A DNA stretch of 36,610 nt from a virus: IMG/VR virus record IMGVR_UViG_3300008213_000001; one strand, 5' to 3'. This document shows positions 1-36,610 of the stretch, one piece after another. A model generated the notes under the pieces. The model was not told where the DNA came from, searched no databases, and saw only the letters and a program-made list of their open reading frames with translations. Within the stretch, counting starts at the first letter, position 1. The number at the start of each line of letters is the position of its first letter. A program made the translations under genes and the position numbers.

Positions 1-123
1 TACTTCGGGTCAAAATGGAGTTAAAGAGTGGCACCTACCCTAAAGAGGTCTTGGAAGCTAAGAATGAAGTATGGAAAGGATGATGACGGTTTATAAAATT
101 ACAGATGATTTAACTAAGTTTCA
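1..123. repeat. Terminal direct repeat, left copy (identical to 36488-36610)
   Basis: Base-by-base comparison of the first and last 123 nt shows identity. The repeat lies across the 3' end of the AHH nuclease gene and the 5' end of the next gene, as expected for a circular or terminally redundant assembly rather than a biological repeat. Confidence 0.95.
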
Positions 124-658
124 GTCGGTATGTTCTGGCCCAGATGAAATCGCTACCCAGTTGGGGGATTTCGACTATTTTGAGAGAATCTTATTGCAGG
201 CTGTTGAAAATAAATCTCTGAAAGATATTTGGAAGCCTGCGGAGGTCGAATTTGAAGATGTATTAACCGATAACTCCGTATTGCCTGATATTAGCTTATG
301 GTTACGAACATATCTTGTTTTATCGCCGAGGGCATATGAAGCTTTAAATAGTTGCTTATCTGAAAGCGGGGATTTTTTACCTGTCAATTATCAAAGTGAA
401 CAATGGTATTTATATACATCGCTGACTTTTGGAAAAGAAGATAGACAAAAGTGTGTAGAGAAGATCTCATATGGAAGCCCTGATGGGTTAGAGGTTCTTG
501 CATTCATTGATGATGATGTGAAAGATAAAGTGATCTTTAAATCAAGATTAGAAGGGACCAGCAACTTATACTGTACAGAGAGGTTCAAGGCTATGTGTGA
601 ACAAAATCAGCTTAATGGGCTCGTATTCTCTTCTAATCTGACAGATCCATTTGATTGA
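71..658 (+). CDS. Putative immunity protein for the upstream AHH nuclease (195 aa; alternative start ATG 80)
   Basis: Long ORF directly after the nuclease gene. In-frame ATG at 80 overlaps the nuclease stop TGA 81-83 (ATGA coupling) and a GGAAAGGA RBS-like run lies upstream. No catalytic motifs. Size and position are typical of polymorphic-toxin immunity genes. Confidence 0.6.
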   Translation: MERMMTVYKITDDLTKFQSVCSGPDEIATQLGDFDYFERILLQAVENKSLKDIWKPAEVEFEDVLTDNSVLPDISLWLRTYLVLSPRAYEALNSCLSESGDFLPVNYQSEQWYLYTSLTFGKEDRQKCVEKISYGSPDGLEVLAFIDDDVKDKVIFKSRLEGTSNLYCTERFKAMCEQNQLNGLVFSSNLTDPFD

Positions 659-768
659 TGAGATTGTAGTCATTACTCAGATTCTGATAATAAATGTACC
701 AAGCTAGTGATTCTCATCCTACTGGTTTGGTACACTTAAATTAGATCAAGATTTTTTAGTTTTTGGTG

Positions 769-1206
769 TTATATTTTTTGAACTTTAGACACTGCAGAGA
801 CTTTTCCATTTACAAAGTCTACTTTTGTGAATGGACAATACGTAGCATTGCTTGACTTACAATCATAAAAGAAAGTCATACCCTTATCGCCATTTTTGAA
901 TTTTGTGGTTTTCTGTTTTATAAAATTAACAGAGTAGGCCGCTTTAACAGCACACTCTGTCATTCCGACAGATACTTTGTTATTTGCAATGCTTTCCCAC
1001 TCAGCATCAGAGAAAACACCTCTCTTAACTAGTTCGTTCTTAGCTTCAATAGAGCGATTCGCTCTGGCCCCATAGACAGCACATAGGTTTAAGTCACTAG
1101 ATTTTGTAAAGTCTGCTGTATGTACATTGAATTTTTCATTATTAGGTTGTGAAGCACAGCCTGTTAATGCAATGAAAACACTGGCCAGAATGATTGATTT
1201 GTTCAT
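769..1206 (-). CDS. Lipoprotein, unknown function (145 aa)
   Basis: N-terminus MNKSIILASVFIALTGCASQ is a signal peptide with lipobox L-T-G-C. AT-rich cargo region. Confidence 0.75.
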   Translation of the reverse strand: MNKSIILASVFIALTGCASQPNNEKFNVHTADFTKSSDLNLCAVYGARANRSIEAKNELVKRGVFSDAEWESIANNKVSVGMTECAVKAAYSVNFIKQKTTKFKNGDKGMTFFYDCKSSNATYCPFTKVDFVNGKVSAVSKVQKI

Positions 1207-1280
1207 TAATAGTCTCTCTAAAAGTTACATTTGTTTGCAATGTAAGCAACTTGATATTTATGCCTACTATAATTTTGATG

Positions 1281-1745
1281 TTATTTACCGAAAAGAAGTG
1301 CTCTTGGTGCTGTATAGTTCGTAGTTTTGGCTAAAGCTATACTAGCGAGAAAGCTAGATATTGATAAAACCACACTGAAAATAGTTATCGCTTGCCAACC
1401 TTGAACAAATCCATGCTTATCAATTTCAAACCAAATGGCCGCTGGAACAGCACCTGCTATAACACGATAAACGCCATGAATGGCAAACCCGAGCTTGTGA
1501 GTGAACTCGTGTGCCCTTTGTAGCGTTGCTGAAATAGACTGGTTTGTTTTTAAAACTTGACTATTTAAAAACCAAATAACTAAATGAATACATAATAAGT
1601 ATAAGAAGTAGTTGAGTACAATGTCACCAGGGTTCAAAGACGATAAGCTTTTTGCCGCTGAAAAATCAGGTTGATTGCTGAGCAATATTATCGGCACAGC
1701 TCCAAGTAATAATGATAATAGAATTTCTGTTGTTATAGTTCTCAT
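1281..1745 (-). CDS. Integral membrane protein, about 4 TM segments (154 aa)
   Basis: Several hydrophobic stretches (LLSLLLGAVPIILL, YFLYLLCIHLVIWFL, VIAGAVPAAIWF, AITIFSVVLSISSFLASIALA). Lies 74 bp upstream of the lipoprotein gene on the same strand. Confidence 0.7.
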   Translation of the reverse strand: MRTITTEILLSLLLGAVPIILLSNQPDFSAAKSLSSLNPGDIVLNYFLYLLCIHLVIWFLNSQVLKTNQSISATLQRAHEFTHKLGFAIHGVYRVIAGAVPAAIWFEIDKHGFVQGWQAITIFSVVLSISSFLASIALAKTTNYTAPRALLFGK

Positions 1746-2062
1746 AAAAATCAGATTGTTGCTTGTGTTAAAACATAATTTTCAATACTGATATTGCAAC
1801 CTTTAATAATTCTCTTCAATTAGCAGATGTTTAATTAGTGATATTAATCAGTGATCAGCTTTCTTGTTTGATTGAAAAGTAACCTTCAAACTGAAGGTCA
1901 TGCAGCAATACTGCTTTAAAATTGAAATGCTTCAAATGAGTAATTACAAAATGAAATCTCATCACTGCTAATCAACTAACACTCTCCAGCAGAGATACGT
2001 TTTAGCTACTTTATGTGTCGTCATAACAAACTAGTGACTGGTATCTAAAAACCACTGTGGAA

Positions 2063-2082
2063 AACTGTATGGATATACAGTA
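2063..2082. promoter_or_regulatory. LexA (SOS) box AACTGTATGGATATACAGTA
   Basis: CTGT-N8-ACAG with 17/20 matches to the gammaproteobacterial consensus TACTGTATATATATACAGTA. Lies 32-51 nt upstream of ATG 2114. Confidence 0.7.
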
Positions 2083-2113
2083 TATTTCACTGATGATTGG
2101 TAAGGGTGTTGAT

Positions 2114-2347
2114 ATGTCGAATAAAAATCAAAACGATATCTTGTTGTCTGCTTTAGAAATCGTCATTGATGGTGTGGCTAATAGTGAGGCAACAGAGAGG
2201 ACTAGAGCGGCAGGTGCATATATTGCTGGTTTAATACTGGCTGATACAAAAGGGCAGTTGGACTCCGAAAAACAAAAAGCCATCTTGAGCATTGTCGAGA
2301 TGGCTTCTGAAGTAGATAGCACGGCGTTTATACAAGATTCACTATAG
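2114..2347 (+). CDS. Small hypothetical protein (77 aa), candidate SOS-controlled antirepressor
   Basis: ATG 2114 preceded by AAGGGTG. The ORF-track start (GTG 2057) would place the LexA box inside the gene. Sits between rep and the head genes, where phage 186 carries LexA-controlled tum. Confidence 0.5.
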   Translation: MSNKNQNDILLSALEIVIDGVANSEATERTRAAGAYIAGLILADTKGQLDSEKQKAILSIVEMASEVDSTAFIQDSL

Positions 2348-2593
2348 TATCGAGAGTTGATGTTTGAGCTGTTGTCGTGCCTCTGGCGGCAACGCCTTAC
2401 ACAAGTTAAATGCCAGTTGGCTTGTCGTTTTTGCCGATGGGCTCAACGTATGGCTATAAGACAAATTCATCACAAATGTATGTCCACATTCTGGGTCACT
2501 GCAGCTGCAATACAAATCTGAATGACTGTTGGTTAAGCGGTTGGATTTTTGGATACGGCTTTTGCTTCCACACTCCGGGCACAACACTCTCAT
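2342..2593 (-). CDS. ogr: Ogr/Delta-family zinc-finger late-gene activator (83 aa from ATG 2593)
   Basis: MRVLCPECGSKSRIQKSNRL...YCSCSDPECGHTF gives a CxxC...CxxxxxC zinc-finger pattern and size typical of Ogr/Delta/B. AGGTG RBS lies 6 nt before ATG 2593. The GTG 2602 of the ORF track is less likely. Confidence 0.85.
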   Translation of the reverse strand: MRVLCPECGSKSRIQKSNRLTNSHSDLYCSCSDPECGHTFVMNLSYSHTLSPSAKTTSQLAFNLCKALPPEARQQLKHQLSIL

Positions 2594-2639
2594 ATAAAAC
2601 ACCTAGCTTATTGACTGACTTAATAATCATACGTCAAAA

Positions 2640-2659
2640 GACTGTGTTTTTATACAGTT
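2640..2659. promoter_or_regulatory. LexA-box-like palindrome GACTGTGTTTTTATACAGTT upstream of ogr
   Basis: CTGT-N8-ACAG core intact with an AT-rich spacer. Lies 47-66 nt upstream of the ogr ATG and 13 nt after the portal stop. Confidence 0.5.
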
Positions 2660-2671
2660 TTGGAGGCGTAT

Positions 2672-3700
2672 TTAGGCCGTATCTCCATGTATTAAATTGA
2701 AATTAAGGCGCAAGTGTTTAGGTACCTCTGGGTCTGAATTCACCTCATCCATAATCAGCTCACACACCGGGATGATCTCATCCTTGGCATATTCACTGCC
2801 TACTTTTACAGGGTCGGGTGAAATTGAACCGCTTGAGGGAATAATGCCCCCTTTACCTGCTGGGAAGCGGTGGCCGACAAGAATGTCCTGCGCGGTAATA
2901 TTTTTGATGCGCTCAAACTCATCTTTGGTAGCGATATCACCAACCGGAATCAGCTGAATCCCTTTCTCTTTGCCGTTCGGAATGTTTACGAACATACTGC
3001 GGAAGTTACCCACGCCTTTAGAACTGGCGATCTTCTGCTTCAACATTTCTTCATCTTCTTCACTAAGGTTTGGGTCGGTGGCGTAGAAGATAAAGCCCAT
3101 GTGTGCGCCGTTCTTATAGTAGCGACGGCGGAACAAAGTCGCGTCTTTATTCAGCAAACTGCTCTGAATGCTGCCAAGATAATCCGCCAAACCGTAGATT
3201 TGTTGTTGTGGGTCGTACTGAGGCAAGAAAATAACATCTTCCTTGCGATATTCCCGCTGCTGGTTGTCGCGTTCCAGAATGACGAAATTGCCGTTTTTGC
3301 GTCTGCGAAGGTACATGCCAGGTAATGGATGCAAACGAACCACACGTTTGAAGCCATCGCGGATTTTAAGAAATGCAGCATCGCCAAAGGTGAAGTAATC
3401 ACGGCAAAAAGCTTGGACGTGTCGGCGGCGGATAGCGCCTCCATTTTGGAATCGTCCGGCTACGTAATTGGCCCGGGCTATCAACAGTGAGCCATGATAG
3501 GCGTTGGCGCGCGCGATATCCGCTAAGCCACTGCGAGAAATCGGTGGTTCCCAATAGTTGTCGGCATCGTTGTAAAACAAATCTGAATAGGTGGTCATCC
3601 AACTGTTTGAGTCGATGGCCTCTGGTGAGGAGTCGATGTGATAGACCGACTCTGGCGTGTGTTCTTCTTGTTTGACTAAAGTGTTCATTTGCTCGGTCAT
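2672..3700 (-). CDS. Portal protein (P2 gpQ-like, 342 aa)
   Basis: Size and position match P2 Q. ATGA overlap with the terminase stop (3697-3700). Transcribed divergently from the scaffold/capsid operon as in P2. Confidence 0.9.
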
Positions 3701-5472
3701 GCTGCAGTGGCCCAGGTTGATTTAGTTGGTGTTGAGTGATCTAACGGCTCGTTAATGATGGCGTGAGAGATTGCCCAGAATGCATCGGCGTGTCCGGTCG
3801 TTTCGCTTCGTTCGGCTTTAAAGGTCATGGCGTTACCGCTGGCCGTTGGGACGCGCTTAATCGCCATAAACGCCATGGCAATGTCTTTGTGTTCGGCATC
3901 AAACTGCAGGCGTTTGGCTTCTACTACGTCAATCATCTTCATTACCAAGCGGTTTTTGTTTTCGTTGCTATAGTGGATAGCGTGAGCTTCACGTGGGTAT
4001 TTCTTCGAAATTAAGTCCCAAACACCGCCGCCAATACCAGTGGTGTCGACTCCGATGTAAGTCACTTTGTAGCGCTGAAAGACTTTCTCTATTTCTGAAA
4101 CGTGATATTGGAAGTTCAGCCCTTTCCAATAGTGTTTTTCTAATACACGGAAACGTTCACCCGCCACGACAGGCGGAGCGACAACCACCAAACAGGCATT
4201 GTCACGGGTGCGGCTTGGGTCGTAACCTAACCAAACTTCCCTGTTGGCAAAAGGTCGTTTGTTATTTGGTTTGAAGTCTTGCCAGTGAGCGGCATCCACC
4301 ATGCCTTTTTCGAGGTCAGAGAATTTGAAGACAGACAACGAACCATCGACAAACACGCACATAAACAGGTTTTTGAAGTCGTCATCGCTGTATTCTTCGC
4401 GCAGTTCGTCAATGTCGAATAAGTCACAGCCGCCATTCGCGGCATCTTCAATAGTGACAACATAACGCCACTGTTTGTCTGGGCAGAGTCGCCCGCCGTC
4501 TCGGAATTCATTAAAGGTCGGGAATTCAACGTTGGCGCGAGAGTCTTTACCTTTGCGCCACTGGTCACCAGTCCAGAATGGGTAAGCCTGGTGCATTTTA
4601 GAAGACGGCGTAGAAAAGTAGGTTTTGCGCCATTTCTTATGCGTTGCCATCGCCGAAGCAAGTTTGTTCAGCTCATCGAACTTAGGGATCCAGAAGTATT
4701 CATCGACATAAACGTGGCCGTGGTAACTCTGTGCGGTTTTGCTGTTTGTGGACAAAAAGCGCAGTTCGGCGCCATTGGAAAGAATAATAGGGTTGCCGGT
4801 TAACTCGATGTCTAAGAACTCTTTACCAATCGCAATGATGTAGCTGCGGAAAACTTCAGCTTGAGCGCGTGATGCAGAAAGAAAGATTTGGTTATCACCA
4901 GTCAGAATCGCATCTTCTAAGGCTTCACCACTGAAATAGTAGGTAGCACCAATCTGGCGAGACTTGAGAATATTACGAATACGCTGTTTGATGTTGTTGC
5001 GCATCGTGTGCTGGTATTCGAACAGCGATTCGTGCCAGCCTCTAAAGTCATCTTCTGTCAGGTGCTCAATGCTGTTTTTCTTACGGCTTTTTTTACGGTT
5101 GCCATTACTGCTGCTTTGTTTTGATGAGTCACCATCACTCTTTGGTGAGCTGCCTTGCGAAAGGTGTCGCTCTGCTTTGGCTTTTGCATCAGCGTGAGCT
5201 TTTAACAGCTTAACGTGGTGATCGATTAGCTTGTCCATTTCCTTGAGCTGCTGATCGGTTTTCTCATCCTTATCTATCAGCACCGCTAAACGGCGGTTAA
5301 TCATCTGCTCTACAGACAATTCATCCAACAACAACGCCCAGCCGAATTTCTCCGCCCAGGTATAAAGGATGCGCTCACTATTGAGGTTCAGTTGAGCTGC
5401 AATTTCTTTTGGAGGAACACCGCGTAAATAGAGCTTTTTCGCGGCTTCTCTTATTTCATCTGAATATGCCAT
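3697..5472 (-). CDS. Terminase large subunit (P2 gpP-like, 591 aa from ATG 5472)
   Basis: [39 protein letters not shown] matches the P2 gpP ATPase region. The internal ATG at 5472 ([12 protein letters not shown]) is preferred over the non-ATG start at 5502. Confidence 0.93.
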
Positions 5473-5512
5473 AGCTGCATCATACGCGCCGAAAACTCGC
5501 AAATGACTAACT

Positions 5513-5552
5513 AAAATTCGGATGAATTCGGATTTTGGCTAAATCCGAATTC
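5513..5552. promoter_or_regulatory. Perfect 12-bp inverted repeat GAATTCGGATTT-N5-AAATCCGAATTC (5524-5552) plus a third half-site (AAATTCGGATG, 5513-5523)
   Basis: Read directly from the sequence. Centred in the divergent terminase/scaffold intergenic region, where the P2-type late promoters sit. Confidence 0.5.
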
Positions 5553-5617
5553 TCAGGAATTGAAGTGGCTGAAAGCCGTTATTCAAAGGCGTATTGTTTG
5601 CTCACACCGATATGTGA

Positions 5618-6496
5618 ATGACAAGTTTGAGTACCAAAATGCCAAAGATTAGTGACTGGAAAATCATTGCTACTGAGGGGCCAACCGTAGACGGGCGCAA
5701 AATTACCCGTGATTGGATTGAGCAAATGGCGGCAAGCTATGACCCGAAAGAGTACACCGCGCTAATCTGGCCAGAACACCGTCGATTTTATGGCTACGGT
5801 GAAAACTGGGGCAATGTTGTTGAGCTTAAAGCTGAAGAAGAAGATGGCAAATTACGTCTGTTCGCGAAGCTTGAGCCAAATGAATTCATGTTGGAAGCCA
5901 ACCGCAAAAAGCAAAAGCTGTTCACATCCATCGAGCCAAATCCCGATTACAAGGGCGAAGGGCGTTGTTATTTAATGGGCCTAGCTGCGACTGACTCCCC
6001 AGCCTCCACTGGTACCTCGCTCCTTCAATTCTCTCGTCAATCTGGTGAAACAACCGAATTAGAGTGCAGTGCATTGGAAGAAGTCGATTTTTCCGAGTGC
6101 TTCACGCGCAAAGACCGCTTTTTCGCGGCATTTAATGAATTTTTCTCTTCTGGCGATGAAGAGCCAGAAACTCCATCAAAAGTAGAGGACACCGATGTGA
6201 CCGAAGAGCAACTTAAAGCAGCACTGAAAGAGCAGTTTTCTGCATTCAAAGGCGAGTTCAAGCAAGAACTGAAAGAAGAGTTCAACTTGCAAGACGAGCC
6301 AGAAACACCAGAGCTAGAAGAGCAGGACACAAGCGTTGAGCAGTTCTCTGCCACTCTGGACGAAAAGCTAAAACCGTTAATTGAGAAAGTGAACGGTCTC
6401 GAAAACCAATTCGCTGAACTTTCACAGGAAGTACCAGGCCAAGAGCCGAACCCATCGGGTACCAGTGAGAAGTTCTCATCTGAGGAGATTTTTTAA
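5618..6496 (+). CDS. Capsid scaffolding protein (P2 gpO-like, 292 aa; alternative start 5639)
   Basis: IATEGPTVDGRKITRDWIEQMAASYDPKEYTALIWPEH resembles the GPO N-terminal region. Acidic C-terminus. Directly precedes the capsid gene. Confidence 0.9.
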   Translation: MTSLSTKMPKISDWKIIATEGPTVDGRKITRDWIEQMAASYDPKEYTALIWPEHRRFYGYGENWGNVVELKAEEEDGKLRLFAKLEPNEFMLEANRKKQKLFTSIEPNPDYKGEGRCYLMGLAATDSPASTGTSLLQFSRQSGETTELECSALEEVDFSECFTRKDRFFAAFNEFFSSGDEEPETPSKVEDTDVTEEQLKAALKEQFSAFKGEFKQELKEEFNLQDEPETPELEEQDTSVEQFSATLDEKLKPLIEKVNGLENQFAELSQEVPGQEPNPSGTSEKFSSEEIF

Positions 6497-7500
6497 TGCT
6501 GAATGCACTATCTACCACCTACCTACAAGAGTTTTGTGCAGCGACGTTAGCAGCAGCAAATGCTCCGCAGGGTACTCAGTCATTTAACCTAACACCACCA
6601 ATGGAAACCAAGCTTCGTCAGGCGATCATGGAGTCTGATGCTTTCCTTGGCATGGTCTCATTGCTGCCAGTTCAGCAAATTAAAGGTCAGGTTGTTGATG
6701 TGGGTGATGATGGTCTGTCTACCGGTCGTAAAGACAGTGGTCGCTTTAGCGTTGAAGTCGGTCAAAGTGGTAATACTTACGAGCTGACAAAGACGGATTC
6801 TGGCGCACATATCTTGTGGGAAACCATGACTCAGTGGGCAAACTCAGGCTCAAAAGGCCAATGGTTGACCATGATGAAAAATGCCATCTCTCGCCGTTTC
6901 GCATTAGACATGTTGCGCGTTGGCTTTAATGGTACGTCTATCGCAGCTAACACAGACCCAGTCGCTAACCCGCTTGGTCAGGATGTTAACAAAGGTTGGT
7001 TAACCATCGCGAAAGAGAAGAAAGCGAGCCAAGTTCTTGCTTCAGCGCAACTCGACCCAACAGGCGCAGCCGCGGATTCATACAAAAACCTAGATTCGTT
7101 GGTTCAAGACCTGATCAATACCACGATTGCACCAGAGCACCGTCAAGACCCTGATCTTGTGGTTCTCGTCGGTTCCAACCTGGTCGCAGCAGAGCAGCAC
7201 CGTCTACTGGAATCAGCAAACACACCAACGGAACACAAAGCCGCGCAGCAGTTAGCCAAAACCATTGCGGGTAAAAAGGCCTATACGCCGCCGTTCTTCC
7301 CTGCCGATATGATTTGGGTAACCAACACTAAAAACCTGCAAATTCTTACTCAGGAAGGGACGCAGTGGCGCAAGCAGAAGAATGACGAAGACGAGCTTCG
7401 CTTCAAGCAAAACCACATCCGTATGGAAGGTTATGCAATCGGCAATCTAAATAAGTTCGCTGCGATTGAAGCGGTCACCGTTGTTGAGCCTGTAGCTTAA
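6496..7500 (+). CDS. Major capsid protein (P2 gpN-like, 334 aa)
   Basis: Blocks RVGFNGT, NPLGQDVNKGWL, QDPDLVVLVGS and PFFPADMIWVT correspond to conserved gpN blocks. TAATG overlap with the scaffold stop. Confidence 0.93.
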   Translation: MLNALSTTYLQEFCAATLAAANAPQGTQSFNLTPPMETKLRQAIMESDAFLGMVSLLPVQQIKGQVVDVGDDGLSTGRKDSGRFSVEVGQSGNTYELTKTDSGAHILWETMTQWANSGSKGQWLTMMKNAISRRFALDMLRVGFNGTSIAANTDPVANPLGQDVNKGWLTIAKEKKASQVLASAQLDPTGAAADSYKNLDSLVQDLINTTIAPEHRQDPDLVVLVGSNLVAAEQHRLLESANTPTEHKAAQQLAKTIAGKKAYTPPFFPADMIWVTNTKNLQILTQEGTQWRKQKNDEDELRFKQNHIRMEGYAIGNLNKFAAIEAVTVVEPVA

Positions 7501-7510
7501 GGAGTAATGC

Positions 7511-8227
7511 ATGGTTAGCCCATTAGCAAAACAGCGCCGAAAGCTCATTGAACAGCAAGCTAACCAGTCTGCACCGGAAGCCGTTTCCGGTGCAGATACC
7601 GACAGCCTGCACATTAAGCTGATTGAGTTTGAAGAAGACCGCAAGTATTTGCGCTCATTCAATGCCATCGCTGATCGAATTAAGCACAAACGTGAAGTGC
7701 TGGTACCGAAGTACAAGCCGTATGTTCAAACCTATTTAGAAAGTGGCGAAGCGTTCGAAAACCCAATCTTTACCAACATGGTGGTTTGGCTATTCGACGT
7801 TAAAGAACTGGATGCCGCGATTGAGTGGTGCATGAAAGCCATTGAGCTGGACTTACCTACACCAGAAAACTTCCGCCGTGATTGGCCGACGTTCTGTGCT
7901 GACGAAGTGTTGGCATGGGCGGAGAAAGAATCTGAACGTGGTCATTCCATCGAGCCTTATTTCTCCCAGGTATTCGAAAAGGTCGAGAAAGAGTGGCGCT
8001 TGCACGAGAAGGTTCATGCCAAGTGGTACAAGTTCGCGGGTTTATACCTGATTCGAAATGAAGAAGGCCAGCCGCAAGCCACTGCGGTTGGCAACGTAGA
8101 AACGCTAGAAAAAGCCTTGGCTCTGCTTCAACACGCGCACGATAAGAACAGCAAAGTGGGGGTGGGTACCCAAATCAAGAAGATTGAAGCCCGTATTCGC
8201 GCCATTAACGAAGGCAAGAATCTGTAA
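7511..8227 (+). CDS. Terminase small subunit (P2 gpM-like, 238 aa)
   Basis: Position after the capsid gene, size, and overall similarity of pattern to gpM. Confidence 0.8.
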   Translation: MVSPLAKQRRKLIEQQANQSAPEAVSGADTDSLHIKLIEFEEDRKYLRSFNAIADRIKHKREVLVPKYKPYVQTYLESGEAFENPIFTNMVVWLFDVKELDAAIEWCMKAIELDLPTPENFRRDWPTFCADEVLAWAEKESERGHSIEPYFSQVFEKVEKEWRLHEKVHAKWYKFAGLYLIRNEEGQPQATAVGNVETLEKALALLQHAHDKNSKVGVGTQIKKIEARIRAINEGKNL

Positions 8228-8341
8228 AGACTCCTACGCCACCGCGCCTCGGCTGGTGAGGTAAGAGAAGCCAACCGGCTAACTCGATACCGTCGACCCA
8301 GTGGCTAGAGGCGCCCTAATTTAAATAAGCAAGGAACCGTT

Positions 8342-8761
8342 ATGAGCTTTGGCGGAAATGTTAACAGCGCAGTCGATATCGCCATACCAGGTGAAGGGTG
8401 GCCTGATTTATCCACGGCTGAATTCCGCAGTTTACGCCGTGTTCCCCATACGTTTGATAACGACTCTTTGAACTACGCGGTGACCATCGCCGCGCTGAAT
8501 ATTCAGGAACGACTGGAAAGCCTGATCGTCGATGGCGAAAAGCCAGTGCTGAGCAATCCGAAAATCATGCTCTACAAACGTGCGGTTTATGGTCGGGCTC
8601 ACGCCGAGCTGCTGAAAGAGTTTGCGACCCAAGACCGCCGAAAAGAAGGTGAAAGCGTGGCAACGGATGAACCGGAACAAGAGGCACGCTTTCTCGCCCA
8701 GAGTAACAAAGATGTGCGTGCACTCCTTGGTCGCAGTGCGAATGGGATTGACTCGATATGA
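8342..8761 (+). CDS. Head completion/stabilisation protein (P2 gpL-like, 139 aa)
   Basis: Synteny after the gpM-like gene, and size. ATGA overlap with the next gene. Confidence 0.65.
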   Translation: MSFGGNVNSAVDIAIPGEGWPDLSTAEFRSLRRVPHTFDNDSLNYAVTIAALNIQERLESLIVDGEKPVLSNPKIMLYKRAVYGRAHAELLKEFATQDRRKEGESVATDEPEQEARFLAQSNKDVRALLGRSANGIDSI

Positions 8762-9249
8762 GCGAAACCACTTACAACAAAACCAAGCTTGAGCACCTGA
8801 CGGACTACATCGTCAGTCACCTGAACTCCAATGTGCTCGATAACAAAATCGATGCCTGGCAGGAAAACGGCTCCATCGTGCCAAACGGTGAAGACAGAGG
8901 GAACGGCGGTTATATCGCTTGTCACTGGAAGTACAACGCAGTGATCAGTATTGAAGAGTTTCCGCACCGACTTCTGGACCCTCGCTGCTTACTTGCTCTG
9001 GTTGCCTGTTGGCTGAGCGATTACGACACCACGCGTAATGAAGATGAGTTAGGCGACCCAGACCTTTCGGTTGATGTGATCAGCAGTGAAGTAGCCGACG
9101 TTGCCATTGAACTGGAAATGATGGAGCCGATTGAGCTGATTCCTGACCCTGCGGGAATGATCACTTGGCGAGGGGAAACCTACCGAGTACAGGCCGTTGA
9201 AATCTACACCGCAGAAGAAGCGGAGTTGGTGAATGAAGCCGCAAATTAA
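8758..9249 (+). CDS. Tail completion protein (P2 gpR-like, 163 aa)
   Basis: Pattern ...IDAWQENGSIVPN...YNAVISIEEF...LLALVACWLSDYD...DLSVDVIS...AIELEMME parallels P2 gpR blocks. Confidence 0.6.
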   Translation: MSETTYNKTKLEHLTDYIVSHLNSNVLDNKIDAWQENGSIVPNGEDRGNGGYIACHWKYNAVISIEEFPHRLLDPRCLLALVACWLSDYDTTRNEDELGDPDLSVDVISSEVADVAIELEMMEPIELIPDPAGMITWRGETYRVQAVEIYTAEEAELVNEAAN

Positions 9250-9889
9250 GGTCAATGAGCGCGATGTGCTCAACATGCAGGAAAAGCTGGCCATGCTGGC
9301 TCTGCCACCTAAAAAGCGAGTCTGGATACTGAAAACCCTTGGCCGTTGGGAAACGACCAATACCAGAAAGCGCATTCGGTCCCAAAAAGACGTTAACGTA
9401 CGCGCTCTGCAACCGAAGAAAGGAAAGAAGAAAGGCAAAGTTTTAAAGCGGATGGCAAAGGGCTTAACGCCTTATGTGAGAAACGCCAACCAGCTTGATT
9501 TGACTTGGAATAACAAGTTAACCGCAAAAATCGCAGCAAGGCACCACCTTGGTCAAAAGCAAAAAATGACCAAGCGCCAAATGCAAAAGCGATGGGGCAA
9601 ACCGGATTACTCAGCACCTTGTACCAAGGGGCAAGCGAGAAAGCTAAGAGAACTGGGTTACACGGTACCGAGAAAAAGTGGCAAAGGACGAAAGAAAGCC
9701 AGCTTACGTGAGTTGATGGCAACCATCACCCATGGACAAGCAGGACAGCTCATTCGAGAACTCTCTAATCAGCCAAATATCACCAGTTGGGATATTCCAT
9801 TAGCAGAGCGTCAGATTCTCGGTAGTAAAGAACGTGAAGTGAACCGCCAGCTCATCAAGATATTTGAGCAGGCAAAACAGAGGAAATAA
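9233..9889 (+). CDS. Virion morphogenesis/tail completion protein (gpS-like N-terminus with a long basic extension, 218 aa)
   Basis: N-terminal pattern LAMLALPPKKRVWILKTLGRWETTNTRKRIRSQ resembles the virion morphogenesis family. The remainder is K/R-rich. Confidence 0.5.
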   Translation: MKPQIKVNERDVLNMQEKLAMLALPPKKRVWILKTLGRWETTNTRKRIRSQKDVNVRALQPKKGKKKGKVLKRMAKGLTPYVRNANQLDLTWNNKLTAKIAARHHLGQKQKMTKRQMQKRWGKPDYSAPCTKGQARKLRELGYTVPRKSGKGRKKASLRELMATITHGQAGQLIRELSNQPNITSWDIPLAERQILGSKEREVNRQLIKIFEQAKQRK

Positions 9890-9892
9890 CCA

Positions 9893-11023
9893 ATGGCAAC
9901 CGGAAAGGTAGAGGTTAACAATCTCAATTTGGCACAAGGCGGTATCCCTGAGATAGAACGTCACGTGCTTTTCATCGGGCGTACTGACAAGGCAGAACTG
10001 CAAGGCAGAGTGACCCGCATTAATAACATGACCAACCTTGACGAAGTTGTCGCCGATGATGCGCTTGGTCTTAACGTGAAGGCAGCTCAGCTTAACGGTA
10101 AGCAAAACTGGACGGGTGCGATTGTCGGCTTAGATGCAGATGATACGTGGCAAGATGCTGTTGATCTGGCGAACCGGATTGACTCATTCGAAGGCATTGC
10201 TATTTGTGACCCAGTCACGGTCAAAACTCAGTTTGATGATATGCAGTCGAAAGCAACCGAGCTGACTAGCAAACTTGGTCGTTGGGTGTTCTTCCTCGCC
10301 GCTTGTGCGGGCATTGATTCAACCCCTGATACAGGCCAAACGTGGGCAGAGTACGAAACCGCCATGCTTGACCTGGTGAAAGATGTTTCTGCAAACCTCG
10401 TGACACCCGTTCCTCAGCTTAACGGCAATAACGTGGGTGTACTTGCTGGTCGTCTATGTGATCGAAATGTCACGGTAGCAGACAGCCCGATGCGTGTCGC
10501 AACAGGCTCAGTATTGAGTTTGGGAGACATGCCAACGGACAGCGCAGGCAAAGCATTAGAGATGAGCACCATCGCTACGCTGGCAGACGCACGTTACTCA
10601 CTGCCGCAATGGTATGCCGATTTAGAAGGGGTGTACTGGTCGGACGCAACCACATTGGAAGCCAAAGGCGGCGATTATCAGTACCTCGAATACGTTCGCC
10701 CTGTTCACAAGCTTAACCGCCGTGTGCGTATCAAAGCGATTCGCCGTATTGCCGACCGCATTCTTAACTCAACGCCTGCAAGCATTGAGCTGAACCGCAC
10801 TTACTTCCGCAAAGATATGCGTGATATGTCGAAAACGACAGAAGTTGGTGGCATTACCTTCCCTGGTGAAATCATGCCGCCAGAAGATGGTGACGTCACC
10901 ATTCAGTGGGTAACCAAAACCAAAGTGTCGATCGGTTTGATGGTTCGTCCTCATAACTGCCCGAAACAGATCGTGGTCAACATCGCGCTTGATCTTACTA
11001 ACCCTGCAGATTTGGAGGCGTAA
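9893..11023 (+). CDS. Tail sheath protein (376 aa), putative
   Basis: Size and position immediately upstream of a roughly 150-aa tube-sized gene in a contractile-tail gene set. No motif-level recognition. Confidence 0.6.
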   Translation: MATGKVEVNNLNLAQGGIPEIERHVLFIGRTDKAELQGRVTRINNMTNLDEVVADDALGLNVKAAQLNGKQNWTGAIVGLDADDTWQDAVDLANRIDSFEGIAICDPVTVKTQFDDMQSKATELTSKLGRWVFFLAACAGIDSTPDTGQTWAEYETAMLDLVKDVSANLVTPVPQLNGNNVGVLAGRLCDRNVTVADSPMRVATGSVLSLGDMPTDSAGKALEMSTIATLADARYSLPQWYADLEGVYWSDATTLEAKGGDYQYLEYVRPVHKLNRRVRIKAIRRIADRILNSTPASIELNRTYFRKDMRDMSKTTEVGGITFPGEIMPPEDGDVTIQWVTKTKVSIGLMVRPHNCPKQIVVNIALDLTNPADLEA

Positions 11024-11026
11024 TCC

Positions 11027-11476
11027 ATGAGAATTTCTGGCAAGAACATGCATTTCTCTTTGGGTGACTACAAGCTCAAAGCACAAAAAGTCTCGTTATC
11101 CATTACCGATAATTCCGCCGTCAATAAAACCTCTGGTGTGCCAGATGGTTACGTCGACGGAGATGTTGAGGCTAGTGGTGAAATGGAGCTGACCACGCAG
11201 CAATTTAACCTGCTAAGCAAAGCAGCGAAACAAGCCGGCTCTTGGCGTGGAATGCCTGATTTTGACGCGCTGTTCTACGGCAAGATTGATAAAGATGAGC
11301 TGAAAATTGAAGCCTTCGGATGTCGTATCAAAATCTCTGACCTACTTGATGCCGATTCGAATGGCGGTAGTGCATTAGTTCACAAGTTGCCGTTCGAGGT
11401 GACAAGCCCAGACTTTGTCAGCATCAACGGTGTGCCGTACCTACGTCCGGATGAAACCGAAGATTTAGTTCAATAA
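11027..11476 (+). CDS. Tail tube protein (149 aa), putative
   Basis: Size and position directly after the sheath candidate. Confidence 0.55.
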   Translation: MRISGKNMHFSLGDYKLKAQKVSLSITDNSAVNKTSGVPDGYVDGDVEASGEMELTTQQFNLLSKAAKQAGSWRGMPDFDALFYGKIDKDELKIEAFGCRIKISDLLDADSNGGSALVHKLPFEVTSPDFVSINGVPYLRPDETEDLVQ

Positions 11477-11485
11477 CAAGGAGGC

Positions 11486-11707
11486 ATGATGGCAGATGTT
11501 ATCGACCATGCCTGCGGTATTGAAACCCAATTCACAGAAGTGGCGCTTGCCAACCAACTGGCAAGGGCTAAGCGAATTGAAGAACGGGAAAGCGCACATG
11601 AATGCGGCGAATGTGGCGACCCAATCCCAGAAAAACGCCGCCAAAAAGTACCAGGTTGCATCTACTGCACCCAGTGTCAAAGCGAATTGGAGCGAATGAC
11701 TCGATGA
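11486..11707 (+). CDS. TraR/DksA-family C4 zinc-finger protein (73 aa)
   Basis: CGECGDPIPEKRRQKVPGCIYCTQCQ matches the CxxCG..IP..RR...P....C..CQ signature of TraR/DksA. Confidence 0.8.
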   Translation: MMADVIDHACGIETQFTEVALANQLARAKRIEERESAHECGECGDPIPEKRRQKVPGCIYCTQCQSELERMTR

Positions 11708-12201
11708 ATTTAGCAGAGCTCTTTGTTGAGAAAATCATGAAGCCAGTCCTTGACCACTTAGATATGGCATCCGGTGGTAAAGGCACAATGAACACTCAAG
11801 CGGCCATTAATCTGATCCTGATGATTATTGCCCATGAGTCTGGAAAGTTTACTTACTCAAAACAAGTACGTGGTCCTGCATTGGGGTTTACCCAAATGGA
11901 GCCAGCCACCTTCAACTGGCTTGTCGAGTGGTTAGGTAACAGCCGCCCTCACTTGTTGGATGCACTGTCGATGTTTTGCCCCGTTGAGCACTTAGACCCT
12001 CGTTACATGGTGATTTCACCCGAGTTCGCAGTGGCAACCGCACGACTCAATTTAATTCGGTTCCCAGAAGCCTTGCCAGAAGCCGATGACCTAGAAGGTT
12101 TGGCTCGGTACGCGAAGAAGTACTGGAACACAAGCGCAGGTAAAGCAACAGCAGAAGATTACCTACAGGCATATCAATCCCTAATCGGAGAAGCAGCATG
12201 A
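11704..12201 (+). CDS. Endolysin, lytic-transglycosylase-like (165 aa from ATG 11704)
   Basis: AHESGKFTYSKQVRGPALGFTQMEP resembles the SLT catalytic E-S ... G-x-x-Q motif. ATGA overlap with the TraR stop. The ORF-track N-terminal extension (11602) overlaps the TraR gene and is rejected. Confidence 0.65.
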   Translation: MNLAELFVEKIMKPVLDHLDMASGGKGTMNTQAAINLILMIIAHESGKFTYSKQVRGPALGFTQMEPATFNWLVEWLGNSRPHLLDALSMFCPVEHLDPRYMVISPEFAVATARLNLIRFPEALPEADDLEGLARYAKKYWNTSAGKATAEDYLQAYQSLIGEAA

Positions 12202-12428
12202 ATTTCTTAACTGGAATCGTTGGCAAGACATTGTTGGAAGTACTGAAAGGTCTGTTCTTTCAAATCAGTTGGTCAATCATCCTTGAACGTTTCGCCACAC
12301 GCTCAGTGGTGTGGGGCTTAGAAACCCTAAAAGGCTTAACTAGCAATGATGTGATGCAAGAAACGGTTGACGACATCATCAACGCATTACAAGGCAAACG
12401 CTTGAAAGAAATTCCACAGAAGGAATAG
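12198..12428 (+). CDS. Hypothetical protein (76 aa), possible lysis accessory
   Basis: ATGA-coupled to the endolysin gene. No clear motif. Confidence 0.4.
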   Translation: MNFLTGIVGKTLLEVLKGLFFQISWSIILERFATRSVVWGLETLKGLTSNDVMQETVDDIINALQGKRLKEIPQKE

Positions 12429-12430
12429 CG

Positions 12431-12715
12431 ATGGATTCATCATGGATATCGGCGATTGTGGCAACGATAGCGCTGCTTATCGCCATCATCAATGTGGTTT
12501 TCGGCAGAACGGATAAAGGGCAAAGCACCGCCCGAGACCATGACCGTCGTATCCATGCCAATGAGCTAGCCACTGAGCGACTGCGCGGAGATGTCGCCGA
12601 AAAGTACGCCACTAAGCACGAACTACGGGAAGCCGTAGATGATTTGAAAGATTCTATAAACGGACGATTCGACCGTTTAGAAACCAAGTTAGATAAAGAG
12701 AGAGATGTAGCATGA
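12431..12715 (+). CDS. N-terminally membrane-anchored coiled-coil protein (94 aa), holin/spanin-like
   Basis: TM segment SWISAIVATIALLIAIINVVFG followed by a charged helical region. Located in the lysis cluster. Confidence 0.4.
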   Translation: MDSSWISAIVATIALLIAIINVVFGRTDKGQSTARDHDRRIHANELATERLRGDVAEKYATKHELREAVDDLKDSINGRFDRLETKLDKERDVA

Positions 12716-12975
12716 GCAAACAAATTGCACTAACGGTTGGTGATGCAGATATCACGTTTGTCCCGACAGAAGCAGATTACAACGACTACATGAACGCGTT
12801 GGCACAGGGGGAAATCGTGAACTCTGCGCATAACTTTCTGATGAACACCGTTACAGAAGAAAGCAAAGAAGTATTCCGTGAACTGACGAACGAGAACCCA
12901 GGAGCTGCGATTCAGGTTGTGGGTGAAGTTCTGAAGGAATACACGCCGAAGCTGCAAATCAAAGTAAAAAAATAG
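12712..12975 (+). CDS. Tail assembly chaperone (P2 gpE-like, 87 aa)
   Basis: Small acidic ORF immediately upstream of the tape measure. Ends in a run of seven A residues followed by TAG. Confidence 0.7.
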   Translation: MSKQIALTVGDADITFVPTEADYNDYMNALAQGEIVNSAHNFLMNTVTEESKEVFRELTNENPGAAIQVVGEVLKEYTPKLQIKVKK

Positions 12976-13160
12976 ATGCCCTTGTTCGGGCTATGGACTC
13001 CAACGAGCTCGAACAAATGCTCACCTGGCGCCGTAAGTGGTTGCCGGGTGAGACAGACAGCGAAGAGAACCTTGCAAGGGCAATTTGGTTAGAAACGAAG
13101 TACTGGCAGAACATGCAAAGCACCATGGCTAACGGTGTGGCAAAGGCATTTAGTGGTTAA
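12712..13160 (+). CDS. Tail chaperone -1 frameshift fusion (gpE+E'-like, about 149 aa)
   Basis: A AAA AAA heptamer at 12966-12972 lies just before the stop at 12973-12975. The -1 frame is open from 12972 to TAA 13158-13160 (IDALVRAMDSNELEQMLTWRRKWLPGETDSEENLARAIWLETKYWQNMQSTMANGVAKAFSG). This fills the otherwise unexplained 208-bp gap before the tape measure. Confidence 0.65.
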
Positions 13161-13183
13161 TCCACCGGTAATAGGACGCATCA

Positions 13184-15019
13184 ATGCTACCAGAAGCACT
13201 CACATTTAGAGTTGGACTGATAAACCAGATATCAAAACCTCTGGGTAACATTCAGCGTCAACTAAATGATGTCACCAATACCTATCGTAAGGGTACACAT
13301 ACCATGATGGCGGGTACCGCAGGAATGGTGGGTGCAGGTTTTGCGCTGCAAAATGCATTGATGCCTGCGATTGAAATGGATCGTGTTCTGGGCGAAGTAA
13401 AATCATTGGGCGTGGTTGATGAACAGCTTCAGCAACTGAGTGACACGGCGCTTAATTTTGCGGTGGATTACGGCAAGTCGGCAACGGAATTCGTGGCGGC
13501 TTCGTATGACATTCAGTCGGCAATTTCAGGATTAGCAGGTAATGAACTTTCCGAGTTTACCCGCGCCTCTGGTGTGCTTGCGGCGGCGACAAAAGCCGAT
13601 ACCTCAACCATTACCAATTACGTTGGCACCATGTACGGCATTTTCCAGAATAGCGCGAACCAAATGGGTAAAGCCGACTGGGTGAACATGCTTGGTGGGC
13701 AGACTGCACGAGCGGTTCAGATGTTTAAGACCACTGGTGATCAGATGTCGGCTGCGTTTACCTCTGTGGGCGCTTCGGCTACCTCTGTTGGTGTGGGAAT
13801 GACTGAACAGATGGCAATCCTTGGTACGTTGCAAGCCACGATGAGTGGTAGTGAAGCGGGTACCAAATATCGTGCTTTCCTTGCAGGTGCGGCAAAGGCT
13901 CAAGATGCGCTGAATATGTCGTTTACCGATGCACAAGGTCAGTTGTTACCGATTGTCGATATTTTGAATCAAATCAAAGGTCGATACGGTGACACGATTT
14001 CGGTTGCGGAAGCGGCAGAGTTAAGTAAAGCATTTGGTACTCAAGAAGCCACGGCAATGATTCAACTGCTGATGCAAAACACGGATGGACTTGCGAACTC
14101 GATTGATGAACTCGGTAAGGTCAATGGTCTCGATGTGGCTGAGCAAATGGCCGGAGCAATGACCGACCAATGGGAGCGCCTAGAGCAAGGTGTGTTTGCT
14201 GTTCGCGCGGCATTTGGGCAAGCCTTGTTACCAGTGATCCTCCCTGTAGTGGAAATGTTTGCCAACGGCGCAAAAGAAATCATGCTCTGGACGAAACTCT
14301 TTCCAAACATTACCAAGTACATTGGTTTAGCGGCAGTCGCTTTACTCGGTCTGGTTGCTGTAGGCGGAATGATCACCGTGCTTACCGGAGCAGTGACAGT
14401 CGCATGGGCCACCTTCGGCCTTGGTGTGACTGCAATCAAAGGCGCAACGCTCGCCATGTGGTCATTCTCTAAGAGCGCAATGGCCGCGATGTGGTCAGTA
14501 GTCAAACTCACGGCTGCCTTACTTGCCAATCCAATTACTTGGGTCGTTATCGGTATCGTTGCTCTCATCGGTGCAGTCGCTGCATTGGTTTACTACTGGG
14601 ACGATTTAAAAGCGGCATTCCTTACTTTTACCACCTTGGCAAAGCAAGGCTGGAATGATTTCCTGTTTGCGATGCAAAACACAGAGGCATTCCAAGCTGT
14701 TGCGGGCTTGGCTGAAAGCATGCGAAACGCGTTCATGAGTGTATTTAACTGGATTATTGGTAAGTACAACCAAGTCATGGACATGGTGAAAAGTGTCACT
14801 GATTGGATACCGGGGTTCGGTGGCGATGATGATACCAAAGTCAAATCGACCTCCGTTAACGGTGCAGAGGCAAAGCTTCAAGTCCAGCCAGGTGGCGTAG
14901 CCAAGAGCATTGCCAATTATCAAACCAGTTCGACGAACTACGGCGGTGTGGCGATTTATCCAACCTACATGAACAGCCCGCAAGACATGGCGAGTGAAAT
15001 AGAAATGGCGGCAGGCTAA
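13184..15019 (+). CDS. Tail tape measure protein (611 aa)
   Basis: Long Ala/Gly/Met-rich helical protein with a central hydrophobic block, located after the chaperone pair. Confidence 0.85.
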   Translation: MLPEALTFRVGLINQISKPLGNIQRQLNDVTNTYRKGTHTMMAGTAGMVGAGFALQNALMPAIEMDRVLGEVKSLGVVDEQLQQLSDTALNFAVDYGKSATEFVAASYDIQSAISGLAGNELSEFTRASGVLAAATKADTSTITNYVGTMYGIFQNSANQMGKADWVNMLGGQTARAVQMFKTTGDQMSAAFTSVGASATSVGVGMTEQMAILGTLQATMSGSEAGTKYRAFLAGAAKAQDALNMSFTDAQGQLLPIVDILNQIKGRYGDTISVAEAAELSKAFGTQEATAMIQLLMQNTDGLANSIDELGKVNGLDVAEQMAGAMTDQWERLEQGVFAVRAAFGQALLPVILPVVEMFANGAKEIMLWTKLFPNITKYIGLAAVALLGLVAVGGMITVLTGAVTVAWATFGLGVTAIKGATLAMWSFSKSAMAAMWSVVKLTAALLANPITWVVIGIVALIGAVAALVYYWDDLKAAFLTFTTLAKQGWNDFLFAMQNTEAFQAVAGLAESMRNAFMSVFNWIIGKYNQVMDMVKSVTDWIPGFGGDDDTKVKSTSVNGAEAKLQVQPGGVAKSIANYQTSSTNYGGVAIYPTYMNSPQDMASEIEMAAG

Positions 15020-15360
15020 TGGCGGATTACAAATACCAGGACATTTTGATTGAGAACGGGGATGTGGTGCTCGATGCCGGCCGCAACCCAATCTTGATTC
15101 AAGACCGTGCAGTGATCGCCCAAGACATCAAACACGCCATCATCGAGAGCAACTTAGCGGTGGATTTAATCGCTGAGCGAAGCCCGTCAAAGAAAGCCGA
15201 TATCCGCACCAAGCTGGAATTGCTGGTTGAAGAAGACATTCGATTGGTACCAGGTACCGTGCGTTTGGATGAACAGACCGAGGGCACGATTTATGTCTTT
15301 GCCGACACCATGGACTTTGGCGAGTTGCAATTAGAAATAGTGAATAACGGAGAGCGTTAA
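15019..15360 (+). CDS. Small baseplate protein (gpW/gp25-like or DUF2590-like, 113 aa), putative
   Basis: Size and position immediately before the baseplate J-like gene. ATG overlaps the tape measure stop. Confidence 0.45.
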   Translation: MADYKYQDILIENGDVVLDAGRNPILIQDRAVIAQDIKHAIIESNLAVDLIAERSPSKKADIRTKLELLVEEDIRLVPGTVRLDEQTEGTIYVFADTMDFGELQLEIVNNGER

Positions 15361-16547
15361 TGGCTGATATTCCAAAACCAGATTATTCGGAACTGGTGAA
15401 GCAATCTGGCATTCCAACTGATAAAGACGGCTGGAAGAAAGTGCTCAAGGAAGAAATGAACAAAGAAGAATGCATCATTTCCAACGACTCGCCGTTTTCT
15501 CCTTTCTGGCGTCTCATCGAGTCAACAGTGGTTAGTGTGACTCTGTGGCTAATTAACACTCTGTTGGTTGGCTATGTTCTACCAAACATGTTTGTTGCAA
15601 CGGCGATTGACCAATGGCTCGACCTGTTGGCATGGCAGTGCAAACTCACTCGAAAAGGCGCGACAAAAGCCAAAGGTATGATCGCGTTTCAGCGTTCTGC
15701 ACCGAAAGGTCCTGCTCTGGTTATCCCTAAAGATACGTGGATTCAGACCGAACCAATTAACGGCACTATCTACCGTGTGAAAGTGCTTGCTGATACCACG
15801 ATGCCAGAAAACGAAACCATGGTGATGGCAGAGGTGGAAGCCGAAAACGAAGGCGCAGGCTACAACCTAGGCGAAGGTTACTACCACATTTTGCCAACGG
15901 CGATACCGGGCATTGGTGCGGTGACCAACCCTGCAGAATGGTTGAACGAGGCGGGTTCAGATAAAGAAAGCAATGATGAACTGCGTTTACGTGTTCGCAA
16001 CCAATGGAGCGCGGTTGCCCGATGGCATATTGATGCGGCTTACCGTTCGCTACTTACCAGTCGCGCAGGCATCAACGACGACAACGTGTATTTTGAGCAT
16101 AACGCCCCGCGTGGTCCAGGTACCGCCAACGCGTTAATTCTTCTCGATACGGGTGAGCCTTCATCCGACATGCTTGCTGATTTGAATGAGTACATTCGCA
16201 TTGAAGGGCAACACGGTCACGGTGATGATCTGCAAGTTTTAGCGATGCCAGAAACCACTCACGATATTACCTGCCGAGTTTGGCCGCAGCGTTCTTTGAC
16301 GATGGAAGACCGAGAAGCGTTACGAGTGAAGGTGGAGCAATTCATCGGAGCAGCATTCCGACAAAACACTGACTACTCGCCAACAGTGACCAATCCAGTG
16401 CTTCGATTCAGTTTCTCTCGCTTAGGACAAGAACTACACGCCCAGTTCTCAGAGATTGAATCATTAGAATTTGATAACGCTGACATCATCAACAATCTGA
16501 CCGTGCCGCGCATTAATACGTTGGAGGTGTCGATTGAACATTCCTGA
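15360..16547 (+). CDS. Baseplate J-like protein (395 aa)
   Basis: DQWLDLLAWQCKLTRKGATKAKGMIAFQR resembles the conserved baseplate J block. Synteny with I-like and fibre genes. Confidence 0.75.
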   Translation: MADIPKPDYSELVKQSGIPTDKDGWKKVLKEEMNKEECIISNDSPFSPFWRLIESTVVSVTLWLINTLLVGYVLPNMFVATAIDQWLDLLAWQCKLTRKGATKAKGMIAFQRSAPKGPALVIPKDTWIQTEPINGTIYRVKVLADTTMPENETMVMAEVEAENEGAGYNLGEGYYHILPTAIPGIGAVTNPAEWLNEAGSDKESNDELRLRVRNQWSAVARWHIDAAYRSLLTSRAGINDDNVYFEHNAPRGPGTANALILLDTGEPSSDMLADLNEYIRIEGQHGHGDDLQVLAMPETTHDITCRVWPQRSLTMEDREALRVKVEQFIGAAFRQNTDYSPTVTNPVLRFSFSRLGQELHAQFSEIESLEFDNADIINNLTVPRINTLEVSIEHS

Positions 16548-17136
16548 GATAAAGCTGCGTTACTGGATGGGTAGAGGCGAGCTGGCAAAGTTCGCCCGAG
16601 CCATGCGCAACTATTGGGGGCATGTAAAGGCGGCATTCGAAATGCCATTGCAACAGCATGACCCACTCACTGCACCAATGGCACTAGTGAATATCCTTGC
16701 TTGGCAACGTGAGATTGAACGACTAGGGCAAGAGCCGGAAGAGTTATTTCGAATTCGTGTGGCGCATGCCTACGGCTTTGCACGTGATGCGGGTTCGATT
16801 GCAGGTTGGGAAGATATGTTCGCCAAGTTGGGCTATCCGCATATCGGACAAGATGAACGTTTAACCAATGTGGATTGGGATGTAATCAGCTTAAAAATCC
16901 GCGATGGCGATTTAACCAACGTTCCTAAGCTGCTAGATACAGTAATCAGACAGTACGGCAGAACCTGCCGTCGTTACCAATACACCAGTTATGTAGAAAT
17001 GCCTTTGGCAGCGCGAAGCAAGAATATAGAAGCGCAGTATTTAATATCACACATCAAAACTCGACTAAACGTTGGCATGCTTCCAAATGTGCTCAACGTT
17101 GATTGCGAATATTACCAAGCCACAGTGAAAGGGTAA
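16534..17136 (+). CDS. Tail protein I-like baseplate component (200 aa, TTG start)
   Basis: TTG 16534 lies 4 nt after GGAGGTG. LVNILAWQREIERLGQEPEELFRIRVAHAYGFARDAGSIAGWEDMF resembles the gpI conserved region. Confidence 0.65.
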   Translation: MNIPEIKLRYWMGRGELAKFARAMRNYWGHVKAAFEMPLQQHDPLTAPMALVNILAWQREIERLGQEPEELFRIRVAHAYGFARDAGSIAGWEDMFAKLGYPHIGQDERLTNVDWDVISLKIRDGDLTNVPKLLDTVIRQYGRTCRRYQYTSYVEMPLAARSKNIEAQYLISHIKTRLNVGMLPNVLNVDCEYYQATVKG

Positions 17137-17147
17137 GGAATTTTAAA

Positions 17148-20066
17148 ATGGCAAACAGCACCGATAAGTCAATTTTAACCGCCGCAGGTAAGGCTCTGTT
17201 GGCACAGCTCAACGCAGAAGAAAAAGCACTTGTTATCGACAAGATGATTTTCGCCAATGTGCCAAATCGTCCAGAGTACCCACAACCAGATGATGTGGTG
17301 CCAACTGACCATATCGTTCACCAAGAACAAGTAGAGCAGCGCGGTCGCCTTTCTGCAGACTCGGTAATTTACAGCACCACGTTGACCAGTGATGTTGGTC
17401 CGTTCGAGTTTAACTGGACAGGTGCATACTGCTCAGAATATGGCGTATTGGTGACGGTTGACCATCACGCGCTTACACCTAAAACAGCCGATGAACCAGG
17501 TGTCGCAGGTAATACACTCGTACGCTCGGTTGTTCTCGAATACAAGGACATTGCCGAGATCACCAATATCACTGTTGATGCTTCAAGTTGGCAGTACAAC
17601 GCCACAGAACGTATGAAGAAGATGGATAGCGATGTGGCGCAATCCATCATCGACCAGAATGGTAAAGACTGGTTTATCGAAGACGGTTTCTTAGTAACGC
17701 CATCGGGCAGTGCATACAACATTAAAGCGGGGGCGGGTTATGTTTCAGGTAACCGTGTCGCTATGGAATTTGACCGAAGCGTTCAGGTACCAAACAAGCC
17801 ATCGTTTATCTACATCGACGCGCACCGTGAAGGCACACCAACAGCTGAGCAAGTGACCATATTCAACTTTGTGGTGACTGCAGAAGAAAAAGACGACTAC
17901 ATCGACTCTTCAACGGGTAAGGATGTGAAGCACTTCGTTTGTAAGATTGCGCAGGTGCTAGAAGATGGTTCGGTCAGTGATTTGAGACCCGAACCTGAGT
18001 TTAAACAATTAGCCAGGTCGCTAAGCGGGAATAAGTATTTTTACACGCAGAAAGGCAAGGCGTTTGACTCTAGTGAGTTGGTGGGGGACCCTTTTGCATC
18101 TTGGACACACGCTACTGTATCGTATGATGAGGAAACCGATGATTTCGTCATCGTATATAACACGAATACTGGACATAATATCAATACAAACTCGGTTTTG
18201 TTTCGTACAAAACCACAGTCTTCCGATGCATTTTCGTACCCGCAAGTAATCGCGTCTGATAAGGGGAATTATTCATACAAATGTCAGGCTTCAGGTATAG
18301 CGCTGAACGGTGATTATGTTGCTTTAATTGCTCGTCTTCCATGGGGAGGGGGTCAATCAGATGCGACCTATGTATACCGTAGTAAAGACAAAGGAGCAAC
18401 GTGGCAAAGAAGCTTGATGCAAAGTAAGGGAGAGACAATTGTCGCCTTCAATGGGGATGTTTCAGGGTTCCTAGTAACGCTAAGCGGAAGAATTCTAACG
18501 TTTGCCGTTGAGAGTGACAGTTACAAGTCAAGAATTTTCTATTCCGATGATAATGGAGAGAGTTGGGAACAATCATTTATCAATGGCTCACCTACTGACG
18601 TCACGGAGCCTGCTTGGTGTGATATCGGTGGAGGCCGATTATTATGCATTGCCCGTGCTGCAGTGCGAATGGGCACGACAGAAGAGGTTATTCCTGCAAA
18701 GTTTATGACGTCCAATGATAATGGCAGCACTTGGACGGAACCCAAAGACAGTAAATCAATTCGCAACTTTACGTTGTCAAATGGTGAAATGGTTCCAGAT
18801 TATGCATCTAAGACTGTGGAATTTATACATCACTCTAGATTCACTGAGGCTGATGGTTCATCAAGTATCCTGATTAGTCGGGCAGAGTTTGACAAAGCTT
18901 TTCTAGATCAGTTTTCTCAGCAAGTGCGAGTGGCAAAATTAGCAGCTTATATTCCGCTTGACGAATCAACAGGTGACAGTGGATATATTGGTGCCAAAAG
19001 AGCTAAAAATGGCGTCATCAACGCATTCTATTATACAGGCAAGCGAACAAGCGCGCAGATTAACTACCTAGTTGGCACCCCTGACTCTAGTGAAAGTGCG
19101 AATGACGCACTTATCGACTGGCGAACAGGTGAAAAAGTTACTCAAGGGAGTAATGAGAGCAAGGCAATTGATTTTACGCCAATCTATGAGAACGGTCAGT
19201 TTAATCCAAAATACCCATTTGCGTTAAAACGTGCATTTGCCCAGGGGAAAAGTCGATTTTCTTTTGCGTCAATTATTATGGAACTGGCGGGTTCACAAAA
19301 CCAAGTTCGAGAGAGTATTTCCACTGTGCGGAAAGTTGATTTCAGCAACGTTGAGTATGTCCAGTTGATGGTTGATTCATTCACAGGTGACGGTGACATT
19401 GGTGTCGCACTGTATAACACCCAAACGATAGATCACGACAACCCTGCAGAGGGAAGAATGTTTTTTTCTGCTACTTCTAATCACGGCAAGTTCATTGCAG
19501 ATACACGAGGGATAAATGGTGTGTACTATTTACACGTCGTGTTAACAGGACAAAGTGTATCTCGTGCGACGGTCTCCCAAATTGCTCTGAACTATAAGGG
19601 AGCAAATAGCGCAATCTATCAGCAAACATTTAATCGAGTTGCTTTCAAGAACGGTTATGGTTTTGCGGGAAGGGATGAGATTGTAGCAGGAGGTGATTTT
19701 GGGCAAGGGAGTGGTGACACCAATATTACCGGCTTTATTGAGCTTGGAGCTACAAGCTCGGTCGATGGCGTGAGAACGAGAACGTTGTGTTTTAATAATG
19801 AGGTTCCAGAAGGGGTAAGTTTAGTATCAGCAGATCTATCGTTCTTAAGAGATGAGGTTGGCTTTGATGCGGGTATTGCTTTGTATGAGACAAAGACTCC
19901 TATCGATCCAAAAGACGGAAGGTTGGATTACATCTTCGTAAATAACAATGGAACGGTTGTCCTAGATGTGCCGTCACAGAGGCCACTGTATTTGCATATC
20001 GTGGCAAATGCTTCAGGGCAATGGACGTCCAATATTGTTTATGTAGATAACGTCGTATATATGTGA
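17148..20066 (+). CDS. Tail fibre with gpH-like N-terminus, central BNR/Asp-box propeller-like region and duplicated C-terminal modules (972 aa)
   Basis: N-terminus ILTAAGKALLAQLNAEEKALVIDKMIFANVP...FEFNWTGAYCSEYGVLVTVDHH parallels the P2 gpH N-terminal region. Asp boxes are SKDKGATW (18381-18404), SDDNGESW (18543-18566) and SNDNGSTW (18711-18734). Confidence 0.85.
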   Translation: MANSTDKSILTAAGKALLAQLNAEEKALVIDKMIFANVPNRPEYPQPDDVVPTDHIVHQEQVEQRGRLSADSVIYSTTLTSDVGPFEFNWTGAYCSEYGVLVTVDHHALTPKTADEPGVAGNTLVRSVVLEYKDIAEITNITVDASSWQYNATERMKKMDSDVAQSIIDQNGKDWFIEDGFLVTPSGSAYNIKAGAGYVSGNRVAMEFDRSVQVPNKPSFIYIDAHREGTPTAEQVTIFNFVVTAEEKDDYIDSSTGKDVKHFVCKIAQVLEDGSVSDLRPEPEFKQLARSLSGNKYFYTQKGKAFDSSELVGDPFASWTHATVSYDEETDDFVIVYNTNTGHNINTNSVLFRTKPQSSDAFSYPQVIASDKGNYSYKCQASGIALNGDYVALIARLPWGGGQSDATYVYRSKDKGATWQRSLMQSKGETIVAFNGDVSGFLVTLSGRILTFAVESDSYKSRIFYSDDNGESWEQSFINGSPTDVTEPAWCDIGGGRLLCIARAAVRMGTTEEVIPAKFMTSNDNGSTWTEPKDSKSIRNFTLSNGEMVPDYASKTVEFIHHSRFTEADGSSSILISRAEFDKAFLDQFSQQVRVAKLAAYIPLDESTGDSGYIGAKRAKNGVINAFYYTGKRTSAQINYLVGTPDSSESANDALIDWRTGEKVTQGSNESKAIDFTPIYENGQFNPKYPFALKRAFAQGKSRFSFASIIMELAGSQNQVRESISTVRKVDFSNVEYVQLMVDSFTGDGDIGVALYNTQTIDHDNPAEGRMFFSATSNHGKFIADTRGINGVYYLHVVLTGQSVSRATVSQIALNYKGANSAIYQQTFNRVAFKNGYGFAGRDEIVAGGDFGQGSGDTNITGFIELGATSSVDGVRTRTLCFNNEVPEGVSLVSADLSFLRDEVGFDAGIALYETKTPIDPKDGRLDYIFVNNNGTVVLDVPSQRPLYLHIVANASGQWTSNIVYVDNVVYM

Positions 20067-20077
20067 GGATGGTATTA

Positions 20078-20614
20078 ATGCTAGCCCTAAACGGCATTCA
20101 AATCTCACTCACCAACCTGCGCATTAGTGTTCGCCAACAACTCGCCGGACAAGATATGTCCGGTCAGTCCTCGGCGACTGACCAAGCGGAAACAGGTAAC
20201 AAGGGCAAAGTGTTAGCGGTGAGTGGCATCATCCCTTTCAGTAAACCTGAGATCCTGAGCAACCTTTTCAATATGGCAGGTGGGCAGCAAGAAAGCGCCC
20301 GCCAAATCTACCGCATTAGTAACAAAACCGCATCGACACTCAAAGTTCGTGAGGTCAAGTTTCAAGGCACTATTCGTGCCGATGAACAAGAAAGCCTGAG
20401 GCAATGGAGCGTTGCGTTTGAGTTGGTTGAGCATCTTTCGGTACCGGAACGAGTTGAACAACGTCAACAAGACCAACCTGCAACACAGCAGCAAGTCCAA
20501 GGGGTAACCACTCCGGTTGAAGCTGGACAGAGTGAAGACGTACCACCGGACACAAGTATTGAGTTAACAGGTGTAATGAAAGTGCTCAAGTCCATTGATG
20601 ATGCTTTGGCTTAA
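20078..20614 (+). CDS. Tail/baseplate-associated hypothetical protein (178 aa; alternative starts 20063/20069)
   Basis: ORF in the late operon after the fibre gene. GAGGA lies 8 nt before ATG 20078. No motif recognised. Confidence 0.5.
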   Translation: MLALNGIQISLTNLRISVRQQLAGQDMSGQSSATDQAETGNKGKVLAVSGIIPFSKPEILSNLFNMAGGQQESARQIYRISNKTASTLKVREVKFQGTIRADEQESLRQWSVAFELVEHLSVPERVEQRQQDQPATQQQVQGVTTPVEAGQSEDVPPDTSIELTGVMKVLKSIDDALA

Positions 20615-20623
20615 AGGTGACTC

Positions 20624-21313
20624 ATGACAGTAAACAACAAATTCACGTGTCGCGCTTATCTCGGTAGCCAAAAGGTAAAGACGAAAGACCACCGTGTTCT
20701 TTTTGATGTGAACACGCCAGCTCGTTGCTCCATCAAAGTGGAAGGCTCACCGAAAGTGAATACTATCGTTGCGGTCGATATCGGCTGGGGTGACAGCATA
20801 TCACGTGTGTTTCTTGGGTATGTAGAGAGAGTCCAACCTGCTGAAAAAGGATGGTCAGAATTATTTTGCCGCGAACTTGCGGCATTACTTTTCAAACCAC
20901 TTGATGTCACGCTGAGACACCCAACCTTGATGCAGCTACTGAGTGACGTAACCAACAAAACGGGGTTGCAGTTCGTGGTACCAGAAGCAGCCTACAGCAA
21001 AACGTCAATCCCTTGCTTTTACAGTGACGGCAATGGTTACCGTGTCATGGATGAGTTAGCCCAAGCATTCGGCATAGACGATCTGTTTTGGCAGCAACAA
21101 GGCAATGGTCAGATTTACGTGGGAAGTTGGAAAGATTCATATTGGGCTGATAAGCCGGTTAACATCCCAGATAATTTAATGACCAACCGAACAGCGTCAA
21201 AATCAGTGAAAGTCCCAGCCATTCCAAAACTAAGACCCGGCGCGATAGTCAATGGTCATCGTTTAGTTGGCGCAGACTTCCAAGGGACAGAGGTAAAACT
21301 AACATGGATGTAA
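20624..21313 (+). CDS. Baseplate hub-like protein (229 aa), putative
   Basis: Position next to the spike-like gene. General gpD/gp27-like N-terminal pattern (VAVDIGWGDSISRVFLGYVERV). Weak. Confidence 0.4.
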   Translation: MTVNNKFTCRAYLGSQKVKTKDHRVLFDVNTPARCSIKVEGSPKVNTIVAVDIGWGDSISRVFLGYVERVQPAEKGWSELFCRELAALLFKPLDVTLRHPTLMQLLSDVTNKTGLQFVVPEAAYSKTSIPCFYSDGNGYRVMDELAQAFGIDDLFWQQQGNGQIYVGSWKDSYWADKPVNIPDNLMTNRTASKSVKVPAIPKLRPGAIVNGHRLVGADFQGTEVKLTWM

Positions 21314-21999
21314 AAGCGATTCAGCGCATCATTTTTCGTTTGTTCCCAGAACTAACCGGACGATGGCATTTGCCTCGCTGGGGAAAGGTGGTCGCATTAC
21401 CAGAGCTGCCAGAAGAGGGTGACATATCTGATCGCTTTTATCCTCATTACGCAGCGGATGTTCAACTGTTGGATGAAAGGGGCGTGGAGTTCAAGAACAA
21501 AGCACCACTTCAAGCGGTGCCGTTACCGATACCAGGTGTTGGTGAGTATGCAGGAAGACTGGAACCACCTGCGATCGGCAGTATCGTAGAAATTGGGTTC
21601 ATGTTCGGACAGCCAGACAAACCTTTTATCCGTTGTGTTCTTCCGCTTGGGTTTAGGTTACCTGGTATCAAAGAAGGTGAAAGCCGATACCAACAACGCC
21701 AAGGTGTTTATCAATTAGTCGATAAAGAAGGCAACTTTGAACGTAAGACCGACAAAGACGAAATCATCGAATGCTTGAATAAACGGGTGCAAGTATTGGA
21801 AGACCAGATTGTTCAAATCAACAACAACCACACGGAAGTCGTCAAAAACCTAAAGTCCACGTCTGCAAAGAAAATCATTGAAGTGGCTGATCTCATCACC
21901 ATGAACGGCGGCACTGGTGTTTGCACTGGGCAAACTATTTGCCCGTTCTCTGGCAAGAATCATGTGGATGTATCTAAAACAGTTAAGGCAGGTAAGTAA
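21304..21999 (+). CDS. Baseplate central spike (gpV/gp5 OB-fold-like, 231 aa)
   Basis: PPAIGSIVEIGFMFGQPDKPFIRCVLP matches the P-x-x-G-d-x-V-x-v-x-F-x-x-G-d-x-x-x-P-x-I block of gpV/VgrG-type spikes. The C-terminus contains GTGVCTGQTICPFSGKNH. Confidence 0.6.
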   Translation: MDVKAIQRIIFRLFPELTGRWHLPRWGKVVALPELPEEGDISDRFYPHYAADVQLLDERGVEFKNKAPLQAVPLPIPGVGEYAGRLEPPAIGSIVEIGFMFGQPDKPFIRCVLPLGFRLPGIKEGESRYQQRQGVYQLVDKEGNFERKTDKDEIIECLNKRVQVLEDQIVQINNNHTEVVKNLKSTSAKKIIEVADLITMNGGTGVCTGQTICPFSGKNHVDVSKTVKAGK

Positions 22000-22000
22000 C

Positions 22001-22198
22001 ATGGCAATGGGTAAAGAGTCACTCAAACAAAAGTTAGAAAATGAATTGGAAGCACAAGGCTTTGTCCTTACTGGTGAATTCGCAATGGCAGGCAAGATGG
22101 CTGAGGCGATTGCCAATGCTGTGTATGATGAAATCACACAGAATGCCAAAGCAGATGTCACAAGTGGTAGCTCAAAAGGACAATATTCAATCATCTAG
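22001..22198 (+). CDS. Small hypothetical protein (65 aa), last gene of the late operon
   Basis: ATG 22001 lies 1 nt after the spike stop. Followed by a strong terminator. Confidence 0.5.
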   Translation: MAMGKESLKQKLENELEAQGFVLTGEFAMAGKMAEAIANAVYDEITQNAKADVTSGSSKGQYSII

Positions 22199-22217
22199 AC
22201 AGTATTAAAACCACGCC

Positions 22218-22247
22218 AAAGCGCCCATAACGGGCGCTTTTCTTTTT
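22218..22247 (+). terminator. Rho-independent terminator of the tail operon
   Basis: AAAGCGCCC-ATAAC-GGGCGCTTT 9-bp stem followed by TCTTTTT. Confidence 0.85.
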
Positions 22248-22896
22248 GTCTGAACATCGAACGCAATCCAAAACACCGAACGTCTGAGTAGCAACCGAAA
22301 CGCTGAGCCACGTAAACGACCCTTTCGGTGACGTAATCCGCACTCCTCCTCCCCACCTGCGCGCTTTTCGATCTGGTTTTTTCGCAATTCTCAAATGTCG
22401 AAATATGCCTACCCGTGTGGCACGCTCGGTATCAAGCGAAGCCTTAGCCATAGCGGGGTTCGAGAATCCCGCAGACCTCTAAAAATCGCTACTGGGGCCG
22501 TTTTATAGATTTCAAAAGTTGAAAAGATTTTCAGGAAATTGCAATTTTAATGATCTGGAAAGATCAGGTAGTAATTAGTAAGTGTTTGAAAATCATAGGG
22601 TGAGTGTGTTTTTCGTCATAAATGAAGACGATCAAAAGAAGAAAGGGGCGATCAATGGTGATGCTTACGAAGCCTTGTATAGATTGGCTTGAAGGCGAAT
22701 TGCCAAGATAAATAAGTTTTTCAATTTATGAGACTGTATAATTACTTTGAGATTTTGAAATGACTTTGAAGTTAACAGTAAGAAATTGCTGTTTTCGTGG
22801 GGAGTGCGTGAGAAGAGCCAAAGCCTGCTTTTTTGCCGGATTTGTCGGACAGCTTCTTAACTTCGAAGTCCAAACCAAGCAATTAGATTTAAATGT

Positions 22897-23122
22897 GTCG
22901 CCACTTCATCGCCACTTAATGTTTTTGTTTGATTTAACTAAATGATTTTAAAGGTTTAATTATTAAAGTGGATATAAAGCTTTATTATGTATCGCAGTCC
23001 TTAGAAATCCCTTCAACCATTGCTGCTCCTTGTTATATAAAGACTTGTTCAATCACATCAATCTGGTGATAATCTATAAATACCGACAAAAACTGACCTT
23101 TGCCGCCACTTTGTCGCCATTA
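22897..23122. other. Candidate attP region with two tandem pairs of a GTCGCCACTT-like motif (putative integrase arm sites)
   Basis: GTCGCCACTT 22897-22906, ATCGCCACTT 22908-22917, GCCGCCACTT 23102-23111, GTCGCCATTA 23113-22122 region (23113-23122). All are in the same orientation, with 11-bp spacing within each pair and about 205 bp between pairs, in an AT-rich non-coding region between the tail operon and the int side of the genome. Confidence 0.4.
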
Positions 23123-23252
23123 TTTCTTACCGTGCGTACTCTATTTTATTTCATGACATTATAAATTGTATTTGAAAAGGCTAAGTAATGTACAAGCGTT
23201 GGTCTCTGTTTGAAGAAGGAACAACTGGAAGGACATGAACTACTTGTTCTGC

Positions 23253-23279
23253 AAGAAAAAGAGCGGAACTAACCGCTCT
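23253..23279 (-). terminator. Rho-independent terminator downstream of the deaminase gene
   Basis: On the minus strand: AGAGCGG-TTAGTT-CCGCTCT followed by TTTTTCTT. Confidence 0.75.
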
Positions 23280-23287
23280 ATTAGAAA

Positions 23288-24952
23288 TTAATGCGCCATT
23301 AACGCATTTAGTTCGTCTTTATACGCTGCGATTGGTGTATATAGGTTGTGAAAGGCTCGTCCAATAGCTCCATTAAACAGAACCATTTCCGGTTGTTTGT
23401 GTTTTAAACCCGATGTCAGTATGTGATCAAAAGATATTCCAGGATATGGATCAATATAGAAAATCTTGGTCATACCTAGCTGATAAGCTTTTTTTGCACA
23501 TAATTCACAAGGACTCGCTGTCGTGAATAGAAAGCCACCCTCTACTCCACTCCCACCATCTTTTGATATCTGTAAGAAAGCATTTTCTTCGGCATGTAGT
23601 GATCTAGTATGAACTTGGTTTTTGTCTTGTTTGATTGCATTGTATTCTGATTTAAAACAATACGATAAGTTATAGCCTTTTTTCTTAATAGGCTTTAAAG
23701 CTTCAAATTTAGCTATCATATGCTCTTGAAACTCACTGTCAGTAAGTTCGAAAGGGCTATAAGCTTGTTCGTCGCGCTTCTTATTTAAGTCTTGAGTCGA
23801 ACGCAGGTTACATGGAACTTGACCAAAAGGAGCATCATTCCAACCAACAGATTTGATAGAAAAATTATTTTGTGTGACAACAGCACCTACTTGACGTGAT
23901 AGGCACCCGGAGTTTAATTTAGACGTATATGCTACTTGCATACATCGTTCTTCAGCGCTAGGAGTTATCAACCCGGGCTTTTGAGCTAGGGAAACTAATT
24001 TTATTATTTGGCTGGTGAGGAGTTGATGTGATGAATAGCTATCAGCCTTGGCATTACTATCCATATAAACGTCAGCTTTTTGGAGGCATCCTTGAATATC
24101 TTGATCGGTAAAGCTTTTTTCATCGTCAAAGTCTAATCTGGCATACTCGACTTTATCTATAGTGTCTATACTTTCGTCAGACAATCCTTTGGCTCGCAAG
24201 CGCTCCTTTCGAGTATCTTCGTTACAAGATATTGCTAACAAATAAAATGAAGCAAAACGCTCTTGAAAATAACTGGCCTCAAGTGGATTCCTAATAGCAT
24301 CAATAGCAATATATGTGTTTTGTTTCAAATCTTTACATTGTTGATGGATTTGCTTACAAGCTTTTTTAATTCGGTCTGCAATAGAAAAAAACTTTCCATC
24401 GACCATAGTAGAGTTGGACACATTTCCAGATCTACGGGCATTCTTCCCCATGAGTTGGTATAGCTTGATAAATATGGCTTCACCAAGTTCTTTACGTATT
24501 TTGGCTGTTGTTTCGTCTAAAAAGTCGACATAGAAATTTCGCTTATCTTGCTGTTTTATTCTTTCAGCTAGTTCCTTTTGGTAGGTGAGAAATAAACAGA
24601 TGTCTTTGTCTCGTATTGCTTCTTGATTTTTAAGAAAGCGCTCCAGCTGTTCAGGAGTGAGTGAATCTAATAGCATTAGCGTTAGAATTGAGCTAACACG
24701 CAGGTGTATAAAAGGTTGCCAATTTTTTTTATAGAATTTGTTTAGAATTTTTTCTTTTCGTTGCTTATTATTATCTGGAGTGTTGCCAGTGAAAAAACTA
24801 TGGCTTAAAGCACTTTTCTCTGTTGCTAATATTTTTGCTGCTGTTGTACTTCCACTTCCTGTTCTACCAGTCAGGCCTATAATGATAAAATCTTCGTTCT
24901 TACTGTAGAGTTTTTCCAATGCAGAGGATAAGTATTCGTTTTTATTACTCAT
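23288..24952 (-). CDS. P-loop nucleotide-kinase-like domain fused to a dCMP/dCTP (cytidine) deaminase domain: AvcD/DCD-type anti-phage deaminase (554 aa)
   Basis: Walker A GLTGRTGSGSTTAAKIL at the N-terminus. Zinc-dependent deaminase signature HAEENAF ... PCELCAKK at the C-terminus. Architecture and size match the dCTP-depleting defence deaminases. Confidence 0.85.
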   Translation of the reverse strand: MSNKNEYLSSALEKLYSKNEDFIIIGLTGRTGSGSTTAAKILATEKSALSHSFFTGNTPDNNKQRKEKILNKFYKKNWQPFIHLRVSSILTLMLLDSLTPEQLERFLKNQEAIRDKDICLFLTYQKELAERIKQQDKRNFYVDFLDETTAKIRKELGEAIFIKLYQLMGKNARRSGNVSNSTMVDGKFFSIADRIKKACKQIHQQCKDLKQNTYIAIDAIRNPLEASYFQERFASFYLLAISCNEDTRKERLRAKGLSDESIDTIDKVEYARLDFDDEKSFTDQDIQGCLQKADVYMDSNAKADSYSSHQLLTSQIIKLVSLAQKPGLITPSAEERCMQVAYTSKLNSGCLSRQVGAVVTQNNFSIKSVGWNDAPFGQVPCNLRSTQDLNKKRDEQAYSPFELTDSEFQEHMIAKFEALKPIKKKGYNLSYCFKSEYNAIKQDKNQVHTRSLHAEENAFLQISKDGGSGVEGGFLFTTASPCELCAKKAYQLGMTKIFYIDPYPGISFDHILTSGLKHKQPEMVLFNGAIGRAFHNLYTPIAAYKDELNALMAH

Positions 24953-25099
24953 ATTAGTTAGTTTCCATTAATACTATTGTTGTTATGAGATTAATAATAT
25001 ATCCCTATGTCACATGTTGGTATGAGCCAAGCCACATATATCGTTAGATGTCTGAAAGACATATTAAATCTTTACTAAATGTTATCGATAGAGTGGTCT

Positions 25100-26122
25100 T
25101 TATATATTGAATGAATTCAATGGATTAAACCTCACCGCATCACTCAAATGGTTTGGTGAAAAGTGGGCGTAAATCATCGTGTGATCGATATGCTGATGCC
25201 CGAGGATTTCCTTCAATACAAGAATGTTGCCGCCGTTGGTCATGAAGTGGCTTGCGAAAGTATGACGTAAAACGTGAGTCGCTTGTCCCTCTGGTAAATG
25301 GGGGAGAGCTTTAGTCAACCATTTATACGCTACGCCGTAACCGCAGGTGAAAAGGCGGTCATTGGTTGGTTTATAGATTTGGTTATACAACTCTTCAGAA
25401 ATCGGTACCGTTCTATTGCGTTTGCCTTTGGTGTTGCTGTAAGTGATACGGTATTTCGTCAGGTTGGAACCCTTCAGGTAAATCGCTTCCCTGATACGCG
25501 CACCAGTCGCCAGGCAAACCTTATATATCTTCGTAAGCTCATCACCAATTGGGCTTTGTTGAGCAACTTCAAACAAATGACTAATTTCTTGTTCGGTCAA
25601 GAACGCCAGCTCAGACTCTGGTTTTTTAATTGCCTCAATACCGCCAACAGGATTCGGTAGCTTCCACTCACCAAGCTTTATTAACTTGTTGAACATCGCT
25701 TTTAGCAAACCAAAGTCCACATTATTCGAAGCGATGGAAAGCTCTTTATGCTCCTGTCCTCTGCCTTTATTGGAACGACTAGAGCGATACATGGCGAGCT
25801 GCTTTGCGTTAAGCTGTGAAGCTATCGGGTTACCTAAGTCGAAAACCATGCTTTCTAAGCGCAGGCGAGTATGATAACCGGACTTGAGATTCTTACCATG
25901 CAGCTTAAACCATAGTTCGACTAAATCAGATAATCGACGGTGATCAGGTTTAGAACCTAACCACGGTTTATCATCCACCTCTTTCATCAAGTGGAGTTCA
26001 AAAGCCGTAGCTTCGCCTTTGGTTGCAAAGCGCTTACGAACGCGTTTACCAGTTCGGCCTTGCGGATAGCACTCACAAAGCCAAGTTTTTTTACTGCCGT
26101 CTTTGAGGTTTCGAATTGTCAT
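25100..26122 (-). CDS. int: Tyrosine integrase (340 aa from ATG 26122)
   Basis: N-terminal arm-binding-type domain MTIRNLKDGSKKTWLCECYPQGRTGKRVRKRFATKGEA. Catalytic pattern ATGARIREA ... HVLRHTFASH ... LGHQHIDHTMIYAH (R, H-x-x-R, H, Y). Confidence 0.92.
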   Translation of the reverse strand: MTIRNLKDGSKKTWLCECYPQGRTGKRVRKRFATKGEATAFELHLMKEVDDKPWLGSKPDHRRLSDLVELWFKLHGKNLKSGYHTRLRLESMVFDLGNPIASQLNAKQLAMYRSSRSNKGRGQEHKELSIASNNVDFGLLKAMFNKLIKLGEWKLPNPVGGIEAIKKPESELAFLTEQEISHLFEVAQQSPIGDELTKIYKVCLATGARIREAIYLKGSNLTKYRITYSNTKGKRNRTVPISEELYNQIYKPTNDRLFTCGYGVAYKWLTKALPHLPEGQATHVLRHTFASHFMTNGGNILVLKEILGHQHIDHTMIYAHFSPNHLSDAVRFNPLNSFNI

Positions 26123-26136
26123 AATGAGATAAATGT

Positions 26137-26156
26137 AACTGTTTTTATATACAGTA
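26137..26156. promoter_or_regulatory. LexA (SOS) box AACTGTTTTTATATACAGTA
   Basis: CTGT-N8-ACAG with 17/20 matches to TACTGTATATATATACAGTA. Lies 15-34 nt upstream of the int ATG, and 153 nt upstream of the divergent orf at 26309. Confidence 0.7.
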
Positions 26157-26308
26157 TTTCTGTGTGGTAGTTTTTGCAATGTTTAAGTTGAGAATGAACG
26201 AACAAGAATGAGTATGCTCTATGTCGCAAAGAGAATACTACGGTTTGACCGATACACAAATTGCTGGTAAGTCGGGATTGGAACGGTAGTTTATGTGTTG
26301 AGGTGAGT

Positions 26309-27154
26309 ATGCTTGTTTGTACCTATAGGGAAGATGGTTCGGATTGTACAACGGAAATGTATGAAGACGATCCGGGTAAATTTCGAGGATTAATTGACTG
26401 CAAAGTTTGTGGAGAAAAAGCTTGGTTTGTTAAGGGATATAAGACAGCAAAAATCGACCGTATGGCATGTTTTGGTGCTCGCCATAAACCTGATTGCGAC
26501 GCTTCGACGGTATTGATGAAACCTGATGGGGAAGATGAATCAGTGGGAGAAGGAGATTTATCTTCTGACATTCGTGTTGATCTAGATAAAGCCAATAACA
26601 ACTCATTGTATGTATCTCAAGATAACGGCAAGCACGGTGAAGAGGAATCAACACGAGTAACGGCGAGGCCGGCATCTGGAGTTGGTTCTGGCTCAGGTTT
26701 CCCACTCAATAAATCTTTGAGGGCGCTGTTAACAAATCTATGTCGTAATCCAAATTATGCGGATAAGGGACAGACGATTAACATTGTGACGGACGGTGGA
26801 AGAGAGATCATTAAAGGCCAACTTGCAGACTTCTTAGTTCCCATATCAGAAGCAAGTGACAAGCATACAGGAAAAGAATACATATTCTGGGGTCCAATAA
26901 ACAACTTAAACGTTGATAATAATGGAGTTCTTTGGCTGAACTATGGTGACTATAGGACTGAACCTAGCATAAGTCTTAGACCAGAGTTAAAAGACCAGCT
27001 CCTTAGAAACTTTAAGATTAAAGATGTTAGTGAGCTCGATGGCTCAGATGTGATAGTTGTTGGCCATGTTGGCATCTCTCCCAATAACAAAGCCATCATC
27101 TCTACAGGTTTTACGAAGTATTTGTCATTCCGTAAGATGAATATTATGCAATAA
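26309..27154 (+). CDS. Hypothetical protein with an N-terminal Cys/His cluster (281 aa from ATG 26309)
   Basis: GAGGTGAGT precedes ATG 26309. Cys/His cluster: CxxC (CKVC), 19 residues, then C-x4-H-x3-C (CFGARHKPDC), giving a zinc-ribbon-like N-terminus. Gly/Ser linker and an unrecognised C-terminal domain. AT-rich. Confidence 0.6.
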   Translation: MLVCTYREDGSDCTTEMYEDDPGKFRGLIDCKVCGEKAWFVKGYKTAKIDRMACFGARHKPDCDASTVLMKPDGEDESVGEGDLSSDIRVDLDKANNNSLYVSQDNGKHGEEESTRVTARPASGVGSGSGFPLNKSLRALLTNLCRNPNYADKGQTINIVTDGGREIIKGQLADFLVPISEASDKHTGKEYIFWGPINNLNVDNNGVLWLNYGDYRTEPSISLRPELKDQLLRNFKIKDVSELDGSDVIVVGHVGISPNNKAIISTGFTKYLSFRKMNIMQ

Positions 27155-27180
27155 AAAACCCTCTAAGAAGAGGGTTTACT
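27153..27180. terminator. Bidirectional rho-independent terminator between convergent genes
   Basis: AAACCCTCT-AAGA-AGAGGGTTT 9-bp stem (27156-27177), flanked by an A-run on the left (a U-tract for the minus strand) and TTTACTT on the right. Confidence 0.8.
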
Positions 27181-27214
27181 TAATTACAGACATCCGCACT
27201 AAATGAAATTTTCG

Positions 27215-27970
27215 TCAGTCTTGTATATGAACTTCTTCTTGGCATTTGTAAGCCAAATAGTCCTCAGACATCTGAGGTAAGAATCCTTTCGGCCAAGTTG
27301 TTACAAACTCGCACAGCAGCTTATACGGAGCAGGAGCGTCCATGTTAACTTTTGATACTGTTAGAACATAGTTTTTAAGGTTCGGATCTTTCATTAGAGT
27401 TCTAATGTCTGAGTTAAAGTACTTAGGGCAATAACCAACTTTAATTTGCTCTTCATCAGAAGTCGTGGCAAATACTGCATTACAGTCATGTTCATTGCAG
27501 TCTTCAAAGTGAAATCTCAGTTCATCTCCGCTATCTAACCGCGAGATTCTCTCAATGTTACTATCTGGTAAATACCTAATACCATTGATAAAAAACTTAA
27601 TTTTATAGTTTTTTGTATCCGTTAGTTGTGGTTGCGCGATGATTCGAAACTGATCTGTCTGTCGAGCTCCACCAGTAATTCCTAGTAGTTCCAACTCATC
27701 ATATGACTCGGTATCCATGCCTGACCACTCCAGAACTTTCTTAAACTCTGGTCGACTCTTAGGTAGAATTCTATTTCTAAAAAACGCAAACAACTCTCTT
27801 GAAGTGTAAATCTTCGAACGGTCTTGCATTCTAGGAAAGGGTACAAAACGTGGGTGATTTGACCCTAGAGTATAATTCAGGCGATACAGTTTTTCGGTTC
27901 TAGTCAGTTTAGCGACAGGGTGCCACATCCCGTCTTGAAGATCTTTCCAAACAACAAATACACTTTTCAT
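27215..27970 (-). CDS. HipS-like (HipA N-subdomain-like) domain fused to a HIRAN-like domain (251 aa)
   Basis: aa 1-110: VFVVWKDLQDGMWHPVAKL...YRLNY...ELFAFFRNRILPKSRPEFKKVLEWSGMD...GGARQTDQFRI resembles the HipA N-terminal/HipS region. aa 120-225: FINGIRYLPDS...LDSGDELRFHFEDCNEHDCNAVF...IKVGYCPKYFNSDIRTLM resembles HIRAN. The start lies 6 nt after the kinase stop. Confidence 0.65.
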   Translation of the reverse strand: MKSVFVVWKDLQDGMWHPVAKLTRTEKLYRLNYTLGSNHPRFVPFPRMQDRSKIYTSRELFAFFRNRILPKSRPEFKKVLEWSGMDTESYDELELLGITGGARQTDQFRIIAQPQLTDTKNYKIKFFINGIRYLPDSNIERISRLDSGDELRFHFEDCNEHDCNAVFATTSDEEQIKVGYCPKYFNSDIRTLMKDPNLKNYVLTVSKVNMDAPAPYKLLCEFVTTWPKGFLPQMSEDYLAYKCQEEVHIQD

Positions 27971-27976
27971 TATAAT

Positions 27977-28927
27977 TCAACTTTTTAGAGCTAAAGCTAG
28001 ACTTGGCTTTAGGTCGATAATTCTTTTTTTGTTACTCTCAATAATAGCAATACAAAATTGCTTTGCAGTTTCACTAATTATGGAGTGGGGTATTCGTGAT
28101 ACGATGTTATTCACTTGATCACATTCAAGTTTTTCTAATCGTTCAACCCACTCTATGGCTGCTTTGGGTGATAATTTAGCGAACTCAGTAAAAGCTTCAA
28201 TAGTTTTCAATCGCGTACCTTTCAGATAAAAATGAGACTTACTTTTTCTTACGTATTGCTCTACAGATTGGTTTGCTTGTTCTGGGTAAAGCCTTCTTTT
28301 TCTATTCTCATCAGATTCATTTCGCCCAAGGCTCGCTGCATGGTCAAAAGTCGGTGCAAGTGTCATTTTTCCTTCAGGGTTGACGGTTAAAGCCCAGTTT
28401 TCGTTGTGCCTATCTTGATTTGAAATGAGACAATCAAACATCAAATACCCGATAAATACATCTAGAGCTGATTTGATCGAAGTTGTATTCTCCCAAGTTC
28501 TAGGAGGCTTTACCACGACTTTTTCCATTACGAGGGCGACTCGAGAAACTTCTTGAGATTTTTGCCCGGTTTTCGGTTCCAGCTTTTGGCTTTGCTCTAC
28601 TCTTTCAAGTAAATGGTTGCCGAAGTACAGTTTATCCCCTTTTTCACTAAAATTGAGACTTCGCGTTCCCATTTCTCCATTATGTGATGCTAAATCATAT
28701 TGAGCATGAGGTATTCCAAGTGCTTCTGCCAACTCACAAGATATTTTTTCCGCCCAGTCTTCACCACACCTTATGACAGGAGCTCCGTTCTTATCTTCAG
28801 TATGGGTTGATTTGAATAGATATTGCTTCTTATCTGAAGGGTCTGTGTACCAGAATTTAGACTTTGTTCCCATATCTTCAAAGTCATCAAAGTTCTGATC
28901 ATGAACTTCGAAAATCGGATATTCCAA
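27977..28927 (-). CDS. HipA-family Ser/Thr kinase core without the N-terminal subdomain (HipT-like, 316 aa, TTG start)
   Basis: Catalytic loop DCLISNQDRHNENWAL (DRHNEN encoded by 28397-28414 on the minus strand) and APTFDH Mg-binding-like motif. AAGGAAG RBS lies 7 nt before TTG 28927. Confidence 0.75.
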   Translation of the reverse strand: MEYPIFEVHDQNFDDFEDMGTKSKFWYTDPSDKKQYLFKSTHTEDKNGAPVIRCGEDWAEKISCELAEALGIPHAQYDLASHNGEMGTRSLNFSEKGDKLYFGNHLLERVEQSQKLEPKTGQKSQEVSRVALVMEKVVVKPPRTWENTTSIKSALDVFIGYLMFDCLISNQDRHNENWALTVNPEGKMTLAPTFDHAASLGRNESDENRKRRLYPEQANQSVEQYVRKSKSHFYLKGTRLKTIEAFTEFAKLSPKAAIEWVERLEKLECDQVNNIVSRIPHSIISETAKQFCIAIIESNKKRIIDLKPSLALALKS

Positions 28928-29018
28928 AAGATAGCTTCCTTAAAATACGATTTATCATATGCTAAATAAGAATTACTAGCAGTTCTTTGTTAACTCACAT
29001 GTTAACTAAAGCTAACCT

Positions 29019-30182
29019 CTATTTTCCTCGTAGCCGTTCTCTAACAGTTTTTTTTTGGCCGTTTATAGACTTCGCAATTCCAACCATCTCTTTCATATCG
29101 CGTAAGAAGTCGGGTACACTTTGAGTATCTGCTTTACCATCGTGGAAAGAAAAGAAGGAGATTGCGAGATCGTTCTTTAGTCTATTTTTATCTTCTTCTG
29201 CTAAGCCTTCTAAGTAGCTCGGTAGAGAGACAATCTGTGTACCGCGCTGACGATAAATATTTTCTTTAGCCCGGTGGGCCGCAGACTCTTTTAGTAAATA
29301 AAGAGCGGGAGCTGTAAGGAGTAAAACGGACATTACGCGAAGTACAAATACCTCTGTACTAATCTCTTTCAACAGAGCAACGGTTTCAGGTGTTAGTTTT
29401 TCACCAAACCCCAAGTAGTCTTTAAACATAAAGCCGAGTAGAGCGATAGAAGTAAAAAGAAAAATTATGCCAATCGCTCTCAACCAGTTTGCGTATGTTT
29501 CTTCCTCTTTAGCTCTTTCTAAGTAGATCTCTCCTTCTTTTGCTATTCCTAGTTTACTGAAATATGCATCTATCATTTCTTGCTTTTTCGAAAAACGGTT
29601 AACCACCTCATCAATACGTTGTTGAATTGCTTCCATTTCTGCGGCGGCGTTGTCACTCAGTTGCTCTATAGCTTTGCGGCTTTCCGCACGAATATGATGC
29701 TTTGCCTTGTTTAACTCGGCTGAGTTTTTTTGCAGAATTTCATGGGCTCTATTTTGCAGATCTTCGAGAGTCTGAGCTGATATATGGGCTTCATCGCTCA
29801 GGTATTTGTCTTTTAGTTGGAATAGAGGAAGTGAAATTTGAAATAGACTTTCAAGTACACTTGAGTCATACAGAGGGAATTTTTTTGATAATTCCTTTAA
29901 AAGAGATAGTTCTTCTATATATGCTAGTAAGTATTTGACAGGGATGTTAATGTTATTACTTCTTGAATAGGTCAGAATACTTGTTAAGGAGGATTCAAAA
30001 TTATATAAGTTGCTTCGGAAGTCACTAAGTTCGTTATAAAAATCCAGATCTTCTTCACAAGAAATATCAAAGTTGGAAAGATCTTCAGACAATATTGTTC
30101 GAATCCAACCAAGGCAATTCTCAATCTTATTATTAAAGCTATCAATGTAATCTATGTAACTTGCTAAGTTTACTGTTTCCAC
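29019..30182 (-). CDS. Coiled-coil protein with two C-terminal-half TM helices (387 aa, GTG start)
   Basis: AGGAGG lies 7 nt before GTG 30182. Long helical N-terminal half. TM candidates are WLRAIGIIFLFTSIALLGFMF and VFVLRVMSVLLLTAPALYLL. No family recognised. Confidence 0.6.
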   Translation of the reverse strand: METVNLASYIDYIDSFNNKIENCLGWIRTILSEDLSNFDISCEEDLDFYNELSDFRSNLYNFESSLTSILTYSRSNNINIPVKYLLAYIEELSLLKELSKKFPLYDSSVLESLFQISLPLFQLKDKYLSDEAHISAQTLEDLQNRAHEILQKNSAELNKAKHHIRAESRKAIEQLSDNAAAEMEAIQQRIDEVVNRFSKKQEMIDAYFSKLGIAKEGEIYLERAKEEETYANWLRAIGIIFLFTSIALLGFMFKDYLGFGEKLTPETVALLKEISTEVFVLRVMSVLLLTAPALYLLKESAAHRAKENIYRQRGTQIVSLPSYLEGLAEEDKNRLKNDLAISFFSFHDGKADTQSVPDFLRDMKEMVGIAKSINGQKKTVRERLRGK

Positions 30183-30214
30183 AACATATCCTCCTGCACT
30201 TCACCCGTCTCCAA

Positions 30215-30541
30215 TTAGTTTAAAATCACTTCTCTTTTAGCTAATGTATGTTCTCGTTTCTTTAGCCTCGTATTGTAGTCGTAGCAAAGTATGTCTAAGT
30301 GCCTTGTTGAACTTTGCCTAACCATTATCTTTTTTGATCCTGTTTCACTAAGAGGCTGGTGAATGTAGATAATGTGGTCTACGCGAAGAGTTCGAGGGGA
30401 GGAGGTGATGGAGCACCAACCTTGTACGTGTGTTGGTTCCTCTTTTGAGTTCGCGCTTAATTTGGCATTAACCATCTGTGGGCCAGGTAGCACTTGACGC
30501 TGACTCAAATAGGTGCAGATTAAGTCATTTGTAATATCCAC
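30215..30541 (-). CDS. Hypothetical protein (108 aa, GTG start) immediately downstream of cI
   Basis: AGGAA lies 6 nt before GTG 30541, which is 28 bp after the cI stop on the same strand. No motif recognised. Confidence 0.45.
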   Translation of the reverse strand: MDITNDLICTYLSQRQVLPGPQMVNAKLSANSKEEPTHVQGWCSITSSPRTLRVDHIIYIHQPLSETGSKKIMVRQSSTRHLDILCYDYNTRLKKREHTLAKREVILN

Positions 30542-30569
30542 TTTTGTTTCCTAGACAACCGTTTAATAA

Positions 30570-31211
30570 TTATTCTTTTCTTAATGTCACCGCCACGCGG
30601 CCAATTACTTTTATATCTTTTTCTGAAACTTCAACGGTGCTGTCACCAAACACAACAGCCAGTTTTTTGCCTGGTAAGCGCTGGATATGGTTGATCGACA
30701 AAGTACCGTCGATATCTATTAAGTATTTGCCCGAAGCTGGGTTTGTAGAGCTTTTGTCAACGAGATATAAAGCTTCATTAGTTTCAACTTCAATCGTCGC
30801 GTCAGCTTTGAGGTTAAAGCTGTTAAACCTGCGGATAGCGTAAGGTAACTCACCAGTATCTAAAAGCTCCCCATTGGTCAGGCAATAGCTTTTGATCTGG
30901 ACTGAGTTGTGTTTAGGTGAAGTTGTAGCGCTTGCTTCTTCGGCAGTACATTTTGTCGCTGAGTGAGCCTTAAACCGGTCCTCTGGCTTTAACGCCAAAT
31001 CCACCATTGGGATTCCCAAAGCTAAATGAGCTCTTACCATGAGTTCATGGGAAGTTCGATTATGAGTATTCCAAGTGCTAAAAGTGCTTTTTGGTACGCC
31101 ATATACGAACGCCATTTCTTGAAAGTTCTTACATCCTGTCAAGTTCTTCAAATTTTCTGTGAAATCAGTGCCTTTCAAATAATCGAAAGGTTCTATTTTA
31201 CGAATGCTCAT
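30570..31211 (-). CDS. cI: Phage 186-type CI immunity repressor (213 aa)
   Basis: N-terminal HTH region NFQEMAFVYGVPKSTFSTWNTHNRTSHELMVRAHLALGIP and a C-terminal domain like the 186/K139 CI family. Divergent from the cox-like gene. Confidence 0.8.
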   Translation of the reverse strand: MSIRKIEPFDYLKGTDFTENLKNLTGCKNFQEMAFVYGVPKSTFSTWNTHNRTSHELMVRAHLALGIPMVDLALKPEDRFKAHSATKCTAEEASATTSPKHNSVQIKSYCLTNGELLDTGELPYAIRRFNSFNLKADATIEVETNEALYLVDKSSTNPASGKYLIDIDGTLSINHIQRLPGKKLAVVFGDSTVEVSEKDIKVIGRVAVTLRKE

Positions 31212-31359
31212 GACTTAAAGTTCTCGTTTTCGAATTAATTTGTCATTTTTTGTTGAAAGTTCGAGAATGACGATCAATAATTCTTGTGTGTTTCGGAAGT
31301 CACGCCGACCAAAGCAAGAGGCAACCGAAGAAGATAGACATAAATACAAGGATATCACC
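31212..31359. promoter_or_regulatory. Lysis/lysogeny switch region with a candidate lytic promoter TTGAAA-N17-AATAAT (31252-31280)
   Basis: Divergent cI/cox intergenic region. Sigma70-like hexamers with 17-nt spacing. AAAGTTC repeated at 31216 and 31255, plus a TTCTCG/CGAGAA inverted pair. Confidence 0.4.
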
Positions 31360-31572
31360 ATGTTAACGTACAAGATACCTCCACTAAGTCCATATGTGAC
31401 TTACGAAGAATACTCCCGCCTTACTGGTTTACCTATGGGCACCATCAAACAATACGTGACTGAAGGTCGCGTCATCATCAAGCCCAAAGATAAACGCCGC
31501 GATAAGCCACTGATTAACATGGTTGCTATGCACGAAATGGCGGCACGTGAAGCCATTGCTGCGCTTGGGTAA
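31360..31572 (+). CDS. cox: Cox/Apl-like excisionase and transcriptional repressor (70 aa from ATG 31360)
   Basis: YVTYEEYSRLTGLPMGTIKQYVTEGRVII parallels P2 Cox AIPYQEFAKLIGKSTGAVRRMIDKGKLPVI. AAGGA lies 7 nt before the ATG. First gene of the early operon. Confidence 0.7.
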   Translation: MLTYKIPPLSPYVTYEEYSRLTGLPMGTIKQYVTEGRVIIKPKDKRRDKPLINMVAMHEMAAREAIAALG

Positions 31573-31682
31573 GTAATGGCCTTTTCCTCTCTTATTCCAA
31601 CTAAAACGCACTGCTCAATATGGCTAAATGTGTTCGCGTTGGTTGTCATTCTCGTACCGCCTTTGATGTAAGAGTGTGGATC

Positions 31683-32222
31683 ATGGACGCAAATATCGCT
31701 ATGTGCGGATTCCGCGAACGCAAACAGCAATCTTTTAACGCTGCATGCTGCGACTTCGCTATCAATCATAATATGGAAAAGCTGGCTCCACGCATCGGCC
31801 TAACTGGGAGAATGCTGCGTAACAAGCTAAACCCAGAACAGCCTCACAAACTAGATCCAGTGGATTTGGCATTGCTGAGTAAAGAATCCGGCGATTACAC
31901 CATTGTGAACACACTCTTTGCTGACCTTGGTGTCGTGACGGTTCAGTTACCTCAAGACGGGGAAGAGAAGAACCTTCTAGAGCGCACGTTACTTAACAAC
32001 CAATATTCAGGTGAGCTGTCTAGCGATGCAATACACATGTGCAGCGCAGACCGTTTACCTCGCAGTCAAAAGCGCAAAACCATTGCCAAGGTTCAAGCGG
32101 CCATCGGAAACTTGGTTTTGTTCGTCAACGATTTAGAAAACCGCACCACCGGCTTTCAGCCACTCATGCAAATGGGCACAGATTTCCTAGCCAACGGTGC
32201 GCCACTTCCAGGCTTAGCCTAA
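31683..32222 (+). CDS. cII: Phage 186-type CII regulatory protein (CP76 family, 179 aa from ATG 31683)
   Basis: NAACCDFAINHNMEKLAPRIGLTGRMLRNKLNPEQPH closely parallels 186 CII DEACRAFAQRHNMAKLAERAGMNVQTLRNKLNPEQPH. Confidence 0.85.
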   Translation: MDANIAMCGFRERKQQSFNAACCDFAINHNMEKLAPRIGLTGRMLRNKLNPEQPHKLDPVDLALLSKESGDYTIVNTLFADLGVVTVQLPQDGEEKNLLERTLLNNQYSGELSSDAIHMCSADRLPRSQKRKTIAKVQAAIGNLVLFVNDLENRTTGFQPLMQMGTDFLANGAPLPGLA

Positions 32223-32231
32223 GGGGAACCA

Positions 32232-32567
32232 ATGAGTCAGCTAGCTATTCAACAAGAACAACAAAAGCAAATACCCAACGCCAGCGAGAGCATTGCCGCT
32301 TGTAAAGCCTTGTTCAATGGTTCCGCTACACGCGGCAAGTTGAAAAAATTGTGGGACGCTATGCCACCACGTTTTCGCGGTATGGTTTTAGTCGCCGGTG
32401 ATCTGAAAGCATCGGAGCATGTGCGAGAGTTTGAAAGCTTTAATGATTTGGAGCTTCAAAAAATCCGTAACGGCATGCAACAGATTAAAGAAATCGCGAC
32501 GTTGTTCGATCGCAATCTTGGTGACGTTCGACGCTTAAAGCATTACCAACTCAGTAGTACGCATTAA
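32232..32567 (+). CDS. Early hypothetical protein (111 aa)
   Basis: AAGGGG RBS, follows cII, ends at a terminator. Confidence 0.55.
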   Translation: MSQLAIQQEQQKQIPNASESIAACKALFNGSATRGKLKKLWDAMPPRFRGMVLVAGDLKASEHVREFESFNDLELQKIRNGMQQIKEIATLFDRNLGDVRRLKHYQLSSTH

Positions 32568-32582
32568 TTCTCCAAGCCTTTG

Positions 32583-32606
32583 CCCCTGTAACTGGGGGCT
32601 TTTTTC
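32583..32606 (+). terminator. Rho-independent terminator within the early region
   Basis: GCCCC-loop-GGGGC followed by TTTTTT. Confidence 0.65.
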
Positions 32607-32629
32607 GTCTTAGCGTAGGAGCATAAAAG

Positions 32630-32917
32630 ATGAATCTAAATGAAGTTGCAAACAAACTCGCTATCCAAACAACCATCAATAGTCTGTTCGCTTTGGCGTT
32701 GGATAGCTCAGACGTCATCAGTATTCGTATCGAGTACTCATCAAAAATGAGCCTTCTCAACGTGATTGTGTTCGACGAAAACACAACGAATCACGCTCAC
32801 AACGTTGTGTTGATTGATAAAGAGCGTGCGCTTGAAGAGCTATTGAACATTGAAGATTACCTGATTGAACGCATTGCTGTTCGCCGTGATCAAATTGAAT
32901 CGGAGGATGCAGCATGA
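32630..32917 (+). CDS. Early hypothetical protein (95 aa)
   Basis: AGGAG RBS. ATGA-coupled to the next gene. Confidence 0.55.
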   Translation: MNLNEVANKLAIQTTINSLFALALDSSDVISIRIEYSSKMSLLNVIVFDENTTNHAHNVVLIDKERALEELLNIEDYLIERIAVRRDQIESEDAA

Positions 32918-33135
32918 GTAATAGTTCGAGTGAAGCCAACCAGTTAATTGAAATGTTGAAAGATCGATTGGAAGAGTGTTGTGACTGCATTGAAGCTGGC
33001 TATGAGATTACGCGTTCTGCTGGATACACGACTATCGATGCAGAGTTAACGGTGGAAGGCGGGCGCTCTTTTATTGAAGAGGCGAGTCGCTACTTAGAAG
33101 AACAGGAGCGAGCTTCATGCAATACGCCGCAATAG
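32914..33135 (+). CDS. Early hypothetical protein (73 aa)
   Basis: GGAGGA RBS and translational coupling. Confidence 0.55.
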   Translation: MSNSSSEANQLIEMLKDRLEECCDCIEAGYEITRSAGYTTIDAELTVEGGRSFIEEASRYLEEQERASCNTPQ

Positions 33136-33344
33136 TGCTTTGCCCAGATGGCGGCATCATCCGCCATGAAGACACCCAACAAGTCGCCAATGCAATGGTT
33201 GGCGACTTCGACTCACTAGACCAAGCGATCGAACAAGCGTGTGTATCCCTCAGTTGCACTCATTTAACCAAAGGTGTTTTGAGCAAAGGCAATGGGAAAG
33301 GCGGCTTTATGTTGGTAACGACCCAAGAACTGGAGGCGGTATGA
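33117..33344 (+). CDS. Early hypothetical protein (75 aa)
   Basis: AGGAG RBS. Overlaps its neighbours. Confidence 0.5.
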   Translation: MQYAAIVLCPDGGIIRHEDTQQVANAMVGDFDSLDQAIEQACVSLSCTHLTKGVLSKGNGKGGFMLVTTQELEAV

Positions 33345-33580
33345 AAAATAAAAGGATCACTTCAGTTATTGTCGGTGATGATGTCATTCAAATTTTGGAA
33401 GGACGAACAAAGACATATGAAAAGTGTGCTATTGCATATTTTGCAGGGCCGGAAGGATGGGGCATAACCATGACAATTCGACTCGAAGAGGTCGAAGGTT
33501 TTCTGAAGTCTCCTGATACACAGAGACTATTTGTTAAGTTTTCGAAAGAAAAATTAGGGATAGAGTATGAACCAGTCTGA
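33341..33580 (+). CDS. Early hypothetical protein (79 aa from ATG 33341)
   Basis: GGAGG RBS. ATGA overlap with the previous stop. The ORF-track extension to 33239 is rejected. Confidence 0.5.
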   Translation: MKNKRITSVIVGDDVIQILEGRTKTYEKCAIAYFAGPEGWGITMTIRLEEVEGFLKSPDTQRLFVKFSKEKLGIEYEPV

Positions 33581-35654
33581 CCTTCTCTATATCGGCGGGG
33601 CAGTGATGCCCCTTGACCGAATCAAAAATAATGATGCCAGCTATAAAGCTGGTTTTTTAGGTTCCAAAATTTACTCAGACCAAGAACAAGCACTTCTAGA
33701 TAGTGGAATGGTCAAAAAAATAGCGATATATGACCGCGTTCCCAATCGAAAGTCTAAGCGCGAACGAGATCTTCAAGAGCGAACTGACTTCTATAAATCT
33801 GTAAATTACCTCTCGGAACACGACCGCGAAGCGGCGGCGAGAATCGCCGAAGAGTATAGGCTAGTCAAAGGGCGCAAAAGTCCGACAAAGAAATTTCGCC
33901 ACAGAAAAGACAAGCAAATTAAGCAATTGATGAGTCTGAGCAAGTCTCTACGCCCTAAAAGTATCATCAGCAATGCCGACGCCAACTTCAGCCATGATGC
34001 TTTGTATGAAACGAACGAGCGCTCCAAACCTGCCATTCTCAATCAGAATGGAAAACGAGGACAAGGCGAACCTAAAAAGATTCCTATTTCAATGCAGCTA
34101 ATGCACCGGTCTTGGAATGAAACTTATAAGTTTCAGGCGGTAACCGAAACGCCATCTAGTGCTGCGCCTTCGGAAAACAGTGGTGAGAGATTCTCGGAAA
34201 AGTTGACGTCCCGTTCTGTTTCTAAAATCTTTGAGGCAGGGGCTTACACTGCAGCTTGCCATGGTGGTTTCTCTACTTTTCTCACGCTGACTTTCACCAA
34301 GGCACAACGAATGGCCATATTCGGTGGAATGTTGGATGGAAGTGAGTGTGTCAGCATGGGGTCGCATCATCCAATAATCTATAAGCGCAACATGGTGACA
34401 GTACATCCTAAGCGTGGTGAAAAGAAAGTTGACCAACCAATCACGGATATTGGTGGAGAATACTGGCTGTTTCCAACCTTAGATAGTAAGCGTGTTAAAG
34501 CTATGAACCAGGGCAGTGTCATAGCCGGGCCGTATTGCGATCTTAAACAAAAGCCCAAGCAAGAGTTCTCGATGGAAAAAACCTTAGAGACAACGATAGG
34601 TAAAGAAGTCTCTCGTTTTCTTGATGGCGCAAAGAAAATGTATCAACGCGGCTGGGTTGCGGATCATACCATCCAAGTTGACAAAGATAGTGGACGAAAG
34701 TACTGCGACTTATCCCAGGAGAAGGTTGCTAAACATGCTCAACCCAGCGATGTTGGGCCGACTAACTTACCTGCTGATTTCCATTACATATGGGTAGCCG
34801 AGTGTCCAGCCAATGAAGATGGAGAGCCTAATCCACACGTTCATATTTTGCTACGTTGGACAGTACCAGAGCATCTCTTTAGTCCTTGGGCCAAGCGACT
34901 TGAAAAGATATGGGGGCATGGGTTTGCGAAATTAGAGCGAATCAAAAAGCCAAAAGCCGCCGGTTCTTACATTATCAAAGCAGTCGGTTATGCCGCTAAA
35001 GGTGAAAATGCTGACCAAGGGCTAATCAAGGGAAATCGATACAATATCGCGAAGTGCTCAAGAGCTCCTGCCTGGGAAACTCTTGCTTCGTTTGAAGCTG
35101 GCAATATGACCGCAATAATTAAGGAGTTAGGCTACAAACTTGAGCAATGGAAAAAGCCAATTAAGCGGCAAATCCGCAAGCTACGAAATGCCAAAGAGCA
35201 AACCATCAAGGCCAAAGCGATCGCCAAAAAGCAGCAGAAATCTGAGGAATATCAGAACAAGCTTTATCAGAGAATCATCCGTTTGGAAAAGCGGGCCGAA
35301 AAGCTGAGTCAGAACTTACATAGCAGGGGAGTGCACGTGAATACGAGCAATCGCTTCTGCATTACGTTTGAAGGAGAACTGGCTAAGGATAAAGTAGACA
35401 AGTTTATGGTTTGGGCTGCTGGTGCAAGAGGGTGGTCATTGAATTGTAGAGATCTGGACCTGAGCGATATAAAACAAGACGCGAGCCACTTCTATCAATC
35501 TGAATATCAGCGATTTAAAGAGAATCAGTCCTATTGGCAATCACTATTACATGAACCTGTACCACATATGGAAGTTGATGAAAGTGAGCTTTCTTATTGG
35601 TATAGCATTACGGCAGATTATCTCGAAGGGCGGCTTTTTCCAATATTGAGTTAG
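33567..35654 (+). CDS. Rolling-circle replication initiator (P2 gpA-like HUH endonuclease, 695 aa)
   Basis: HUH-type motif NPHVHILLRW and tyrosine motif GSYIIKAVGYAAKG. Size and position at the end of the early operon match P2 A. Confidence 0.75.
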   Translation: MNQSDLLYIGGAVMPLDRIKNNDASYKAGFLGSKIYSDQEQALLDSGMVKKIAIYDRVPNRKSKRERDLQERTDFYKSVNYLSEHDREAAARIAEEYRLVKGRKSPTKKFRHRKDKQIKQLMSLSKSLRPKSIISNADANFSHDALYETNERSKPAILNQNGKRGQGEPKKIPISMQLMHRSWNETYKFQAVTETPSSAAPSENSGERFSEKLTSRSVSKIFEAGAYTAACHGGFSTFLTLTFTKAQRMAIFGGMLDGSECVSMGSHHPIIYKRNMVTVHPKRGEKKVDQPITDIGGEYWLFPTLDSKRVKAMNQGSVIAGPYCDLKQKPKQEFSMEKTLETTIGKEVSRFLDGAKKMYQRGWVADHTIQVDKDSGRKYCDLSQEKVAKHAQPSDVGPTNLPADFHYIWVAECPANEDGEPNPHVHILLRWTVPEHLFSPWAKRLEKIWGHGFAKLERIKKPKAAGSYIIKAVGYAAKGENADQGLIKGNRYNIAKCSRAPAWETLASFEAGNMTAIIKELGYKLEQWKKPIKRQIRKLRNAKEQTIKAKAIAKKQQKSEEYQNKLYQRIIRLEKRAEKLSQNLHSRGVHVNTSNRFCITFEGELAKDKVDKFMVWAAGARGWSLNCRDLDLSDIKQDASHFYQSEYQRFKENQSYWQSLLHEPVPHMEVDESELSYWYSITADYLEGRLFPILS

Positions 35655-35838
35655 TCCGGTTTGTGTCGTCATAAGAACTTAAAGGTTAGAGTAGTGAACC
35701 GCTATTTCTTAAAGTTGATTTAAAGTGCTATTGCTTGCATAAAAATCTGAGCTGTAGGCCACATAAAGGCTATTGATTATTTGCTCGTCAGTTATGTGAA
35801 TGTTATCCAACGGCTTTGTTTGTTCGAGGGATACGAGT

Positions 35839-36570
35839 ATGAAGCATAATTTGAGTATAGTTGGACGAAAAACGAATCGTCCTAGTAATCCAACTGCAGC
35901 TGAGTTGGCCTTAGATCGTTTTGATGCGTTAGTCGACGATTTCTATAGCAAGTATCGTGTTGCCCCACCTGCGGGTGAAACTGAACAGCAAAGAGCAAAA
36001 CGATTGCAGTTTGAAGCACAAGACTTGAGGTTTTTGAAAAAAATGAGGATTGAACTCATTGCTCATGCTCGAGTTGAAGATATGCAAGCTAAGTTGCAAT
36101 CGTACTCTGCAGAAAACTTAAAAAAAAATGCGAAAGAGTTGTTCGTTGAAAAGCATCATCCGACGACGAAACTAGCTAATAACCTAACCGCTGCAGGAGA
36201 GCCTAAACCAACTAAAAACCATGAGCCTCACCATATCATTCCTGGCTCGGGAAGGTTTAGAAAAGCAGAAATGAGAGCCGCAAGATTAAATTTGCACATG
36301 CATAAAATTGGCATAAATGCGCCCGTAAATGGTGTTTGGTTAACAAATTATGCGAAGCATACGGATTTTAACTGGGAAGCACCTAAGTCTCCGGCTCACC
36401 GTTCGATCCATACATTTAATTATGAAACTTGGATTAGTTCCAAATTTTCGAAGGGTATTCCGAGTAAGCAGCACTTTGAGGCTAACTTACTTCGGGTCAA
36501 AATGGAGTTAAAGAGTGGCACCTACCCTAAAGAGGTCTTGGAAGCTAAGAATGAAGTATGGAAAGGATGA
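35839..36570 (+). CDS. Stand-alone HNH/EndoVII-superfamily AHH-type nuclease toxin (243 aa from ATG 35839)
   Basis: HEPHHIIPGSGRF...LHMHKIGINAPVNGVWL...PAHRSIHTFNY matches the xHH ... N..NG..L ... H...H pattern of the AHH nuclease family (PHH encoded at 36226-36234). GAGGGA lies 7 nt before ATG 35839. Confidence 0.7.
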   Translation: MKHNLSIVGRKTNRPSNPTAAELALDRFDALVDDFYSKYRVAPPAGETEQQRAKRLQFEAQDLRFLKKMRIELIAHARVEDMQAKLQSYSAENLKKNAKELFVEKHHPTTKLANNLTAAGEPKPTKNHEPHHIIPGSGRFRKAEMRAARLNLHMHKIGINAPVNGVWLTNYAKHTDFNWEAPKSPAHRSIHTFNYETWISSKFSKGIPSKQHFEANLLRVKMELKSGTYPKEVLEAKNEVWKG

Positions 36571-36610
36571 TGACGGTTTATAAAATTACAGATGATTTAA
36601 CTAAGTTTCA
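36488..36610. repeat. Terminal direct repeat, right copy (identical to 1-123)
   Basis: See the left copy. It contains a duplicate of the first 53 nt of the immunity-like gene (ATG at 36558). Confidence 0.95.

Follow-up and report, generated by a model that had tools for sequence, protein, structure and literature searches.

The hipIN pair and its host phage

The window analysed here is the whole of a 36,610-nt viral DNA (IMG/VR record IMGVR_UViG_3300008213_000001), a complete 186/P2-like temperate phage of Vibrio. Between cI and int, an interval that varies in content, it carries as accessory cargo two minus-strand genes from the ORF list, hipI (27977-28927, 316 aa) and hipN (27215-27970, 251 aa). 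Sequence comparison gives good support for placing the pair in hipIN, the toxin-antitoxin-like HipI/HipN family that PADLOC lists as PDC-M03. Upstream on the same strand lie the cI repressor gene (30570-31211, identified by Pfam Phage_CI_repr and Phage_CI_C), orf108 (30215-30541) and orf387 (29019-30182), the last directly upstream of hipI. The same order of cI, orf108, orf387 and hipIN is found in a prophage of V. alginolyticus (L003). The GC content of hipI is 0.387 and that of hipN 0.392, versus 0.479 for the structural genes, and profile and PADLOC searches place an anti-phage dCTP deaminase gene at 23288-24952, 2.3 kb from hipIN. The original prediction, made from the sequence alone, had described the pair as prophage cargo that is rich in AT, lies on the same strand as cI and has a known defence gene nearby, and each part of that description holds, the deaminase being the defence gene.

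A Shine-Dalgarno sequence, AAGGAAG (28935..28941, minus strand), stands 7 nt upstream of the TTG start of hipI. A 99%-identical NCBI protein likewise has 316 aa, and residues 3-18 of HipI are conserved among homologues. The 6-nt junction between the genes (27971..27976, minus strand, TGA-ATTATA-ATG) has no AGGA, GGAG or GAGG upstream of the hipN ATG and thus no Shine-Dalgarno sequence, as had been predicted for a partner ORF without a ribosome-binding site of its own; from its sequence, the junction is probably a site of translational coupling. The two genes share one reading frame, a feature absent from the original prediction, and are separated only by the TGA and two codons. Programmed readthrough to a fusion was considered as a family feature and rejected, as out-of-frame overlaps of 4 or 8 nt prevail among the relatives; overlaps of 4-29 nt are found at 45 of 58 unique junctions. 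A hairpin resembling an intrinsic terminator (AAACCCTCT-TCTT-AGAGGGTTT followed by TTTATT; 27156..27177, minus strand) lies 38 nt past the hipN stop and is common to hipN and the convergent orf297. From orf387 to hipI, a scan of the minus strand detected neither a promoter-like nor a terminator-like site, and cI, orf108, orf387 and hipIN are probably read as one lysogenic transcript.

A three-gene system of hipIN with orf387 or orf108 was rejected, given that a relative of orf387 follows cI in another Vibrio prophage that has no hipIN, and that hipIN loci elsewhere have no orf387.

Domain structure of HipI and HipN

By profile and alignment, HipI is a HipA-family Ser/Thr kinase core in which all catalytic motifs are intact and N-subdomain 1 is absent. 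It matches Pfam HipA_C over residues 20-222 (E=3.5e-10, 40.3 bits, cut-off 30.5) and HipA_2 at 2.6e-6. Among PADLOC models it matches PDC-M03A only, at 2e-117 over residues 2-307. The nearest solved relative by profile is CtkA (3akj, E 1.4e-14), and residues 159-214 can be aligned by hhalign to residues 296-357 of E. coli HipA. The motifs DCLISNQDRHNENWAL and APTFDH are both present. The Gly-rich (ATP) loop lies near the N-terminus at residues 17-26 (E-D-MGTKSKFW, with MGTKSKFW at 19-26; 28850..28879, minus strand), where G20, K22, K24 and W26 are invariant among 30 homologues and T21 is nearly so. From the alignment, T21 and S23 are possible autophosphorylation sites; Ser/Thr residues near this loop of HipI are remarked upon in Gerdes 2021 (PMC8262856). 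The catalytic loop SNQDRHNEN (169-177) and the Mg-binding APTFDH (191-196) are encoded at 28340..28423 (minus strand). Residues S169, N170, Q171, D172, R173, H174, N177, D195 and H196 are invariant among the 30 homologues, and hhalign pairs D172 with HipA D309 and D195 with HipA D332.

HipN, the putative antitoxin or sensor, begins at an ATG and contains the motifs ELFAFFRNRILPKSRPEF, INGIRYLPDS, DELRFHFEDCNEHDCNAVF and KVGYCPKYF. It matches PADLOC PDC-M03B at 2.6e-85 over residues 1-240. AF2 modelling of the full-length protein gives a pLDDT of 89.4 and a pTM of 0.82, with two domains. In the predicted structure the N-terminal domain, about 116 residues (1-116; 27623..27970, minus strand; pLDDT 93.9), shows the HipS fold. 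The best Foldseek match of this domain is HipS 7vkb_B (E 7.4e-4, TM 0.70/0.78, with 0.78 normalised to the target), followed by HipS 7ab3_E (TM 0.69/0.78) and then by entries for the HipA N-subdomain, including 3fbr_A with a TMq of 0.69. The domain also aligns by hhalign to HipA residues 12-67. Against the Couple_hipA profile, the window protein scores 14.7 bits (E=0.045), below the cut-off of 22.5, and 10 of 33 family members do match, the best at 2.2e-8. When PDB sequences were searched with HipN, both by profile and by single sequence, HIRAN entries alone were returned, with no HipS or HipA; the link to HipS required a comparison of folds.

The remainder of HipN is a HIRAN domain (residues ~121-225; 27296..27610, minus strand) with the motifs GIRY, NEHDCNA and VGYCPK, as identified by Pfam, Foldseek and alignment. 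The window protein matches Pfam HIRAN at E=1.8e-8 (34.5 bits, cut-off 24.7), as do all 33 of the 33 family members. Foldseek matches HipN to 3k2y and to the HIRAN domain of HLTF (4xzg/4s0n) with probability 1.0. HIRAN matches dominate the whole-chain search, and a search of the BFVD viral library with full-length HipN found stand-alone or helicase-fused HIRAN proteins only, with no two-domain relatives. The likeness to HLTF and to lp_0118 of L. plantarum (3K2Y) extends from the fold to the motifs NxxDxNA and VG(Y/H) in the 3'-end pocket, whereas HipN's HIRAN domain is fused to a kinase regulator and not to a helicase or ubiquitin ligase.

HIRAN domains bind DNA ends rather than operator sequences. 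In HLTF, the pocket residues for binding of DNA 3' ends are Y72, Y93, D94, H110 and K113. The HipN motifs align to NPYDKNA and VGH of HLTF, such that D162 falls on D94, Y180 on H110 and K183 at the position of K113; D162, G179 and Y180 are invariant among homologues, and the retained D162 matches the HLTF Asp to which the DNA 3'-OH binds. HLTF Y93 is replaced by His161, and the GIRY of HipN resembles GLRYY. On motif comparison by eye, Pro213 apparently stands where HLTF has F142, a residue in contact with duplex DNA. In Gerdes 2021 (PMC8262856), loss of F142 is read as a hint of binding to ssDNA ends. Sequence and model together show that HipN joins an N-domain of the HipS fold to a HIRAN domain with conserved motifs of a predicted end-binding pocket.

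The original prediction had proposed a 316-aa ORF with the HipA catalytic loop and APTFDH but no N-subdomain, followed 6 nt downstream by a 251-aa partner with a HipS-like N-region and a HIRAN-like C-terminus. The coordinates of both ORFs proved exact. The HipA_C and HIRAN assignments were borne out above cut-off, and the HipS-like region was confirmed by structure comparison and by profile matches among relatives, with Couple_hipA sub-threshold on the window protein itself.

Related systems and genomic distribution

The hipIN organisation was named by Gerdes, Baerentsen and Brodersen in 2021 (PMC8262856) and belongs to Hip clade XI. As described in that paper, it consists of a short HipA-family kinase that has four core motifs but lacks N-subdomain 1, a downstream gene for a HipS-like and HIRAN protein, and no HipB. 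[quoted passage not shown] The same text proposes that the HIRAN domain of HipN or HipL recognises the DNA ends of an invading phage, or intermediates of replication, activates the kinase and causes abortive infection. The original prediction had credited the paper with the prediction of the operons only and had put forward DNA-end-sensing abortive infection itself; that claim to novelty was overstated, as the model was already in print and the pair already listed as PDC-M03. Its further statement that no family member has been characterised agrees with the literature searched, in which no functional study of hipIN or PDC-M03 was found.

PDC-M03 is one of 145 untested guilt-by-embedding candidates (Payne et al. 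2024). The window genes resemble it in being adjacent, 6 nt apart, and in matching both models over their full length; the PADLOC candidate was found inside BREX, DISARM or type I RM loci, whereas the window copy is in a prophage. Untested PADLOC candidates have often been inactive in assays, with no activity for PDC-M63 and PDC-S04 and with four of eight active in another set.

The HipA fold is also split in HipBST (E. coli O127, 7AB3; Legionella, 7VKB), where HipT corresponds to HipI and HipS to residues 1-116 of HipN. HipS inhibits HipT, which is active without HipS. However, HipBST has three genes, including one for the HTH protein HipB, with hipS before hipT, whereas the window pair is kinase-first, has no HTH gene and carries its HipS-like part fused to HIRAN; it does not have the tricistronic hipB-hipS-hipT arrangement, and sequence similarity between HipI and HipT is marginal (E about 0.1). 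With HipBA of E. coli K-12, HipI shares the catalytic loop and the Mg-binding Asp, and the precedent target of HipBA is an aminoacyl-tRNA synthetase. HipA differs in being 440 aa long and including an N-subdomain, HipB acts as a repressor-antitoxin of the HTH type, and the known role of HipBA is persistence, not phage defence. In HipL, as given in Gerdes 2021, the kinase, HipS-like and HIRAN domains occur in the order in which hipI and hipN are read, but in one polypeptide; the window has two genes, and relatives do not keep them in one frame.

The sibling system HipAD, also known as DS-6 or PDC-M66, pairs a HipA-like kinase with a DUF3037/DUF1829 protein and has been demonstrated by experiment to be anti-phage; defence is lost when the kinase is mutated, and toxicity follows when the partner is deleted (PMC13092281; Nakamura et al. 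2025, PMC12548924). It comes from work on E. coli prophages, in which it was found according to the title of Brenes & Laub 2025 as cited in PMC13092281. Like hipIN, it consists of two genes, for a HipA-family kinase and a partner other than HipB, but the DUF3037/DUF1829 partner, a predicted DNA binder, is unrelated to the HipS-HIRAN protein of the window pair.

The pair is strictly adjacent: at 77 of 77 loci, hipN comes next after the kinase gene. At two loci the kinase is broken and HipN intact, a pattern that, from the sequences, resembles toxin-like decay and would be usual if the kinase is the harmful partner. More than half of the IMG/VR viral-contig loci (39 of 74) have hipIN in the P2 gpA-gpQ hotspot, downstream of gpA and no more than 130 bp from the P2-type portal gene, an interval defined as a defence hotspot by Rousset 2022. 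Another 10 of the 74 have an integrase gene within 4 kb. Besides the carriers in the P2 hotspot, int-adjacent slots hold hipIN in three other phage types; among the phages in which the pair adjoins int are a Vinavirales Vibrio prophage and the C. difficile phage phiCDKH02. It therefore recurs in the accessory-gene slots of unrelated temperate phages. For many relatives the setting is an ordinary chromosomal islet that lacks phage and defence genes in its vicinity; in Aeromonas, for example, the pair lies beside glyQS. On plasmids the pair is very rare (8 of 72,556 records). A scan of a genome collection with a narrow search pattern gave 13 loci, and a near-identical copy of the enterobacterial-type pair was not found in E. 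coli genomes.

Proposed function and alternatives

The working model, which we consider somewhat more probable than the alternatives taken together, is that hipIN acts as an abortive-infection module that senses DNA ends. In a lysogen, hipIN would be read through from the cI transcript, and translational coupling would supply HipI and HipN in a fixed ratio. The HipS-like domain would dock on HipI at the position of the N-subdomain in HipA and hold the kinase off, as HipS does with HipT. Free DNA 3' ends from a superinfecting phage would then be bound by the HIRAN domain, such that HipN is switched or titrated away. The freed HipI would phosphorylate an essential translation factor, for which aminoacyl-tRNA synthetases are the precedent, and the resulting halt in translation would abort the infection, protecting the population of lysogens and hence the prophage. 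An anti-phage role is plausible, and is made more so because hipIN recurs in prophage hotspots, is a PADLOC candidate and has an experimentally validated sibling in the HipA-like kinase with DUF3037. Association with defence appears in the P2 gpA-gpQ slot, the int-adjacent slots, the nearby dCTP deaminase and the embedding from which the PDC models originate.

Against the model stand the many relatives in chromosomal islets without phage or defence neighbours and the frequent inactivity of PADLOC candidates once assayed. Two further points against it constrain how sensing could operate. The single-chain HipL fusions mean that simple release of an antitoxin cannot be general. In addition, replication of the 186/P2 type begins at a nick with a free 3'-OH, so that a plain sensor of 3' ends would risk firing at the prophage's own induction. 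A tentative and rather doubtful reading takes hipIN as a working abortive-infection system with HIRAN as its sensor. In this reading, HipN would bind free 3'-OH ends, or short DNA fragments with a 3'-OH that arise from infection, and by allostery release a HipA-type kinase to stop translation. In Actinobacteria, deoxydinucleotide-specific nucleases adjoin HIRAN and HipA clusters (PMC11706625), a hint that some product of DNA breakdown may serve as the ligand, with the nuclease clearing the signal.

HipN might instead be a targeting or activating subunit and not an inhibitor, supplying the HipA N-subdomain that HipI lacks and so completing a HipI-HipN holoenzyme, with the HIRAN domain bringing the kinase to DNA 3' ends, at forks or at the ends of phage genomes, to phosphorylate DNA-bound targets; a defence role would still be possible. 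The N-subdomain of HipA is integral to the active kinase, and the HipN N-domain matches that of 3fbr_A. HipL, according to Gerdes 2021, combines all three domains (kinase, HipS-like and HIRAN) in a single chain, so they are able to remain joined. Coupling and gene overlap imply an obligate 1:1 complex, and the pTM of the full-length model suggests a fixed geometry between the domains of HipN. Nevertheless, this arrangement is judged unlikely, given that the best structural matches are to HipS, an inhibitor of a kinase that is active alone, and not to HipA, and given that the two loci without a working kinase retain HipN, as is usual in decay where the kinase is harmful.

The toxin-antitoxin-like architecture, a family described as toxin-antitoxin modules, the presence of hipIN on mobile elements and the stabilisation of a Klebsiella plasmid by hipBA, as stated in the title of a paper, would all suit an addiction or maintenance pair, in which a labile HipN stabilises the prophage or brings about persistence-like dormancy and the HIRAN domain is autoregulatory or has no role in sensing. 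Such a pair fits poorly with the rarity of hipIN on plasmids and with its residence in hotspots of fast turnover, where a fixed maintenance function would call for the reverse. No promoter of its own was detected for hipIN to autoregulate, the HIRAN domain binds DNA ends and not operators, and single-chain HipL cannot act by differential stability; an addiction role is accordingly held to be quite improbable. Least expected is a role as non-defence cargo for lysogenic conversion or phage benefit, with the kinase modifying host physiology, such as translation or stress tolerance, for the lysogen or the induced phage. The position of hipIN on the predicted lysogenic strand, the relatives in chromosomal islets without defence neighbours, and the nearest solved kinase by sequence, CtkA of H. 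pylori, a secreted effector and not a toxin of a toxin-antitoxin pair, are consistent with it. That role, however, leaves a DNA-end-binding domain and a HipS-like inhibitor fold without a job, and hipIN occupies defence hotspots and has a defence system, HipAD, as its sibling, such that we regard it as very unlikely.

The family name, the PADLOC candidacy and the hypothesis of phage DNA ends were already known, and the window pair adds a family member. If the model of abortive infection by end sensing is true, recognition of DNA ends by HIRAN would be a new sensing principle in bacterial immunity, and if the reading as a 3'-OH sensor is true, HipN would be the first HIRAN-based sensor in bacterial immunity; studies of the fold have otherwise dealt with HLTF, a eukaryotic protein of fork remodelling. 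The sensor would be coupled to the type of kinase effector that blocks aminoacyl-tRNA synthetases in HipA and HipT. The comparative result is useful alone, in that one pair is found in the P2 gpA-gpQ hotspot and in int-proximal slots across several unrelated phage lineages. The hipIN of the window is a good experimental candidate and a convenient test case, being compact (some 1.8 kb, counted from the ribosome-binding site through the terminator) and carried by a complete temperate Vibrio phage, with a near-identical prophage in a sequenced V. alginolyticus strain. In related Vibrio phages the int-cI interval holds cargo other than hipIN, which provides a natural set for comparison.

The kinase and its two-domain partner

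The pair of the window consists of hipI (27977-28927, minus strand), read as an ORF of 316 aa, and hipN (27215-27970, minus strand), read as an ORF of 251 aa. Both ORFs of the original prediction are real, and all the peptide motifs quoted for them are present in the sequence. In Gerdes et al. 2021 (PMC8262856), this arrangement is named hipIN, with a HipI kinase and a HipN protein built of HipS-like and HIRAN domains, and HipL carries the kinase, HipS-like and HIRAN parts fused in a single chain. The pair is also catalogued by PADLOC as the candidate system PDC-M03, with full-length matches of HipI to PDC-M03A (2e-117) and of HipN to PDC-M03B (2.6e-85). In PHROGs, both families are listed as "unknown function."

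The assignment of HipI to the HipA kinases is upheld by the Pfam HipA_C profile (E 3.5e-10, 40.3 bits against a cut-off of 30.5), and HipA_2 is matched as well. Across 30 homologues of 40-82% identity, the Gly-rich loop residues G20, K22, K24 and W26, the catalytic loop from S169 to N177, including D172, H174 and N177, and the Mg-binding D195-H196 are invariant. Alignment by hhalign places D172 and D195 at D309 and D332 of E. coli HipA, respectively, and the kinase core is intact. The nearest solved relative by sequence is CtkA from H. pylori (profile E 1.4e-14), whereas HipT from Legionella gives only a marginal sequence match (E about 0.1).

HipN passes the Pfam HIRAN threshold (E 1.8e-8), as had been anticipated for its C-terminal half, and HIRAN is matched by 33 of 33 family members. 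Couple_hipA is matched by ten of those 33 (best 2.2e-8), and HipN of the window falls below its threshold (E 0.045). Profile and single-sequence searches of PDB sequences revealed no link between HipN and HipS. The AF2 model of whole HipN is confident (pLDDT 89.4, pTM 0.82), and its C-terminal half matches the HIRAN structures of L. plantarum lp_0118 and human HLTF. When residues 1-116 were modelled separately (pLDDT 93.9), the two best fold matches in the PDB were both HipS, from Legionella (7vkb_B, E 7.4e-4, TM 0.70/0.78) and from the E. coli O127 HipBST system (7ab3_E, TM 0.69/0.78), followed by many entries for the HipA N-subdomain. The description of this domain as HipS-like is therefore confirmed by fold. 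HipN thus consists of a HipS-fold domain fused with a HIRAN domain in which the pocket motifs are conserved. Within this HIRAN part, N159, D162, A165, G179, Y180 and P182 are invariant and align with the NPYDKNA and VGH motifs of HLTF; D162 is the counterpart of the HLTF Asp that contacts the 3'-OH, and Y180 is that of H110.

An adjacent gene pair in prophage hotspots

Translation of hipI starts at a TTG codon with an AAGGAAG Shine-Dalgarno sequence 7 nt 5' of it. Residues 3-18 are conserved among homologues, and a V. alginolyticus protein 99% identical to HipI is likewise 316 aa long. At the junction, the TGA stop of hipI is followed by ATTATA and the ATG of hipN, such that the two genes lie in one reading frame (TGA, ATT ATA, ATG; 27968-27979, minus strand). 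No Shine-Dalgarno-like 4-mer precedes the hipN ATG, in keeping with the earlier proposal that hipN lacks a ribosome-binding site of its own. Readthrough at the hipI TGA would yield a HipL-like single chain; the in-frame layout is not conserved in relatives.

At all 77 of the loci that were examined, the HipN gene lies directly 3' of the kinase gene and shares its strand. Overlaps of 4-29 nt, mostly 4 or 8, occur at 45 of 58 distinct junctions, and the remainder have gaps of at most 32 nt in all but one case. Therefore, translational coupling is a family trait and the in-frame 6-nt gap of the window is not; adjacency of the two genes is obligate. The family is broad, with 373 clusters (50% identity) found by the HipN profile at E <=1e-30 and 1137 at <=1e-10.

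The pair resides in prophage hotspots. In 39 of 74 IMG/VR loci, a P2-type portal gene is no more than 130 bp away and the pair lies 1-4 kb downstream of gpA wherever the contig extends far enough; the gpA-gpQ locus of P2 was defined as an anti-phage hotspot by Rousset et al. 2022. An integrase adjoins hipIN in a 14.6-kb Vinavirales prophage of V. cyclitrophicus and in the C. difficile siphophage phiCDKH02, and lies within 4 kb in ten further viral loci. The pair is also found in plain chromosomal islets, such as those of Pseudomonas and of Aeromonas (there beside glyQS), and very rarely on plasmids (8 of 72,556 records).

Some lineages have conserved extra neighbours that may be accessory components. 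In all four Aeromonas caviae loci, a P-loop protein of 168 aa (AAA_33/KTI12-like) is encoded about 370 bp 5' of hipI (L078-L081, 7125-7631). A gene of about 470 aa and unknown function lies just 3' of hipN in a Pseudomonas locus (L082, 9893-11305), and an ORF of similar size occupies the same place in a viral locus (L012, 10014-11438).

The window itself is a complete, circularly assembled phage genome of about 36.5 kb, with an exact 123-bp direct repeat (1-123 and 36488-36610). It is a 186/P2-like Vibrio myophage, with structural genes about 90% identical to those of vB_ValM-yong1 over the matching 63% of the query. A closely related prophage in a V. alginolyticus chromosome (L003) shares about 89% DNA identity across the hipIN region, in the order cI, small ORF, orf387, hipI, hipN, opposite-strand ORF, int and then host genes. 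Because 22974-23112 matches the phage-host junction side of L003, attP probably lies near 22974. The surrounding 1.1 kb (22199-23287) has neither a tRNA nor an Rfam match, and none of its ORFs exceeds 86 aa. An anti-phage dCTP deaminase gene (23288-24952, minus strand; NCBIfam NF041025 7e-113, PADLOC dCTPase 2e-130) is missing from L003 and is thus an indel between the attP-like region and int. Given this position, hipIN and the deaminase share the int-proximal, AT-rich prophage end (GC 0.37-0.39, compared to 0.48 in the structural genes), which bears out the predicted AT-rich island with a known defence gene. Related Vibrio phages hold other genes between int and cI, and this interval is therefore a variable cargo locus.

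Proposed function and alternatives

The functional reading of the pair as an anti-phage module is plausible and has gained support from its context, but it is not new. Gerdes et al. 2021 (PMC8262856) already propose that HIRAN may sense the ends of DNA from invading phages or from replication intermediates, such that the kinase becomes active and infection is aborted; the idea is thus a published hypothesis on a catalogued candidate system. The literature search turned up no work on the function of hipIN or PDC-M03. HipAD (also DS-6 or PDC-M66) is a sibling two-gene system in which the partner of a HipA-like kinase is a DUF3037/DUF1829 protein rather than a HipS-HIRAN protein. According to two reports (PMC12548924; PMC13092281), HipAD protects against phage, protection is lost when the kinase is deleted or carries a catalytic mutation, and removing the partner is toxic. 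HipA-type kinases are therefore established as anti-phage effectors, and the unexplored part of hipIN is the HipS-HIRAN partner. In Actinobacteria, about one third of deoxydinucleotide-specific DEDD nuclease genes adjoin a cluster of HIRAN and HipA genes (PMC11706625), a hint that hipIN-like systems may be connected with short products of DNA breakdown.

By analogy with HipBST and HLTF, the N-domain of HipN would keep HipI inactive, free 3' DNA ends arising in superinfection would be bound by HIRAN, and this binding would switch or titrate HipN. HipI would then phosphorylate an essential translation factor and abort the infection. That HipL fusions exist argues for allosteric control rather than control by antitoxin degradation. 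At two loci the kinase ORF is in two pieces and HipN is intact (L009, 2163-3140; L076, 7911-8898), consistent with the pattern of decay that a harmful kinase would leave. Replication of 186 and P2 itself starts at a gpA nick, which poses a problem for any sensor that simply responds to 3' ends.

A HipI restrained by HipN, with abortive infection triggered by DNA ends at HIRAN, is the reading we favour and consider reasonably probable as a whole. Its annotation part is nearly certain and a defence role is somewhat more likely than not; the specific 3'-end trigger is doubtful. Under the main rival, which seems unlikely, HipN would complete the HipA fold as a targeting or activating subunit and carry the kinase to DNA ends. 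Less likely still is a classical addiction or persistence pair, and non-defence lysogenic conversion is the least probable of the three. The window pair is a good experimental entry point.

Flanking genes and a second cargo locus

Upstream of hipIN, orf108 (30215-30541, minus strand) and orf387 (29019-30182, minus strand) lie directly downstream of cI. On the minus strand, a simple scan of the orf387-hipI interval detected neither promoter-like nor terminator-like sites, and transcription from cI probably continues into hipIN. A terminator-like hairpin lies 3' of hipN (27177-27156, minus strand), common to the convergent orf297 (26261-27154, plus strand), which has only a weak zinc-ribbon match and is conserved in L003. 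orf387 gives only weak coiled-coil-type Pfam matches and belongs to phrog_29215 (unknown function). In Vibrio phage PQ189370, a phage that lacks hipIN, a relative of orf387 lies directly behind cI, and orf387 therefore does not belong to the kinase module; it may instead have a role of its own in exclusion or lysogeny.

Another AT-rich cargo locus (GC 0.355) runs across the circular junction from the replication gene (33567-35654) to the portal gene (2672-3700), at the equivalent of the P2 gpA-gpQ hotspot. Its ORFs lie at 35800-36570 and 71-658 on the plus strand and at 769-1206 and 1281-1745 on the minus strand. One of them encodes an AHH-family HNH nuclease (Pfam 4.8e-10), and the ORF of 195 aa behind it could encode the matching immunity protein.

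Follow-up and report, generated by a model that had tools for sequence, protein, structure and literature searches.

A circular viral contig of 36,610 nucleotides (the window, meaning the whole stretch of DNA that was analysed) carries, across the point where its two ends meet, a two-gene operon encoding a stand-alone nuclease of the AHH family, predicted to act as a DNase, and a partner assigned by homology to the Imm11 immunity family. The locus is best explained as a cognate toxin-immunity operon whose product would be delivered to neighbouring bacteria, a reading that we hold at a probability of roughly 55%. AHH toxin-immunity pairs on phages, plasmids and islands are an already known kind of weapon-and-shield pair, and the present pair would, on balance, let its carriers harm neighbours that lack a matching immunity gene.

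The operon and its slot in a P2-family Vibrio phage

Judged by its genes, the host element is a Peduoviridae (P2-family) Vibrio phage. It encodes P2-type portal, terminase, capsid and Ogr proteins and, across the toxin-immunity region, is 96% identical to Vibrio phage ValB1MD-2 (Peduoviridae). The pair is essentially identical to gp31/gp30 of that phage, the toxin matching gp31 at 243/243 residues, and gp31 already carries the annotation "AHH domain-containing protein". An earlier note, made from the sequence of the window, had placed the pair at the old/tin position of a P2-like phage, and the P2-family genes and the location of the pair between the replication gene and Ogr/portal agree with this. 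The corresponding gpA-gpQ interval of P2 is the old/tin hotspot, where many anti-phage systems are found in E. coli (Rousset 2022, PMC9122126). The pair is accessory ('moron') cargo of a P2-family Vibrio prophage, carried in the replication-gene/portal hotspot. The window is a circular contig whose two ends share a repeat of 123 bp, which explains the split of the toxin and immunity genes across them; bases 1-123 equal 36488-36610, so that a left-end coordinate x corresponds to x+36487, and the first 44 bases of the immunity gene are repeated at the right end (36567-36610). The features of the region are as follows.

33567-35654, + strand: replication initiator, functional counterpart of P2 gpA and left border of the cargo slot (Pfam REP_ORF2-G2P, phrog_38601)
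35773-35801, + strand: promoter-like element TTGATT, 17 nt, GTGAAT, in the 184-bp Rep-toxin spacer (comparative alignment)
35839-36570, + strand: toxin gene, 243 aa, stand-alone AHH-family (HNH/EndoVII fold) nuclease (ORF and translation, Pfam AHH)
35839-36168, + strand: N-terminal non-catalytic toxin region, residues ~1-110 (long helices in AF2, family conservation)
36154-36165, + strand: invariant HHPT motif, residues 106-109, just 5' of the AHH domain
36181-36450, + strand: AHH nuclease domain, residues 115-204 by Pfam (Pfam AHH and invariant residues)
36226-36234, + strand: catalytic-type motif P130-H131-H132, within the AHH nuclease domain
36567-36570, + strand: ATGA junction, immunity start codon over toxin stop codon (sequence)
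36488-36610, no strand: terminal redundancy of 123 bp (sequence identity)
80-658, + strand: immunity gene, 192 aa (195 aa from start 71), putative divergent member of the Imm11 family
769-1206, - strand: predicted lipoprotein of 145 aa, slot cargo (signal peptide and LTGC lipobox)
1281-1745, - strand: multi-pass membrane protein of 154 aa, slot cargo (translation)
2342-2602, - strand: Ogr/Delta zinc-finger activator (Pfam Ogr_Delta 1.2e-16), right border of the slot together with the portal
2672-3700, - strand: portal gpQ homolog (phrog_68 portal 4e-119), right border of the slot together with Ogr

The GPA gene of phage vB_ValM-yong1 occupies the same position as the replication initiator at 33567-35654, and the content of the slot varies among relatives, differing in vB_ValM-yong1 and in 1.202.O. 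The lipoprotein and the membrane protein, for which family searches gave no match, are also present in ValB1MD-2 (as gp29 and gp28) and are missing from other carriers of the toxin-immunity pair. Other defence-like cargo is found on the same phage, namely an AvcD-like deaminase and a HipA-like kinase.

The toxin ORF can start further 5', at an ATG at 35800 that would yield 256 aa; a Shine-Dalgarno-like GAGGGA lies 7-8 nt upstream of the ATG at 35839, and database homologs without exception have the 243-aa form. The toxin stop codon, TGA at 36568-36570 (= 81-83), is overlapped by the in-frame ATG of the immunity gene at 80-82, as had been described earlier for an ATGA at 80-83 and a downstream ORF of 195 aa (71-658); the longest ORF does run from 71, and gene callers choose 80 (192 aa). 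The overlap suggests translational coupling of the two genes. In 81 unique related pairs the junction, measured with longest ORFs, is almost always an overlap or an abutment (-26 to +19 nt). Upstream, the element at 35773-35801 hints at a promoter of the pair, with a pattern (TTGA...17 nt...nnAAnT) kept in four P2-like carriers whose toxins are merely 64-67% identical. A strict consensus promoter scan around the pair did not pick this element up, and consensus promoter and terminator scans of the same region returned sites no commoner than in shuffled sequence.

A predicted AHH nuclease and an Imm11-like partner

The 243-aa translation of 35839-36570 contains the motifs NHEPHHIIPG, IGINAPVNGVWL and SPAHRSIHTFNYETW, in which the earlier note had recognized the signature of an AHH/HNH nuclease toxin. 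The Pfam profile that it proposed as a check, AHH (PF14412), matches residues 115-204 at 40.1 bits (gathering cutoff 22.3; E 3.9e-10), and is present in 27/27 database homologs; the toxin also matches phrog_17620 (E 4e-61). Tox-AHH domains are defined by an [AG]HH motif followed by conserved N, H, H and Y residues (Zhang et al. 2012, PMC3482391). In this toxin PHH replaces A/G-HH, a variant found in 24/81 relatives beside AHH in 49/81, and the defining residues N160/N164, H187, H191 and Y195 belong to a larger set that is invariant in the family (with H131, H132, G165, W167, N194, E196 and W198). By these sequence features the toxin is an AHH-family DNase, with catalytic activity predicted. 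It is a basic protein (pI 9.9). The AF2 model of the toxin (pLDDT 70, pTM 0.48) found no PDB match at E < 1; its nuclease core is poorly modelled and this null fold search is therefore uninformative, rather than evidence against an AHH fold. A sequence search of solved structures with the toxin detected nothing.

Ahead of the nuclease domain, the N-terminal ~110-125 aa are predicted by AF2 to be helical (residues 20-39, 49-93, 98-102 and 108-118), in keeping with the earlier description. This region carries residues conserved across the family (R14, P15, E22, L66, R70, L86 and Y89), and mean pairwise identity within the toxin family is 31% there versus 48% in the nuclease part. It is a candidate loading/delivery domain or regulatory domain. 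In a strict polymorphic toxin system one conserved trafficking region at the N-terminus is joined to any of several C-terminal toxin domains (Zhang et al. 2012, PMC3482391), an arrangement that a profile search with the N-terminal region did not recover: all matches were fragments of AHH toxins, with no fusion to another toxin domain. A shared trafficking domain was rejected on the ground that the region is seen only in fragments of this one toxin family. The MIX, FIX and RIX delivery domains, in contrast, are shared across toxins; RIX comprises residues 1-55 of Vibrionaceae/Moritellaceae proteins, and the RIX paper gives no AHH-containing member. As had been stated from the sequence, no PAAR, RHS, LXG or other trafficking domain was detected in the toxin (Pfam, NCBIfam, PADLOC). 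None of the known T6SS marker domains was found in it by Pfam, PAAR included, and it has no signal peptide. Neither the toxin nor its partner has a match in NCBIfam or PADLOC.

The composition of the toxin bears on the suggestion, also made from the sequence, of a bacteriocin: prophage lysis of part of the population would free the nuclease into sensitive neighbours, and the immunity protein would shield the lysogens. The nuclease-plus-immunity layout is like that of DNase colicins and S-pyocins, and release through phage lysis would need no dedicated lysis gene. However, a protein of 243 aa with ~110 of them outside the nuclease domain leaves no room for receptor-binding and translocation domains, and none was detected; there is no Pfam match to Pyocin_S, colicin or similar families and, as noted, no signal peptide. 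The cassette also resides on plasmids, ICE-like elements and solitary islets that have no lysis function, and a lysis-released bacteriocin is considered very unlikely.

The partner is an acidic protein (pI 4.35) that had been described only as immunity-like, and it can now be placed in a family that pairs with Tox-AHH. The proposed search against immunity (Imm) profiles gave a divided answer. The direct Pfam match to Imm11 (PF07791) is sub-threshold, at 15.4 bits against a cutoff of 22.1 (E 0.012, C-terminal 50 residues), and the same sub-threshold match recurs in 11/13 close relatives. A profile search with the partner, on the other hand, led to 636 cluster representatives of ~190 aa, and 26/51 sampled distant relatives match Imm11 at E <= 1e-3 (best 1.5e-11). 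Foldseek with the predicted structure (mean pLDDT 65, pTM 0.68) returned a single significant PDB match, 6a4c, which is MXAN_0049 (E 7.9e-5, probability 1.00; TM 0.57/0.52 over 207 columns), the next PDB match having an E of 0.69. MXAN_0049 is the Imm11 prototype, and experiments have validated it as an inhibitor of MXAN_0050, an AHH DNase (PMC12077181; PMC12077131); Imm11 is an immunity family listed for Tox-AHH (PMC3482391). The partner also matches phrog_17602. Sequence comparison with solved structures yielded chance-level matches (botulinum neurotoxin, VapC, E > 0.06), comparison of the model with viral structures (BFVD) gave nothing with E < 0.3, and no HTH, RHH or other DNA-binding Pfam match was found. 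On profile and model evidence the partner is a divergent Imm11 immunity protein, its function being assigned from homology.

Family distribution and the site of toxin action

Toxin-then-immunity order, with the partner immediately downstream, recurs in ~92/96 related loci, and for this reason the arrangement is not attributable to chance. The divergence of the toxins is correlated with that of the immunity proteins (r = 0.85), a value reached in 0/999 permutations, and the two genes constitute a cognate, mobile two-gene cassette. It occurs on plasmids and ICE-like elements, in solitary islets and in prophages of at least three types, and its hosts are marine gammaproteobacteria of dozens of species, in genera including Rheinheimera, Arsukibacterium and Microbulbifer. 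This distribution bears on whether the nuclease could instead serve the phage life cycle, in host-DNA degradation or in processing/packaging, with a dedicated inhibitor silencing it in the lysogen. The gene does follow the replication gene directly, in the same orientation, the packaging genes are close by, and some terminases are assisted by HNH proteins. Against such a role, the pair is absent from the slot in the related Vibrio P2-family phages vB_ValM-yong1 and 1.202.O, it occurs in 1/50,697 isolated phage records, most members of the toxin family lie outside phages, and the partner comes from a polymorphic-toxin immunity family; the life-cycle role was rejected on these grounds as highly improbable.

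The poly-immunity and orphan immunity genes typical of polymorphic toxin systems are present in relatives, where 19 unpaired Imm11-like genes stand beside pairs; the window itself has none. At locus L110 the pair is joined by three extra immunity genes to form a four-gene immunity array, and one or two extra copies occur at L022/L034, L025/L112, L029/L102 and L048. Compared with the cognate copy, the extra genes show 25-55% identity, or 83-85% in a few cases. Several diverged pairs can share a genome (at least five loci in Pseudoalteromonas ostreae, three in Marinomonas spartinae), and on >100 V. parahaemolyticus contigs a frameshift interrupts the toxin gene precisely at the AHH motif. The tandem arrays of divergent immunity genes, the presence of several diverged copies in one genome and the decay of toxin genes together favour delivery between cells. 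Extra immunity genes in tandem and several diverged pairs in a genome typify toxins that arrive from other cells, and the toxin-first order is that of effector/immunity modules.

In the producing cell the acidic immunity protein would very probably bind and block the basic nuclease domain, by homology with MXAN_0050/MXAN_0049; the correlated divergence and the complementary charges of the two proteins lend indirect support to such binding. The toxin would, somewhat more probably than not, be exported to neighbours, of which those without the matching immunity gene would die; the lysogen would thereby be armed and shielded at once, and by favouring its carriers the phage itself would profit. 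The likeliest route in Vibrio, proposed tentatively, is the type VI secretion system of the host, with the toxin as an orphan cargo effector and the ~110-aa helical N-terminal region perhaps serving as the loading determinant. In stand-alone AHH toxins of the MXAN_0050 type, a variable N-terminal region is required for the competition phenotype, and not for nuclease activity or immunity binding. Delivery is weakened as an explanation by the lack of linked secretion genes, the lack of a trafficking marker and an N-terminus that is not shared with other toxins; the old/tin location, and the toxin-antitoxin or defence genes adjoining several copies, also count against it. Among 280 non-redundant neighbours from ~80 loci, none of the VgrG, PAAR, Hcp and adaptor families is found two or more times (Pfam), a count in which single occurrences may be hidden; recurrent adjacency of the cassette to T6SS genes was never seen, and the window has none of these genes either.

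Plasmid copies of the pair adjoin Rep3 and PemK/MazE, a V. penaeicida prophage copy adjoins YoeB/YefM, CcdAB and HEPN genes, and defence-type neighbours of the family include GajB-type helicases, restriction enzymes of types I and IV, BovA and candidate systems from PADLOC. Such a neighbourhood of toxin-antitoxin modules, some defence genes and mobile elements is compatible with a delivered toxin and with an intracellular one alike. The intracellular explanation, which the earlier note had put forward, supposes a toxin-antitoxin-like module in which the nuclease is held by the immunity protein and freed on phage infection or element loss; its effect would be abortive infection that protects the lysogen population, or post-segregational killing that stabilizes the prophage or plasmid. 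The neighbours just listed would suit it, as would the gpA-gpQ hotspot, the home of old and tin (PMC9122126), the deaminase and kinase on the same phage, and a toxin without a trafficking domain or secretion genes found nearby. A related version, rather improbable in our view, is that a polymorphic-toxin-derived cassette was co-opted as an abortive-infection or addiction system in the old/tin slot, with the helical N-terminal domain as a sensor and the AHH nuclease, silenced by Imm11, unleashed when an infecting phage or element loss disturbs the complex.

The evidence does not specifically support an intracellular module. Typical type II antitoxins are labile, usually carry a DNA-binding domain and are usually encoded first. 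Here the toxin is encoded first, the 190-aa partner has no detectable DNA-binding or degron-type feature by Pfam, and neither protein matches a defence model in PADLOC. The defence signal among neighbours is modest (roughly 10-15/280), the characterized AHH/Imm11 pairs are all inter-cell toxins, and divergent immunity arrays together with several pairs per genome are hard to explain if the toxin stays inside. Intracellular action is regarded as less probable than delivery, yet as a serious alternative.

Should delivery between cells be correct, the replication-portal hotspot of P2, noted chiefly for its anti-phage genes, would be a carrier of interbacterial toxins as well, and lysogeny by this phage would change the winners of competition in aquaculture-relevant V. 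alginolyticus, V. parahaemolyticus and V. vulnificus. Should the toxin act inside the cell, the pair would clearly illustrate the reuse of effector/immunity parts for defence or addiction. The family, which consists of an AHH toxin of ~240 aa with its own N-terminal domain and an Imm11-like partner, is a tractable one for studying how 'orphan' effectors get loaded. Under either reading, thousands of 'hypothetical protein' entries downstream of AHH genes become annotatable as Imm11-type immunity proteins.

Comparison with known systems

The pair lies where P2 has old and tin, in the interval bounded by the replication gene and the portal gene, whose content varies among related phages, but it has no homology to Old (an ABC ATPase with TOPRIM), to Tin or to PADLOC models. 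Toxin-immunity morons of the polymorphic-toxin type are also carried by other temperate phages, as represented by the MuF toxins (Jamet 2017) and by the PAAR-TseV-TsiV module of the P2-like Burkholderia phage AB4 (PMC13366799). The present pair has neither the head-morphogenesis domain to which MuF toxins are fused nor a PAAR gene of its own such as AB4 carries.

Within Vibrio, VP1415 of Vibrio parahaemolyticus is a T6SS1 effector with the architecture PAAR-like DUF4150 - FIX - AHH. It likewise bears an AHH nuclease domain in an antibacterial effector with an immunity gene downstream; it is, however, a specialized effector encoded in the T6SS1 cluster, while in the phage toxin no PAAR-like or FIX domain was detected, and its gene lies away from T6SS genes. 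The pair WP_025789713.1 / WP_025789712.1 of Vibrio pVA1-type plasmids carries no marker and yet mediates T6SS1-dependent killing with cognate protection (bioRxiv 10.1101/2024.06.03.597196). It resembles the phage pair in being a small module of two genes that overlap by 4 bp, in residing on a mobile element and in having no known T6SS marker; the toxin (a predicted colicin-like pore former) and immunity protein are unrelated to those described here.

MXAN_0050 and MXAN_0049 of Myxococcus xanthus provide a further comparison, where the toxin is delivered as T6SS cargo together with a PAAR protein from a separate gene (PMC12077181; PMC12077131). The Myxococcus pair is chromosomal and the present one phage-carried; the phage pair and its relatives have no adjacent PAAR gene, the phage toxin's N-terminal region is longer (~110 aa versus 40-70) and conserved across its family, and its partner falls below the Pfam Imm11 threshold by sequence. 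The likenesses are nevertheless several: both pairs combine the AHH and Imm11 Pfam families in toxin-then-immunity order, both toxins stand alone, their AHH domain being preceded by a short non-catalytic stretch at the N-terminus, a basic toxin is matched with an acidic immunity protein in the Myxococcus pairs as in this one, and the predicted fold of the phage partner matches the structure of MXAN_0049 (6a4c).

An AHH toxin and an Imm11-type partner

The pair spans the ends of a circularly assembled sequence, in which bases 1-123 recur at 36488-36610 as an exact 123-bp direct terminal repeat, so that the right end runs on into the left and a left-end position x equals x+36487. Repeats of this kind mark assemblies of genomes that are circular (or circularly permuted), and this one leaves the immunity gene split across the window ends.

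Features of the pair, its slot and the accessory regions
33567-35654, + strand: replication initiator, first in gene order, followed by toxin and partner
35839-36570, + strand: toxin ORF, 243 aa, containing NHEPHHIIPG, IGINAPVNGVWL and SPAHRSIHTFNYETW
80-658, + strand: partner gene, 192 aa from ATG 80-82, 195 aa from ATG 71
769-1206, - strand: predicted lipoprotein, 145 aa, signal peptide ending LTGC; no family match
1281-1745, - strand: multi-pass membrane protein, 154 aa; no family match
Between the 769-1745 genes and the Ogr/Delta activator: small ORF
2342-2602: Ogr/Delta activator
2672-3700: portal, then large terminase
23288-24952, - strand: 554-aa protein, P-loop kinase-like domain (AAA_18) then dCMP/cytidine deaminase; adjoins the integrase (25100-26179)
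27215-27970, - strand: HIRAN-domain protein
27977-28927, - strand: HipA-like kinase
29019-30182, - strand: 387-aa protein without assigned function
30570-31211: CI repressor

The AHH signature that the earlier note had read in the 243-aa ORF is borne out by Pfam AHH (PF14412), which matches residues 115-204 with 40.1 bits (curated threshold 22.3; E 3.9e-10). An alternative ATG at 35800 would give a longer reading; the start at 35839 is favoured by a preceding GAGGGA ribosome-binding-like sequence and by database homologs, all of ~240 aa. Across 14 aligned homologs (identity down to 38%), H131-H132, N160, N164-G165, W167, H187, H191 and N194-Y195-E196-W198 are invariant, as is an H106-H107-P108-T109 motif upstream; H131-H132 form the AHH motif, PHH in the window protein and literally AHH in many relatives. 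The N-terminal ~110 residues, predicted to form long helices, are conserved yet more variable than the nuclease part (mean pairwise identity 31% versus 48%). That this region is a shared trafficking domain, as in a polymorphic class, was rejected, because its profile retrieves only short proteins that are fragments of the same toxins. The nuclease core of the structure model is poorly predicted and a fold search gave no matches, nor did a sequence search of solved structures find a relative. All 243 residues are identical to gp31 of Vibrio phage ValB1MD-2, already named "AHH domain-containing protein" in RefSeq.

The toxin stop codon (36568-36570, equivalent to 81-83) overlaps the in-frame ATG 80-82 of the partner, as had been noted earlier together with the 195-aa reading from 71, and the partner ORF ends at 658. 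On the sequence itself the earlier description holds throughout. The suggestion that this gene is immunity-like holds in a more specific form, although the direct Pfam match to Imm11 is weak and sub-threshold, in the partner and in 11 of 13 close relatives alike (E 0.012-0.001); the protein is therefore termed a divergent Imm11. A partner profile run against 1.84 billion representatives retrieved 636 relatives, nearly all ~190 aa, and 26 of 51 sampled relatives match Imm11 at E <= 1e-3 (best 1.5e-11). The AlphaFold2 model (pLDDT 65, pTM 0.68) has one significant PDB match, 6a4c, which is MXAN_0049 (E 7.9e-5; TM 0.57/0.52 over ~207 columns), the second-best having an E of 0.69. MXAN_0049 is the Imm11 prototype and a validated inhibitor of the Myxococcus xanthus AHH DNase MXAN_0050 (PMC12077181; PMC12077131; PMC6627406), and among the immunity families listed by Zhang et al. 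(PMC3482391), Imm11 goes mainly with Tox-AHH. Weak Pfam match, distant relatives and fold, three independent lines, thus agree on an Imm11-type immunity protein; ValB1MD-2 gp30, identical at 189 of 192 residues, is annotated "hypothetical protein". That the pair is an operon of cognate AHH nuclease toxin and Imm11-type immunity, carried as P2-hotspot cargo, is well supported (probability roughly 0.9).

The cargo slot and its phage

The order Rep, toxin, partner, Ogr and portal places the pair in the cos-proximal gpA-gpQ slot, which in P2 houses old and tin, as originally proposed. This slot is a recognised cargo hotspot (Rousset et al., PMC9122126) and is variable here too, holding unrelated small ORFs in yong1 and almost nothing in 1.202.O. 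In its replication/toxin region the window shares 96% identity with ValB1MD-2, a V. alginolyticus phage of the genus Valbvirus (Peduoviridae) and the only carrier of the pair among 50,697 isolated phage records. The genome is mosaic, its head-tail region (2714-17984) being ~90% identical to vB_ValM-yong1 (Peduoviridae, Yongunavirus) and only ~84% to ValB1MD-2. By Pfam the replication protein falls outside the classical P2 GPA family: it matches REP_ORF2-G2P, a rolling-circle Rep of small phages and plasmids, just above threshold, as well as phrog_38601; a GPA-annotated gene occupies its position in vB_ValM-yong1.

A strict scan of the 184-bp Rep-toxin spacer found no consensus promoter or terminator. 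When the spacer is aligned in four P2-like carriers with divergent toxins, a conserved TTGA(N2)-17 nt-nnAAnT element (35773-35801) emerges, a hint that the pair may have its own promoter and hence might be expressed in the lysogen.

The lipoprotein and membrane protein genes, shared with ValB1MD-2 (gp29, gp28) and absent from other pair carriers, are candidates for superinfection exclusion. The gene for the 554-aa deaminase protein probably serves defence; the protein's architecture resembles that of the AvcD/DCD dCTP-deaminases, anti-phage proteins whose first description came from Vibrio cholerae. ValB1MD-2 has different genes in the corresponding region, one for an AAA ATPase and one for a Dam methylase. 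A second accessory block (27215-30182), between integrase and CI, may be a module for defence or a toxin of the kinase type. A P2-like prophage of V. diabolicus with a 64%-identical pair (L013) has, adjoining its CI repressor, a 1111-aa Roc/COR-type GTPase (838-4173, - strand; Arf/Ras/Roc/COR-A/COR-B domains), another unusual cargo gene that is possibly defence-related.

Distribution and role of the cassette

A survey of one genome per species plus IMG/VR recovered 98 loci, hosted by marine Gammaproteobacteria (Vibrio, Photobacterium, Rheinheimera, Arsukibacterium, Alkalimonas, Pseudoalteromonas, Psychromonas, Marinomonas, Microbulbifer, Thalassotalea, Marinobacter, Shewanella, Endozoicomonas and others). 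Local HMM searches placed an Imm11-like gene directly downstream on the same strand, overlapping or abutting, in ~92 of 96 toxin-bearing loci, the remainder lying at contig ends or having a decayed toxin. Distances among toxins are strongly correlated with those among partners (r = 0.85; reached by 0 of 999 permutations). The pair occurs in other P2-like prophages of Vibrio, where the Rep-Ogr/portal slot again holds it and toxin identity is only 64-67%; directly upstream of antiterminator Q and the lysis genes in a V. penaeicida prophage whose portal and capsid are of SU10 type, alongside YoeB/YefM, CcdAB and HEPN genes; at the end of another prophage, in V. vulnificus, past the tail-fibre genes; on 21 mobilizable plasmids (96-184 kb) of shrimp-associated V. 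parahaemolyticus and V. owensii, adjoining Rep3 and PemK/MazE; in ICE-like elements with umuDC; and on its own in V. vulnificus, as an islet of two genes flanked by housekeeping genes. It is a mobile, self-contained cassette. Set beside this range of carriers, a nuclease serving the phage life cycle is very improbable, and a bacteriocin released by lysis, which the earlier note had offered as an alternative, is scarcely more credible.

Among 280 non-redundant neighbours (three upstream, one downstream) of ~80 non-P2 loci, no T6SS family was present twice or more. Recurrent families were phage integrases (8), UvrD helicases (4) with AAA_15/AAA_21 ATPases, ResIII/DEAD helicases, GmrSD, ThiF with JAB, and HTH regulators, and PADLOC recognised some of these neighbours as genuine defence genes (GajB four times, BovA, restriction enzymes of types I and IV, and several candidate systems). 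The cassette thus sits in variable regions rich in mobile elements and defence genes, a modest signal. An intracellular abortive-infection or addiction module, as first suggested, is a real if rather unlikely rival; orphan effector/immunity modules occupy the same kind of region.

Unpaired immunity genes discriminate better between roles. Nineteen Imm11-like genes, some in tandem arrays, lie near pairs without a toxin of their own: one locus (L110:6258-9570) has a single toxin followed by four Imm11-like genes, the pair's own and three further; L022/L034, L025/L112, L029/L102 and L048 have one or two extra each (arrays or tandem pairs at L022:9207-11968 and L025:9220-11903); and in Marinomonas spartinae (L029:5477-7410 and 9944-11262) two diverged pairs share a 6-kb stretch and there is one additional immunity gene. 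Identity of the extra copies to the cognate one is 25-55%, rising to 83-85% in a few. Collecting divergent immunity genes would bring no gain unless toxins arrive from other cells, and such poly-immunity loci, recognised as a hallmark of conflict through polymorphic toxins, have been noted for Imm11 in particular (PMC3482391). Several diverged pairs per genome, toxin-first order and frameshifted toxin genes are likewise consistent with inter-cell antagonism; in >100 V. parahaemolyticus contigs the frameshift falls exactly at the AHH motif, leaving an N-terminal and a nuclease piece. Decayed toxins include P0217 (116 aa) and P0219 (129 aa) of V. parahaemolyticus and P0199 (177 aa), and a second kind of decay is an internal deletion removing the nuclease core. 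The role accordingly favoured over the intracellular reading, if by no means firmly, is that of a weapon exported against other bacteria, with the cognate immunity protein giving protection.

Delivery and comparison with known systems

AHH/Imm11 pairs as such are known, and a RefSeq phage record already annotates the toxin gene. The novelty is modest: the partner is recognised as Imm11, a widespread stand-alone AHH subfamily with its own N-terminal domain is defined, and this subfamily is located in the P2 old/tin hotspot and on other mobile elements, without a linked delivery gene.

Export as T6SS cargo, loaded via the N-terminal region, would be the most plausible route for the favoured weapon, and is proposed tentatively by analogy with Myxococcus, plasmid and phage systems. 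It is weakened by the known Vibrio AHH effector VP1415, which has PAAR-like and FIX domains that the window toxin lacks, and by the lack of a PAAR or VgrG gene accompanying the cassette. The Myxococcus pairs, like this one (pI 9.9 and 4.35), combine a basic toxin with an acidic immunity protein; their stand-alone AHH toxins travel by T6SS with a PAAR partner and have a variable N-terminal stretch needed for the competition phenotype, whereas DNase activity and immunity binding do without it (PMC12077131). On Vibrio pVA1 plasmids, a small effector/immunity pair that lacks a marker and whose genes overlap by 4 bp proved T6SS1-dependent (bioRxiv 10.1101/2024.06.03.597196), and the Burkholderia P2-like phage AB4 carries a PAAR-TseV-TsiV module (PMC13366799).
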